Made by a program: the position numbers and the translations under genes
Notes under the pieces: model-generated
Databases searched by the model: none
The model's input: the letters and a program-made list of their open reading frames with translations, nothing else
Told to the model about the DNA's origin: nothing
Assembly (NCBI GenBank): GCA_937625935.1
Contig: OW569355.1
Location: forward strand, 1-64,000
Origin: Tetramitus jugosus
Taxonomy: Eukaryota; Protista; Heterolobosea
Reading direction: 5' to 3'
DNA: 64,000 bases
In this document: positions 1 to 64,000 of the stretch, piece by piece
Position numbering within the stretch: the stretch's first letter is position 1
How the letters are laid out: the number at the start of each line of letters is the position of its first letter

Positions 1-768
1 AAACCCCAACCCAAACCCAAACCCCAAACCCACAACCCAAACCCAAACCCAACCCCCCCAAACCCAAACCCAACCCCCCCAAACCCAAACCCCAACCCCA
101 AACCCAAACCCAAACCCAAACCCAAACCCAAACCCAAACCCAAACCCAAACCCAAACCCAAACCCAAACCCAAACCCAAACCCAAACCCAAACCCAAACC
201 CAAACCCAAACCCAAACCCAAACCCAAACCCAAACCCAAACCCAAACCCAAACCCAAACCCAAACCCAAACCCAAACCCAAACCCAAACCCAAACCCAAA
301 CCCAAACCCAAACCCAAACCCAAACCCAAACCCAAACCCAAACCCAAACCCAAACCCAAACCCAAACCCAAACCCAAACCCAAACCCAAACCCAAACCCA
401 AACCCAAACCCAAACCCAAACCCAAACCCAAACCCAAACCCAAACCCAAACCCAAACCCAAACCCAAACCCAAACCCAAACCCAAACCCAAACCCAAACC
501 CAAACCCAAACCCAAACCCAAACCCAAACCCAAACCCAAACCCAAACCCAAACCCAAACCCAAACCCAAACCCAAACCCAAACCCAAACCCAAACCCAAA
601 CCCAAACCCAAACCCAAACCCAAACCCAAACCCAAACCCAAACCCAAACCCAAACCCAAACCCAAACCCAAACCCAAACCCAAACCCAAACCCAAACCCA
701 AACCCAAACCCAAACCCAAACCCAAACCCAAACCCAAACCCAAACCCAAACCCAAACCCAAACCCAAA
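1..768 (-). repeat. Telomeric repeat array (CCCAAA)n on +, TTTGGG on the G-rich strand
   Basis: Perfect hexamer tandem from ~100 to 768 at the window start; the first ~100 nt are irregular variants. Confidence 0.97.
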
Positions 769-867
769 TCAAATTCCTTCTCAAAAATCAAAATTTTCAT
801 CCAAATTCAAAATAGAAACAATCTATCATCTAAAATATGATCAAACAAGATTAATGGAAGTTAAAAT

Positions 868-2862
868 TACTCAGTTCATTTCTATTTCCATCGCTTGACA
901 TTCACTCATGAGTATTTGTCGAAAATCGAAAACTTCTCATTAAATGCTCAACATCTGGAAGGATTAGAGGCAATCAAGCGAGTCAATACACGTTTAATGA
1001 GTAATCATTGCTCTTTCTTTTCAGTTATGACGGGTTGGGTCTGGGTATTCAACTCTGCACTCAAGAACAACACAAAGTTTGAATTCTCATTCTGTCAGGG
1101 TTAATCGCTCTCAGAAGAACAATTTTTCCAAAAGACTCTCAGTCTATTACATTCATAAATATGAATTGTCATTCAGAAAAGCTAGTAATCTGTATTTCTG
1201 ACCTGTTGGATCTGGGATTTCAACTTTAAACTAGATGCAGATTTGAAACTTCACTATTTCACTGTCTTACAGGATTTTACGTAGAAAAGTCTCATTACTA
1301 GATAAAACATCTGATTCTACAGTGATTATTTAATAAAATCTGTCTATTCTATCCAGAAAAACACTAAATCAAGTCTGTCAAAAATTCTGAAAAATCAGGT
1401 ACTCAGAAACTGAGGCAAAAATTATAGCTGGAAGAAAATCATGTTAAAAATGATCAAATACTGTCTCAATATCCTGATCCAAACTAAAGAAATCAAGTCT
1501 CACTCTAATGTCTTAACTCCAGTACAGGATCAAAATCGACAGAAATCTATTGCAGTTTTAACACTGTTGCAGATGAAAATCTGTTAAATACAGCACAGAT
1601 ATATCGGCTCTACGAGCCGATAAAGCTCAAATCGAGTTGAAAACCTCGCCAATCTCTTCACCTCAACCAGCTGAAGCTCCTTGAGCAATAAAAAATCTCA
1701 AAAAAAAAATTGCCATATAAGGAAATCGTTTCCTTAGGTTGGGGAATCCAGGATGTATCCCCAAACCCAAACCCAACCCATATTCGCTTCTGAACCGACA
1801 AAATATTGCCTTTTATGGAAGAGGAGTGTCTAAATATGGTTTTGGGAGGTTTTTGAGTTTGAGTTTGGGGTTCATGTCATAAGTCCAGACCCAACCCGAA
1901 GGAATTTTTCAGTACAAATACCTCATCTCAACGAACTCTAACAGAATTTAACAGGATTAAAACTCTATCGTCTCGAAGAGACGATCGCTCCCTGCTGTAA
2001 TTAACAGAGTTTCTCTGCAACAGGATTAAAACTGCAACAGACTTTTATGTCAGGATTTTTCAGAAAAGCATGAGATTGACACTGGACTGTATGATAAGAG
2101 AACAGTTTTTTAGGTTTTAGACTGGAACTGTAGTCCTCTTGTATTCATTTGAAGCATGAAATCTGTTATTTCTGTCATTTTTTGTTGTTTTTTCAGCGGA
2201 TTGAGTTGCATTTCAGTAATATGACTTTTGATTGACTTGAAATTCTTGACTTGAAGGTTTTCACCAATTTTAGAGATAATCTGGATATGATGGAGAGATT
2301 TCGTTGTTGAATGAGATGTTTTCGGTAGAATAGGCTAAAATTTTGAATTTCGTTTTGTGAATGCTATGAAACACTCTTGTTCTGGCGAAATCAACTAATT
2401 TGGACCGATTTATTGATGGTGAACGAGACATTTCATTCTTGAACGGAATATATTGACATATGTGACAGGCAGAATGAGATTTTAACTTCTCAGTTAAGAT
2501 GAGTGCAGAGAAAGTCGAGACCCAATCTTCATATAATAAGAGTACATCTTGCTTGTTGATAAGAATTCACACGTATGAACGTAATTAACTGATAAATATT
2601 GCAGAAAATACTATTTTGGAGTGAAATTGGCTCATGAGAGAAGTATATTTCTATTGTTCAAACTTCCTTGGATGCTAAGTTGAATACCCAGACCCAACCC
2701 GTCCTAAATGAAGAGAAATAGAAATGATTACTCATTAAAGATATATTGACTCACTAAATTGCCTCCAATCCTCCCAGATTTTGAGCATTGAATGAGAGAA
2801 TTTCTATTTTCGACAAAGAGTAAGGAGTGAATGTCAAAAGATAGAAAGAGAAATGAACTGAG
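868..2862. repeat. ~2 kb imperfect subtelomeric inverted repeat, centre ~1810
   Basis: 868-1053 matches the reverse complement of 2678-2862; 1548-1622 matches 1966-2037; 1730-1783 matches ~1833-1904. Confidence 0.8.
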
Positions 2863-3344
2863 CGAGTTGGTTTTGTCGTTCTGATGTTAGATCTGAGAAC
2901 TGCGGTTCGTTAGCCTTGCTCGTGGCTCACTAGTTGGATGTGTATGAGTGCCTCTGAAATATCATTTGTCAATCTCGAACATCTTTGCTGAAAGAAGATA
3001 CTTTTCTTTCTTTCAAGAAATGGATTCCAAGTTTCTAGACTTCCTCCAGTATCAACCTACTCCATATCCAACGAAGAAGCTCACTTTGATGATGAATCTC
3101 TATTGGCTCAAGGTTGCTAAGTATCAGTTCTCTATTCAGAGTACTTTCTGTTATGGCTTTTTGGCTTTTCTCTACAAGACTAAGTGAGATAGAAATTTGA
3201 GAGCTGAATTTACCATTGATATCAAGAACATTTTGAGGACATTGCTCAGAAAGTTTGGAAATGACAAGTTCAAAGTTGAAGTGTCCAAACATCTCATTAC
3301 TGACATAAGAGGGGTTTTTGAGCAAGCAGTGTAAATTTTTTCCA

Positions 3345-3524
3345 TCAATTTCTAAAAATTGATTTTTAGAAGATATTGGAAAGTTTATTGGAGTGGAAAC
3401 AAATTATTAATGATGTCCTGTCAGTAGACAAATCAATATTTGTAACAGATTAGTTATGGATTACTATAGCAAAAATGAGAGATAATCTCAAATCAAGAAC
3501 TCTTCAATAATGATCCAACACTCC
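3345..3524. repeat. Degenerate dispersed repeat, second copy at 45692-45870
   Basis: Colinear match tcaatttctaaaaattgatttttagaagata...tgatccaacactcc. Confidence 0.8.
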
Positions 3525-3599
3525 GTGTTGATCCAAGAGTGCTTTGCAACAAAAGAGCAGAGGTCTATTTTGGAATACTTCGCTACTTTCATGCGGTTT

Positions 3600-3710
3600 C
3601 CTTGAAAAGGTATTGAGTGCCGAGCCGTTGGGATCTCGTTTCTTCAAGGTTTTGAAGAGGTCTTGTCCCTCCAACTTGAGCTCGTTTTTTTTGATAGTGT
3701 ATCATGCAGG
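3600..3710. repeat. Degenerate dispersed repeat, second copy at 61643-61755
   Basis: Near-identical ccttgaaaaggtattgagtgccgagccgttgggatc...catgcagg. Confidence 0.85.
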
Positions 3711-4190
3711 GAATTGACGTCATCGATTTACTCAGTGTTTCAAACTCCTCGTCGTTGAGCTTGATCAACGACCTCGTCAGTACCGGCCAACTTCACTGTT
3801 CATCGCGGTGATACAAAAAACACTTTGAGTTGTTCATTGGTTGTTGGTTGCAAAAACTCGAGTGAACCATCGAGTGTACAAAAGATTCTTGTTGATATGG
3901 ATGGGTTACGATGAACAATATGACAGATGTGATATTGTTAATTGGAGGTCAATTGTGGAGTATATCTCCATACTCATTCGAAAACGAGGCTGGCCACTGA
4001 AGTCAACAAAAAAGTCCAAGAATGCCTCGAACGAAGACGGAAAAAGAAAAAATCGAGTAGAACAAAGTGAGATTTCTGAGGATGATAGAGAGCAAGATAA
4101 TATTATAGATGATCTAGAGTACGCCTTGTGATAATTTCATATGTCCAATTAATTACATTCCGGATAACTGGAATCTGGACAGATTTTATC

Positions 4191-5116
4191 CTTCTTGCAC
4201 GATCCACCATGATTGCTCGAGCAGCAATCTCTTTCTTGACTTTCTTGAACAACTCAGAGGTGTTCAATACTAGCTCGAAGATTGCTCTATTACGAGCATT
4301 CTCATCATTGGTGTTGGTGGTTGGCTTTTGGGTGACTGTAGTTGGAGTGGTGGGATGTGACTCTGGCATGATCAACTACCAGTCATCGGCCGGAGACGGA
4401 GTCGAAGGTTCGAATTCGGAGATTCGTTCCGGCGTCCTTGGGGACGGGGCTGCGAGGGGAATCCGGGTGACAGAGTTCATATTCTTTAACACACTGACTT
4501 GGTGGCGCAGGTCTCCACCACAGCCAGGAGCTCTTGGTACATCTTGGTCAGCCTCTTGCTGACAGCCTTGACAGGATCACGTGGGCGTGGAAGGAAGCGC
4601 TTTGCTTCCATCTCCACTAGCATGGATTTAACGTTCCGAAGCAAAGTTTCGGCATACGTTTCGGACCCCATCACAACAAAGGTGGTGTTGGAGCGTTCTT
4701 GACCTTTGTTGTGCCGAGCATGGCCTTGATGTCGTCCTCCGTCTTTCCTTTGACCATGGAGGACGATCTTCTTGGTTCAATCTACGTTGTGCTTGAGTGA
4801 TGCCTTGCAGCCACTCACCTTCTTGTTGCGGTTGAAAAATTCAACAAATGGGTAAATGTTGTCGTCAACAACAGTTACCCACGCAACAAACCTCTTGGGG
4901 CCTTTCTTGATGACTTGGACCCTGATGAGCCATTCACCAAAATCCAAACCAATTCTCTTTGCCAAGGCAGCCTTGGGAGAGTCATCACACTTTCCAGTGA
5001 TGATGACCTCCTTGCTTGGTGCAGTCCCTCTTGGGGCTGTGGTCCACAGAGCATAGCGTGGGTTCTCATACTCACGAACAACAGGGGTGTGTGTTCGTTT
5101 TTCATCGGCGTTTTTT
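4191..5116 (-). mobile_element. Family A retroelement, decayed copy A0 (ORF1 relic, 3' end lost)
   Basis: Colinear with ~6630-7572, with several small deletions and frameshifts; same 5' end AAAAACGCCG-ATG (ATG 5105). Confidence 0.85.
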
Positions 5117-5129
5117 CGCGTACCATCAG

Positions 5130-6155
5130 TCATCAGATCACCCAGTGTGATCCTAGCACTCCTTTTCTTGTTGTCATTGAGTTGTGGACTCTGAATCTCC
5201 TTTTCGGAGTCATCATCCACATCCACAATGACTGGTTCGTCCTCAGTTAAACCATACCTTTTGCGTGCAGCAGCCAGCGCCAATGCAGCAATTTCCTTTT
5301 TCACTCTGGTGAACACTGGAGAAGTGGCATTCACTTGCTCCAGAATTTGCCGGTTCTCAGCACTGAGCTGTACAACAGGCACTGATAGCAGTGGTGTTGC
5401 TACAGTCCTTTGTTCTTCTACCTCCACTAGCTCAGGAGTCTCCATCCTAGCAGTGGCTTGGGCAACTTCTTGTTCCGGCATTGGAACCGGTTTGTTGCCC
5501 CCTTGACCCTTTGTCTTTGCCAATTCCTTGGTGAGTTCTGTGACCTGTCGACGCAGTCCGTCAACCACCATCAGCAGCTCCTCGTACATCTTCGTCAACC
5601 TCTTGTTGACAGCCTTGAGAGGATCATGTGGTCTCTCGATGTATCGAGTGACCGTGGCCTTTACCTTGTTCTCTCCACTGAGCACTGCTCGTGCATAGGT
5701 TTCGTCATGACCACGAAAGCAGTGTCACGCTTCTTCTCAGGCCCCAGTAGCTTCTTGATGTCGTCCACTGACATGTTCTTCATGCCATGGACGACCACCT
5801 TTCCTGTGCAATCAACACTGCGCTTGGGTGCAGCAGTGCTGTTGCCAATCCTCCTCTCTTTGTTGAACAACTCAACAAAGTCATAGATGCGGTCACCCTT
5901 GACCGCCATCCATGCAACAAAGCGTTGCTGGCCTTTCCTCTTGATGACCTGGACACGGTTGAGCCAGTCACCAAACTCCTCTCCTATCTTTCTTGTCAAA
6001 GATGACTGAGAGACACCATTACCGTTGCCAGTAATGACGACCTCTCTGTCACTTGGCCTAGAGCCTTTCCGTGCAGTGGTCCACACTGCATAACGGCTGT
6101 TGCCGTATTCCTTCACCAAATTTGTTGAATCACCAGACATGTGATTCCGTTTTTT
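5130..6155 (-). mobile_element. Family E non-LTR element, 5' part only (frameshifted ORF1, ATG 6140)
   Basis: ORF1 homologous to families A/B (VKEYGNSRYAVWTT, RVQVIK, DTAFVVM, DPLKAVNKRLTKMYEEL); no poly(A) left at its 3' side. Confidence 0.8.
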
Positions 6156-6172
6156 CTGCTTTTTTATGTACC

Positions 6173-7572
6173 TTTTTTTTTTTTTTTTTTTTTTAATACA
6201 ACAAATGGTGCTCACGCACCACGTTGCGGAACTTTTATTTTTCTTTTGCGTGAGAGCAGGCTTGCCTGCTCTCAATTGTCTAACATGATGTGGTGCTTGC
6301 CCAGTGGAGTGGCAGGCCTACGCAACAGGATTCATTCTCTTCTTGGAATGTTGTTTTGATCCCTTCTTCAGGGATTCGTTGCGAGGGCCTCCACTACCGT
6401 CTGGAGCACCACTGGTGAGGTCAGATGGCTCTGTAGTCCTAGCCAGTTGGTAGGACCTACGGAGAGCACCTGACTTGATACTGGCCAACCTGGCCGGGAT
6501 CTTGTTGGCAGCAGTGTCACCAACGGTGACACGTGCTGATCGCTTCTTGTGTTCGTTGAGTTGGGGACTCTGTAACTCACAGTCGGGGTTACTGAGATCC
6601 AACTCAACTGGATCTTCTTCGGTGGTTGTGCTTCTTGCACGGTCCACCATGATTGCTCGGGCAGCAATCTCTTTCTTGACTTTCTTGAACACCTCGGAGG
6701 TGTTCAATACTAGCTCGAGGATTGCTCTGTTACGAGCATCCTCATCAATGGTGTTGTTGGTTGGCTCTTGGGTGACCGTAGTTGGAGTGGCGGGATGGGA
6801 CTCCGGCATGATCGACTCCCAGTCATCGGTCGTAGACGGAGTCGAAGGTTCGAATTCGGGGATTCGCTCCGGCGTCCTTGGAGACGGGGATGCGAGGGGA
6901 ATCCGGTTGACGGAAGCCATATCTTTTAACACACTGACTTGGTGGCGCAGGTCGTCCACCACAGCCAGTAGCTCTTGGTACATCTTGGTCAGCCTCTTGC
7001 TGACAGCCTTGACCGGATCACGTGGGCGTGGAAGGAAGCGCTTTGCTTCCACCTCCACTGGCATGGATTGAACGTTTCGAAGCAAAGCTTCGGCATACGT
7101 TTCGGACTCCATCACAACAAAGGCGGTGTCGTGCTTCTTGAGCACGTTCTTGACCTTTGTTGTGCCAAGCATGGCCTTGATGTCGTCCTCCGTCTTACCT
7201 TTGACACCGTGGAGGACGACCTTCTTGGCACAATCTACGTTGTGCTTGAGTGCTGCCTTGCAGCCACTCATCTTCTTGTTGCGGTTGAAGGATTCAACAA
7301 ATGGGTAAATGTTGTCATCAACAACAGTTACCCACGCAACAAACCTCTTGGGGCCCTTCTTGATGACTTGGACCCTGGTGAGCAAATCACCAAAATCCTA
7401 GCCAATCTTCTTGGCCAAGGCAGCCTTGGGAGAGTCATCACACTTTCCAGTGATGATGACCTCCTTGCTGCTTGGCGCAGTTCCTCTTGGTGCTGTGGTC
7501 CACACAGCATAGCGTGGATTCTCATACTCACGAACAACAGGGGTGTGTGTTCGTTTTTTCATCGGCGTTTTT
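6173..7572 (-). mobile_element. Family A non-autonomous ORF1-only retroelement, copy A1 (1.4 kb), upstream of tRNA-Gly
   Basis: Poly(A) tail (T-run from 6173); 15-bp TSD gcttttttatgtacc at 6158-6172 and 7573-7587; near-identical to 52514-53894. Confidence 0.93.
6318..7562 (-). pseudogene. ORF1 of A1 (~414 aa, RRM-like plus coiled coil) with one nonsense codon
   Basis: TAG at 7398-7400 where copy A2 has TTG; KVVLHGV and DTAFVVMESETYAEALL resemble RNP2/RNP1. Confidence 0.8.
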
Positions 7573-7625
7573 GCTTTTTTATGTACCATCAGGAATATTT
7601 TTCCATACTTTCTTAAAAATATTGG

Positions 7626-7696
7626 GCATCTGTAGTGTAGGGGTATCATGCAGCGTTGCCATCGCTGCGACCCGGGTTCGAATCCCGGCAGATGCA
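7626..7696 (+). tRNA. tRNA-Gly (GCC)
   Basis: Acceptor stem GCATCTG/CAGATGC, anticodon arm cagcg-TT-GCC-AT-cgctg, T-arm GGTTCGAATCC. Confidence 0.97.
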
Positions 7697-8088
7697 ATTA
7701 GTGTTTGCGAGTTTGCTTTTGGTACAAATTTACTTTGACGAATAATCTTGATCTAACTGGCTTACTTTTCTGTTCTCTTCGCTGCAGATCCGTCATTATC
7801 TGCTATCAGAGTGCAGCAGTAGTAAAATTTATTCCTTTGGTGCAACAAAAAGGTGTAAAACACGAGAAAAGTTGTTGTGATTCGCTTCAGCCTTTCATGT
7901 CCCAATTTATTGTATCAGTGAGATCCCCTTTACAAATTTTTCCATTTGGGGAGGAGCCGAACCGACAGCACTGTTTCAAGGCGAGTGAACGGATGTTGCG
8001 CTGTTATTGCGGAATTGGAAGTATGTATTTTAAATTCAGTCGTGAGTTTTGACAAAGATTTCGAAACAAGAAACACAATAACAATAAC

Positions 8089-9126
8089 ATGACACAACAA
8101 CAACAAGTATATCGTCTCGAGAAACTAGAGGGATATGAACAATTAAAACAAACTACAGAACAAGTAGCAGTTCCAAAGAGAGGACAAGTTCTGGTGCGTC
8201 TTCATGCAGTATCACTCAACTATAGAGATCTGATGGTATCATATGGAAAATATGGTGGAAAGATTGAATCTCAAGTAGTACCATGTTCTGATGGAGCTGG
8301 TGAGATTGTACAAGTCGGTGAAGATGTCACTGATTTAAAAGTCGGTGACAAAGTATGTGGAACATTCTTTCAAAAGTGGACAGATGGACGTATTCCACAT
8401 GATTCGATGAATCATGCACTTGGTGCATCATTGAATGGTGTATTGTGTCAGTACCGTGTGTTTGAATCTACTGGTGTCATCAAGTATCCTTCCTTCTTGA
8501 GTTATGAAGAAGCTTCAACACTACCTTGTGCTGCATTAACTGCATGGAATGCACTTGCACACAATGGTGTTCAGAATATTGGACCTAATCAGACTGTTCT
8601 CATTTTGGGCACAGGAGGTGTCTCGGTTTTTGGAATACAATTCGCTTTGGCAGCAGGAGCCAGAGTTATTGTCACATCATCCAGTGATGAAAAGTTGCAA
8701 ATTGCTAGATCTCTCGGTGTTAAAGAAACAGATTTGATCAATTATTCAAAGAATGCAAACTGGGATGAAAAGGTGAATGAAATCACAAATGGAAGAGGAG
8801 TTGATCATGTTGTAGAAGTAGGAGGACCTGGTACTCTGCCAAAATCATTGAATGCTGTACGTGCAGGTGGTCACGTTCATATGATTGGAGTTTTGACACA
8901 ACAAGATCAGAGCAATATTGCTATTCAAGTCTTACTTAAAGCAGCTATTTTGAGAGGTGTTTTGATTGGTTCTCTTGGAATGTTCACAGAGATGAACAAG
9001 ACTATTGAGCACAATCAGATTCGTCCAGTGATCGACAAGGTATTTTCCTTCAATGAAGCCAAAGATGCTTACAGACATTTGGAGAGCCAAAAACATGTTG
9101 GAAAAGTTGTGATTCGTATCGATTAA
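8089..9126 (+). CDS. NAD(P)-dependent zinc-type alcohol dehydrogenase-like protein (MDR family)
   Basis: SLNYRD, PCSDGAGEIV, STLPCAALTAWNAL, GTGGVS, HVGKVVI. Confidence 0.93.
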   Translation: MTQQQQVYRLEKLEGYEQLKQTTEQVAVPKRGQVLVRLHAVSLNYRDLMVSYGKYGGKIESQVVPCSDGAGEIVQVGEDVTDLKVGDKVCGTFFQKWTDGRIPHDSMNHALGASLNGVLCQYRVFESTGVIKYPSFLSYEEASTLPCAALTAWNALAHNGVQNIGPNQTVLILGTGGVSVFGIQFALAAGARVIVTSSSDEKLQIARSLGVKETDLINYSKNANWDEKVNEITNGRGVDHVVEVGGPGTLPKSLNAVRAGGHVHMIGVLTQQDQSNIAIQVLLKAAILRGVLIGSLGMFTEMNKTIEHNQIRPVIDKVFSFNEAKDAYRHLESQKHVGKVVIRID

Positions 9127-9651
9127 ATTAAACTCTTGTATTTTGTTTAATTCCTTTTGATCTATTAGTTGATTCATTCTCAACAAAAAGCACTGTTATG
9201 TGCGATACATTTTTGCAATCTGTCATCAAAAACTATGTATTAGAATGGTCTGACAACTCTCACCTATTCCTGAAACTCCGAAGTCCATTGGTTTCCTTGT
9301 CAAGAGGTCCATCTGCTATCTGCAATAGTTCTTGGTGTCCCTAAAGTTTGGAGTTTATGCAAACGTACTGGTACTGGCGTTCCAACAGAAAAAATAAGAA
9401 ATCTTTGGAAAAAGGATCAGAATTTCCTTTGTCGAATTGGATTTCGCTGCCAACGCTGAAACGACATCTACCTTTCTCATCAACAGCTCCGCACAATGCG
9501 TAACAATTAATTCGCCATAATGCGCCTTGCCGAGCAATACAACTATAAAAGATATTATGGAATAGCAACAGAAAAAGAATCAACAACCAACAACTTCTCT
9601 AAAAGCATACCTCAAGGTAATAACATCAGAAAAAGAAACAACTTAAGAAAC

Positions 9652-10674
9652 ATGAAATACAAAAGACTTGGAAACACTGGACTAAAAGTGTCTCAATTAA
9701 CTCTAGGGTGCATGTCATTCGGTAGTTCAAATTGGGAGCCATGGGTACTAGAACCTGAAGAGGGAATCAAGTTATTGAAGGAAGCTCATGATCTCGGAAT
9801 TAACTTCTTTGATACTGCCAACATGTACTCAAATGGAGAGAGTGAGACAACATTGGGAACTTTTTTGAGACAATATCAAATCCCAAGAGAGAATGTTGTT
9901 ATTGCCACAAAAGTGTATTTCGGTGTTGATAAATCTGGACAACAGATTGATACTGTGATGAATCCTGATTCTGTGGATAGAAATGCTCGTGGATTGAGTC
10001 GAAAGAATATTATGCATGCAGTTCAAGATTCTTTGCATCGTCTTCAGACTGACTACATTGACTTGTACATCATTCATAGATGGGATAATGAGACTCCTAT
10101 TGAAGAAACTATGGAGGCTCTTCATGATTGTGTTAAATCTGGAAAGGTTCGTTACTTGGGTGCTTCTTCCATGGCTGCATGGCAATTTGCAAAAGCCCAA
10201 CAAATTGCAAAGGAGAGAGCATGGACTCCATTCATTTCAATGCAGAATCTCTACAATCTTCTCTATAGAGAAGAAGAAAGAGAAATGATTCCTTTGTGTG
10301 TTGATCAGGGAGTCTCATTGACTCCATGGAGTCCATTGGCTCGTGGTGATTTGGCAAAGATTGAAGAAAAGTCACAAGACACCACCAGAGGCCAAACAGA
10401 TAAGTATTTAAAGTTCTTTCAATCGCGTTTCTCTGAAGCTGATCAGACCATCAGACAGAGAGTTCTTGAAATTGCCAAGAAGAAACAATGTACCACTGCT
10501 CAATTGTCACTTGCTTGGTTGCTCCACAAAAAGGGAGTGGTTTCTCCAATCATTGGTGTAACCAAGATTGAGCAGATCAACGATTGTATCAAATCATTGG
10601 ACATTGAATTGTCCGAAGAGGAACTGAAACATCTGGAAGAACCCTACCAGGCAAAGGCAATTGTTGGTCATTAA
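9652..10674 (+). CDS. Aldo-keto reductase
   Basis: MKYKRLGNTGLKVS, FFDTANMYSNG, IATKV, LQTDYIDLY, GKVRYLGAS, PWSPLARG; start set at the Met matching the family N-terminus. Confidence 0.93.
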   Translation: MKYKRLGNTGLKVSQLTLGCMSFGSSNWEPWVLEPEEGIKLLKEAHDLGINFFDTANMYSNGESETTLGTFLRQYQIPRENVVIATKVYFGVDKSGQQIDTVMNPDSVDRNARGLSRKNIMHAVQDSLHRLQTDYIDLYIIHRWDNETPIEETMEALHDCVKSGKVRYLGASSMAAWQFAKAQQIAKERAWTPFISMQNLYNLLYREEEREMIPLCVDQGVSLTPWSPLARGDLAKIEEKSQDTTRGQTDKYLKFFQSRFSEADQTIRQRVLEIAKKKQCTTAQLSLAWLLHKKGVVSPIIGVTKIEQINDCIKSLDIELSEEELKHLEEPYQAKAIVGH

Positions 10675-11140
10675 TCCGTTTCTCTCGAGGTACTCAGGCT
10701 CAAGCACAACTTTGTGGCAATTTGGTGCATTGGTTTCACATGTTTATTGATTATTCAATTGTTGTGTATGTGGCTTGCATCAGACAAGGCAACCTATGTC
10801 TACTGAACAATGTCAGCAGAGTGAGATAACAAAAGAATATAAAAACAACAGTCAGAACTGAGCTGTTTTTCATCACAAAACACAAAAACCAAATAAATAC
10901 TCCTGGGTACGTTCATCTTCCAGAAAATCACCCTTGTATTCCCCAAAAGTCCCCATCAAGTCACCTCCGAAATAGAACAAGTACTCAAAAAGGCCAATGA
11001 ATCCACTTCGTTGTGGGACTTTGACAGAGTTGTTTTTGGCGAGATTACGGGATCTTTGTCAAACGGGTTGGAGGAGTGGATGTATAGTATTTTAAACCAA
11101 CATAGTTACTTGGAAGGAGACATCTTACTTGGGAGGTAAG

Positions 11141-11857
11141 TTAAGGATCCATCTTATAGTCATGGTAGGACAATCCAAAGATGACCTCCCCTTTGTAACT
11201 TACACTCAAAATGTTCTGCTTGGACCAACATCCACTATCCTCAGACTCTTTTGTCTCCATAGTATAGCACACAGTATCGGAATCCCCACTTCTCATCTTG
11301 AGCCATCCACAGAAGGCCATAATGAAACTTTTGAGGCGAAACACGTAATCCTTTGTAAACTCTGGAATTCTTGTGATACGACAGTCTGGCTCGCTGGCCA
11401 TATGCTTCATGTGATCTGGTAGAGCATCTCTCCAATAAATCACTGTAGAGTATGTCTTCAATAGTACCTTCTTGTCGTTCATGATGGTGTACGCTACCTC
11501 ACAAGCTTGGTCAATCGTTACTCGAACAGGTGGACGACAAGGAACATCAGGAAAGGCATATGGGTAAGTATCTCGTGCCGATTGTACACTCTGTTCACAT
11601 GTTTCCGCACTTGCTTTGATCAGGTATGTTTGTTCTGTACCAAATAAGTAGTGATTCACATGTAAGAAGTAACCACCAGTTGCAAAGGTTGACATCCATC
11701 GCTTCTTCCATTGTTGAGCACTCCTCTCACCAAGTAGTGTCGTCCACACAAAAGAATAAAACCCAGTGCTCAATGGAGCAAGCCGATGAATAAGTTCTTC
11801 TTCAGAAAGGTAGGGAAGAATCGATTCTTGGATAATGTCTTGTGAAAGGTTTTCCAT
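11141..11857 (-). CDS. Hypothetical protein with F-box-like N-terminus
   Basis: 238-aa ATG ORF; LSQDIIQESILPYL...LAPLSTGF is F-box-like. Confidence 0.6.
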   Translation of the reverse strand: MENLSQDIIQESILPYLSEEELIHRLAPLSTGFYSFVWTTLLGERSAQQWKKRWMSTFATGGYFLHVNHYLFGTEQTYLIKASAETCEQSVQSARDTYPYAFPDVPCRPPVRVTIDQACEVAYTIMNDKKVLLKTYSTVIYWRDALPDHMKHMASEPDCRITRIPEFTKDYVFRLKSFIMAFCGWLKMRSGDSDTVCYTMETKESEDSGCWSKQNILSVSYKGEVIFGLSYHDYKMDP

Positions 11858-11956
11858 TTTCTGTTGGTTTTGCTTGTTGCACGTATGTTGTTGTTTCCTT
11901 TTAAGTATGAGCGGAAAAATGACAAAAAAAATGGAACTTACAACAGAATCAAAAAC

Positions 11957-12847
11957 ATGACAAATCGTGAAGCATCATCAGAGGCATCTGGATCGTGGAT
12001 ACCTGTAGAAGTATTGAGAAGCATCATCTCTTTCTGTCACACCCGTGAATGGATCCAATTGAGCTACACTTGTCAACAGTTCAATGCATTCAAGTACGAT
12101 CGAGAATTGATGAGCAACAAACAAAGAACTCTGAAAAAGTATCTGAGCAGTCAAGAGATTACCCTTGGGTTTCAGAAATCACAAAACACTCTATTCAATG
12201 TCAATCTCAACCAGAATCTGAACGTTGAGGACGTTCATTTTGTTTTCTTCAAGGGCATTTACTTGTTGAACATGAGTCAGTGTTCCAATGTGACTAACAA
12301 TGCTTTTTCTTATCTGAGAGGAGTTCAGATATTGGACATGAGTGCCTGTAGACAAACAGAGATTACAAACCAAGCCTTCTCCCATCTTACTGGGATAAAG
12401 AAATTGAATATGAGAAAGTGCAATCAGAGGACGATTACTGACGAGGCATTCTCTTATCTGAGAGGAGTCAAGGTATTGAATATGAGTGATTGTAACCAAT
12501 ATCAGATCACAGATAAGGCCTTTTCTTATCTCACGGGAGTTGAAAAGTTAAGCATCGGCGGGTGTGCTCAGTCATCTATCACAGATCTTGCATTCTATTA
12601 CCTACAAGGCATCCAGGAACTGAGCATGTGGAGATGCAATCAAACAACAATCACAGACAAGGCATTCTCATACCTTTCTGGCATTCAAGTGTTGAATATG
12701 TGGCGCTGTAATCAGAGCACCATCACAGACAATGCTTTCACCTACCTCACAGGAATTCGAAAGTTGGATGCGAGTCGCTGTAATCAACATACGATCACAG
12801 ACCGTACCCTATCGTATCTCGTAGGAATTCAAGAACTGAACATGTAA
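11957..12847 (+). CDS. F-box/LRR protein with 24-aa leucine-rich repeats
   Basis: IPVEVLRSIISF...LSYTCQQF followed by ~8 repeats of CNQxxITDxAFSYLxGIxxLNM. Confidence 0.85.
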   Translation: MTNREASSEASGSWIPVEVLRSIISFCHTREWIQLSYTCQQFNAFKYDRELMSNKQRTLKKYLSSQEITLGFQKSQNTLFNVNLNQNLNVEDVHFVFFKGIYLLNMSQCSNVTNNAFSYLRGVQILDMSACRQTEITNQAFSHLTGIKKLNMRKCNQRTITDEAFSYLRGVKVLNMSDCNQYQITDKAFSYLTGVEKLSIGGCAQSSITDLAFYYLQGIQELSMWRCNQTTITDKAFSYLSGIQVLNMWRCNQSTITDNAFTYLTGIRKLDASRCNQHTITDRTLSYLVGIQELNM

Positions 12848-13046
12848 TCTGCCACGGAGAACTTTTAATTCAATGATCCCTTACAGGAAAAACGAACAAC
12901 CCAAAAAAAATTTGGCCGGATGTCAACTTGGTGTTGCGCCCCGATGTTGTGATGAGCAACGGAACGAAATGAACTTTGGAGACCTTTTAAATTATCTTTT
13001 AAAGGCAAATGATCTTTGCGTTGTATGATCATCCAAACAAACCAAA

Positions 13047-14768
13047 ATGAGAAAAAATAACCTATTCTTTGCTCTTCTCGTAGTGTCTCTGGTGTTAGTC
13101 AACTCTCTTTGCTATGGTCAAACTTTTGAGTATTTCCAACAGGGATTGAAGGAACCTACTACAGTGAATACCTATACGTTAGATGCTGTTCCAGATCAAC
13201 TAGGAAACTTATTTGCAACCGGGTTTATGGATCCTAACTCCATTAATACAACGATCCAGTTCCAAAACTTGAATCCAGTAGAGATTTCCGCTACCACCGG
13301 ATTTGTGACAAAGTACAGAAACAGTGATGGTGTTGCTCTGTGGCAAACGATTATTGAGGCATGGTCAGTGTTTGGTTCCGCCATTACCTATGTTGAGAGA
13401 GAGGGAAGGCTGTTTGCTTCAGGCGTGTTCTTTGGTCCTCTCTTTATCAATGGTGTGAAGCAAGTTGGGGTCGTTTCAGAAATAGATATGGGCGTTTTCA
13501 TCACGGAACTGAACCCACAAACAGGCCAACCTGTGAAAACTGTTTTAGCAATGACTGGTGGTGTTTTGTTCGTTACTCCATTTGTATCTGCTCCAAATCT
13601 GAGGATGTCATCTTCGGATGGCAATCTGTTTGTTTCCTGCTCATTCACGTCCAGCTCAGTTGATTTTGGAGGTGGTATCATAGTTCCAGGACTTCCAGGC
13701 TTCCTTATTGGGCTTGTAGCAAAGTATGATTTTAGGTTAGACCTTCAGTTGATCAAGGTATTATCTCCAAACACTGGTGTTTATGATGTAGCTTCAAACT
13801 CTGCTGGGCAATTTTGCATTGCTGGCAGAGGTATCGGAGAAGCATCGTTTGATGGAATTATTGTCCGTGGTGACAACCCTCAATTCGCTTATGTGGCAAA
13901 GTATAACAAGGTTGGAGGTCTAATCTATGTTAGACCAGTTCTTTCCTCCCTATTTGGTTCGTTCGGTGGTACCTCCCACAGAGTAGACATGGATGAAGAC
14001 GGCAATTGTTATTTTAACGGAGGATTCGTCCAAGACGTTTCAATCAACGGAGCGATCATTGATGGAAGAGGCGCTAATCTCAATAATATCTACATGGGAA
14101 AGTTGGATCCCTTGGGTAATACAATTTACTTTATTGCCTCGAACAATTCTGTCCCAGAAACCGCGGCTGAGATTCTCGGATTGGTTGCCTTACCAAGTGG
14201 TGAATCGTACTTGACTGGATTTTTCATACAAGAGATCAAGATTGGTGATATTGAAGCAGTTGATGATGGTATTGTTCGAGACTTCTTACTCAAACTAGAT
14301 AAGAACGGAAATGCAGTGTATCTAGTGAAAGGTACGTTGGCACCAACCATTGGAAGATCGTTAATTGTGGACAAACTGCGTAACATTGTGTACTTGGGAG
14401 AGTTTGGAGTTGGAGAGACTCATTTTGGAGAGTTCTCTAGAACTACTACTTCAATCAATGCTCAATTTATTGTTAGAGTCAGTGAGGGAGATGAAAATTT
14501 ATGTGCTAGATGCACTGGAGACTTGGGATGTTGTATAGTCGATGGAATTGCTCAGTGCTATAACAAGGCAACCCACACATGTACTGCTCAAAATCGATTA
14601 TGTCCTCTCAATCATCTCTCATGTGGAGAAGCTTGTTATCTATCAAGCCGTTATGTTTGTATCGACGGTGTTTTCCTCTGTCCTGTGTCTGCTAGTGCCA
14701 AATGTGGAGAGGCTTGTTACGATCCAACCAAGTACACTTGTCAAAATGGTCAACTGAGACCACTTTAA
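13047..14768 (+). CDS. Secreted beta-propeller-like protein with C-terminal Cys-rich CBM52-like repeats
   Basis: Signal peptide; repeated DxxGNx(F/Y)xxGxF and xxxKxDxxG blades; CGEACY...YxCxxG repeats. Confidence 0.75.
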   Translation: MRKNNLFFALLVVSLVLVNSLCYGQTFEYFQQGLKEPTTVNTYTLDAVPDQLGNLFATGFMDPNSINTTIQFQNLNPVEISATTGFVTKYRNSDGVALWQTIIEAWSVFGSAITYVEREGRLFASGVFFGPLFINGVKQVGVVSEIDMGVFITELNPQTGQPVKTVLAMTGGVLFVTPFVSAPNLRMSSSDGNLFVSCSFTSSSVDFGGGIIVPGLPGFLIGLVAKYDFRLDLQLIKVLSPNTGVYDVASNSAGQFCIAGRGIGEASFDGIIVRGDNPQFAYVAKYNKVGGLIYVRPVLSSLFGSFGGTSHRVDMDEDGNCYFNGGFVQDVSINGAIIDGRGANLNNIYMGKLDPLGNTIYFIASNNSVPETAAEILGLVALPSGESYLTGFFIQEIKIGDIEAVDDGIVRDFLLKLDKNGNAVYLVKGTLAPTIGRSLIVDKLRNIVYLGEFGVGETHFGEFSRTTTSINAQFIVRVSEGDENLCARCTGDLGCCIVDGIAQCYNKATHTCTAQNRLCPLNHLSCGEACYLSSRYVCIDGVFLCPVSASAKCGEACYDPTKYTCQNGQLRPL

Positions 14769-14862
14769 TAAATGAAATTGTTGTGTTCAGAAGGACGATA
14801 AATCAATAGGTACTCCAAAGTTTCGTTTATTATTCACATTGTTAATTTGCTCGATTTAACAT

Positions 14863-15906
14863 CTAATCGATACGAATGACAACCTTACCAACATGCTTTT
14901 GGCTAGAGAAATACTCAAGTGCATCCTTTGCTTCAGCGAATGGGAACACACGATCAACAACAGGCTTAATATTGTGATGCTGAATGGTTCTGTTCATGCG
15001 CTCAAACATGCTCTTGGAACCGACGAGAAGACCTCTCAAAGTGAGACCACCAAACAAGATGGCTGCACCATAGTCAACGGAAGCAGATCCTGCCAACACA
15101 CCAATCATGTGAATTTGACCACCTCTCTTGACAGCCTTCAATGATCTCTCCAATGTTCCTGCACCTCCGACTTCCATGACATGATCCACACCTCTACCAC
15201 CAGTAATTTCTCTCACCTTCTCATCCCAGTTTGGATTCTTGGAGTAGTTGATAAAGTCAGTGGCACCCAATTCCTTTGCTTTGGCCAACTTTGCATCACT
15301 GGATGAAGTCACAATGACACGAGCACCTGCCGCAGCTGCGAATTGAATGGCAAAGATGGAGACACCACCAGTACCTAGAACCAACACGGTTTGATCAGGT
15401 CCGATCTGTTGAGTTGGATTCTCAGCGAGTGCGTTCCAAGCAGTGAGAGCTGCACATGGCAAAGTACTGGCTTCCTCGTAGGAGAGGTGAGCAGGGAACT
15501 TGATGAGACCCTTGGTTTCGAAAACACGATAGTGTTGTAACATTCCTTGAATACCACCACCGAGAGTACCACCCATGTGTTCATCCTTGAACTCTCCGTC
15601 TATCCAGTATTGATGGAAGAGACCGCAGACACGATCTCCGACCTTGTATTCGGTGACATCGTCTCCGACTTGGACAACTTCACCGGCACCGTCGGACACT
15701 GGGATCAAGTTCTCAGCATAGGGACGAGGGTAACGGCCATCAGACACCAAAATGTCACGATAGTTGAGAGAAGTGGCATGGATGCGAACCAAGACTTGAC
15801 CTCTCTTTGGCTTCTCAACAGGGGCAGAAGATGCTTCCAAGTATTGAATACCTTCTCCAGGCTTGGTCAGACGATATACCTTTTGATCTTGTGGAATTTG
15901 AGACAT
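14863..15906 (-). CDS. Zinc-type alcohol dehydrogenase-like protein (MDR family), paralog of 8089-9126
   Basis: Same motifs and the identical C-terminus SQKHVGKVVIRID. Confidence 0.93.
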   Translation of the reverse strand: MSQIPQDQKVYRLTKPGEGIQYLEASSAPVEKPKRGQVLVRIHATSLNYRDILVSDGRYPRPYAENLIPVSDGAGEVVQVGDDVTEYKVGDRVCGLFHQYWIDGEFKDEHMGGTLGGGIQGMLQHYRVFETKGLIKFPAHLSYEEASTLPCAALTAWNALAENPTQQIGPDQTVLVLGTGGVSIFAIQFAAAAGARVIVTSSSDAKLAKAKELGATDFINYSKNPNWDEKVREITGGRGVDHVMEVGGAGTLERSLKAVKRGGQIHMIGVLAGSASVDYGAAILFGGLTLRGLLVGSKSMFERMNRTIQHHNIKPVVDRVFPFAEAKDALEYFSSQKHVGKVVIRID

Positions 15907-16596
15907 TGTATATGGGGTTATTGAGCTGGTTTGTACAGAGTTGCTTAGCAGGAGCTATTTCACTGAGGTTATTTGTGAGTTTTGTTGTTTTGATGTGTTT
16001 GATCTTAGATCTTGGCCAGACAAAAGTCAGGTTTTATAGACATGAGGAGGTATTAGTGCGCAGAGAGATGCGCACCAAATGACAAACGTGTGAGGCAAGA
16101 AGAGGTGGTTTGATTTCCTAATGACCCCTTGCGGGGTGAAAATGACAAGAAGTATGTGAAGTTTTGCGGCGGAGAGGGTAAATTCGTCGTAGTTTCAGCG
16201 GATGAAAAAAGTTCGGCTTGCAACAAGACAAAAATGGACATGCGTGTCGCTAATAATTGCACGCAGAGAAGCATGATGGGAGATCATCCGTTTTTGTTTA
16301 TTTTACGAGAAGAATTGTTCTTGTCACATGCCACACTTGTTGAATAGTGTGAGGTTACGCAGTAGTGAACAAGAGGGTTAGTTGAGGTTATCATCAATCA
16401 GATCAATCGTTTCATTATTGCAAAGAAGTAATCATCGTTATCATCGCTATCATCGAACTTCTTTGTTTCTTGCATTCTCTTCATAATCATCATTATTAGT
16501 ATCATCATCATTAGCAAGAAGCTCTATTAACATACCGAGAGCTCATCGTCCTTGTTCTCAACAGGTAGGAAATCGCGCTTAACTCTATCACTGTTC

Positions 16597-19428
16597 TTAT
16601 AAATTAATTTTCTTGAGTTGCTTGATTGTGTAGATGCCAGTCCTTCGCAGTTCGTCTTCCTCAGCAGCTGAAGCATCTCTAGCCAAGTGCAAGATCCATT
16701 CCTGTGAAAGTAAAGGACGGACCTTCAATCCATAGACGTTTGCCAAATCACCAATCACACTGACTGCACATCTGAACACTTCTTGATCTGTGTTTTCGTC
16801 TTGAGTAACCATCTTGATGAATTCTATCAAGCTGTCAACATAAGGGTTGAATGCTTGAGGTTTATGCTTCTTCAATCCCTGTAGAATACCAATGTATGCT
16901 TCAAAGATGCTCTCCCGCAACAAATTCAAATACTCAATCATTTGTTCATTTGATGTGTCGACTTGAGCTTCACTTGCCTGCTTCAACACTAATCCGACAT
17001 ATGGCAAGTACTTCTCAAATTCAGATCCAATGGCAAGTGCAATATCTCCAAATGATGCAATAATGTTTGGTTTGACTTCTCTGTTGATTGCAGAGCTCTG
17101 CAAGTTTTGCAACATGACAGTTACAATTTCATCACAGTAAGGAGCCATTCTGTCACCCAATGCATTACACAAATCACCTAGAACAGAGACTGCGATCGTA
17201 CAGACAGCTGCTTCATTCTGATTTCTGAGAGCAGTTACCAAGAATGGAGCAAAGGCTTGCATATATCTTTCGAAATCGAAACTAAGAGCATTTGCCAACG
17301 CACCAACAACAAGAAGAGCTTCTTCTTGTACAGAGTAATTGACTGTCTCTCCTTGTTGCAAAAGTGCTTGTTGCAGAGTAATCTTGCTTTGGAACAAAGT
17401 CAACAACAGTTGCATCATATTGTTAGAATGTAGTCTCATACGATCACCCAATTTTTGAGTCAGGGATTGCAAAGCACCACACAACAAACCTTGAACTTCA
17501 TCAAGTTTGATAGACTGTGGACTCTTGATCGTGTGATCGAGTCTTTGGAGGAAATGGTTGACATAACCTTCGAGACTGGTGTAGGTATCACGAGCAGCCG
17601 CAGCAATAAATGCAGAGATAGCCTCCCATGCATTCACGGTCAAGTTTGCTTCGCCAACATCTTCTCTTTCAACAGTCTTGAGGAGAGCCTGCAAAACTGG
17701 ATCCATGTACTTACTGATAGCATTGGTTTGTTCTTCTTCGCCTCCACGTTGTTCCTCATTTGAAATTTCTTCAACAGCAGTACCCAAATTGTGAATGGCC
17801 CAGCAAGCCTTGGATGCAATACGAGCCTCATCTTGAATTGCAGCACTCAAAGCTGCCATTACATCATCCAACGCATCTAAAACTTGATTTGGGTAGTATT
17901 GAATAATTCTACCAATAGTGAAAACAGTGGTGTCTTTCAACAAGATCACACCCTCATTTTGGGAGTGAACAGGTCCACTAGATTCAACAACTTGCTTTGT
18001 CATCACTGGAATTGCTTGAGACACCAAAGTAGTCATTGCTTCACTGTTTGGACCATCAAGAATGGCAGAGAAAGCCAAAGTGGCAGCTTCCTTCTCCTTC
18101 CAGTTAGCAGAGGAAATGAACTTGCTGACAAAAGGCATAACCTCTGACACAACAGAGTTACCAGCAACACGAGCAACAAGAGCAAGACAAGTACCAGCAG
18201 CGTTACTAATGTTCAACTCTCCTTCGTCAGCGTGTTCGTCTTGTCGAGTCAAAAGTTCCAACAAGAGTGCACAAAGTGGTGAAATGGCAGATTGAACAAA
18301 GTTGCTACAATCAAGCTCTTCTTCAATCAAATCTGATTCGACTTCAGCAATGGTGCTCCAGAATTCAATTGCTTGCAATGCAACAGGTTCTTCATCCTTT
18401 CTTCCAGCAGCGACTGTAATATCAAAAATAGCCTTCATGTATGGTCCCAAGTGACTATAGTACAATGCGCCAATACGAACCAGGCATTCAAATGCAGCCT
18501 TTCTCACACCAGAAGATGGTGCTTGAGTGGCTTCACAAACCACTTGCATAATCACATCACGTTCAGCTGGACTCTCAAAGTTATTTTGAACAAATTCCAG
18601 AGCGTTCAACAAGGCCTCAGTAGCAGCCAATCGGATGTCTTGATTTGGAATATCACCCTTCATTCCCTGGATAACAGCAGTTAAAATGTGATTGTTTTGG
18701 CTTGCCAATTGTGGTGCTTTCTAAACATGCATATAAAAGTGGTGGTTAGCATACAAAAATCAAGTTGTGGCACAAGAGCAACAAAAAAAAAGACATAAAA
18801 AATATTTGCAAGACACACATACGCATTCTTCACACAAATAACCAAGAGCCATCAAACTGGCTTGGAATCCAAACTCTGATGTTCGTTGTTGAATATTTTG
18901 TAACAAGATTTGAACAACATCCAACCATTGATTCATTGGTAATTCAACAGAGGCAATCTTTGCCAAAACTTGAGCACTTGTTTTTCTGGCCAAAGCTTCA
19001 GGTGAATGCAAAGTTTGAAGAACAGCTGCACGGATCTGAGTTTTGGTTTGGTCCTCGATATTCAACCACTGTTGAGCTAACACTTGATTCAGTGTAGCAC
19101 TTCTCGAATGAGACAATGTATTTTTCAATTGAATACCAGCTTGTTGTCTCACAGCAGCTGGTGAATTTGGGTTTGCGAGTTCAGTCACAAGAGAAACCAA
19201 GAACACTGGCTAAAAAAAATGAACAAAGTCGGATCGTTTTGTTGATCAACATTTTGTGTGTTAGGAGGAGGTTCTTGTAAGGGGAATAGCAAAAATTGGA
19301 TGACAACCAAAAAAATTACAAATACATACCAAATTCTGTGTTTGAGCTTGTTGTAGCAAAACTTCTGCCTGTTGTCTCACTGTGTTGTCAGTGGCGCTCA
19401 AATTTGCTAAAATCCCCTTAAAGTCCAT
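16597..19428 (-). CDS. KPNB1: Importin beta-1, 3 exons (19428-19330, 19209-18823, 18720-16597), ~869 aa
   Basis: IBN_N motif RQQAGIQLKN, HEAT repeats, ALQAIEFWSTIAE, WKEKEAA; two GTATG..AG introns (120 and 102 nt) join the exons in frame; CTAAC branch point in intron 2. Confidence 0.92.
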
Positions 19429-19685
19429 TGTTCTTATGTCGTTCTTGTTGTTTTTTAAGTAGTTGTTTTGTTTGTTGAGTGAGCGTGGGAGATTCAAGCG
19501 TTTCAAAAGACTACTTTTCTGTGAATGTTTTTTTGTGTGCAAGGAGACACCAAAAAATGCCACCACGATCAATCTTGAGGTGACCGGAAATTTAAAAGCG
19601 CGCCACAAGTTACAAAATGAGGTTCAACAACAAAATTGAAAATTGATTCGCGAAAAGACAAAACTCCTTTGTTGTATTTTTTCCT

Positions 19686-21062
19686 TTATTTCTTACCTGC
19701 ACCACTCTCGGTTGTTTTCAAGTAGCTGTAGTAGAACATGCCCAACAGAGCAATGGAAATACCAGTAGTATTATACAGGTTCATGGGCACATTGTACAAG
19801 AAGATGCTGAGCACGACAAGCAAAACTTGCTTCACGTTCGCTGTCACACTCATAGTCAACGGACTCGTGTACTTGTTGGCCATCATATTTGTCCAATTCA
19901 AAGAGAATGCACAGACACCAGTGAACAAAACGACCACATAAGTTTTGAATGTTTGCTCCCCGAGATGCTCATAAAATTGGGTGACTTCTCCCTTGAAGAA
20001 AGCAATAACGAACATCACTAAACTGGCCATGGGAGACAATTGCTTCAACAGATCCAATGGATGCAACTTGTACTGATTGATATACTTGTTAGCCAACACC
20101 ACTTTCAATGCAGCCAACAAATTTCCAATAAACAACACCACGAGTGAAACAAAGTTCAAATCCACATCACCTACAACAGTTAAGCAAACACCCAGAACAA
20201 TCGGCATTACACTCACAAAAGTGTTGACCGATGGCATCGTTCCCAACACTTGATACGCCACAACAATCATAAACAGTGGCGTTGTGCTTCTCACGACCTG
20301 TGATGCAGCTAAATTTACAATCTGAACTGAAATGTTACCAAACGCAATATTTAAACAAAATATGACGATAAAGAACCGAATGGCATTCTTTTGTTTCGAA
20401 TCGGCACTATTCATTGCTGCACCATTGTCATCACTTGTATAAAGACCGAATGCTGAGGCTCCGACCGACATGATCCATCCAACAATCATGTGTATAAACG
20501 AAAGAAGAACAGGATAATTGAATGGTGTGCTCTTGAAAATGTACTTGTTCAACAGTGCGAGAACAACATTGAGAACGAACCATATGCTCAACCAGAACAG
20601 TCCCACCATTTGACTCTCACTTGCAATCCTCGAGAGTAGATCACCTCCATGTTTGCTCTCATCATCATCATCATCATCACTACTGATATCCTTTGGCTGT
20701 ATATTACTACTGTTGTGATGATGATGAATATGAATAATTGTAGCACTACTACTACTGCTACTACTAGATTCATTGTCCATATTGCTCGATTTACTATTGA
20801 TGTTGTTGTCAAGATGATCACTGCTGCTACTCAAATTCATGTCATTATTGTTTGATTGATCTTGCCTATTGTCATCATTCTCATGTGTAGTGCTGCTACT
20901 AATAGGAACGACATTATTTCCTTCGTGAGCTACCATGATGGTCATATGACTATTATTATTACTATTGTTGTTGTTACTATTGTTAGGATGATTTGTCCTC
21001 TGGGAATGGGTAGTAGACTTTTGTTGGACAACCTTGGATCGTGATGTTACTTTTGAAGGCAT
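19686..21062 (-). CDS. Nucleotide-sugar/triose-phosphate transporter family protein with low-complexity N-terminus
   Basis: LLNKYIF, FNYPVLL, GNISV, QVVRSTTPLF, TSPLTMSVTANVK; about 10 TM segments. Confidence 0.9.
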   Translation of the reverse strand: MPSKVTSRSKVVQQKSTTHSQRTNHPNNSNNNNSNNNSHMTIMVAHEGNNVVPISSSTTHENDDNRQDQSNNNDMNLSSSSDHLDNNINSKSSNMDNESSSSSSSSATIIHIHHHHNSSNIQPKDISSDDDDDDESKHGGDLLSRIASESQMVGLFWLSIWFVLNVVLALLNKYIFKSTPFNYPVLLSFIHMIVGWIMSVGASAFGLYTSDDNGAAMNSADSKQKNAIRFFIVIFCLNIAFGNISVQIVNLAASQVVRSTTPLFMIVVAYQVLGTMPSVNTFVSVMPIVLGVCLTVVGDVDLNFVSLVVLFIGNLLAALKVVLANKYINQYKLHPLDLLKQLSPMASLVMFVIAFFKGEVTQFYEHLGEQTFKTYVVVLFTGVCAFSLNWTNMMANKYTSPLTMSVTANVKQVLLVVLSIFLYNVPMNLYNTTGISIALLGMFYYSYLKTTESGAGKK

Positions 21063-21252
21063 GAAGATGAGTCGCTGCTAACAACACTGAGTGGTTATGG
21101 GTTGATGAAAAATTATTAGTATTTGGTGGTGTGCTTTTTTCTCAGCTTCCATAATTATTCCGCGGCAAAAACACAAAAAGCTCATCGAAAGGAATTCACA
21201 TTTCTAGCAGCAGCAAATACACAACCAAAATTTTTTTTTCCATACCCACACG

Positions 21253-22101
21253 ATGATTGTGTCGCGATCCTTTTTCAGCTCCCTCTTCTTGGTGTTTCTG
21301 GTGTTCACTTTCCTCGTCCATCATCATGTGAGCAATGCTGCCACTACGACCAAATGCCAAGTCAACACAAAAAAGGGTCTCATTGACATGTCGGCCCTCT
21401 CCAAGGCCAACGGAAACTCTGGTTACAATATTCAAGATTTCAATGGTCACTTTAATTTTTATGTGGCCATATGCAGTAATGCACTCAAGTCCTGTAACGG
21501 TGCCAACTATCCATCTAGTTACTATCTCAAGAGAATCAATCCTGATCAATGTGTTGCTAGTCTCGGTCAATTAAAGGAAATGTATATTACTCCGATTGAT
21601 ACAAATGATGCAAGTAAGGGTGCAGTGATAGAGTACTGGGGTGGTAGTCAATCGTCTGGAGCGGGTTCAGCAGAGTTCAGAACAAGTATCACAATGAATT
21701 GTGATTTGACGACGAAAAAAACTGCAGTCAATGATTTGCAGTTAAAGTATATGAGTGATGAAGAAGTGTCGGGTGTTCATTGGTTCCGATTTCAGATGAA
21801 TACGGCATATGCGTGCCCAGGTTTCGGTGGAGGCAGCAGTAGCAAGAGAAGAGTGGTGGGTGTCGGTGGAGCCATATTGATTGTTGTTTTTTGCCTGGTG
21901 GTCATCTATTTGATTGTGGGGAGTGCAGTGATGAAATTTAAGTTCCAGAAAGAGGGGTTGGACATTTTGGTGCACAGAGAGTACTTGGTTCAGATTCCAT
22001 TGTTGATTTGGGAGGGTGTCTTGTTCATCAAGGAGGGTATCGTGGCGCTTGTCAATCGAATCACTGGCAGAGGAAACAACTTGTATGAGCAAGCAGATTA
22101 G
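21253..22101 (+). CDS. Mannose-6-phosphate receptor / ATG27-like type I membrane protein
   Basis: Signal peptide, MRH-like Cys pattern ending TAYACP, TM segment, then the GLDIL...IPLLIWEG tail typical of CD-MPR/ATG27. Confidence 0.8.
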   Translation: MIVSRSFFSSLFLVFLVFTFLVHHHVSNAATTTKCQVNTKKGLIDMSALSKANGNSGYNIQDFNGHFNFYVAICSNALKSCNGANYPSSYYLKRINPDQCVASLGQLKEMYITPIDTNDASKGAVIEYWGGSQSSGAGSAEFRTSITMNCDLTTKKTAVNDLQLKYMSDEEVSGVHWFRFQMNTAYACPGFGGGSSSKRRVVGVGGAILIVVFCLVVIYLIVGSAVMKFKFQKEGLDILVHREYLVQIPLLIWEGVLFIKEGIVALVNRITGRGNNLYEQAD

Positions 22102-22344
22102 AGTCACACTGTAATTATAATTTTTGTTGGACGATGAGTTGTCGTGAGTTTTTTCGATAATATATGATAATTTATTGAGAAATTCACTACGCATGAGGCT
22201 TGATTTCATTCGTGACTGTTGTATGCTGCAATATATTTACTTGGATTGAAATTGCAAAGTATCTCTCAATGTACAAATAAATACGGCAGAGTGCAGCCTA
22301 AGAGTTTATTGTGAATTCAAAGTGTGATAAATTATGAACCTCTG

Positions 22345-24255
22345 TTAGTTGCTGAGTTTGGCAATCGCATTTCGAATCACTGGTTCTTGTTGTAGAATCT
22401 CCAGCGCTTTCTCAACAGTGATTGAAGGATTGCTGGAAAGCAACATGGCAACAGGTACAACCTTGTCAGTCTTAACTGCTACTTCAATGTGCTTGCTGAT
22501 GGCTTGTTGTTCGAATTCTTCAATGCTATCAGACCTATAGATGGCCTTGAGCAGGCATTTTCTAGCAGTCTCCTCATCCACATGAACAATATTGGACACG
22601 ATACCAATTGCTCTGTAAAAGAGTTTGTTGTTTGAGACACGGAGGTTAATCATTCTGTTGCCAAACACTGTTCCCTTGAGGACATGAGCACCAGTGGTAA
22701 TTGCATTCAACACTAACTTCAAGCTCAGTTCTGCAAATCCATCCAATCCAGGTACAAGTGACATGTATGGTACACGCACATTGACGACTGGGATGCCTTC
22801 AATAGGAACGTTCTTATGCTTTACACTCGAGTCGGCCGGAGAGCTGACAGGGTACATGCAAGCATGTTCAGGTTCCACGGCGCTCACAGAAATATATGAC
22901 ACAAAAGTATTGCTGTTGTGAGACTGTATCTTTTGAGCCAAACTCAACAGATCTCTCTTTTCTGTTGCATAAACTTCATTCACTGAGTCTGAATCAATGT
23001 CCAAGAACAACACAGTATCAAACTCAGTTAGATTTGGAAGAACTCTTGCTTCGAAATCAGCTGAATCAATAAGTATGGAGTCCTCCATTCTCGGTTGAAT
23101 TGAGTCATATCTGTGGCCAAAAACACTCTTCCATCCATTTGCAATAAATCCTTGCACATCTGTCACCTTTGCGCCATAAGTTGGACCACATTCACTAGCG
23201 TCAATGAATCCAATCATGCCTGCATTACCTGCACCCAAATAGTAGATTGATCCTCCATTTCTCAAAGAGAACGCTGCTCGTTGGATCAAATTAGCAATCT
23301 CTGTGTGTTGATTAGAGAATTGATATGTGTGCAAAACAGTTTGCTGGAATCCATTCAACAATCTGTAGATTACCTCTGATGTTGGAACATTATTGTTAAA
23401 TTGATTGACAACGGCAGATGCGAACATAGTGTCCAAAAGGAATTTGGTTGCACTTCCACCCTTCATACGAGTAGATCCAGTGATACCCTCTGGGTTAACA
23501 ACAGGATTTAAAATGATGAATCTAGAATCCTGTTCTTGAGCCAGTTGGTCCATTTGTTGACAAATTTGATAAAAATTGACAGGTTCACTTGTCACAACAG
23601 GCCAATTTTCAATCGGTGTTTGCCTCGACAGTTCAACTGGATTGAAACCGAGCAAAATGGAACTCAAGTTCTCATTCTTCTTGTTTTGCATTGTGTGATA
23701 CAATTGTCCAGCGATATAAGGTGCAGACATACCACAGGTAATACCCACATAGACCACCTTGTTCTCTGGTGTTTCACCAACGAGATCCTTAAAGTCCTGA
23801 ATGGCCGTTATAGCAGAGTCCTCTGCTGATTCTACAGCTTTCACAAGTGCAATGTGACCACCTGCCAACAAGTACTTGAACAATTCAACTTGTTGATTCT
23901 TGTGGTTGCTTGCATTATTGAGATGACCTCTGATCCGAGTTAAACAGTCATTGTAGCTCTTTGCACAAAAGTAGGATAGACGACCACTTGTACCACAACC
24001 AGAGAAGGCAACAGTTGATCCTTGATCACCACCAAAGAGAACACTTTGGACCAGTGGAGCCATTTGCTTGGTGCACTGAGCAATCAAATTTTGAGACTGC
24101 TTATTGGAGTTCAACAGGGCCAATGGAGAAGAATGAGTTGAGAAGAGTTCATTGTCAACCAACAACAAAAGATCTAGGATTTGTTCTGGTGAGCATTGAT
24201 CAATGTTGACTGTTATGGGATTGGATGTCTCTGTGATCGAAATCTTCTGGCTCAT
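22345..24255 (-). CDS. GCKR: Glucokinase regulatory protein-like (double SIS, MurQ-related)
   Basis: GCGTSGR, GITCGMSAPY, GSTRMKGGSATK, DASECGPTY, KLVLNAITTGAHVLKG...NRMINLRVSNNKLFYRA; 636 aa. Confidence 0.8.
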   Translation of the reverse strand: MSQKISITETSNPITVNIDQCSPEQILDLLLLVDNELFSTHSSPLALLNSNKQSQNLIAQCTKQMAPLVQSVLFGGDQGSTVAFSGCGTSGRLSYFCAKSYNDCLTRIRGHLNNASNHKNQQVELFKYLLAGGHIALVKAVESAEDSAITAIQDFKDLVGETPENKVVYVGITCGMSAPYIAGQLYHTMQNKKNENLSSILLGFNPVELSRQTPIENWPVVTSEPVNFYQICQQMDQLAQEQDSRFIILNPVVNPEGITGSTRMKGGSATKFLLDTMFASAVVNQFNNNVPTSEVIYRLLNGFQQTVLHTYQFSNQHTEIANLIQRAAFSLRNGGSIYYLGAGNAGMIGFIDASECGPTYGAKVTDVQGFIANGWKSVFGHRYDSIQPRMEDSILIDSADFEARVLPNLTEFDTVLFLDIDSDSVNEVYATEKRDLLSLAQKIQSHNSNTFVSYISVSAVEPEHACMYPVSSPADSSVKHKNVPIEGIPVVNVRVPYMSLVPGLDGFAELSLKLVLNAITTGAHVLKGTVFGNRMINLRVSNNKLFYRAIGIVSNIVHVDEETARKCLLKAIYRSDSIEEFEQQAISKHIEVAVKTDKVVPVAMLLSSNPSITVEKALEILQQEPVIRNAIAKLSN

Positions 24256-24582
24256 TTTTTCTTTTCGTGTTTGAAAAGCATGAAGACGGAGTTATTCACA
24301 GTACGGAGTAATAGTGAGCACAAAGCTCTAAACGATTCATCTAACAATGATTCGTCAAGAAGAGACTTGAAAGGAAGAGAGTGGAGACAAGAACACCAAG
24401 TTTGCTCTCATCCGAATCGTGGGAAGATTTTCTATTGGAATTCGTTCTATTTTCTGTCTTGAAATTGGGTATTTTATAGTCGACAGTCAACCGACAGAAT
24501 GATATAAGGATAACCATTGTATTTCATTTCTTCCAAACTAAAAAGAATTAGAAACAAGATAAGAAAGAAACCAAAACAGAAA

Positions 24583-25245
24583 ATGCGTCACGGATGGGTA
24601 TCAATTAACTTCCCCTTGTGTTTCCCAGGGGATTCACAAGTACTATTAGAGAACGGGCAACACAAAACGATGAACCAACTTAAAATCGGAGACAAGATCC
24701 TAGTTACCAAGAAGGATGGTTCTCTCTCTTTTGACACTGTATATAATTTCCTTCATCGAGAGGTCAACCCAACGGCTCCATACACCGAAATTGTCTTGAG
24801 CAATTCTACAAAGATTACTCTGTCTGCCTACCATCTCATTTTCAGAGCAGGAAAGGATAATTCCTACGAGGCTGTTCCAGCGTGTGAAATAAGCACTGGG
24901 GATATTTTGTACATCTCTAATTATAATCCTATCAACTTTTGCCACGAGACATCAACAGTCACAGTAACAGAAACAGTGGATGACGTGATAAAACAGGGAA
25001 TCTATGCACCATTAACCTTTAGTGGTACAATTGTCGTGGATCAAGTCCTGGTTTCTTGCTATGCACAGTATGACAAGATCAAGAGTCACAAGGTGTCACA
25101 CGCAGCTCTCAAGCCATTGAGAATCAGAGCAAAGCTGACGAGAAAACAATCAAGAGATGAGAAGGAAATGAAGGAAGGATGGAATCCATACTGTTCACTT
25201 CTCGGCAAGGGTGTATATCCCTTATACAGGGTGTTCGCTTCCTAA
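24583..25245 (+). CDS. Hedgehog-type Hint (Hog) domain protein with a 12-aa N-terminal extein
   Basis: CFPGDS, LKIGDKIL, LSAYHLIF, GIYAPLTFSGTIVVDQVLVSCYA, and an SRR-like tail (SHAALKPLR...GWNPYCSLL). Confidence 0.85.
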   Translation: MRHGWVSINFPLCFPGDSQVLLENGQHKTMNQLKIGDKILVTKKDGSLSFDTVYNFLHREVNPTAPYTEIVLSNSTKITLSAYHLIFRAGKDNSYEAVPACEISTGDILYISNYNPINFCHETSTVTVTETVDDVIKQGIYAPLTFSGTIVVDQVLVSCYAQYDKIKSHKVSHAALKPLRIRAKLTRKQSRDEKEMKEGWNPYCSLLGKGVYPLYRVFAS

Positions 25246-25506
25246 TGGGTACGACCCACTGATAGACACTCTAACTGTAAATAAATAGCGACCGGTTGAG
25301 TTTGGTCGCTCCAAATTCGTATTCCCATCGGACTTTCTAAAATTCACATCACTAAAATTCGCAGTCGATTTTTGCCTCCACACCCAAACGTCGTCGGAAT
25401 CTTCAAAATTAAACTTCGATCACAACAAATCAACAACAAAAAAACCAACAATCAACAACGATTCTGCTATTGCTTGTCTTGTCAGATTTAAAAATTTAAA
25501 GAGAGA

Positions 25507-26547
25507 ATGCAGGATTTCTTCTTTCAAAACTTTGGTGCCATCACTTCCATTGCAGCATTCTACCTGTTCAATGTCACAACAGTCGTACTCAACAAGTACC
25601 TCTACCAAGTACTCAATTTTCAATATCCATTTGCTCTCACTGCTGTTCACATGATTGTTTGCTTCATTGGAAGCTTTTTAGCTCTCAGAGTCTTCACCAT
25701 CAAACAATTCCCATTTAAGACCATCAAGAATGATGCCTACGTGTCCCGAGTTTTGCCACTCAGCGTTCTGTTTTGTGCCAATATTATTTTGGGAAATATT
25801 TCCCTGCGCTATGTTCCAGTTAGCTTTATGCAAACGGTCAAATCCTCGGTTCCCGCCTTTTCTGTCGCTCTACAGTATTTTTTCATGGGAAAGCGCTTTG
25901 ATCAAAAAACATACTTGACCGTGTTTTTGGTCGTTGTGGGTGTGGCTGCCAGTACAGTGACTGAACTTGAGTTTGAAATGATTGGTTTCGTCACTGCTGT
26001 TGTTGCTAGTGTAACTACTGCTGCTCAAGCCATTTTGATTGGAAAGCTCTTGTCTGGTGAGAATCAATTGGACTCGATGAACCTTGTGTACTATATGGCA
26101 TTGCCTAGTGCTATCATTTTGCTTCCATTTGTCTTTTACTATGAATTGGACAGCATTATTTTTGATTGGGATATGCTGAATGTGATGGGTGTGGGCATTT
26201 TGTTGATGAGTGGTGCGATTGCCTATGGATTGAACGTGACAAGTTTCCTCGTTGTCAGGTACACTTCTCCACTGACTTACAATGTCGCTGGTAACTTTAA
26301 GATTATCTTGAGCATTACGATTTCAGTGCTCATCTTTAAAAACAAGATTGGATTTGTGAACATGTTGGGATGTGGTATTGCTATTATTGGTGTTTGGATG
26401 TACAATACACACAGAATGAACGTGAACAAGATGGAGGCAGAGGAAGCAAACAAGAGAAAGAATTATCAACCATTGGAAGTCAGAGTCGAAGAGATGGCTG
26501 ATGAGAGCAAGTTGACCAACCAGGACTCAAGTCCTCTTAAACAGTAG
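25507..26547 (+). CDS. Nucleotide-sugar transporter (TPT family)
   Basis: LNKYLY..FQYP, GNISLRYVPVSFMQTVKS, TSPLTYNVAGNFK. Confidence 0.92.
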   Translation: MQDFFFQNFGAITSIAAFYLFNVTTVVLNKYLYQVLNFQYPFALTAVHMIVCFIGSFLALRVFTIKQFPFKTIKNDAYVSRVLPLSVLFCANIILGNISLRYVPVSFMQTVKSSVPAFSVALQYFFMGKRFDQKTYLTVFLVVVGVAASTVTELEFEMIGFVTAVVASVTTAAQAILIGKLLSGENQLDSMNLVYYMALPSAIILLPFVFYYELDSIIFDWDMLNVMGVGILLMSGAIAYGLNVTSFLVVRYTSPLTYNVAGNFKIILSITISVLIFKNKIGFVNMLGCGIAIIGVWMYNTHRMNVNKMEAEEANKRKNYQPLEVRVEEMADESKLTNQDSSPLKQ

Positions 26548-26805
26548 ATACACAAACACCTAGAAACAATACATTCATTTGATTTTTGTATTCGTGAAGA
26601 GTCAGCGAACTTTTTTTGTAAATTATATATTTTTATTCCTTGATCAATCAGTTGACCAAAACATCCACCAAAAAATCTACTGGAACACGTTAGAAAAGCA
26701 GCCAGCTAACGAATCAGCACATGATCGAAATACAAACCAGATCAATTACTTGAAGAAACTGCAACCTCATTAATTCCACCAGCACAGTTGAACAAACATA
26801 CTAAC

Positions 26806-28353
26806 ATGTTAGCACTCAAGAAACACTTTTCAAGGAGCACCCAGAAGATCAAGAGAAGTATCAAGGGCCAAAAGCATACAGATGAAACATTTGATACACT
26901 GATCCACACGGTGCACGCAGAACAAAGAGCTATTGGACACTTTGACAGACATGTGACCCAAATGATTATTGACATGGAAGATCAATGTCGCTTGTACCGT
27001 TCGTTGGGTGATGATCTGCATTTAATGTACAGTTGTGGTTCAGCACCTGCTGCCGCAACGACCTCTACGACAACCACAAGCGTAGATACACCTCAAGATG
27101 ACTTGGAGGAGGCAACGATAACCACGCAATCAACCACGACGACAACCACCACCACAGTCAAGCACAGTGATTTGGGAACTCGGGTAGAAGCGATTGCTGA
27201 TCGAATGCAGCAAGAAGTTGTTCAACCATTTATCCAGAGGGCAAGAGTCGTTCAACAGAAATTGGAGGGATACAAGACCGAATTAGGCCAGTTAGAGAAG
27301 ACAGAGGTCATCAAGAGAAGAAACAACCGTTTACTGGACTTTGAAATTATTGAGAGAAAGTTCCACGCTGCTCAATCGAAGCCTCCAGCGAACCCGCAAG
27401 CAGAAAAAGAGTTGGTGGAGCTCTCTGCTCAATATGACACAGTCAAGCTACAGTTTGATGAATTGGACAAACAGGCCAAGGAGATTCTCAGAGGAGCAAT
27501 CATTAGGCGATACACTGTGATACACGATGTACTTGCTGAATTCTTCTATGAAATTTTGGGTCAATACCACTCAGCAATGGGAAAGTTGAGTCAAGTTTTC
27601 TTTGAGATTCACCATAGTGTCCAAGCACCTCAGCCGTTGGGTCATGAGTTGATGGATGCCACTTCAGAATCAATTTTGCCACCTATTCCAAAATTTGCTG
27701 CTTCCAGCTCGACTGCTGTTCCTGACATTTTGTTGCCTGAGAGCAGTAGTGCCATGTCCACCAAGGGACTATCCATTGGAAAAGAGTCTGGTTATCTAAA
27801 TGTAGGAGTTGAGCAACAAGTAACAACGACTGGTGGTGATTTGTTGGATTTGGGTGGTATGGAAACACTCTCCGTGAGCAAAGCACCTGAGTCTCGATTG
27901 TCAAGAGCAATGGAACTGGGTGGACCAACTCATTCCATCGTGGAGGCTCCCTATAGACCCAAGTCATTGGATCCAACTCAAGATATCGTTACTACCACGA
28001 AACCTGATCCATGGGCAAACTTCCCATCTTCAATCGACAATGTGAAGATGGGTGAATCATCCATGTTGGACAATTTGATGTTGCCTACTGATTCGACTGG
28101 ACACCAACAAACAGTGGTCCATGATCATATTCATGATGTTAGCTTCGATAAAAGAGAAGTGCCGTCAGAAATCAATCAGAGTTGGTTCTACTTGGATGAC
28201 TCTGGTGAAAGACAGGGTCCAGTGTCATTCCCAGAACTCCGTATGCTAAAGAGTGAAGGAGTTGTTCATGACGAGACTCAGATCTTCACTGATGGTATGG
28301 ACAAGTGGGTACCTCTCAAGGAACAAATGAATCTACCAACTTACATGGTCTGA
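26806..28353 (+). CDS. BAR-like domain protein with C-terminal GYF_2 domain
   Basis: HTDETFD and IKRRNNRLLDF helical N-terminus; WFYLDDSGERQGPVSFPEL...DETQIFTDGMDKW. Confidence 0.75.
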   Translation: MLALKKHFSRSTQKIKRSIKGQKHTDETFDTLIHTVHAEQRAIGHFDRHVTQMIIDMEDQCRLYRSLGDDLHLMYSCGSAPAAATTSTTTTSVDTPQDDLEEATITTQSTTTTTTTTVKHSDLGTRVEAIADRMQQEVVQPFIQRARVVQQKLEGYKTELGQLEKTEVIKRRNNRLLDFEIIERKFHAAQSKPPANPQAEKELVELSAQYDTVKLQFDELDKQAKEILRGAIIRRYTVIHDVLAEFFYEILGQYHSAMGKLSQVFFEIHHSVQAPQPLGHELMDATSESILPPIPKFAASSSTAVPDILLPESSSAMSTKGLSIGKESGYLNVGVEQQVTTTGGDLLDLGGMETLSVSKAPESRLSRAMELGGPTHSIVEAPYRPKSLDPTQDIVTTTKPDPWANFPSSIDNVKMGESSMLDNLMLPTDSTGHQQTVVHDHIHDVSFDKREVPSEINQSWFYLDDSGERQGPVSFPELRMLKSEGVVHDETQIFTDGMDKWVPLKEQMNLPTYMV

Positions 28354-28403
28354 ACAACTTAATAGTTGAACGATTACAATAAATATAAACAATTCTGTAA
28401 CTT

Positions 28404-29225
28404 TTACTTTTGCTTCTTTGCACTTGCTTCAGATTCCAAGTGAAGCTTGAATACATTGAACACAATGAAACAAACAAGAGTGACCAACACGCCATGAATC
28501 GCAAGAGCCAAATTCTGATCACTGCCCAACAAAGTTGTCAATCCATTCGCAGTCACAACAACAATGACTCGTGTCAACACTTGCGACACAAATGGCAACA
28601 GAGCAATCAACACACTGAGCAGTCCAGTGATTGTCTCACGTCTCTTGCTAAACAACAAAACAGACGCAGCCAATGCAATATTCAAATAAAGAGAGAGATT
28701 GGCATGAATAGCTCCTCTCAACCAATCAAAATCAAATTCAACAGCATGTTTCGATGTTACACTGCTCAAAAACAGTGGCAACAATCGATTCAACACATTT
28801 TCAGCAGTTGTCCAACCCAGAGCTACACCAATGGCCTTTGGTTCATCCGATCCACCAAACAACTTTACAATATTGCCGCCAAACAAGAAACACATGGACA
28901 CAAAATCCAACAAACACAACAAAATCCTCACCAGATCGTACACACTAAAAAGCGCGCCAACCTGATTTTCTCCGACTTTGAACAAAGTCACGTCGGAGAT
29001 AACAGAGGAACTGTAGTGATCAGAGGGAAAAAAAGTTGCGACACACAACATTTTGAGGAATAGTGTAATGACGTAGGCAACAACACCATAGTGCAAATTA
29101 AAAAAGGACTGATTGACACTTTTGCTGCTTCCCACGTTTTGTGAGAGTTGTCTTGACGATTTGAATATGATGAATATGGGCGCAAATATCAGTGCACCAA
29201 GTGTGACAAAGTGAAGCAATGCCAT
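28404..29225 (-). CDS. TMEM147: TMEM147-like BOS complex subunit
   Basis: MALLHF, KMLCVATFFP, VALGWTTAE..LNRLLPL, EFDFDWL. Confidence 0.8.
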   Translation of the reverse strand: MALLHFVTLGALIFAPIFIIFKSSRQLSQNVGSSKSVNQSFFNLHYGVVAYVITLFLKMLCVATFFPSDHYSSSVISDVTLFKVGENQVGALFSVYDLVRILLCLLDFVSMCFLFGGNIVKLFGGSDEPKAIGVALGWTTAENVLNRLLPLFLSSVTSKHAVEFDFDWLRGAIHANLSLYLNIALAASVLLFSKRRETITGLLSVLIALLPFVSQVLTRVIVVVTANGLTTLLGSDQNLALAIHGVLVTLVCFIVFNVFKLHLESEASAKKQK

Positions 29226-29416
29226 TATGTGTGTTTGTTCGACGTCTCTTGTTTGTTGTTTGTTTCAATTAGAATTTTTTTCTTGGCGGACTGTGTGATC
29301 AAAATTTTGAGCATGATATTCCCCGATGGTTCAACCTCGCAGTGCATCTGCAACAACTTCAAAAAAAAAGTTTGTGCAGGTTTCACACGAAAAAACAAAA
29401 GACAACGCAGCAGACA

Positions 29417-31444
29417 ATGGGCAAAAAGCAAAGACAACAAAAATCAGTTACATTCAAACTTGTGCACAACAGGACCAATGGAGAGCGTGTTCTCGTCATG
29501 GTTCCTCCAAAGGGAGTATGTTGATCGATGACTCGTTTTTTTTTCACTTCTCGTTTTTCTCCGCTTACCAATGAATTCTCCTACTGTGCACAGAAAGTAA
29601 AGCCGAGTATCAAGAATACTGTTCAAAAATTGGCAAATGAAATGCCAGACTTTATCGTTCGTGAGGATGAGCTCGAGTTCACTCCTCCACAGAATCCATA
29701 CCTCGATTACTCCCTCTATCTAGATACTCCGCAAATCGGAGAAACTGCACTTCATTTTGATGAAGAGCATGATGAAAATGAAACAGAGGAAGAAACTGCG
29801 CTTCGATTACAAAAAACTGTCGATGGAATGTTCCCTCACGACGGTTACGACTACTCCAAGCATTTTCGTGACCCTGGTGAGGGTCTTTTCATTCCCGCCA
29901 GTAAAGACATTTATCAACCGCCACAATTCGCGCCAAAAAAAGGCCTAGAGAAACCCACTACGGGTGAGCATGAAAATGCAACATTGATTGGAAAAGCTTC
30001 TGCGATTAGTGCAGCTCTCAATCAATCCTCTGTGAACAATTCTGAGACTGCAGCAAGTGCAGCCATCAGAGGACCAAAGCCTGATGTGAGAACAATCTTG
30101 GTCAAGGGAGCTAGAGTGCTTGATGATCAATTGGATCCTGATATCATTGCTGCATTGGAGTCTGATGATGAATCAGATGAATCAGGTGATGAAGAAGAGG
30201 TACAAGACAATGGACAAAAACAACAAGCAGCAGTCAAGAGTGGAGGCAGAAACTACAGGTCAAGAGCTCAACCTCCACCTCCAACAAGAAGAATTGTCAA
30301 GACGGATGCAGATGATGACTATTTTGAGAACATGTTGAAACAGATGAATGAGGGAGGTCAAGTCGATGAAGAAGGCAATGAATTTTTTGTCGATGAAGAA
30401 TTTGAAGAGGGAGAAGACTATTATGATGATGATGATGAAGAGTATGATGGTCAATATGATGACGAAGATGGAGAGTATGGTGATGAAGATGGTGAATTTT
30501 ATGATGATGAAGGTGTCATTGATCGTCAATTGCAAAACAGAGAATATTTTTCAAAGGAAAAAATTGATCGATTGGAAGCAAAGAAGCAGCTCAATTCTCA
30601 GTTTGATTATTTAATGAGAGAAGAGTATGGTGAAGATGAGGAACAAGAGATGGAAAAGTATGAGAATTTGAGATCTACCATGGACAATGTTGCCGAGCGA
30701 TTGGAAGGTGATTTGTTGGATGATTTTATTAACATTCCAGAGAATTTGAGAGCTCACAAGGCATTTTTCACTGATATGACCTATGAACAAGCTGTCAAGA
30801 CGATTGCTGATGCTGATTTGAGAAGAATTGCAGAGAATTTACCACCTGATGCCATCTTGTTGACCGAAGAGACAAAGCCAACTGCCTGGGTCGGAGCAGT
30901 TCTCAATTCTGAAATTGTAGATATCAATCTGAAGAGATTGGAGCATAATCCAAAGTTGGGACTAGAGGCCAGTGATGACGAAGGTGAGTATGAGATGCTT
31001 GAAGTTGAGGACGAAGAGGAACAAAAGAGATGGGATTGTGAAACTATTTTGACCACGTATTCCAACTTGGAGAATCATCCTCGTTTGATTTCAGAGTCTA
31101 TTACATTGAAGGGACTCGCCAAGAAGCGGAAACAGATTCAACTCTCACAAAAGTCTGGTCTTCCACTCAATGTCATACCTACAAGGCAGAAGCAAGAGGA
31201 GCAAGTTGAAGACTCTGAGGACGAATACACTGACGAGGAAGAAGATGCAAATGAAGGTAGAGCCAGACCAAAGCAAGAAACAAAAGAAGAGAAGGCTCTT
31301 CGGAAGAAGTTGGTAAAGCAGATTAAACAAGAGAAGAGGACCCAGAAGAAGGCTATGAAGGAAGCCTTCAAGAATGAGGAGAGAGAACAAACAAAGGTCC
31401 TGACACAACAACAAGGATCAAGAAAGATCATTATCAAATATTAA
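29417..31444 (+). CDS. LTV1: LTV1 40S ribosome biogenesis factor, 2 exons (29417-29515, 29594-31444)
   Basis: Exon 1 MGKK...VTFKLVH; 78-nt GTATG..CAG intron keeps frame; DGYDYSKHFR, WDCETILTTYSNLENHPRLI, ETKEEK. Confidence 0.9.
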
Positions 31445-31467
31445 ACGGATACTTAACATTATATTTC

Positions 31468-33633
31468 CTACGTATTGACTGGACTGTTGGATGGTGCTTT
31501 CCGAAGTGACTTGAGGCTGGCTTGTTTTGTTGGTGTACCAAGAGTGGTAGTCGAGTGCGGAGGTGATTTCCAGGAAGGATATGGAGTTTCGTTGTTTCTG
31601 GGAGAATTGACCTCATTTTCTATTGTTATTTCTGGTGACGACTGTGAAGTGGATGGGGAGAGCGCTTGGCTGGCTAGCTTCTCTAACTCAGATAACACTC
31701 TTGCTCGTCTCTCGTCCTCTTCCAAAAAGTTTGGTTGAATGAAAGGACGATGAGTAGAGTGATGCACATCAAAACCCGAGTCACTCATTAGTTGCTTTTC
31801 TAAATTGGCCATCCTCTGTTTTAGTCTGTTATTCTCAGAACTGAGACTGTCAACAGACTTCTTGAGTTGCCGATTCGTATTCTCTAAATCGAACCTAATG
31901 AGAGTTTGATCGTTCAATTGATTTTCTAATGACTGAATCCTCCTGCTCTCCGTCTCTGATACGAGTTTCAATTCTTGATAAGCTGTCCTTCCAGAGCAGT
32001 TGATCTGTGATAGTGGAGAGTTTGGTATGGCAGTAGAAAACTCGGCCACTGCAGCAGAGAATCGTTCGCTTCTCTTATTTTTTCGAAGGTCTAACTCAAG
32101 TTCTTCAACAACATGACTGTCTATCTGACTTATCAATTGTTGGATCGTGGTATCTTGATCAATTAATTGTTCCAACAATTGGGCCACTGCCTCCTCAATA
32201 TTGGATACGACTTGATTAGCAATGGTTTGAGATGGCAGAAGAATAGAAGCAATATCAACGATATGATGCTTTTGTAATGTTTGAGAAATATTGTGGAGCA
32301 TTTCGAGTTGACACCTCTGTTTCTGATTGTAATCCTCAGATAGCTGTAAGTTTTTCTCATACATTTCAATCAGATTTTGTTGTTCTTGCAATTGTTCTTG
32401 GATTGAATGATGAGAAGGAGATGAGATGTGATTAGTGATCTTTTCTTTTTGTTTGTCTCCTCTTACGGGCTCCTTCTTTCGAGGAGATATCGACTCTGTT
32501 GAGCTTTCATTGCCCGAAACCTCATCAATACTCTCCATCGATTCTTCAATAGCTGAATCAGCTGCTTCGAGATCGTTTCTATCCATTTTCGAATGAGTCA
32601 TCATTACCCTCTGCCCATATTGAATGCTCGACACTGACTCTGCGTTGTATTCTTCGGCCAAAGAAATATATATGATAAGCCAGATTTTAGTATCTTCATC
32701 AATGATCTGATATAGAGCTCTTGTGAGTTTGGAGTCCCTCCAGTGAGATGGCTTCCTCTTTGAACGACTCTGCAGAGAAGTCAACATACTTCCCAGTGTA
32801 GAAAGAGACTTGTTGACGGACCGAACGGCCTCCAAATGAATAGTCTCGGATTTTGCAGTTCTCTCCGGACACGCTAGGTCGACCCAACATAATGCTCCAC
32901 TGAACGTCATATTTGTGGTTATGTTCAATGTTGAAACTCGAAAGACATTGAGAACATGAGACTTGGGATTTCTATTCTGAGATGAATACTGTAGTAGCAC
33001 ATGAACATCATCCATTGACTTCACTAAATAGTTTTGAGATTGAGAGAAGAAGGGTGCATCCATTCGCTCTGTAATCCTAATAGGCTTCTCGCAATCAGGG
33101 TTGAGTAAATCACGAACAGCATCGTTGAATATTTCGATACAAGTCAAGCTAGTAGTGTACTGGCGATCTGAACCTGAATCTACTTCGATGAGATCCAACA
33201 CATCGGCAACACACTCTCCAAACAATGTTGGACGTCCCTTCTCTGTTGATAGTCCACTATTAATTGTAGAATTCTTTGCTGTGTCTTGTTGACCATACGA
33301 TAGAACACAAACATTCTTTCCACTGAGCAAATTCTCCACAAAAGGAGCCACCGTTTCGTTGTACACATGAGTGTGCGAAGCTTTGTCATCAAACACACGA
33401 TCAAACTCGTTGATATTATGAGTGAAGAAGTCCAAGTTCTCCACCAAAACTGTGTTTTGATCAGAATCGAGTGTGATACCTTGATTTAGAGCTTCAGATT
33501 CCTCGAGAGACCGAGCTCTAATGGCACATGAGATTTGATGATCTTGACTCGAAGGCAAAACCTTGCGAGATGCAAAAGATACCTTCTTGTTAGAGTTTGG
33601 GGTCAGTAGAGCTTCGTTCTTATTTTTCATCAT
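31468..33633 (-). CDS. Kinesin-like protein with degenerate motor motifs and coiled-coil tail
   Basis: FDRVFD, EIFNDAVRDLL, VNKSLSTLG, WRDSKLTRAL present; P-loop and switches altered; start codon uncertain. Confidence 0.8.
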   Translation of the reverse strand: MMKNKNEALLTPNSNKKVSFASRKVLPSSQDHQISCAIRARSLEESEALNQGITLDSDQNTVLVENLDFFTHNINEFDRVFDDKASHTHVYNETVAPFVENLLSGKNVCVLSYGQQDTAKNSTINSGLSTEKGRPTLFGECVADVLDLIEVDSGSDRQYTTSLTCIEIFNDAVRDLLNPDCEKPIRITERMDAPFFSQSQNYLVKSMDDVHVLLQYSSQNRNPKSHVLNVFRVSTLNITTNMTFSGALCWVDLACPERTAKSETIHLEAVRSVNKSLSTLGSMLTSLQSRSKRKPSHWRDSKLTRALYQIIDEDTKIWLIIYISLAEEYNAESVSSIQYGQRVMMTHSKMDRNDLEAADSAIEESMESIDEVSGNESSTESISPRKKEPVRGDKQKEKITNHISSPSHHSIQEQLQEQQNLIEMYEKNLQLSEDYNQKQRCQLEMLHNISQTLQKHHIVDIASILLPSQTIANQVVSNIEEAVAQLLEQLIDQDTTIQQLISQIDSHVVEELELDLRKNKRSERFSAAVAEFSTAIPNSPLSQINCSGRTAYQELKLVSETESRRIQSLENQLNDQTLIRFDLENTNRQLKKSVDSLSSENNRLKQRMANLEKQLMSDSGFDVHHSTHRPFIQPNFLEEDERRARVLSELEKLASQALSPSTSQSSPEITIENEVNSPRNNETPYPSWKSPPHSTTTLGTPTKQASLKSLRKAPSNSPVNT

Positions 33634-33812
33634 TGTACTTTGGTGGTCAAGGTTCAACTGCTCGTTCTCGTTTTCTTGCTCGTTACCCGACAAATTGGCT
33701 TCTCAACTCATCATCACCAAGTATGCATCGAAGATAGCACATGTTAGATAGAATAAGGACACAACAGAATAATATTGAATAAAAGTTGGAAAGTATACAA
33801 AATTGAAATCTT

Positions 33813-34721
33813 TTAGTTAGCGCTCACCGAATGGTCAATGTACTTCCAGTTGAATTCTGGCCAGTGCAGCTTCACTCGGAAATAATCCTGGTTGTGGTGC
33901 AAGTAAATCTCATCGTGAATCAAATGCATCAATTCAGCAATAATCTCATGTAATTGTAGGTCCTTCATCTTGCTAAACTTGGCAGTGACCATCATATAAA
34001 ATGCTATAACCTTATCATTGACCTCCTCTACGATCGTTGGAGCTTCTCTTGCATACAAATTGACATCGTTTCTCTTGATTGCAATGGAAGGAACGCCAGT
34101 CAATCGAACAAGCTCTCGCACTGCCTCCTCAAAGAAATCATAGCACGTAAAACTAGGCAAGTAGTACGACGATTTGTCAGCATTGTACGTGTTCAACACA
34201 TTGAACATGTTATACACTGGGAAAGTTTCATTGGCACCTGCCAACCATTGAATCCACTGATTGTGCACCGTTCCATTCACCTTTGTAATCAATTGCTTGT
34301 AATCATAGTATGTCGAATTAATGGACTCATAGGCAAAAGCATGGCCAAAATTATTCCACTTTAATTCCGTTCCGTTCAGTGCACCATCTTCACTCTCCTG
34401 TTCAGATGATAAAGCAGTTGTTGTAAACTCTGGCACGACTGTCGCAAAAAAATCATTGGCATCGTACTCAACTGTCCACTCATAACCAGTTTCTTGGACG
34501 CGAAAGCCCAGTGCAGTGTGGAACAAGTGAAGCTTACCCAGAATATCACCCAACTTCCATTTCAACAGTGGAGCTTGTAATTGATAGACGAGAATGGTGT
34601 CGTTTGGTTTGGTTCTTGGTATCGTTCGAATGTCCATGGCTGTCCAAGCTTGTACCATCCATATGGCTTGACAAGCAATGAGCGTAGTAAAGAGCAAAAG
34701 TGATGTCGATGATATCTTCAT
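33813..34721 (-). CDS. CLN5: CLN5-like lysosomal protein
   Basis: Signal peptide; LQAPLLKWKLGDILGKLHLFHTALGFR...EWTVEY and SFTCYDF align with the CLN5 His/Cys core. Confidence 0.8.
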   Translation of the reverse strand: MKISSTSLLLFTTLIACQAIWMVQAWTAMDIRTIPRTKPNDTILVYQLQAPLLKWKLGDILGKLHLFHTALGFRVQETGYEWTVEYDANDFFATVVPEFTTTALSSEQESEDGALNGTELKWNNFGHAFAYESINSTYYDYKQLITKVNGTVHNQWIQWLAGANETFPVYNMFNVLNTYNADKSSYYLPSFTCYDFFEEAVRELVRLTGVPSIAIKRNDVNLYAREAPTIVEEVNDKVIAFYMMVTAKFSKMKDLQLHEIIAELMHLIHDEIYLHHNQDYFRVKLHWPEFNWKYIDHSVSAN

Positions 34722-35236
34722 ATTATTATTATTATTGTTACAAGCGCGTGTTCAATGTTTTCTCGGGGTACAGATTGAAAGAGAATTGGCAACAGGGATT
34801 ATGTCTGATCTTGTTCAGTGCTTCTGTTGAACCTTGAGTGGAATAATACTGTGGGGGATTGTTTGTGGGTAGTTGTTGTTAGTGGTTGATTTTTTTTGAA
34901 TCGAATATTTAGTATCAACAAAGAGCAGATCTCCACCAGCAAATAGGTATTTTCCGGTTTCCAAGTTGGAATAGAACTTCCCTTGGGGGAAAATTGTTTT
35001 CTTTGATGCAATTGGATGACAAGTGCGCAGGGAGGACGAATTCCTTTCAAAATCTTAAAAGTGAGCGCTTCGAAAAACGGTAAATGGTCCTTACGCGCCA
35101 TTTCGCGTTGGTTGGGTATGTCCTTGACTTTAATCATACAATGCTTTGTCTGTCATCTTGAATGTCCTCACTTGCGTGAGAGAAGATATGTCATTGAGCT
35201 TCCGAGGAGTGATAAGCACAACACCTAACAATACAC

Positions 35237-35983
35237 CTAATTATTCTTCTTCTTTTCATCATTATCATCATCAATCTCAGTTGTTGATTGATTCATGAGT
35301 TGCATCAATTTGGCTGCATCCTTATCAATCTGTTCTTGCAACAACACTGTAGATGATGATGATGATGACGATTGATCTACCTTGCTGTTGTTATTGTTAT
35401 TGTGACTCTTATTGAATGACACTGGTGGTGCAAATACTTGTTGTCTCATGAGAAAAATTTCTCGCGTCGCTCTCACCATTCCTCTCATTCGATTGCTGTT
35501 ATTATTATTATTATTGTTGTTGTTATTATTATGATTGATGACATCATAGACACTCTGTCCATTGTCATTCAAAGTTTCAGGATCCATTCCATACTGATCC
35601 ACCAACAATAAGCTCACAGCTTCCAATTCACTGTGTTGCACTGTCCAATGAAGCACAGTATTTCCACTATTATTATTATTATGATGAGTATTATTATTGT
35701 TGTTGTTGTTATTGTATTTGTTATTGGATGATTCGTTCATGGAGGTGCGATAAGACAAGAGTTGTTCATGTCTTTCGGAGTGAATTGGAAATTGTTCCTT
35801 GAGGATTTTGGTGACTTGTGATGCTATGGATGATGATGTTGCAGTGTTGTTGCTTGCTTCTTGTGATGTGGTAGTGATGAGGGTGATGAGAGAGGGAACG
35901 GATATGAGATTTGTATTGTTGTTGTTGTTATTGTTGTTGTTGTTATTGTGATTGGTTTGACTTGCTAGACTCGTGGATAACAT
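35237..35983 (-). CDS. Asn-rich protein with an ankyrin-like repeat
   Basis: GNTVLHWTV...NDNGQSVYD flanked by poly-N tracts. Confidence 0.6.
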   Translation of the reverse strand: MLSTSLASQTNHNNNNNNNNNNNTNLISVPSLITLITTTSQEASNNTATSSSIASQVTKILKEQFPIHSERHEQLLSYRTSMNESSNNKYNNNNNNNNTHHNNNNSGNTVLHWTVQHSELEAVSLLLVDQYGMDPETLNDNGQSVYDVINHNNNNNNNNNNNSNRMRGMVRATREIFLMRQQVFAPPVSFNKSHNNNNNSKVDQSSSSSSSTVLLQEQIDKDAAKLMQLMNQSTTEIDDDNDEKKKNN

Positions 35984-36121
35984 TGCCTCTATTTTGTTTT
36001 GTATGCTTTTCTTTTTCACTTCAGCTTTGGATGTCGCAGCTTTTCTTCAGAGGGTCAATACAATAGGTGACACGATAAAACAGACCAAGTTCATATCAGT
36101 ATACCGCCTCATTAACGTAAT

Positions 36122-36598
36122 TTATTCAGGCTTGACAGCAATAGCTTCAATTTCAAACTTTGCATTCTTTGGCAATGTCTTGCAAGCATAGCATGCACGA
36201 GCAGGCTTTGTCTCACCAAAAAAGTTGGCATAAATTTCATTGACCACAGCAAAATCACCCATATCGGCCAACAAGACTGTCGTCTTGACAACATTTTCAA
36301 CACTAGTGCCCGAAGCTTCCAAAACATTCTTCATATTGTCCAAAGCAACCTTGGCTTGAGCACCAGTGTCTTCACTTGGAAAGTTGTTGGTAGCTGGGTC
36401 GATACCTAGGCATCCACTGATCCAGACTTGACCATTGCACTCGACAGATTGGCTGTATGGGCCAATGGCCTTTGGTGCCTTGTCAGTGTGGTGATACTTG
36501 ATGTTGGCATTCTTCTTGACTGTTGTAGCATAGAAGCGTGCTTGTGTTTGTTGTTGTGGGATGAGTGATCTGGATCTGGAGATGACTGTTCTGAACAT
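36122..36598 (-). CDS. RIDA: RidA/YjgF/UK114 enamine deaminase with mitochondrial-type presequence
   Basis: APKAIGPYSQ, VVKTTVLLADM, PARAC, LPKNAKFEIEAIA; Arg/Ser-rich N-terminus. Confidence 0.92.
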   Translation of the reverse strand: MFRTVISRSRSLIPQQQTQARFYATTVKKNANIKYHHTDKAPKAIGPYSQSVECNGQVWISGCLGIDPATNNFPSEDTGAQAKVALDNMKNVLEASGTSVENVVKTTVLLADMGDFAVVNEIYANFFGETKPARACYACKTLPKNAKFEIEAIAVKPE

Positions 36599-36723
36599 GA
36601 TGACTATGTGTGTTGTTCTTGTTGTGATTTGATTGTTTGGGCGGCCTCGTTGTTTTTGATTGGGGGAGATCCGAATGGTGTTGAAAAAATTATCGCGATC
36701 ATGTTGTAATCTCGTTGCCCCGC

Positions 36724-36732
36724 TTTGGCGCC
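36724..36732 (+). promoter_or_regulatory. E2F-consensus-like site TTTGGCGCC upstream of CDC45
   Basis: Matches TTTSSCGC about 100 bp before the CDC45 ATG. Confidence 0.4.
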
Positions 36733-36827
36733 TTTTTGGAACGTTAACAACTTTGAAAAGAGAAAAATAAGAGAGGTTCAAACATACTTTTTTATCGTTC
36801 ACAAATTTCAATCTTGTTTCAACAACA

Positions 36828-38960
36828 ATGGCCAGCAGTGTTAATAGTACGGCCGGTCCTCGCTTTGGTGTGTTGAACGAGCAAGAATTTGCAGCCAAGT
36901 TTCAAACTTTTAAATCAGATGCTGCTCTCTATTCCTCTAGAATTCTCATTTTCATTGCCAATGACGTTGATGCACTGTGTTCACAAAGAATGCTTACAAT
37001 GGCATTGCTGGAAGAAGGACTTCCGCACCAAGTCGTTGCTGTTTCAAGCTATCAGCAGTTGAAAGCTTGTTGTGAGACTCAAGTGAAGGGTCAACTTGAC
37101 ATTCGTCACATTATCATGATTAACTGTGGAGGATCCATTGACTTGAGATCTGAAATTTTTTCAAATGATATGCTCGCTCCTTGTCAATCTGTCTATGTCG
37201 TTGATTATACGCGACCTCTTCACTTGAACAATGTGTTTGATTGGCCAAAGCCCGAAGATTATCAACCTTGCAATCCTGCGACTCGAGCTCAGATTTTTGT
37301 TTTGGCTCCTAGTGCAGATGCCAGTTCACTGGATCACATGAAAAAGGTGAATCAGTCCGTGTGGCTCAACAGAACAGAAGACTTTAGAAATGAAGTGCTG
37401 TATCAAGTATCCAACACTTTGCTAGACGACGGTGACAATGGTGATGATGGAGACTATGACCTGGATCAGAATTTTGCAGATATGGATGATGATGAATTGG
37501 CTGATTTCATTGTGCCTGATGATGAGGGTGTCAAGGGCGAAGATGACGATGGAGATTTCATGGACGATGATGATGAGGAAATGGATTTTGATGACGATGA
37601 ACGATTGCCTGTTGTTCGTTTGCGCGTCAGAAACCGTGATGCGTATTCCAAGTCTGAGTATGAAGATCTAATGGAGATTATGAGGTACTACACGATTAAT
37701 TCCTACGGTACACCAAGCAGTGTTGTTTTGTATGAGTATTTATCAGCAACGAGTGCTCGTCAACTGTTGTCTGATAGCAACAAGTTGTCTCACAACAATG
37801 CTCTCTGGGCGCTCATTATTGGATTTACAAGTCAATTCATGAGCAAGAGGTTAACATTGAAACAATACAATGATCTCATCGACAAGTATGTGACTATAGT
37901 GATGGCGAACAATAATCACTACAGATCTGCTGTCCAGACAACATCTGGTAATGTGACAGAAACTACATCTGAAGTCAGAATTACCTATACACCTGATGAT
38001 TATGTGTTTGCATTGTACAGACACTGGAATCTGTACTCTGCGATGTTGAATTCACCACATTTGTATGTTCACTACAACGACTGGAAGACAGATGTTGAAC
38101 GTGTCGCCTTGTTCCTTGCGAAAATAGGTGTTCCACTTGTTGACTGCAAACATCTCTATGTAGCCATGAGATATGATCTGAAAGAAACATTTAAGGTTGG
38201 TGTGAAGAACAACGCGTCTGTACTCACAAGAGAGCCTTTGCAACAAAGAACCTTTATTCGTTATTATGGAACAGATTTTGAGGCGAGTGCTTTTGATATG
38301 GTGTACATTCTGAAATGTTTGATGAATAATCCTGTCACACCAACTCAAAGAATCGAGAATGTAGTTGATGCCAGCATCTGGGGAGCCAATTGGCACATTG
38401 CAGAAGAAGCATTGAATGGTAATGTTAAAGTGTTACATCAGGGCGTTAGAACTGCTATTGCTGCCCAAAGAAAGATTGTTCAGCAAGTCAAACACATTAT
38501 CTCATCCCAGAGTTTGAGACAGGATGATATGGCCATGAGTGTGAACATTGGTAAATCTTTATCTCTGGATACAGGTTTCTATATTTCAGATGGTGCAACA
38601 GACAACAATTCAGGTAATCCCAACGATTCCTCCTACATGTTTGTATTGACACCGATGGGTATTCAGGAGTTGGCCGAATTGCTCATGTCTGTCCTAGAAA
38701 AGATGCAATCTTACAAGAAGCCTCTGATTATATTCGCTCCGAGTGGTCCACACAAGGAGATTATCTATGCCATGAACAACAATCGTCAAAACAAGTCTCC
38801 ATTTGCCTACGCATTCAGGAAGGCCGCTTTATCTGTTGGTACTCCTATCCTCCCTGTTGGCTTTGCTCAGGGCATGGTAGAGGTCAATTCAATCGATAAA
38901 CTGAATATGATGAGTGGCCTGATGCACGAATTTCAGCTCGTTGGAACTCACGGTCAATAG
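36828..38960 (+). CDS. CDC45: CDC45 replicative helicase component (divergent)
   Basis: DVDALC, INCGGSIDL, VVDYTRPLHLNNV, acidic insertion, LYRHWNLYSAM, ASAFDMVY. Confidence 0.85.
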   Translation: MASSVNSTAGPRFGVLNEQEFAAKFQTFKSDAALYSSRILIFIANDVDALCSQRMLTMALLEEGLPHQVVAVSSYQQLKACCETQVKGQLDIRHIIMINCGGSIDLRSEIFSNDMLAPCQSVYVVDYTRPLHLNNVFDWPKPEDYQPCNPATRAQIFVLAPSADASSLDHMKKVNQSVWLNRTEDFRNEVLYQVSNTLLDDGDNGDDGDYDLDQNFADMDDDELADFIVPDDEGVKGEDDDGDFMDDDDEEMDFDDDERLPVVRLRVRNRDAYSKSEYEDLMEIMRYYTINSYGTPSSVVLYEYLSATSARQLLSDSNKLSHNNALWALIIGFTSQFMSKRLTLKQYNDLIDKYVTIVMANNNHYRSAVQTTSGNVTETTSEVRITYTPDDYVFALYRHWNLYSAMLNSPHLYVHYNDWKTDVERVALFLAKIGVPLVDCKHLYVAMRYDLKETFKVGVKNNASVLTREPLQQRTFIRYYGTDFEASAFDMVYILKCLMNNPVTPTQRIENVVDASIWGANWHIAEEALNGNVKVLHQGVRTAIAAQRKIVQQVKHIISSQSLRQDDMAMSVNIGKSLSLDTGFYISDGATDNNSGNPNDSSYMFVLTPMGIQELAELLMSVLEKMQSYKKPLIIFAPSGPHKEIIYAMNNNRQNKSPFAYAFRKAALSVGTPILPVGFAQGMVEVNSIDKLNMMSGLMHEFQLVGTHGQ

Positions 38961-39373
38961 GATTGAACACGTGATAATGTTTCAGTAAACTTGCCCAAAC
39001 GAGTCAAACCACACCAAAGTCTCATTTCTGTTGGGATATTGTGAATTCCGGTGCCAGATGCGGTGGTGTGTCTCTCTGAGAGTCCAGACTTGTTGTTAAT
39101 CGAAGATTCATGTGAAAAATCACACGCCCGTGTGAGAAGTTCTTCCTTCCCATAAATCCGGCGGACTTTATCTATTCCTGTTCCTCAAATAATCCCTCAC
39201 TATTTTTATTTCCGTAGTGCATCCATTTTTCCTGCTGTTTCACATCGAGTGGAAGAGCTCTCTTCCTTTAGAAGCAGATTCTGCAAATTCCAGACTCACA
39301 GACCAAAGAAACAAACACACAAATACCACTCATAGCTCTCGCTATCCATCACACAAAGAACAATCCCAGAACC

Positions 39374-40510
39374 ATGTTCTTCTCACATCAATTCGGCTCC
39401 ACTGGTGCCTCTAACCCTCAAATTGTCTTTCTCAGTTCTCTGACGTCGCCCACTGACCTCTCTCGGAGTTCTTCTTCGAGCAGCAGTGCAGCTCATCATG
39501 GTCACAGCCACCATCATCATTATCACCATTATCTCCACAGTCCTCAAATGATGCCACTCGGTGTAAACACTCGTTCCTCGGATCCTCTGGCGGACATTGA
39601 GTCGCAAATTCTGCGACACCTCTATTTGCAGCACAATGCTTTGTCTACGACGACTGCTGGGTGGAACGAAGATGGTTATGACCCAAGGTCCGCAGCCGCG
39701 GCGTATCTCGCTCATCGGAATTTGACCAGACAAAATCCGCGCAACGTACGGCGGACAAAAGATCATTCGACCTCGCGGAAAATGGTGTCTCAATTACCCA
39801 TTTTCCTATGTGACTCCAATGATCCGTATCAACATCGATTTGGAGATGCGAAGAAGGAGTGCGCCGTCTGTTTGAGTGAGTCAGAGGACGGAGAAACACT
39901 AGTGTTGCTCCCCTGTCAACACTACTTCCATCCTGATTGTATCAAACCATGGTTGAAGGATCATAATAGCTGCCCAACGTGTCGTTTCGAGCTTCCAATG
40001 GCCGATGAAGAACAGGAAGAAGAAAGAGCTGTTCGAATGAACGACCAGTACGGAAGAAAAGCTCTAAAACTGATGTCAGTGTCAAGTGAGATTCAATACC
40101 TGTACAGTGAACTTCAAAAATGGAGTCTGTCTTCCAAGAGATCATTCCCTACAAACTCTCCAACGGGATCATCCAAACTAAAATCTTCTTCGGCTTCGAA
40201 CAGAATTGAAGAACTGCCCAAACGAAGCAACAAAATCATCTCTCTACTGAACGCTAGAGAGAAGAAGCTTCAACAACTGGGACAAAGTTTAATGAAGATT
40301 AAGATACCGGCTCCCACATCCGCCGAAACTGCATCGTCATCGAGTGCGGGAAACAACCAACATGAAGAAAAGGTTTATGCGTGGGATAACCACAGATTAC
40401 GTCAATTGAGAGATCAGTGCTCTGAGCGCATTCAGATGATTCAAGGAATGATTGATTCACTGAGAGAAGCGCAATTATCATCGAAGAAACATTGCTGCAC
40501 AATATGTTAA
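39374..40510 (+). CDS. RING-H2 E3 ubiquitin ligase
   Basis: CAVC...LPCQHYFHPDCIKPWLKDHNSCPTCR. Confidence 0.9.
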   Translation: MFFSHQFGSTGASNPQIVFLSSLTSPTDLSRSSSSSSSAAHHGHSHHHHYHHYLHSPQMMPLGVNTRSSDPLADIESQILRHLYLQHNALSTTTAGWNEDGYDPRSAAAAYLAHRNLTRQNPRNVRRTKDHSTSRKMVSQLPIFLCDSNDPYQHRFGDAKKECAVCLSESEDGETLVLLPCQHYFHPDCIKPWLKDHNSCPTCRFELPMADEEQEEERAVRMNDQYGRKALKLMSVSSEIQYLYSELQKWSLSSKRSFPTNSPTGSSKLKSSSASNRIEELPKRSNKIISLLNAREKKLQQLGQSLMKIKIPAPTSAETASSSSAGNNQHEEKVYAWDNHRLRQLRDQCSERIQMIQGMIDSLREAQLSSKKHCCTIC

Positions 40511-40657
40511 TTGTTTCCCAAGAGAAGTAAATTTTTGAAATCGTATTTATTTATCAACCAACAAATAGTTTGTTCTTTTATTCGAAGAATTAAATAGTTG
40601 TCAGATCCTATCTGAGCACTAAACCATGATTTGTCAGGAATTGAAAATAAATATTTC

Positions 40658-41524
40658 TTAGTTCATCTTGATTACACCTGTCATGACAGTCTGCTTTCCG
40701 AACAACTCAATTGTCAGACGAGACAAGAACAGTGGAATGGAATGATAATTGTTCAGTGATTCGAGCAGATGAGGCTCAATGGCCGACGTATAATCACTCT
40801 CTAGCATTTGAATTCCATCTCCGCTGTTGGAAAAGATGAGATAGTCATCTGGTTTTTCAGCGTATTGACTCCGAATACGGAACGTATCATCCTGCACATC
40901 CACTCTAAACCCAAACAATTTGTAGATACCAGCTCTAAACTTGCTAATTTGTTGCTGGAATGCTTCTTTTAACCGTTGATTCATTTTCTCTGCTCTCTCA
41001 TACTTTTCCTTTAGCTCCAGTGAATCAATGTTGCATGATTCGTTTGCGGCAAGCTCCAATTTTTCAATTCGATCCTTCAGTATGATATTTTCAGCTCTCA
41101 GTACATCGAGTTCATTTGTGCTATGTTTGGCCCGTGCAATTGTCTCTGGATTGATTGTCAGGTGTAAAATCTTGAAATTTTTAGCTTCTTCTTTGGCTTG
41201 TTTCTCTTCTTCTGTTTCCTCTGCTGTCACCTCTATCGTCGTTGACGATTCTTCTGTTCTTGCTCTCTTGTTACTGCTATTCTGTTGGTCCAGACTTGAA
41301 TCTTGTTGCCTGGGCGGCCAAACTGTAGTGTGATTTTTTCTCGTTCCTCTCTTGTGCAATTGCGAAAAGCAATTTTCGCACAACTCATCCCTGCACTGTT
41401 CACAATAGAGTGAGGCAGTGTGATGGGAGCATTCCACACACATTGACGGATGCATATTTTGCTGCTCATTGGTATTCAGCAGTGAAGAAGGTTCTTCCAA
41501 TTGTGAGAGAGGACGCTTGGACAT
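40658..41524 (-). CDS. MAD1: B-box fused to the MAD1 C-terminal region (Mad2-binding motif, RLK motif, RWD-like head)
   Basis: CVEC..CEQC..CENC..H..H B-box; KILHLTINP, RLKEAF, FRAGIYKLFGFRVD, SIPLFLSRLTIELF. Confidence 0.8.
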   Translation of the reverse strand: MSKRPLSQLEEPSSLLNTNEQQNMHPSMCVECSHHTASLYCEQCRDELCENCFSQLHKRGTRKNHTTVWPPRQQDSSLDQQNSSNKRARTEESSTTIEVTAEETEEEKQAKEEAKNFKILHLTINPETIARAKHSTNELDVLRAENIILKDRIEKLELAANESCNIDSLELKEKYERAEKMNQRLKEAFQQQISKFRAGIYKLFGFRVDVQDDTFRIRSQYAEKPDDYLIFSNSGDGIQMLESDYTSAIEPHLLESLNNYHSIPLFLSRLTIELFGKQTVMTGVIKMN

Positions 41525-41657
41525 GGTCTTTCTTGAAAATCTCTAGAGTTTCTATTGGGTGGAGGACCAAATAAATAGTATCAGAGGTTGTTGGTTGGTT
41601 CCACTCGTCGACATCCAAGGATTCTTCCAATTGTGGCGATAATTTTCTTGAAGTCAC

Positions 41658-41669
41658 TTTGGCGCCAAA
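41658..41669. promoter_or_regulatory. Palindromic E2F-like site TTTGGCGCCAAA upstream of the B-box/MAD1-C ORF
   Basis: Perfect 12-bp palindrome ~135 bp upstream of ATG 41524. Confidence 0.45.
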
Positions 41670-41784
41670 AAAAGAGAGGGAAAAAGTTGGCGTACGGAAA
41701 ATATACAGTCATGGATAATAAATTTATTGGGGTCAGTAGTTATTCAACTGTTGTTCATTCTGTGTGATCGAAACATTCTTGTCA

Positions 41785-43305
41785 CTACTGTTCTTGGTCA
41801 ATCTGGTTCTCTTGTTCGTAAGAAGCGAGGATTCTGCTCTTGCTCTCGTTTTCCTTTTGAAGGGCATAACATCGTACATCCAACTCATGCAATTTCTTTT
41901 TCAAGTCTGTCACTTCGGCTTCCCTGGATTCCAGCTCGGATTTCAAATGTGTCCGAGACCGTTCGTGGTGGGTCGTAGCAAACTTTAGTTCTTCAGTCAA
42001 TTGGTCAATCTTCGCGTTCGAAATGTTTAGTTGTGAGCTTAGAGACTTGATTCTAACAGATATCTCTTCTGCTGTACTGTCACCGAATGCGGTCTTCCAA
42101 AGTGACAGCTCTTGTTCTAGCTTGTTGTAATTGCTCCGTTGTAGAATAAAGTTTGCTTCGACAGCTCGTAACTTGGCGACTTCATTGGTGAGGTCTTTGA
42201 TTCTTTCATCCAATTTGAACTTGTTGCCCAGTCTGTCTTTCAATTCAATATTCTCACGCATCAGCGTTCTTTTTTCTTGCTCCAGTTGATCGATACGCAA
42301 AACCTCCTTTTGCAAATATTCAAATTCTGCTTTCAACTTGGAATCAATGGCTGCACTTTCAGTTTTGGTACCACTCTTGATTTGTTCGAGTTCATTTTTC
42401 AACGCTTCAATCTGAATCGTTTGTTCCTTTTCCTTGTCTTTCATAGTGCTCACAGCTTGATTCAAATCACGCACAATCGAATCTTTGACTCTCATCTCTG
42501 ATCGAAGCTTATCAAATTGCATATTTTGATCGGCTAAAGAACGTTCTAATCGACTCACCCTCTCCTTGTATTCATCCAACTGTTTGTCCAGTGATATTTG
42601 AATCTCAATACTCTCATTCAATCGAATATTGGAAGAATTGAGCAAAAATGATGCGTCATTCACTCTCTCATTATCATTCTCTTCATTCACCTCGAGGTGT
42701 ACATCTTCCATATGACTCATGCTCTGTTGTTTTTGTTGTTTTTCTCTGATCTCTGCCAACTTTTGACTCAATTTCTCATACTTTACTCTCCATTCCTCAT
42801 TCTTTTGTCTTTCCAAATCATACTTGATTTGAAATTCTTGTGTCAATGCTCTCTCACGCTGCAAATTCAATTGCAAATGATCACTCTGACGTCTAATGCG
42901 GTACACTTGTTCATCCTTTGCCTCTAGATACTCTATTGTCTTGATCTCTGATAATTTTCTTTTTTTGCCAGAGTGCAGCAACAATCGTTCTTCATTCGTG
43001 TCATTTCCATTCTCATTTTCTTCATCATCACGATCACCATCAAACAGAGTCAAGTGATGGTGACGAGTGGGTCGATCATATCGTTCTTCAAAATCCTTGT
43101 GTTCTTCTTGTTGATCGTCGTCATCATCTTCATCTTCATCTTCTTCCTCATCACTTGTTGTTTCTTCATCGTCATTGTCGTCAATCAGGTTTCCATCTTG
43201 TTCAATGTCAGAATCCGTTTGTTCTTCACTGTTGTTGTCGTTGTCATCGTCACTGGATGTCATGACCATGTGCAATGGCTCATTGTCATCATCATTGAAG
43301 CTCAT
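41785..43305 (-). CDS. Long coiled-coil protein, probable MAD1 N-terminal/central part
   Basis: Acidic N-terminus, KKRK NLS, extended heptads, LEQELSLW and ALQKENESKSRILASYEQE resembling Mad1; adjacent to the MAD1-C ORF on the same strand. Confidence 0.6.
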   Translation of the reverse strand: MSFNDDDNEPLHMVMTSSDDDNDNNSEEQTDSDIEQDGNLIDDNDDEETTSDEEEDEDEDDDDDQQEEHKDFEERYDRPTRHHHLTLFDGDRDDEENENGNDTNEERLLLHSGKKRKLSEIKTIEYLEAKDEQVYRIRRQSDHLQLNLQRERALTQEFQIKYDLERQKNEEWRVKYEKLSQKLAEIREKQQKQQSMSHMEDVHLEVNEENDNERVNDASFLLNSSNIRLNESIEIQISLDKQLDEYKERVSRLERSLADQNMQFDKLRSEMRVKDSIVRDLNQAVSTMKDKEKEQTIQIEALKNELEQIKSGTKTESAAIDSKLKAEFEYLQKEVLRIDQLEQEKRTLMRENIELKDRLGNKFKLDERIKDLTNEVAKLRAVEANFILQRSNYNKLEQELSLWKTAFGDSTAEEISVRIKSLSSQLNISNAKIDQLTEELKFATTHHERSRTHLKSELESREAEVTDLKKKLHELDVRCYALQKENESKSRILASYEQENQIDQEQ

Positions 43306-45691
43306 GGTTGTGTTTTTCGTTGTCAATTTTCCGAATTTCGTGAAATCACTTTCTCAGACGATTTTTGGCTGTTAAAAAAAAGAACTGGAAACAGATTAAC
43401 TGCAGCAGAAATCAACGAGAAAGTGCCCCGATTTAAGTTTGTTATTGGATCTCTGATGCAATCTGTTTCCAGTTCTTTTTTTCACCGGCCGGACGGCTTG
43501 AGAAAAAACCCCAATAACATCCCTCCTGAGAAGATATCAAAAAAACTTCAACTGAGCTATGTTCAAAGGAGAGGAGGATATCTATTAACCAGGATAACAA
43601 CATGAAAGATCATACGTCCTCAACAAATTCTCAATGCGGAAAAAGAGAATTTTTTGTTCAATTCTTAGACATCCTCCATTCTATGTCAATCAAAAAATTT
43701 TAGAATTGACTTCAAAGAAAAAACGGAACAAGGGGCTAAAAATTTCAAAGGTTTAAAGGGCTAACCCTGCCCAAAATTCTCGTTCGAGATGCATAGAAGA
43801 ATAACCTTCAACAAGTAACACTACCAGAAGACTAAGGACATCTCATGCAACTCAGAGGTACACAGACTGATTCTATAGTGGCGTTAAAGATATCAAAGAA
43901 GAGAAAAATGACTCAGCTAAAGCATATGAAATATCGCCAGACCTGATAACTTTGATAATTTGTAATTTCTCCTCTTTTTATACTATCCATTTTACTTCTC
44001 AACATTTATTTTCGCATAGTTTTTGTTGTAAATTCAAAACGTACGTGAATCAGTACTTTAATATTTCAACGAACTCCCACCAGCGAAAATAATTCTAAAG
44101 AAAAAAGCTCATTTTTACTGTTAACTATGCAAAAATATTTTAATACTGCTTTATCGCATATCTACTGGTAAATCAAAACCGAACCAGTCCAAAATAATCA
44201 ACTCGGCAAATTGATCGGTTTTTTTCGATCAACGGCTGATGTGCGATCGACCATATGAGTGCGATGAACAAACCATGTGTTGTAATCTACATTCAGACTA
44301 TGGGGCTCAGTTTTTTTGTGTGAAGGAAAACAATTAAGGAATTCCGTTAGTCGATAATTCGAGGTTTTAAAAAATTGATGACTATAGTGGTATGTATTAC
44401 TCGGTATGTTGCTGCAAAGACAACACGTTGGGTCATGAAGGTATTGGTAGTGATCTTCATTGGAAAAAATTTGACCTTGCATTCAAATTCTGATCTTGGA
44501 AATCCAAAAAAACTGATTTTTTAGACATAATCGGAATTAACAGCTGTTGTTGATAAGGAAGACGATTGGATATCAATAAGTAGATATTGAAACGAAGATT
44601 TCTGTGTTAGATGCCGCGACTCTTGTTCTGCTTCTTATCACCTAGGATAGACTCGAAAAGTGAAAGGAAGGGGAAGTGGATGTGGTGTGAGGTATTGAGA
44701 TGGTTGGGTGGGTGACAGTGGATTGTTTCTGTGGAAAAAATTTTTATTCTAACTAATATGCATATTTTTCATGGGATCCGTTATAAAAAAAATCGACTGT
44801 CTCCATGCAGATGGCGATCGGCTGTTCTTCCTCTTTTTTGGCATGATATAACTGTACTTCATGCCTTCGTGCATGCATATCATTCATAGATTTTTTAAAT
44901 CGAAACTTTTGGGAAGTTCAATTTCGATGTGGTGCGTCTTGCATTCGTCTCTTCTTTTGATAAAACGCAGCCCCTCAACCTTTGTTAGTCACCCAATGGC
45001 CATCTTCGCAATATCCGTGGAGGGAAACGGGATCAAATTCAGATCAATCACGACAAAAAAACTTTTTTTTGAAGATTTTGACATACTGTTTAATGGGAGT
45101 TTGTGCGCCATTCATAATAGAAGAAATTGTCACTCCATCACCTGATACAGCAAGTGGGCTGGTATTTCTTTCTTGGACTGCAATTGCAGTGATTCCATGT
45201 TCATCTTACTTGGTGTTCCTCCCAGTGTCACGCCTGAGTCTTGATCTTCTTCAGTAGTGACATCATCAGTGTCTGAGCACAACCTGGTTCTCTTTGTCCT
45301 TTCTTCACGAGCCTTGTCTTGAATGGCTCTACTCTGAGAGATTACTTCAAAGAATCGATCCCTCGTTCCTTTGTCAGAGCTTCTTGATCCTCTTTTCTTC
45401 AAGAATTTCATCATCCTCGTTGTCACTCTTTGTTTTCTGAGTGCCCTTCTTACAATAGCGATAAACAGCACTTCCAATTTGCTCAGCAGATATTTTCCAA
45501 TGTGGATTGGCCTTGGACATGAGATCACAGATTCGCGCGTCAGTTTCAGACGGTTGATTCTTCTTGTGAATACCCCAAGAGATCTTTAATTCTTCAATAA
45601 GGTCGTCATACTACTTATCAGTTTCTGAAACACTAGGAGAAGTTGTTGAATAGGTATTATCTTCGACCCAAAGTCGTACAATTATTTTTCC

Positions 45692-45870
45692 TCAATTTCT
45701 AAAAATTGATTTTTAGAAGATACTGGTAAGTATTTACTGGAGTCGAAACAAATTATGGTGTCCTGTCTGTAGACAAATCAACATTTGTAACAGATCAATT
45801 TTGGATTAGCATAGCACGAGGGATAATCTCAAATCAATTCAAGAACTCCTAAATGATGATCCAACACTCC
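45692..45870. repeat. Degenerate dispersed repeat (copy of 3345-3524)
   Basis: Colinear match. Confidence 0.8.
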
Positions 45871-46034
45871 ATAGGTGTTCTCCTAGCATCCGAACTCAAC
45901 ATCTTACCAAATTGAACAGGTCACACTGTTTCATGTTAATAAACATTGTTCGTAATCTGCACCAAAGAATGTGTTCAACATATTATGAGTATGAATGAAC
46001 AAGCATGTTGTTATGGCGCTGGCTGGAGTGCAGC

Positions 46035-46485
46035 TTTTTTTTTTCCATACAACAGTTGTTGCCACTTTATTCTATACCCTACCGTGAGTCATGATTCCGC
46101 TCGGCACCGTTAGGTGACGAGCAGTGTTTCACTCATCTGCGCGACAGAGTTGATATATATCTTGTATAGTGCCTTGATGCACGACCTTTTGATTGAATCA
46201 ATGATTCTCCTTATCTTTTTCTCTGCTTCAACTCTCTTCTTACCAGAGAGCTTCATTTCGTCCAGGAGTTCATCCTTGAAGTCTCCTTCCTTTCCCATCA
46301 GTCCCTCCAGTGTTCCTTCCGGTGTTCGATTTACATTTCGTGGTTGTATCTTTCCACTCTCGTACAAAACATCCTCGAACCATATAGGGGCCTTGACAGA
46401 GTCCGGCAGACTCAACTTGTCCAGCTTCACCTTCAGCTCTTCAACCAACTTTCTTCTTGCAATTCTTGCGAGTTCGCACTCCACG
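46035..46485 (-). mobile_element. Family C non-LTR element, 5'-truncated copy (oldest in the tRNA-Phe stack)
   Basis: Poly(A); near-identical to ~53937-54387; TSD ggctggagtgcagc at 46021-46034, right copy 46486-46497 cut by the next insertion. Confidence 0.92.
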
Positions 46486-46497
46486 GGCTGGAGTGCA

Positions 46498-47283
46498 TTT
46501 TTTTTTTTTCCATACAACATGAGTTGCCTCTTTATTCATTTCACCTTGTTACTGGGAGTGATGCTGCTCTGCACCGGCACGGTGCAGAGTGCTAGGTCAC
46601 TCCCTTGCCCTGTCAAGTCCATGGGGACTGGTAGTTGTTGTGTTGCTCTGCGCCGGCACGGTGCAGAGCATCGTTTCCCTCCACCTCTCCTTAGACCTAA
46701 TGAACAGTTTGTGCAGCTCCTTAACATGCTCTCTCTTGGTGCAGTCGATTACACTCGCAGCCCTTTTTTCTGCGATCTTCTTTTTGCATCCCGTCTTGAT
46801 GAGAGCATTGAGAATGTCCTCCCTTGTCTCTCCTTCCTTCCCCATCAGACCAGCCAAAATATCATGTGAAGACATGGCAGCATTTCTTTTGATCAAGCTA
46901 CCATTACAGTACAAGTAACTGTCGAACCAGACTTCCACCTTTGTGTCTTTTGGCAGCCTTAATTTGTTGAGTCTATCGCTCAATGACATACATATTCTCT
47001 TTCTGACCTCTTGTGCGGATGAACACTCAACTAGGAGATGAATGATTGTATCATCCTCTTCTCCACAACAAGTACACGTCGTGCCACGAAAACCACCATA
47101 TAAACTCTGCATCACTGAAAGAGTATGCAAGGTGCTGATGGTAAAACCAAAGTTCTCTTCTGTCGAGGCCAAAGGGACACTTCAGAAATGTATTCCACCC
47201 ACTCCACTTTGTGAGTTCTGCATCAAGCCACCACGTACTGTTTCTCAAGACCTCCTTCTCTCTTTTATGTCGATGCAAGTTAG
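46498..47283 (-). mobile_element. Family D non-LTR element, 5'-truncated (ORF2 C-terminus with CCHC knuckle)
   Basis: Poly(A); CTCCGEEDDTIIHLLVEC; WWLD..FLKCPFGLDRRELWFYHQ homologous to family C; left TSD acgggctggagtgca 46483-46497. Confidence 0.88.
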
Positions 47284-47424
47284 ACTTTTTTTTTTTTTTT
47301 TTAATACAACCAATGGTTGCGCTGTTTATTCGTTGTTGATTCTCTTTACATGACGTAACTGTTTCGTTTATGACGGCAGAATGCCGTCACTGTTGCATTG
47401 TTTGTTGCTGGTGCTCGCAGAGCA

Positions 47425-50400
47425 TCAGCAACCAGCCATCTCCTTGGAGCTTGTGAAGAGGCGAAGCATCACGTCAATACATCTCCTCTTAGTATTATCC
47501 ACGAACTGTTTCGCTTTCTTCTTGGCGATATCCTTCTTAATTCCATTTTTTTTGAGCCCTTTGGCAACTTGTTTCGCTGCTTGCGATTCCACACCTAACA
47601 TACCTAACATATATTGTTTCCCAGTCTTCCTTTGCTCGTTAGTTGTGCGCCTACCGTTGCACCACTGTTGGTTATCAAACCATATGTCCACACATTGTGA
47701 CTTATGCAGTCCCATTGAGCTCAGCTTCGCAGCAACCTCCTTTGCGAGCAAAATTCTGGCCATCCTTCGGGCATGACGTATCCATATCCTCCACATTATA
47801 GAGGTTCTTCACCACAGCCTTTGTGTGAAGTGTGTGACTTTTAACTTAGGCCACGAACCATTCCAGCTGTCTGCTCACCCTAAAAGGACACCTCATGAAT
47901 GAAAAGTCGGTAACACCTCCCAAACACTCTTTTTGAATCCACCAAATCTTCTCCGTCCCTATTAAATCTCTGTACTGTCTAGTAAATATATTCCAGATCT
48001 GTTTTTTTCCGTAACTTCAAAGTTATCCCTGCACATAAGTATCGGCGGAGCTGCGCCCCTGTGCTCGTGCGTTTCATTGCACTGCAATATTTCTAGATCC
48101 AAGAGAATGTTCTTGTATCGCAGTGCGCTGATTCCGAAGTTGCCATGAACTTTGACTAGCTCACTGTGCTTAATCCACATACCTTCTCTAGTCAGCTCTT
48201 TCCTCAGGCTGATACCCATCTTGAAGAACTTCTTGGCCACATCATTTGGTTGAAACAAAGAGAGGTTGCAACTCAAACAATTGACTTCATCACCAAATGC
48301 AATTGTCAAGTAGTTGTTGTGCATCCGCTCCGCACACCATTTGAGGTAAGTATGCTTGACCACCTCCAACCTATTGATGGACTGAAAGACATTCTCCCTT
48401 TGGAATGTTTGTTGAAGCTTGATCTCCTCAAGCGAGTCCAACATAAGTTTGTGAGCTTCGGTGTCACTCTTTCCTCTCATCATATCCTTGATGAACCAGG
48501 CGGTTCTCACAAGAATTGACTGCTCGATTTTGCGCAGACCAAATCCACCATTTTCACTTGTGATCTGCAACAAATCAGACGGGTACCGCTTCATTGCAAC
48601 AGAACCTTGTTTGATGAGCGCTTTTCCCATCTGGTTAACCTTCATGATCCATCCTTTTGTCCAATGCGTAAATTCACACGCGTAGAGGAACACTGGATGG
48701 ATGCATGTGTTGACGATTCTTGCCACTTGCCTCGGAGTGAGTTTCATGATTCTCAAACGATTGATCACCCTTTTAACCTTTTCTTGCGCCTGCTCCTTTT
48801 GTTTGGTTGTACAGCCATTCAAGTTAGTGAAGAGTCCCAGCGCTCTGAATGTCTTTTCACTGCCATTTGCTCGCACAACAACATTGTTGACCACTATGCT
48901 GTGCTCAGACCTATTCCTACCCATCTTCCGGACATAGAGTTCCAGTTTGTTTGGGTGCATGACCATTGTTTACAGTCCTCTCAATGTCCTCCCTGTTGTT
49001 TGACATTAGGTTGCAGTCATCCACGTACGCAACATTCCAAATGTCCTGCGACATTGCTTCGTATCCCTTAGCAAAACGTGCAGTGTACATTAACACCGTT
49101 TGGTGAACAAGCACATATGTCGTAGGAGACAATGAGTCACCTTGTCTCGTGCCTTTCCCAATTGGGAAGCGCCTTGACAGCTTTCCTGTCATGACTCTGG
49201 CCCAGTTGTCGGTTACCATGTCGTGCACCAAGTTGACAACATGTTATGGGAAACCAAAGAAGGAGTACACCTCCTTAATGGCGTTATGGGGCACCGAATC
49301 GAAGGCCTTTGCGATATCAGTCAGTAGGATGTACAATTGATCATCATTCCTGTTAGCATGATCAATGACCCCTCTCATGATTGACAGCTTTTCTCTGATG
49401 TCCCTCAATTTACGGCCGACTCCCTGTGTGTTTGTGAACAGCGATGCTGCCTCTGCAGCTTTCGACACACGAGCGTTGAGCAGCCGTGTGAAGAGTTTTG
49501 ACAAAGCACTCAACAGACAGATAGGCCTGTAATTCGCTATGTCTTGTGCACTGCCTTTCTTGTAGGCAGGAACAATAGTGCACTCTTTCCACATCACAGG
49601 AAATGATCCACGTTTCAGAACGTTGTTGAAGACTCCTGCCAAAATATCGGCAAACTCCCAGTTGTAGTCCCTGTTTTCCCCCTTCGGCAGTTTCAACATC
49701 TCGTTGTGGATACCATCTGGCCCAGGACACTTTCTGTTCCTTAGCCATTTGATAGCATCACGGACCTCTTCCGTAGTGATGTCAGTGAACTCCTTGCTTA
49801 TCGCACCCTGTGCACAGGGAGCGCTAATATGTTTGAGGTAAGACATGTCCGCGGTCTGCTTCGAAAATGCATCCTCGAAGTAGCAAGCGGACGCTTCCCC
49901 TACTCTCTCCCTATCACTGTGGACCATACCACCGACCTGAACTGTGCTGAGCCTGACTCGATTGGCTTTCTTTGCCGATGATGATCAATTGTACATCCTA
50001 CTGACTGATATCGCAAAGGCCTTCGATTCGGTGCCCCATAACGCCATTAAGGAGGTGTACTCCTTCTTTGGTTTCCCATAACATGTTGTCAACTTGGTGC
50101 ACGACATGGTAACCGACAACTGGGCCAGAGTCATGACAGGAAAGCTGTCAAGGCGCTTCCCAATTGGGAAAGGCACGAGACAAGGTGACTCATTGTCTCC
50201 TACCGGAGAAGAACCTTGTTGGGTTGACGAACTCCGAGGTTCTGGTGACCCATTCCCATTGCCTGAACCTTTTGTTGCTGCTCCTTGTTCTTTCATCGTG
50301 CAACTTCTGACTGACAATACCCAACGCTTCCCAGACTGACTCTCTTGTGAGTTGTGGTAGACCTACATAGTGGCTGACTGTCCTATGGGTCCTTTCCTCA

Positions 50401-51383
50401 GTTTCGCCACACACCAGGAACCTCAATAACAACTCTCGAGATTTTAGCAGCCTTCTTACACGTCTATTGTTGCCCCATGACTTTTTCACTCCTTCCCTTC
50501 CAAAGATCTCAGTAGCCTTTGTGGTTAGGACCTTAGTTATAGTAACACATTGTTCACCCGTGTCGTCCATCCTTTCTACTCGGTGACTTGTCAAATCATC
50601 AAGCACTTGTGTTGCATAGGTTAACCACCGTTTGTCGTTCTTATTCTTCGGGAATAGGAAGTTTGGTCTTTCTACCTCCTCTTCTTCCTGATGTTCAATT
50701 TCCACTGATACTCGAGTTGGTATGTGGTCACTTATTGCGCCATTACTAACTAAAGGCTCGACGTTGCTTATCAAGGTCAGCGCAGCTCTGTTCGCCCATG
50801 TAGAATCAATGCGGGAGGACATTGTTCTATTATAGTAGGTGTGAAACCTATGTACGCCCAGGGCTTGGTTGATATCCTGCATGTTGCAGCTGCTGACCAT
50901 GCTCTTCAGTGAGTTAGTGTTTGGGTCCTTCCTCTTCGATGTCCTATCTTCCTCTGCCACTACCGCATTATGGTCACCACCAAATAAAACTTTGCCAGCA
51001 ACGGATACTCTGCTAAGGATCAGGCTGATCCTCTCATAATGCTCTTTGTTTGTTTTGTGTGGACCGTAGTGATTCCCTATTGTGAGTGTTACGTTGCCAC
51101 ATATCACTGTGACTACTTGTAAGCGGTCATCGCTGTGAACAATCCCATGACTTGATACCTTCCTTGTGTTGATAATTGTTGCAACATACTTGCTGGGGAA
51201 TTCGCAGAGGAGTGTGCAGCCTATAGCTGCTAGTTGTTTCGTCAGCTTTGTCAGCTGATCCTGGTGTAGAATTCTTGTTTCTTGCAGCAAGAGAATGTCA
51301 ACATTCCCTTGCTTCAACATATTAATAATGTCAACGGCCTTACCAGGCAGACCGTTGACATTGTACCAGACAATTCCTAACAT
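47425..51383 (-). pseudogene. Family B ORF2: APE endonuclease plus reverse transcriptase (disrupted)
   Basis: YNVNGL, LLQET, GGDHN, SRID, SDH (APE); KCPGPDG, YRPICLL, DIAKAFDSV, GTRQGDSLSP, AYVDD (RT). Confidence 0.92.
49978..50203 (+). repeat. 226-bp inverted duplication of 49122-49347 inserted in family B ORF2
   Basis: Reverse-complement copy; ORFs 49149-49340(+) and 49985-50317(-) share an identical peptide. Confidence 0.93.
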
Positions 51384-52485
51384 ATTATTGAGTCACCTCT
51401 TGGAGCTCTAGTTAAAGAGGTATCCCTCTGTCGTATCGTTGGTAGGCGAGCAGGGGTATTGATCAATTGTCTTTTCCTCTCATTCATCTCATCCAGTTGA
51501 GAGCTTGCGCATCTTTTACCCCTCTTAACTGGAGTGACCTGATTGCTTGTCAGACATATTTCTGCCAATTCGTGGAAAGCAGATCTGCTCGTTAGTGCGC
51601 TGGTGCTCTTGCTGCGGCTACGCTGGGGAGATAGTGCTGGCTCGTCTTGTGTCACATCATTGCTCTGAGGTTGCAATGTGGACTCCCAGTTGCTGGCTTC
51701 ATCTTCCTGTTGTGGGTGAGTATCCTCACTGCGAATTGCTTCTGCAGTTCGTCTAACAGGTGCTCTCCTGGTCTTTCTCCTGGTCTCTCTTTGATCATCG
51801 CTTGCTGACTCTCTATGTCCTTGAGTCATTTTCTTCATCACTTGCTCCATTAAGGCAACCTTTCTGCTCAGTGATTCAACCATCAGGATTAACTCCTTTC
51901 TAGTACTCTCTATCCTCTTGTTAACAGTGATATGCGGTTCCTCTCTGCGTTCCAGGTATTTGCTTACCTTCATTGTCAGTGTGGCATCTCCAACTACCGC
52001 TTGAGCGTATGTTTGTGACTTCATTGTCACAAACGCTGTATTGTTTGTCAACACCACTTGCTGTACTTTGTCAGCACCGACCAGTGCTGAAACCTCTTCC
52101 TCTGTTTTGCCTTCTACACCGTACATGACAAGCTTTTTGTCATTATCGAGCCCTCTCTTGATAAATGCTTTGGCATTTTTCACACACTTCCTGGCATTGA
52201 AATGAGCCACAAACTCATAAATGTCATCCTTCTTGATGTTGAGCCATGCAATGAACTCATTCTTCTCCCATTTGATTACCTGTACTCTTGTCACCCACGG
52301 TGCGCACTTGCTTGCAACGTGTCTCGCTACCTCCAGTGCAGACCCTGTTGGTCGTTGCCCTTGATGACTACTTCACGGCGGTTGACTGAACCACCTTTTG
52401 GAAGTGTTGTCCACACTGCATGTCTGTTTTTGACATACTCACGCACCTCCATTGGAGTGGATGGAATGTTTCCGTTTGTTTGCAT
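51377..52485 (-). pseudogene. Family B ORF1 (frameshift near 52350)
   Basis: VREYVKNRHAVWTT, RVQVIK, NTAFVTM; overlaps the ORF2 start by 7 nt. Confidence 0.8.
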
Positions 52486-52513
52486 TGGTTTTTTTTTGAT
52501 GAAAGTTAGACGG

Positions 52514-53894
52514 TTTTTTTTTTTTTTTTTAATACAACAAATGGTGCTCATGCACCACGTTGCGGAACTTTTATTTTTCTTTTGTGTGAGAGCAGGCTTG
52601 CCTGCTCTCAATTGCCTAACATGATGTGGTGCTTGCCCAGTGGAGTGGCAGGCCTACGCAACAGGATTCATTCTCTTCTTGGAATGTTGTTTTGATCCCT
52701 TCTTCAGGGATTCGTTGCGAGGGCCTCCACTACCATCTGGAGCACCACTGGTGAGGTCAGATGGCTCCGTAGTCCTAGCCAGTTGGTAGGACCTACGGAG
52801 AGCACCTGATGTGATACTGGCCAACCTGGCCGGGATCTTGTTGGCAGCAGTGTCACCAACGGTGACACGTGCTGATCGCTTCTTGTGTTCGTTGAGTTGG
52901 GGACTCTGTAACTCACAGTCGGGGTTACTTAGATCCAACTCAACTGGATCTTCTTCGGTGGTTGTGCTTCTTGCACGGTCCACCATGATTGCTCGGGCAG
53001 CAATCTCTTTCTTGACTTTCTTGAACACCTCGGAGGTGTTCAATACTAGCTCGAGGATTGCTCTGTTACGAGCATCCTCATCAATGGTGTTGTTGGTTGG
53101 CTCTTGGGTGACCGTAGTTGGAGTGGCGGGATGGGATTCCGGCATGATCGGTCGTAGATGGAGTCGAAGGTTCGAATTCGGAGATTCGCTCCGGCGTCCT
53201 TGGAGACGGGGGCGCGAGGGGAATCCGGTTGACGGAAGCCATATCTTTTAACACACTGACTTGGTGGCGCAGGTCGTCCACCACAGCCAGTAGCTCTTGG
53301 TACATCTTGGTCAGCCTCTTGCTGACAGCCTTGACCGGATCACGTGGGCGTGGAAGGAAGCGCTTTGCTTCCACCTCCACTGGCATGGATTGAACGTTCC
53401 GAAGCAAAGCTTCTGCATACGTTTCGGACTCCATCACAACAAAGGCGGTGTCATGCTTCTTGAGCACGTTCTTGACCTTTGTTGTGCCAAGCATGGCCTT
53501 GATGTCGTCCTCCGTCTTTCCTTTGACACCGTGGAGGACGACCTTCTTGGCACAATCTATGTTGTGTTTGAGTGCTGCCTTGCAGCCACTCATCTTCTTG
53601 TTGCGGTTGAAGGATTCAACAAATGGGTAAATGTTGTCATCAACAACAGTTACCCACGCAACAAACCTCTTGGGGCCCTTCTTGATGACTTGGACCCTGG
53701 TGAGCAAATCACCAAAATCCAAGCCAATCTTCTTGGCCAAGGCAGCCTTGGGAGAGTCATCACACTTTCCAGTGATGATGACCTCCTTGCTGCTTGGTGC
53801 AGTTCCTCTTGGTGCTGTGGTCCACACAGCATAGCGTGGATTCTCATACTCACGAACAACAGGGGTGTGTGTTCGTTTTTTCATCGGCGTTTTT
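52514..53894 (-). mobile_element. Family A non-autonomous ORF1-only retroelement, copy A2
   Basis: Poly(A); 15-bp TSD atgaaagttagacgg at 52499-52513 and 53895-53909; ORF1 (53884-52654) frameshifted by a 14-nt deletion near 53150. Confidence 0.93.
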
Positions 53895-55286
53895 ATGAAA
53901 GTTAGACGGGCTGGAGTGCAGCTTTTTTTTTTTTTTTTTTTTTTTTCCATACAACATTTGTTGCCACTTTATTCTATACCCTACTGTGAGTCATGATTCC
54001 GCTCGGCACCGTTAGGTGACGAGCAGTGTTTCACTCCTCTGCGCGACAGAGTTAATATATATCTTGTATAGTGCCTTGATGCACGACCTTTTGATTGAAT
54101 CAATGATTCTCCTTATCTTTTTCTCTGCTTCAACTCTCTTCTTACCAGAGAGCTTCATTTCGTCCAGGAGTTCATCCTTGAAGTCTCCTTCCTTTCCCAT
54201 CAGTCCCTCCAGTGTTCCTTCAGGTGTTCGATTTACATTTCGTGGTTGTATCTTTCCACTCTCGTACAGAACATCCTCGAACCATATAGGGGCCTTGACA
54301 GAGTCCGGCAGACTCAACTTGTCCAGCTTCACCTTCAACTCTTCAACCAACTTGCTTCTTGCAATTCTTGCGAGTTCGCACTCCACGAGTAGATGCACAA
54401 TGGTTTCTGGAGCTTTGCAACAATGTGCGCAAGTGACATCGAACAGGGGATTGTACAACTGTCGAATGACAGTCCGTGTGTGGAGAGTTCCACTTCTCAC
54501 CTGATGATAGAACCAAAGTTCCTTTCTTTCCAGACCAAATGGGCACTTGAGAAAGTTATTCCTCTCCTTGTCTTGCTGCAATGCAGCTTCCAACCACCAT
54601 CCCGCATGTTTTGAGATAGTATCACTCCTACTCATTGAGAAGTGATCAGTCAGTTCCTTCCTGATGTTATCCCCAACAAGCGCCCTACCACTGACAGACA
54701 CTGAGACCTTTTGCTGCCCGGTTCTCTGAGCAAACCGCTTTTCATCGCACGGTTTACCAAGCAGTTCCAAGTAAGCACGAATCCTCATGTACTTTTTTTG
54801 GCCAATACCTGACATCTTAAACCTTGACTTCGCTACTTTGTAGGGCATTGTCATGATACCATCATCATCAAAAAGCTGATGGTTTTTAACAACCCCACAG
54901 CGCCGGAGTAGCTTTGAATCGCCCGTGGGAAGGCACCAACCAATGCTGCACCTCTCACATTCGTGACAGTCGTCAGTAGAGACGGTGATTCCAGAGCTAT
55001 GGAGTAGTTTGGCGCACCAAACAAGATATGTGTGTTTCACCTCACGGAGGCGGATATTGGATTTAAAGATGCTCGTTCGAATGAGCGTTTGTGATTGCTT
55101 GACATCATCAAGCGTATCCAATAATAGCGTCCGTGCTTCTGTATCTCTCTTTCCTAACAGCATTCCCGCAATGAATGCTGTGACCTTTGAGGTTAGACTC
55201 TCCTTGAAATTGTTCAGGTCTATTCCTCCCTGATCTCTCACTACTGCTAACAACTCGGAAGGGAACCTCTTAAGGGCAGATGATCC

Positions 55287-57645
55287 TGTCCCGCCTTATA
55301 TCTCAAGGCAAGGCAACCTTGGAAATTATTTCAAGGCAAGGACTTTGCCTTACAACAGTTGTGACACCTGACATACAGAAACATATCAGAACAATCATAA
55401 GAAGAATTGAACATTAAGCAGATTTATTTGATACAACTTTCCTCCTCTTCCTTCCTTTTCTGGATATAATTGGAGTGGCAAGACATTCTTCTTCTTCTTC
55501 TTCTTCTTCAACTCGCTTTCGCTTTGTTGAAGTTGTATGATCAGATCTGGTAGCAGAAGCATCAGTTATAGATGGAAAACCCATCTCAGCAACAGCAGGG
55601 ACATCAGCAGGACATGAATGATCAACTGGATCAATATCCATACTATGAATCATCACTGGAGCAGTCCCAGCAGTTCTGGAAGTCCCAATTGACATCAAAG
55701 CCAAGAATATCATTGCTGCAGTTGGATCAGGTAGCATACCAGTAGTAATAGAGGGTGAACCAGGCAGAGGTGCATTAATAGAGAGAGGACCAGGTAGAGA
55801 TGCAGGGACAGAAGGACGTGTTCCAGTGACAACAGAACCAGATAGAGTGCTACTGCCAATGGGCTGTGATCCAGATGATTCCTGTACTGCACCCAATGCA
55901 TTATCAAGAATTCTATCCAACTGATCACTCAATTCAACAGTAGAATCCTCCAACGGATCAACATAATCATTCAAATAATCATCATCATTGTACACTGGTT
56001 CTGATGGAGGTTCTAGATCTGGAGCCACTTCTGTGAACTTGTCATCTCCATAAAAGAATGGCTTCATGTCACTGGTAGAGATGTAGTAAGATGTTGTGGT
56101 GTGTGGCTTCTCACTCTTAGCAAAACCTCCAGTTTCCATCCATGCTACCGTCCACTTGTCCAACAGCTTACCATGAACAATTTGTTGAGTCACAAGCTTT
56201 GCCTTTCTGCCCCAGACAAATCTCTCAGTACTTCTGTACTTCTTAGGTACTCTGATCAGAACAGTTGCATCTCTATGATACTTTGCAACTCTCTTGCCAC
56301 TAATCTTACGAGCTGCATCGTTCTCTCCTCTTTTGATTATTCTGTTTCTGATCTGGTTGATGTTGAAGAGTCTTAACGCTGCTTTCGCTTCTGAAAGATC
56401 TGATTCATGCAGGGCAAAGCAAGCATCCCAGGCCTGCATTGGTGTCATGCCAATTGTAGAGTGATGGTTGTTGTTGTATGTGTTAATGACCTGGCTGTGA
56501 AGCAAAGTCCATTCCTGCATATCCTTCTCCAACAAAATAGAATTCATCAAGTCTTTGATCGTCTTGTTTGGACGTTCAATCACTCCCTGACACCTTGGAG
56601 TGTAAGCAGGACCTTCCTTCTTGATGAAACCATACATGGCACAAGTATCTGCAATTGACTGTGCAATGAACTCTCCACCATTATCTGATCTGAGATACAT
56701 AATGTTCTTTGCTTGTGTCACATCTTGCAATATTTGCAGACCAATACCTTCAAATGTCTCAATAAGAAACGATTTGACATGAATAGCCTGCTTGCTGCTG
56801 ATGCGTTTGCTCCAGATCCTCTTTGTAAGGTGATCAATCATATTGACCATACCGATATCACGTCCGACCTTTGGCATGAAGGTCAGATCAATGTAGAGAT
56901 GATGTAGAGGATAATCTGCAACAACTGTTCTGATTGGTTCTACTGTTCTCTTGGCACCCTTACGTGCACATATTTCACACGATCTGGTATACTTTTCGAT
57001 TGCAGATTGCATACCAGGCCACAAGACAAGATCCCTGTGGAATTGAGCTAATAGAGCCTTTGTCCCCATATGATTAGCATGGTGAACCTCTCTCAAAAGC
57101 TTCTCACGATCTTTCACTCGTGGAATATAATGCCATTCGTGCTTCGTAGATTTCTTAGATGTCAGAATAGATTCATCAAATACATTGCTGTCTCGAGCCT
57201 TCTTCTTCGCTTCTTCTGTGACACCACTTTTGAAAACAGGAGTCTCTTCAGTGATGTCTACTCTATAGAATAATTTCCCTTCTTCAAACTTAACACGTCC
57301 TCCAATCTTCTTGTTGAATTCTGTCTGTTGCTGCTCACTGACATTTGACCAATCGATATTGTCATAAGCATAGTAGTAGTTTGTTACTTTGCTCTCAGCC
57401 ATGCACCTACGAACCATTGCTCTCTTGTTCTTTGCTTTTGAATCTACTGTTTGATAACTCATGCTGTGTTGTACGATATCTCTGCTGTTGTTGATCTTGG
57501 TGCTTTTGTTTGTATTATCGTAACGGTATTGTCTTGCGTTGCGGAATCACTGAGTTTATTGAAGTTCATTGAACTGGTTGAAGGTGGAGCCTCTGCCTTG
57601 AGATATTTGAAGGCAGTAATTGCCTTGACATTGTAAGGCACGACA
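55287..57645 (-). mobile_element. Ginger2/TDD-like DNA transposon (2359 bp)
   Basis: TGT...ACA ends; imperfect TIR TGTCCCGCCTTATA / TGTCGTGCCTTACA; 5-bp TSD GATCC (55282-55286, 57646-57650); removing it restores KHGSSALKRFP in the host ORF2. Confidence 0.9.
55414..57462 (-). CDS. Retroviral/Gypsy-type integrase (HHCC plus DD35E) transposase, intact, 682 aa
   Basis: HHANH..CEIC zinc finger; YIDLTF, SDNGGEF, then 35 residues to the E of GVIERPN; basic NLS at the C-terminus; no gag, RT or LTRs. Confidence 0.92.
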   Translation of the reverse strand: MSYQTVDSKAKNKRAMVRRCMAESKVTNYYYAYDNIDWSNVSEQQQTEFNKKIGGRVKFEEGKLFYRVDITEETPVFKSGVTEEAKKKARDSNVFDESILTSKKSTKHEWHYIPRVKDREKLLREVHHANHMGTKALLAQFHRDLVLWPGMQSAIEKYTRSCEICARKGAKRTVEPIRTVVADYPLHHLYIDLTFMPKVGRDIGMVNMIDHLTKRIWSKRISSKQAIHVKSFLIETFEGIGLQILQDVTQAKNIMYLRSDNGGEFIAQSIADTCAMYGFIKKEGPAYTPRCQGVIERPNKTIKDLMNSILLEKDMQEWTLLHSQVINTYNNNHHSTIGMTPMQAWDACFALHESDLSEAKAALRLFNINQIRNRIIKRGENDAARKISGKRVAKYHRDATVLIRVPKKYRSTERFVWGRKAKLVTQQIVHGKLLDKWTVAWMETGGFAKSEKPHTTTSYYISTSDMKPFFYGDDKFTEVAPDLEPPSEPVYNDDDYLNDYVDPLEDSTVELSDQLDRILDNALGAVQESSGSQPIGSSTLSGSVVTGTRPSVPASLPGPLSINAPLPGSPSITTGMLPDPTAAMIFLALMSIGTSRTAGTAPVMIHSMDIDPVDHSCPADVPAVAEMGFPSITDASATRSDHTTSTKRKRVEEEEEEEECLATPIISRKGRKRRKVVSNKSA

Positions 57646-60213
57646 GATCCATGCTTGACGGCCTTACGGCCGATTCCTTCGATCTCATTGAGCCATTTCT
57701 TTGGCCAGTGGGTAAATTCCGATGCATAAAGGAACACTGGGTGCACGCATGTGTTAACGATCCGTGCTGCTTGAGCAGGACTCAACTTGAGGAGCCTGGC
57801 TCGGTTCAGAATTTTCAGGACCTTCAATTTTGCCTGTTTCTTTTGTGCTTCGGTATCACCATTGAGATTGGTGAACAATCCGAGAGCTCTGAAAACAGAG
57901 TCTTTGTTCTTAGCCGTCACTAGTTTGTCAGAGACCCTAATCACGGGCAATCCATCCTCCACTTTTCTAGCAAAGAACTCCAATTTGTCAGGATGCATAC
58001 TCAGGCCCAAGCACTTGAGCACCTTGTGCATAACATTAGCTGTCTCCTCTATGTCTTCAAGACTTCCACTGAATAGGTTACAATCATCAACATATGCCAC
58101 ATTCCAGATCCTTTGTGACATGGCCTGATACCCCTTTGCTCTCATTCCAGCATAAAGCAACACCAATTGGTGCACTATCACATAAGTAGTTGGTGACAAG
58201 GAGTCACCCTGTCTAGTGCCCCTGTCTATGAAGATTCTTCGAGACCTAACTTGAGTTCCAATCGTTGCCTCATTTTCCTCGAGCATACTCTGAATGAGAG
58301 AGATGATACTCTCTGGGAAATTGAAGAAGCGGTACGCAGCGGTGATCGCGTTATGTGGTACACTATCGAAAGCTTTGGAGATATCAGTTAGGAGGACAAA
58401 CAGCTGTTCATCCTTTCTGTTCGCGTGGTCGATCACGCCTCTAATGATTGATAGCTTCTCCCGGATGTCCCTCATTTTGCGACCACCACCCTGTGTGTTA
58501 CTGAACACCCCTGCTTTCTCGGCTGCCTCTGCAACTCTCTGATTGAGCAGTCTTGTGAAGACCTTCGACAGACTGCTCAATAGACAAATAGGTCGGTAGT
58601 TGGCAATGATCGAAGGACAACCCTTCTTGTAGGCAGGGACGATTATGCACTTCTTCCAGCTGCTTGGAAAAACGCCGGCTTTAACTATGTTATTGAAAAG
58701 TGTCGCCAGGACCTCCGCGAAATCGTATCTATAGTCCCTTTTCTTCGTGTGTTGGAGCTTCAGCATCTCGTTGTACACTCTATCCACACCCGGCGCTTTA
58801 CCGTTCCTTAACCACTTCACTGACTGTAGTATCTCTTCAGATTTGAACATTGGAAACCATTGCTCCATGTTCCTAGCTTTGAATGTCATTTCGTCCAGGA
58901 AATTCAAATTAGCAAATTCATGTTCGAACACTTCCTCGAAGTACTTCGCTGCATGCTCGGCTACTCTCACCTGGTCAGTAACTATGGTGTCATGGAGTTT
59001 GAAACTTTTAAACCTTATCCTCATTGACCTTTTGCCGGTGGCAGCATTGAAGAAAAACCTAGGATCCACAAACTCAGTTGTCCTAGCCTTGTATAGCCAC
59101 TTTCCAAATCTTTTGTTAGCCCTCCTAGCTCTTTCTCCACTTTCGCCAGAGCGGTAAGGATGCCAAATTGACTGCTTTCTTCACCGTACGCATGACAAAT
59201 CCTCATAACTTTGCTTGTCAACATCGACCCCTGTTTGGAGATTTTCTCCACAAGAGCTTCCCTCTCTTTCATCCATCTTCTCACCCTTCTGTTGTCAATC
59301 CCTTTGGTCATCACTTTGATCTCAGGGAAGATTTTTGCACCATCTGTGATAGCACTAGTGATTTGCTCACACTGTTCATCAATCGAGAGATCTGCAAATT
59401 TAATCCTCTCGAGACTGTTAATGACAGACTGCGAGTAGGTAGTCCAAGACAGGTGATCCCTCTTTGGGAACCTTGGCTTCGGCTCTTGTGTTATCTCAGT
59501 ACCATCCTTTATCCACCGGAGCTTCACCATCGTAGGGATATGGTCACTGTACACACCATTCTTTGTGTATGGGAGAATGTCTTTCACTACTTCCGTAGCA
59601 GATGGATTGACCCAAACAGAGTCTATCCTCGAGGAATATTGGTTCCTGAAAAAGGTATGAAAGTCCTCCTTGTTTGCAACCGAGTTGGCACTCAGTAGCT
59701 GCAGCCCCTCAATCAATGCTCTAAAATGAGCACTGTTTACATCCAACTTACCCGTGCTTCGATCAGTGCTCATCGTCACGGTGTTATGATCGCCTCCAAG
59801 GATTAGCTTTCCTCTGTATGCTAACCCTCTCAGAACTTCATTAGTTGCCACATAGTGGTGTCCTCCAATTGCTTCTTTATGCGGACCATAGTGGTTAACC
59901 AACTTAACACTAAGTTCTTCACTCGCAACCTCGATCACTTGCACTCTATCACTGGAGAAAAGCACCCTATATTCTTGAACGCTAGCTCGGCGTACTATTG
60001 TCATAACTCTATCTACTACATCATTGCAGATCAATATACACCCCACCGTCTCAAGTTGTCTGGAAAAAGAGGTTTTGAAGCCCTCATTCCTGCAACTTGC
60101 TTCCTGCAGCATTAGTACATCGACTTCCGGGCTTGACTCTAAAAAGGCTACAACACCACTTCTTTTGTTTTTGAGTCCCCTGATGTTGTATCATACGACG
60201 TTTAAGGTCGTAC

Positions 60214-61239
60214 TCATTGTTGGGACAATTCGTTCTCGTCATTGGTCTCAACAATGGGTTGAGTCCTATTGACATACATTGTCCCGCCAGGAGAGCCGGT
60301 TAAAATTACCTTACTCTGAGTCTGAACATCCTCCAACTCATTGGCTACTCTTTTCGTCCCTCTTCTGCCACCGCTTCTTGCAGTAAAGTCGGTCAACTTA
60401 GTTTGACCTTTATCTTTTCCCCCAGCAGTACGTCTCCCCTTAGTTTGTGCAACCGGGGTACTCAGCACTTGTTCCCCACTCTCTGAGTTCAAAGCCTCGA
60501 TATCAACCATTTCCGATACTGGATCTGGAAACAATTTCTCCTTTCTCTCGAAGCCACTCATAAGAGTGCTTACTCTCTGTCTCATTTTCATCATTTCGGC
60601 CTTAAGTGCACGAATTTCTTCTACACTTCTCGCATAGTGATCCATTACATTGTTCAGCTCACTCTGTAGCTGAGACACATTTCTCTTCAATTGCTCGATA
60701 GGATCTTGAGTATGGTGAACGTACTTTCTCGTTGTTGTATTGTTCATCGGAGTTATTCCCAGCAATGCCTCAGCGAAGCTAGGTCCTTTTGTGGATACTA
60801 TCGCTGAATTGCCTCTTAGTTCGACTCCGCATACATTGTCACGTCCAGCCCATTTTAAAATCTCCTCAACACTGGACTTACCGGCTCCCACCAGCACCAC
60901 ATCATGTGTGGCCCTCATACGGCTGTTCGGAACAGCTCGCGCACCATTCAACATATTTCTGCAGTTGAACCATTCAATGAATTCCCACACTTTGTCATTC
61001 GTTGGGACTATCCACGCTCTAAAATACTCGCCCTTTCTGCTCACTTGCACTCTCTCCACTCTTTCACTGCAACCATGTACAATTCTGTTGACCAAAGCTT
61101 CATTGGTAACATTGTTGCATTTGCCAGAAACCACAACTTCCTTTCTCTTGACTGCTGCATCCTTGCTGACTTTTGTCCATAAGACAAAATCCTTTCTGCG
61201 TATAACTACCGCCTGTACTGACGGTCCTTGTGTAGACAT
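60214..61239 (-). CDS. Family C ORF1 (341 aa, RRM-like plus coiled coil), intact
   Basis: FVLWT..KEVVVSGKC, RVQVSRKG, DPIEQLKR homologous to A/B/E ORF1; its stop overlaps the ORF2 ATG (ATGA). Confidence 0.85.
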   Translation of the reverse strand: MSTQGPSVQAVVIRRKDFVLWTKVSKDAAVKRKEVVVSGKCNNVTNEALVNRIVHGCSERVERVQVSRKGEYFRAWIVPTNDKVWEFIEWFNCRNMLNGARAVPNSRMRATHDVVLVGAGKSSVEEILKWAGRDNVCGVELRGNSAIVSTKGPSFAEALLGITPMNNTTTRKYVHHTQDPIEQLKRNVSQLQSELNNVMDHYARSVEEIRALKAEMMKMRQRVSTLMSGFERKEKLFPDPVSEMVDIEALNSESGEQVLSTPVAQTKGRRTAGGKDKGQTKLTDFTARSGGRRGTKRVANELEDVQTQSKVILTGSPGGTMYVNRTQPIVETNDENELSQQ

Positions 61240-61295
61240 GTGTTCGCGTTTTTGGGCTGGAGTGCAGCGGAAAAAATCGGAAATTTAATATATGA

Positions 61296-61368
61296 GCCGA
61301 AATAGCTCAGTTGGGAGAGCGTGAGACTGAAGATCTTAAGGTCGCGTGTTCGATCCACGCTTTCGGCA
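61296..61368 (+). tRNA. tRNA-Phe (GAA)
   Basis: GCCGAAA/TTTCGGC acceptor stem, TAGCTCAGTTGGGAGAGC, CT-GAA-GA anticodon loop, GTTCGATC, TTTT terminator. Confidence 0.97.
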
Positions 61369-61642
61369 CACTTTTGATTCGTTGTTTCGGTTTTGCGCTC
61401 GAACATTGTCACCTTCAGAACGTTGTTGGAATCCTCTTTGAGATGACTCAAAATGCTACAAATAATTGAAGGAACTCCATTCTTGGTCAACAACTCTGTA
61501 AACTGAGGAACCCAATTCCGAACTCCAAAATGCTTTGTACCATCACAGAGTTACCCCTTAACATGGAAGACAATTCCATCACGGTACCTTTCTTATTATA
61601 GACCACCGTCAGATTGACTAAAAATTCCACCACCCGAATCTC

Positions 61643-61755
61643 CCTTGAAAAGGTATTGAGTGCCGAGCCGTTGGGATCACTTTTCTTCAAGGTTTTGAAG
61701 AGGTCTTGTCCCTCCAACTTGAGTTCGTTTTTCCTGATAGCATATCTCATGCAGG
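61643..61755. repeat. Degenerate dispersed repeat (copy of 3600-3710)
   Basis: Near-identical match. Confidence 0.85.
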
Positions 61756-61789
61756 CCAAAGATATGCGCATACACCCAAAGCATACATC

Positions 61790-62000
61790 AGATGAATTGT
61801 GCTTTTGTCCATACAAAAATAAGAAGGGGAGGAAACTTGGATGGAGGAACAGTCTGTTCAACGACCTCCATGGGAGTGTGAGGGTCATAGTTGAACAGAC
61901 CATAGGTAGGGTAAAGACAATTAACATTTTCAAGACCGAGCGGCGCAGCGGCGAAGCAAGAATAGTCGAATTTGCCAGTTGGCAACAAACAATAAAATAG
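61790..62000 (+). pseudogene. Fragment of a PIF/Harbinger- or ISL2EU-type (DDE_Tnp_4) transposase
   Basis: PYK...FNDLHGSVRVIVEQTIGRVK..NIF matches the FN..H...RxxVExxIGRxK motif. Confidence 0.6.
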
Positions 62001-62262
62001 AGCTTGTGTCGCCATAAACTCCCTCTGAAAACATTCTTGAGAATTTTGCAAACTGCTGTAGTTTGGAGATGGCTGGTTTTTTCAGTTCGGGATGGAAAAT
62101 GTACAAGTCGAATATATACAAAGAGCTCCATCGAATGTTGAAGAAGGAGCAAGGTCTTATGATCACAGAAGTTGGAGTTGAAAGACTTTAACAATTTGTG
62201 GTGTCTGATGGTTGATTCTGTAGATCTACAAGTTAATTTAACTGTGTGCAAGGCAAAAGGTC

Positions 62263-64000
62263 ATTTGTGAAGAGGTGACGCATCACCTCCACAAATCTCC
62301 TCTTGGTGTTGTCCACAAACCGCTTAGCTTTCAGCTTGGCTACCTCCTTCTTGATTCCACTCTTCTTGAGCCCTTGGGCCTCTTGCTTAACAGCTTGAGT
62401 TTCTACCCCTAACATTCCGATCAAATAGTCTTTGCCTGTCTTTCTCTGCTTGTTCATTGCTCGTTTTCCATTGCATCATTGCTGGTTATCAAACCAAATA
62501 TCAACACATTGCGACTTATGCAGACCCATAGAGCTTAACCTTTTTGAGACCTCCTTTGAGAGCAAAATCCTGGCCATTCGAGCAACTGGACAGTTCACAA
62601 GGCAATGCAAGACCGTCTCTTGCTCAAAATTGCACTTGGGACACGCCGTGTCCATATCTTCCACCCCGTAGAGATGCTTCACCACAGCTTTTGTGTGAAG
62701 TGTTTGGCTTTTGACTTGAGCAATGAACCATTCAAGCTTCCTATCAACCCTAAAGGGGCATTTCATAAAGGAGAAGTCTGTTGCACCTCCCAAACATGCC
62801 TTCTGAATCCACCACAACTTCTCCCGACCGATCAGATCTCGATACTGCCGAGTGAAAGCATGCCATATCTGCTTTTTTTCAACCACTTCAAAATTGTCCT
62901 TGTACATCAGTATTGGTAGGGTTGCAGTAGAACGATCGTGTGTGTCGTTGCATTGTAGGAGTTCAAGGTCCATGAGAATGTATCCATATCTCTTCGCACT
63001 GATGCCAAATTTACCGTGCGCTTTGACAAGCTCGCCATGCTTGACCCATTTACCATTTCTTGTCAGCTGCTCCTTCAAGCTGACACCAATCTTAAAAAAC
63101 TTCTTGACCACATCGTTTGGCTGCGACATGGCAAGGTTACAGCTCAAACAATTGACCTCATCTCCATATGAGACAGTCAAATTGTTGTTGTGCATGCGCT
63201 CCGCACACCACTTGAGGTATGTGTGTCTGACAAGCTCTAGCCTGTTGTTGGACTGAAAGACATTCTCCCTTTGGAATGTTTGCAGAAGCTTGATCTCCTC
63301 AAGCGAGTCCAACATTAGCTTGTGAGCCTCGTTGTCATTCTTTCCTCTCAGCATGTCCTTAACGAACCATGCAGTTCTTACTAGAATGGACTCCTCAATC
63401 TTTCGTAGTCCAAACCCACCGTTGTCACACGAAACCTGCAGCAGATCGGATGGGTATCGCTTCATTGCTACTGATCCTTGTTTTATGAGCGCTTTGCCCA
63501 TCTGATTGACTCTATTGATCCACGCTTTAGTCCAGTGAGTGAATTCACAGGCGTAAAGGAACACCGGGTGGATGCAGGTGTTAATGATTCTAGCCACTTG
63601 TCTCGCTGTGAGTCTCATGATGCCGAGACGGTTCACTACTCTCTTCACCTTTTCGAGTGCCTGCTCCTTTTGTCTTGTCGTACAACCGTTCAGGCTCGTG
63701 AAGAGTCCTAACGCCCTGAAAGTTTTTTCACTTCCATTTGCAGGCACAACAACATTATTAACCGTTATGTTGTGTACTGAGCTACTTCTGCCCATCTTCC
63801 TGACATAGAGTTCCAATTTGTTTGGGTGCATGACCATCCTGAGCATGCTCAACACTTCATTCATTTTGTTAGCGGTCTTCTCAATGGCTTCTCTGTTATT
63901 GGACATTAGGTTGCAGTCATCCACGTACGCTACATTCCAAATGTCTTGCGACATTGCCTCGTAGCCCTTGGCAAAACCAGCGGTGTACATCAGTACCGTT
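62263..64000 (-). mobile_element. Family B-related non-LTR element, partial (RT C-half plus CCHC); 3' end truncated, continues past the window
   Basis: AYVDD, FRALG, CPKC..HCLVNC; colinear with ~47450-49100; TGA at 62476 where family B has Trp. Confidence 0.9.

Follow-up and report, generated by a model that had tools for sequence, protein, structure and literature searches.

Several families of APE-type non-LTR retrotransposons (LINEs) in Tetramitus jugosus very probably integrate by target-primed reverse transcription at positions that are set by Pol III genes and not by DNA sequence. This appears to be a second Pol III-targeting LINE system, located in a different eukaryotic supergroup but with the same offset and orientation as the first one, and apparently with recent activity. 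To our knowledge, LINE targeting of Pol III genes by position has so far been documented in dictyostelid amoebae only, and we found no description in the literature of a tRNA-targeting LINE system in this host. The principle of insertion upstream of tRNA genes itself is already known from TRE5 and NLTR-B.

Stacks of LINEs upstream of two tRNA genes

The window analysed here corresponds to the first 64,000 nucleotides of contig OW569355.1. At positions 46022-61268, five non-LTR retrotransposon copies with poly(A) tails, belonging to four families, are stacked head to tail. All are antisense to the tRNA-Phe(GAA) gene that the stack faces (61296-61369, + strand, detected by ARAGORN), and only target-site duplications of 11-16 bp separate them. 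The original prediction of five such elements in a single orientation, with their 5' ends toward tRNA-Phe, was borne out by Pfam matches on the minus strand (AP endonuclease, RVT_1 and zf-RVT), by alignments and by the T runs (reversed poly(A)) of the + strand. These runs start at 46035, 46498, 47286, 52514 and 53923, with another at 6173 in the tRNA-Gly stack, and a 3' end motif common to the copies follows each run in reverse complement.

Copy C (53947-61253, minus strand), whose 5' end maps to -43 relative to tRNA-Phe, is a full-length LINE of the autonomous type with Pfam matches to Exo_endo_phos_2, RVT_1 and zf-RVT. It is composed of a 5' UTR of 14 nt, an ORF1 (60214-61239), an ORF2 in pieces (APE, 59021-60112; RT, 57636-59069; C-terminal zinc-finger part, 54012-55253) and a poly(A) tail (53923-53946). 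Alignment to the intact 1283-aa ORF2 of a relative (L033) showed that copy C is broken by a frameshift near 59021-59069 and by a foreign insertion of 2.35 kb (55287-57635, minus strand), absent from L033 and not part of the LINE. The single ORF of this insertion (55414-57462) encodes H2C2 and rve integrase domains (Pfam), and about 10 or more related loci are present genome-wide. The next copy outward, copy A (52531-53893, minus strand; poly(A) 52514-52530), is a non-autonomous, ORF1-only element of 1.36 kb with one frameshift, flanked on both sides by atgaaagttagacgg (52499-52513 and 53894-53908). It shares 97.5% identity with the A copy upstream of tRNA-Gly; an intact family A ORF1 of 419 aa is found in L003.

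Copy B (47303-52497, minus strand; poly(A) 47286-47302) is a degenerate full-length LINE of a separate family, 67% identical to C, in which ORF1 (51377-52294), APE (50190-51383), RT pieces (47962-49927) and a small inverted piece (49977-50204) can be recognized; the repeats on its two sides (47273-47285 and 52499-52511) are identical except at one base. Copy D (46510-47272, minus strand; poly(A) 46498-46509) represents a third ORF2 family, of which 5' truncation has left the 3' part: its tblastn matches are limited to the ORF2 C-terminus, and it matches the other copies at the protein level but not at the nucleotide level. The stack ends with a 5'-truncated C fragment (46045-46486, minus strand; poly(A) 46035-46044) made up of the last 441 nt of the family. 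It shares 98.2% identity with copy C at the 3' end of the latter and lies between two occurrences of gctggagtgca(gc), at 46022-46034 and 46487-46497.

On the tRNA side of copy C, its 15-bp target-site duplication gggctggagtgcagc (61254-61268) lies 27 nt from tRNA +1; an identical 15-mer is present on the other side of the element (53908-53922). Repeats also lie between copies A and C (53894-53922), B and A (16 nt, 52498-52513), D and B (13 nt, 47273-47285), and the C fragment and D (11 nt, 46487-46497), as well as at the distal edge of the stack (13 nt, 46022-46034). The spacers had been predicted to be duplicated pieces of the ~30 bp upstream of the tRNA gene; they are indeed duplicated, but serial target-site duplications are more likely than a single ~30-bp source. 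The 15-mer atgaaagttagacgg could be taken for original upstream DNA of tRNA-Phe. It is absent from the distal flank of the stack, so that it more likely entered at the 5' junction of copy D; one repeat (atgaaagttagac..) may derive from this junction and not from the original tRNA flank. The same nick was used three times at tRNA-Phe, and the order of insertion would be, from the oldest, C fragment, D, B, A and C.

The same arrangement had been noted at tRNA-Gly(GCC) (7626-7696, + strand, ARAGORN), and a second stack is indeed present upstream of this gene. An A-family copy (6195-7572, minus strand; poly(A) 6173-6194) is flanked by the 15-bp duplication gcttttttatgtacc (6158-6172 and 7573-7587), with 38 nt between the duplication and tRNA +1. 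The older members of this stack (4140-6157, minus strand) are an A copy truncated at its 3' end (about 4140-5115) and a frameshifted E-type ORF1-only copy (about 5116-6157), which carries the 5' end motif of its family at 6141-6154. At the other end of the window, the 3' part of a further B-like LINE (62254-64000, minus strand, 77% identical to B), whose RT runs on to C12:64893, probably belongs to the next stack. In a tblastn search of the window with all element proteins, matches were confined to 4109-7571, 46113-61272 and 62254-63996. The block at 7.7-46 kb, which consists almost entirely of ORFs, is thus free of elements, as anticipated, and no match was found in the subtelomere (770-4100) or in the other intergenic DNA of the window.

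Element proteins, host and possible origin

The elements are APE-type LINEs, with a reverse transcriptase and an N-terminal AP-like endonuclease encoded in one ORF. They exhibit the hallmarks of this class: a poly(A) tail, frequent and variable 5' truncation, target-site duplications of 11-17 bp and no terminal repeats. In intact copies, ORF2p (1274-1283 aa) has an APE-RT-CCHC organization. The Pfam matches of the elements include RVT_1 (E = 2.7e-27) and Exo_endo_phos (E = 1.3e-9 in copy B and 5e-5 in L044). Among PDB chains, the RT scores higher with R2 proteins (80 bits) than with human L1 ORF2p (41 bits), a ranking by score and not a phylogeny. A HMMER search of ORF2 against 1.84 billion proteins produced matches of at most 31% identity, besides a few closer fragments that we infer to be own or kin copies. 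The named distant matches are to arthropod, fish and algal proteins and, at 25% identity, to one Planoprotostelium protein. No dictyostelid protein was present among the non-self matches looked up, and cluster look-ups of 25 proteins yielded no LINE clade names.

The ORF1 sequence has no match in Pfam or PDB. Its structural model, confident over residues 11-180 (pLDDT about 65-90), retrieved tandem-RRM proteins with Foldseek at probability 1.0, and ORF1p is predicted to have two RRM-like domains in its N-terminal part and a coiled coil after them. Of all the families, the ORF1-only ones (A and E-type) have the highest copy numbers (at least 119 matches to ORF1 versus about 82 to the RT), and they have the last 8-15 nt before the poly(A) in common with the autonomous families. 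The 5' UTR is only 14-25 nt long: in copy C, 14 nt separate the ORF1 ATG from the 5' end, and the spacing is similarly short in A, B and E. With almost no 5' UTR, the elements may need the upstream region of the tRNA gene for their own transcription.

The host is a heterolobosean (Discoba), a member of another supergroup than the dictyostelids. The best named relative of its importin-beta is that of Naegleria fowleri (48% identity), and no amoebozoan importin-beta occurs among the best 120 matches. These matches rule out a dictyostelid host, and with it the case, raised in the original prediction, of an RT nested within TRE5 in such a host.

Could the elements nevertheless be true relatives of TRE5, by deep ancestry or horizontal transfer, with a Pol III targeting that was inherited and not reinvented? 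The ~50 bp distance, the orientation, the ORF1 plus APE-RT-zinc-finger plan and the existence of ORF1-only derivatives resembling TRE5-A.2 all fit this idea. We nonetheless consider it unlikely, given the discoban host, the low identity and taxonomic scatter of the HMMER matches, and a 5' UTR that leaves no room for the modules of TRE5-A, i.e., an A-module promoter of about 200 bp and a B module of 290 bp, accompanied by a C module (Dictyostelium, PMC3159450). Moreover, no TRE-like elements turned up even in Amoebozoa other than dictyostelids (PMC5006619). The authors of that work, who found nothing similar elsewhere, considered the origin of dictyostelid Pol III targeting unknown. Alternatively, Pol III-directed integration could have evolved independently in discoban LINEs unrelated to TRE5, converging on the 50-bp offset and orientation; the tandem-RRM ORF1p would then be the TFIIIB adaptor, and the landing site may supply the promoter. 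We put forward this composite scenario tentatively, as having somewhat less than an even chance. The original description, an 'independent or deeply diverged' Pol III safe-harbour system, is on the sequences compared the right wording, as it does not decide between the two.

Genome-wide position, strand and mode of integration

Insertion upstream of Pol III genes at a specific distance and orientation, predicted from the window, holds throughout the genome. We sampled 26 nuclear tRNA loci, limited to high-scoring Lys, Ile and Arg genes. Element coding sequence is present within 1.5 kb upstream at 14 of them; every proximal copy is antisense, and 43-73 bp separate its near end from the tRNA. 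Almost no element sequence lies downstream of the 26 genes, where no TRE3-like family was seen. In the 11 cases in which 5' junctions were mapped, they fall between -43 and -58 (median -52), all head-to-head, as in TRE5-type integration (~50 bp upstream, 5' end facing the tRNA). Six of six 5'-truncated ORF2 copies with a tRNA gene in reach are head-to-head as well; the truncated end is 45-62 bp from the tRNA in five, and the sixth (L046) gives no distance, as its ORF2 alignment extends over the start of the tRNA. An E-type copy also lies head-to-head 54 bp upstream of the 5S gene at C13:105984, so at least one 5S gene is hit.

Exhaustive pattern counts identified 37 family A 5' ends in the genome. 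A B box is located 92-122 nt beyond 20 of these, with tRNA starts visible in the matches, while 11 others adjoin a short spacer and at least 10 T, which is the poly(A) of the next stack member; the remaining six fit neither pattern. For the ORF1-only E-type family, 27 of 53 5' ends stand in front of a B box, and reversed-pattern controls gave zero for both families. Copies thus lie mostly at tRNA genes or in stacks there, contrary to the possibility that they would be mostly unlinked to Pol III genes. A search with a single ORF1 protein also detected one metagenome contig carrying a stack junction, with no tRNA on the contig. Many copies have intact ORFs and the A copies are 97-99% identical, indicating recent activity.

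The target-site duplications at nine sites have no common sequence, which argues for targeting by position. An endonuclease that reads a DNA sequence, for instance a TATA-like box, in front of Pol III genes, in the manner of R1 or Tx1-type elements, could be suggested by A/T-rich motifs (e.g., ctaaaaatag) that precede many tRNA genes, but the duplicated targets, like the bases at the nick, vary from each examined site to the next, and the nicks of later insertions fall within the 5' end of an earlier element, where the distance from the tRNA is the same but the DNA is unrelated, making this explanation very improbable. Random insertion with survival only near tRNA genes, for which the strong selection against genic insertions in a compact, gene-dense genome might speak, is scarcely credible, since selection cannot produce a 15-bp-wide window, a constant strand or the triple use of the very same nick at tRNA-Phe, young near-identical copies are already all at tRNA genes, and the other intergenic DNA and the subtelomere are empty.

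Under position-directed integration, the junctions show that a nick 27-42 bp upstream of tRNA +1, in the strand bearing the sense sequence of the tRNA, primes cDNA synthesis, and that a second nick occurs 13-17 bp further out. The 5' end of every copy, full-length or truncated, is therefore located at about -43 to -58, with the element directed away from the tRNA, and repeated insertions push the older copies outward, making the stack a chronological record. By analogy with the proposal for TRE5-A ORF1p, the ribonucleoprotein would dock on DNA-bound TFIIIB/TFIIIC, and this docking would set both distance and strand. The ORF2p of autonomous families might mobilize the ORF1-only families in trans via the common 3' end. 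With the T. jugosus system, it becomes possible to test independently which features of the TFIIIB/TFIIIC-DNA complex a LINE particle can read; the system is also a natural comparison for engineered site-directed LINE or target-primed insertion at safe harbours. For annotation, tRNA targeting accounts for most LINE sequence in this compact genome, and tRNA-gene stacks can be read as dated insertion layers.

Comparison with known systems

The LTR retrotransposons Ty3 and Ty1 of yeast and DGLT-A of Dictyostelium also use Pol III complexes as landing marks, a safe harbour in compact genomes, Ty3 and DGLT-A inserting from a few to about 15 bp upstream and Ty1 in a nucleosomal window. These elements have LTRs and rely on an integrase, whereas target-primed reverse transcription operates here. 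R1, R2 and the Tx1 group (Dewa, Mutsu) recognize one conserved target, usually inside an RNA gene; insertion outside the gene into targets that differ by site excludes the present elements from this sequence-specific class. The HAL1 elements of mammals are ORF1-only LINE derivatives copied by the ORF2p of autonomous relatives. The short elements described here similarly retain ORF1 and the 3' end but, unlike HAL1, outnumber the autonomous families and keep their Pol III position specificity. An ORF1p of the L1 type (Transposase_22) can be set aside, as there is no Pfam match and the order of coiled coil, RRM and CTD differs from that predicted by our model.

Pp_NLTR-B of Polysphondylium pallidum, a non-TRE LINE, was reportedly shown by Spaller et al. 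in 2016 to have TRE5-like integration ~50 bp upstream of tRNA genes, and provides a precedent for convergent evolution of this preference. NLTR-B has an RNase H domain after the RT, whereas Pfam detects only APE, RVT_1 and zf-RVT, and no RNase H, in two intact ORF2s of T. jugosus, which sets these elements apart from the NLTR-A/B class of dictyostelid RNase H LINEs.

The closest parallel in behaviour is with TRE5-A/B/C and the other dictyostelid TRE5-like elements, which are APE-type non-LTR retrotransposons inserted ~50 bp upstream of tRNA genes, the 5' ends of element and tRNA facing each other, and which have two ORFs and ORF1-only non-autonomous derivatives (TRE5-A.2). For TRE5-A, the fixed orientation, the dependence on the B box, the binding of ORF1p to TFIIIB, the ORF1-only derivative and an essential 3' UTR have been documented (PMC3159450); here, the 3' end is common to the families. 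More than half of the tRNA genes are occupied in both cases, with 61% in D. discoideum (PMC5006619) and 14 of the 26 sampled loci in T. jugosus. The present elements differ from TRE5 in their heterolobosean host, the lack of a detectable close sequence relationship, the absence of TRE5-type A/B promoter modules and the predicted tandem RRMs and coiled coil of ORF1p. They also differ in that several co-existing families use one site, which leads to stacks of up to five copies.

Arrangement of the tRNA-Phe and tRNA-Gly stacks

The + strand of the window carries two tRNA genes, tRNA-Gly (7626-7696) and tRNA-Phe (61296-61369). In the region preceding tRNA-Phe, five stretches of 10-24 T are found on this strand, and a common 3' end in reverse complement (...GTTGTATT or ...GTTGTATGG) follows each of them. 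All long ORFs of this region are located on the minus strand, where Pfam detected AP endonuclease, RVT_1 and zf-RVT domains. Taken together, these features identify the stack members as non-LTR retrotransposons (LINEs) with poly(A) tails, inserted antisense to tRNA-Phe with their 5' ends towards this gene.

From the outside inwards, the stack starts with a 13-nt repeat (46022-46034), followed by the C fragment, a 5'-truncated copy of family C (46045-46486), an 11-nt repeat (46487-46497), D (46510-47272), a 13-nt repeat (47273-47285), B (47303-52497), a 16-nt repeat (52498-52513), A (52531-53893), two adjoining repeats (53894-53922), C (53947-61253) and a 15-nt repeat (61254-61268) separated from tRNA-Phe by a 27-nt spacer. 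Perfect 15-bp duplications flank C, and duplications are also found on either side of A (15 bp), B (13 bp, one mismatch) and the C fragment (11-13 bp). Sequence identity is 98% between the C fragment and C, and 67% between the RTs of B and C; D matches the other families at the protein level only. The mapped junctions and these identities bear out the original prediction of five copies from four families, in one orientation and with their 5' ends facing tRNA-Phe.

The simplest history of this locus is a series of five consecutive hits in a single window of about 30 bp, by the C fragment, D, B, A and then C, in which every new hit would push the older copies outwards. This order agrees with the decay of the copies: the outer ones are fragments or full of stops, and C has retained an open ORF1. 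The ORF2 of C contains one frameshift and a foreign insertion of 2.35 kb (55287-57635, minus strand), which encodes a single ORF of 682 aa with Integrase_H2C2 and rve domains and presents subterminal inverted ATATCTCAAGGCA and an imperfect target duplication of 13-15 bp (57636-57650 versus ~55273-55286). This insertion may be a Ginger/TDD-like DNA transposon; at least 10 related loci are present in the genome, several close to contig ends and one again adjoining a LINE. In the degenerate copy B, a small RT-coding piece is inverted (49977-50204, +), indicating an internal rearrangement.

The tRNA-Gly stack has the same design, as had been predicted: an A copy (6195-7572) with a 15-bp duplication lies 38 nt from the gene, and further out are a copy of the E-type and an older fragment of A. 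Element-derived coding sequence is otherwise restricted in the window to a B-like copy at 62254-64000 that runs off the window end, confirming that the gene block between the two stacks is free of elements. The 880 bp separating tRNA-Phe from this B-like copy include, just downstream of the tRNA gene, the relic of a transposase of the PIF/Harbinger type (DDE_Tnp_4; 61614-62000, +; Pfam E 9.5e-7). At the other end of the window, a terminal (CCCAAA)n telomere occupies positions 1-770, with degenerate variants in the first 100 nt. A short interstitial telomere-like stretch is located about 1 kb further inside (1757-1780), and the subtelomere (770-4100) is devoid of LINEs.

Element families and their proteins

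Intact relatives elsewhere in the genome encode an ORF1 of 340-435 aa and a single ORF2 of 1274-1283 aa, composed of an APE domain (~1-230), an RT domain (~535-775) and a C-terminal CCHC motif (zf-RVT); no RNase H was found in the intact ORF2. The A and E-type elements, which are distantly related to each other, are 1.0-1.4 kb long and have ORF1 as their sole coding content. The last nucleotides are common to A and B, on the one hand, and to D and C, on the other. These 3' ends shared with autonomous families suggest that ORF2p may recognise the 3' end and mobilise the ORF1-only families in trans. The 5' ends of all families carry A(5-9)CGC-like modules (e.g., 61240-61253, 7550-7572 and 6141-6157), doubled in the E-type (..AAAACGCAGAAAAAAACGG..), and the ATG of ORF1 is located ~14-25 nt from the 5' end in all of them. 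Considering this very short 5' UTR, one may speculate that the region upstream of the tRNA provides the elements with promoter function.

ORF1 has no match in Pfam, nor by sequence in the PDB. Its AlphaFold model, confident over residues 11-180 (pLDDT ~65-90), displays two beta-alpha-beta-beta-alpha-beta units and, after them, a long helix, and Foldseek retrieved tandem-RRM proteins with its maximal probability score. On the basis of this model, ORF1p is most likely a multimeric RNA-binding protein.

Genome-wide association with Pol III genes

We searched the assembly of 26.35 Mb in 56 contigs, in which the window lies on contig 12. Two contigs (C54 and C56) with identical dense tRNA coordinates are probably duplicate entries of the mitochondrial genome. 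Of 26 nuclear tRNA loci sampled together with 1.5 kb on either side, element coding sequence lies upstream of the tRNA in 14. The proximal copies are all antisense, with their near end 43-73 bp from the tRNA, and the downstream flanks contain almost no element sequence. The single sense-strand match faces another, divergent tRNA gene. The 11 mapped 5' junctions fall between -43 and -58 relative to the tRNA +1 (median -52). Judging from the duplications, the priming nick is made upstream of +1 at a distance of 27-42 bp, and the second nick lies a further 13-17 bp out. The duplicated target sequences have no common motif. These copies exhibit the signatures of target-primed reverse transcription, and their insertion is specific for position and strand without a target motif, one site being re-used serially. 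The activity is recent, as indicated by many intact ORFs and copies that are 97-99% identical (97.5% for the two full A copies).

The converse, element-centred test consisted of exhaustive genome pattern searches with family 5' ends, using reversed patterns as controls. For family A, the 14-nt 5' end gave 37 matches, against 0 for the reversed patterns. In 20 of them, a B box lies 92-122 nt further on, and the matched sequences show recognisable tRNA 5' ends of many isotypes; 11 others are followed within 10-40 nt by at least 10 T, corresponding to the poly(A) of the adjacent element in the stack, and 6 fit neither pattern. Most copies are linked to tRNA genes or to their stacks, in line with the original prediction; the chance rate of a B-box match was estimated at ~2% (6-mer with one R, 31 gap positions). 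The search with the E-type 5' end gave 53 matches, 27 of which precede a B box (controls, 0). A tRNA gene is present in 6 of 30 RT-centred loci, on the 5' side and head-to-head with a 5'-truncated ORF2 copy in all six. The truncated end lies 45-62 bp from the tRNA in five of them, from which alone the distance was taken, since the ORF2 alignment overruns the tRNA start in the sixth. The fixed distance belongs to the 5' junction and not to the element's own sequence. Distant stacks were assessed by coordinates and pattern matches only. Upstream of a tRNA-Arg gene on contig 3 (194338), an antisense LINE with a truncated 5' end is separated from the 37 nt preceding the gene by a 39-nt A-rich run (1425-1463 of the tRNA-oriented locus L026), which has the wrong polarity for the tail of that LINE.

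The 5S rRNA genes (at least 47 scored) are scattered singly over the chromosomes and not arrayed. At one locus at least (C13:105917-106103), the 5S gene is preceded, 54 bp upstream, by a head-to-head E-type copy, and another 5S gene is adjoined by a truncated ORF2 copy. Since 5S genes are also targeted, it is apparently the Pol III complex, and not the tRNA as such, that serves as the landing mark. We infer that the element ribonucleoprotein docks on TFIIIB/TFIIIC, whichever element protein makes the contact with these factors. The same kind of stack junction is present in a metagenome contig (soil or groundwater) encoding an A ORF1 with 97% identity.

Host, origin and relation to dictyostelid elements

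Relatives of the importin-beta gene in the window reach 54-85% identity. Among the matches with a species name, Naegleria fowleri ranks first (48%), followed by plants and fungi (~40%), and the top 120 matches include no amoebozoan; a dictyostelid host can thus be rejected. The genome note for T. jugosus CCAP 1588/3C (26.3 Mb, 52 chromosomes, 57 contigs, N50 0.5 Mb) is silent on telomeres, tRNA genes and transposons, a 2026 preprint with a standard repeat annotation of this species does not mention tRNA, and we found no report of tRNA-linked retrotransposons of heteroloboseans or Naegleria in the literature. The tRNA-gene- and 5S-gene-directed LINE system of this heterolobosean is real and well supported, and was apparently undescribed.

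In Dictyostelium, tRNA genes are the target of TRE5-A, which integrates ~50 bp in front of them and has its 5' end turned towards the gene. It requires a functional B box, TFIIIB subunits are bound in vitro by its ORF1p, its 3' UTR is indispensable and an ORF1-only derivative exists (PMC3159450). TRE-like elements were restricted to dictyostelids, with none found in Physarum, Acanthamoeba and Protostelium, and the same preference for tRNA upstream regions also evolved in NLTR-B, a LINE unrelated to them (Spaller et al., PMC5006619). At the sequence level, the T. jugosus ORF2 lacks close relatives: the best match of a word-indexed search covered 29% of its length at 27% identity, and HMMER over 1.84 billion representatives retrieved a few matches or fragments at 36-95% identity, presumably own or kin copies, the remainder being generic LINE RTs at no more than 31% identity. 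The distant matches that we looked up come from arthropods, one fish, an alga and one Planoprotostelium protein (25%). Among solved structures, R2 RTs outscore human L1 ORF2p. We consider an origin independent of TRE5 probable, and shared descent of the two systems unlikely. The T. jugosus elements resemble TRE5-A in offset, orientation, two-ORF plan, ORF1-only derivatives and level of tRNA-gene occupancy, but differ from it by a 5' UTR of 14-25 nt and by the architecture of ORF1. Systems of this kind were already known from dictyostelids; what is new is the lineage and the supergroup of the host, along with several features.
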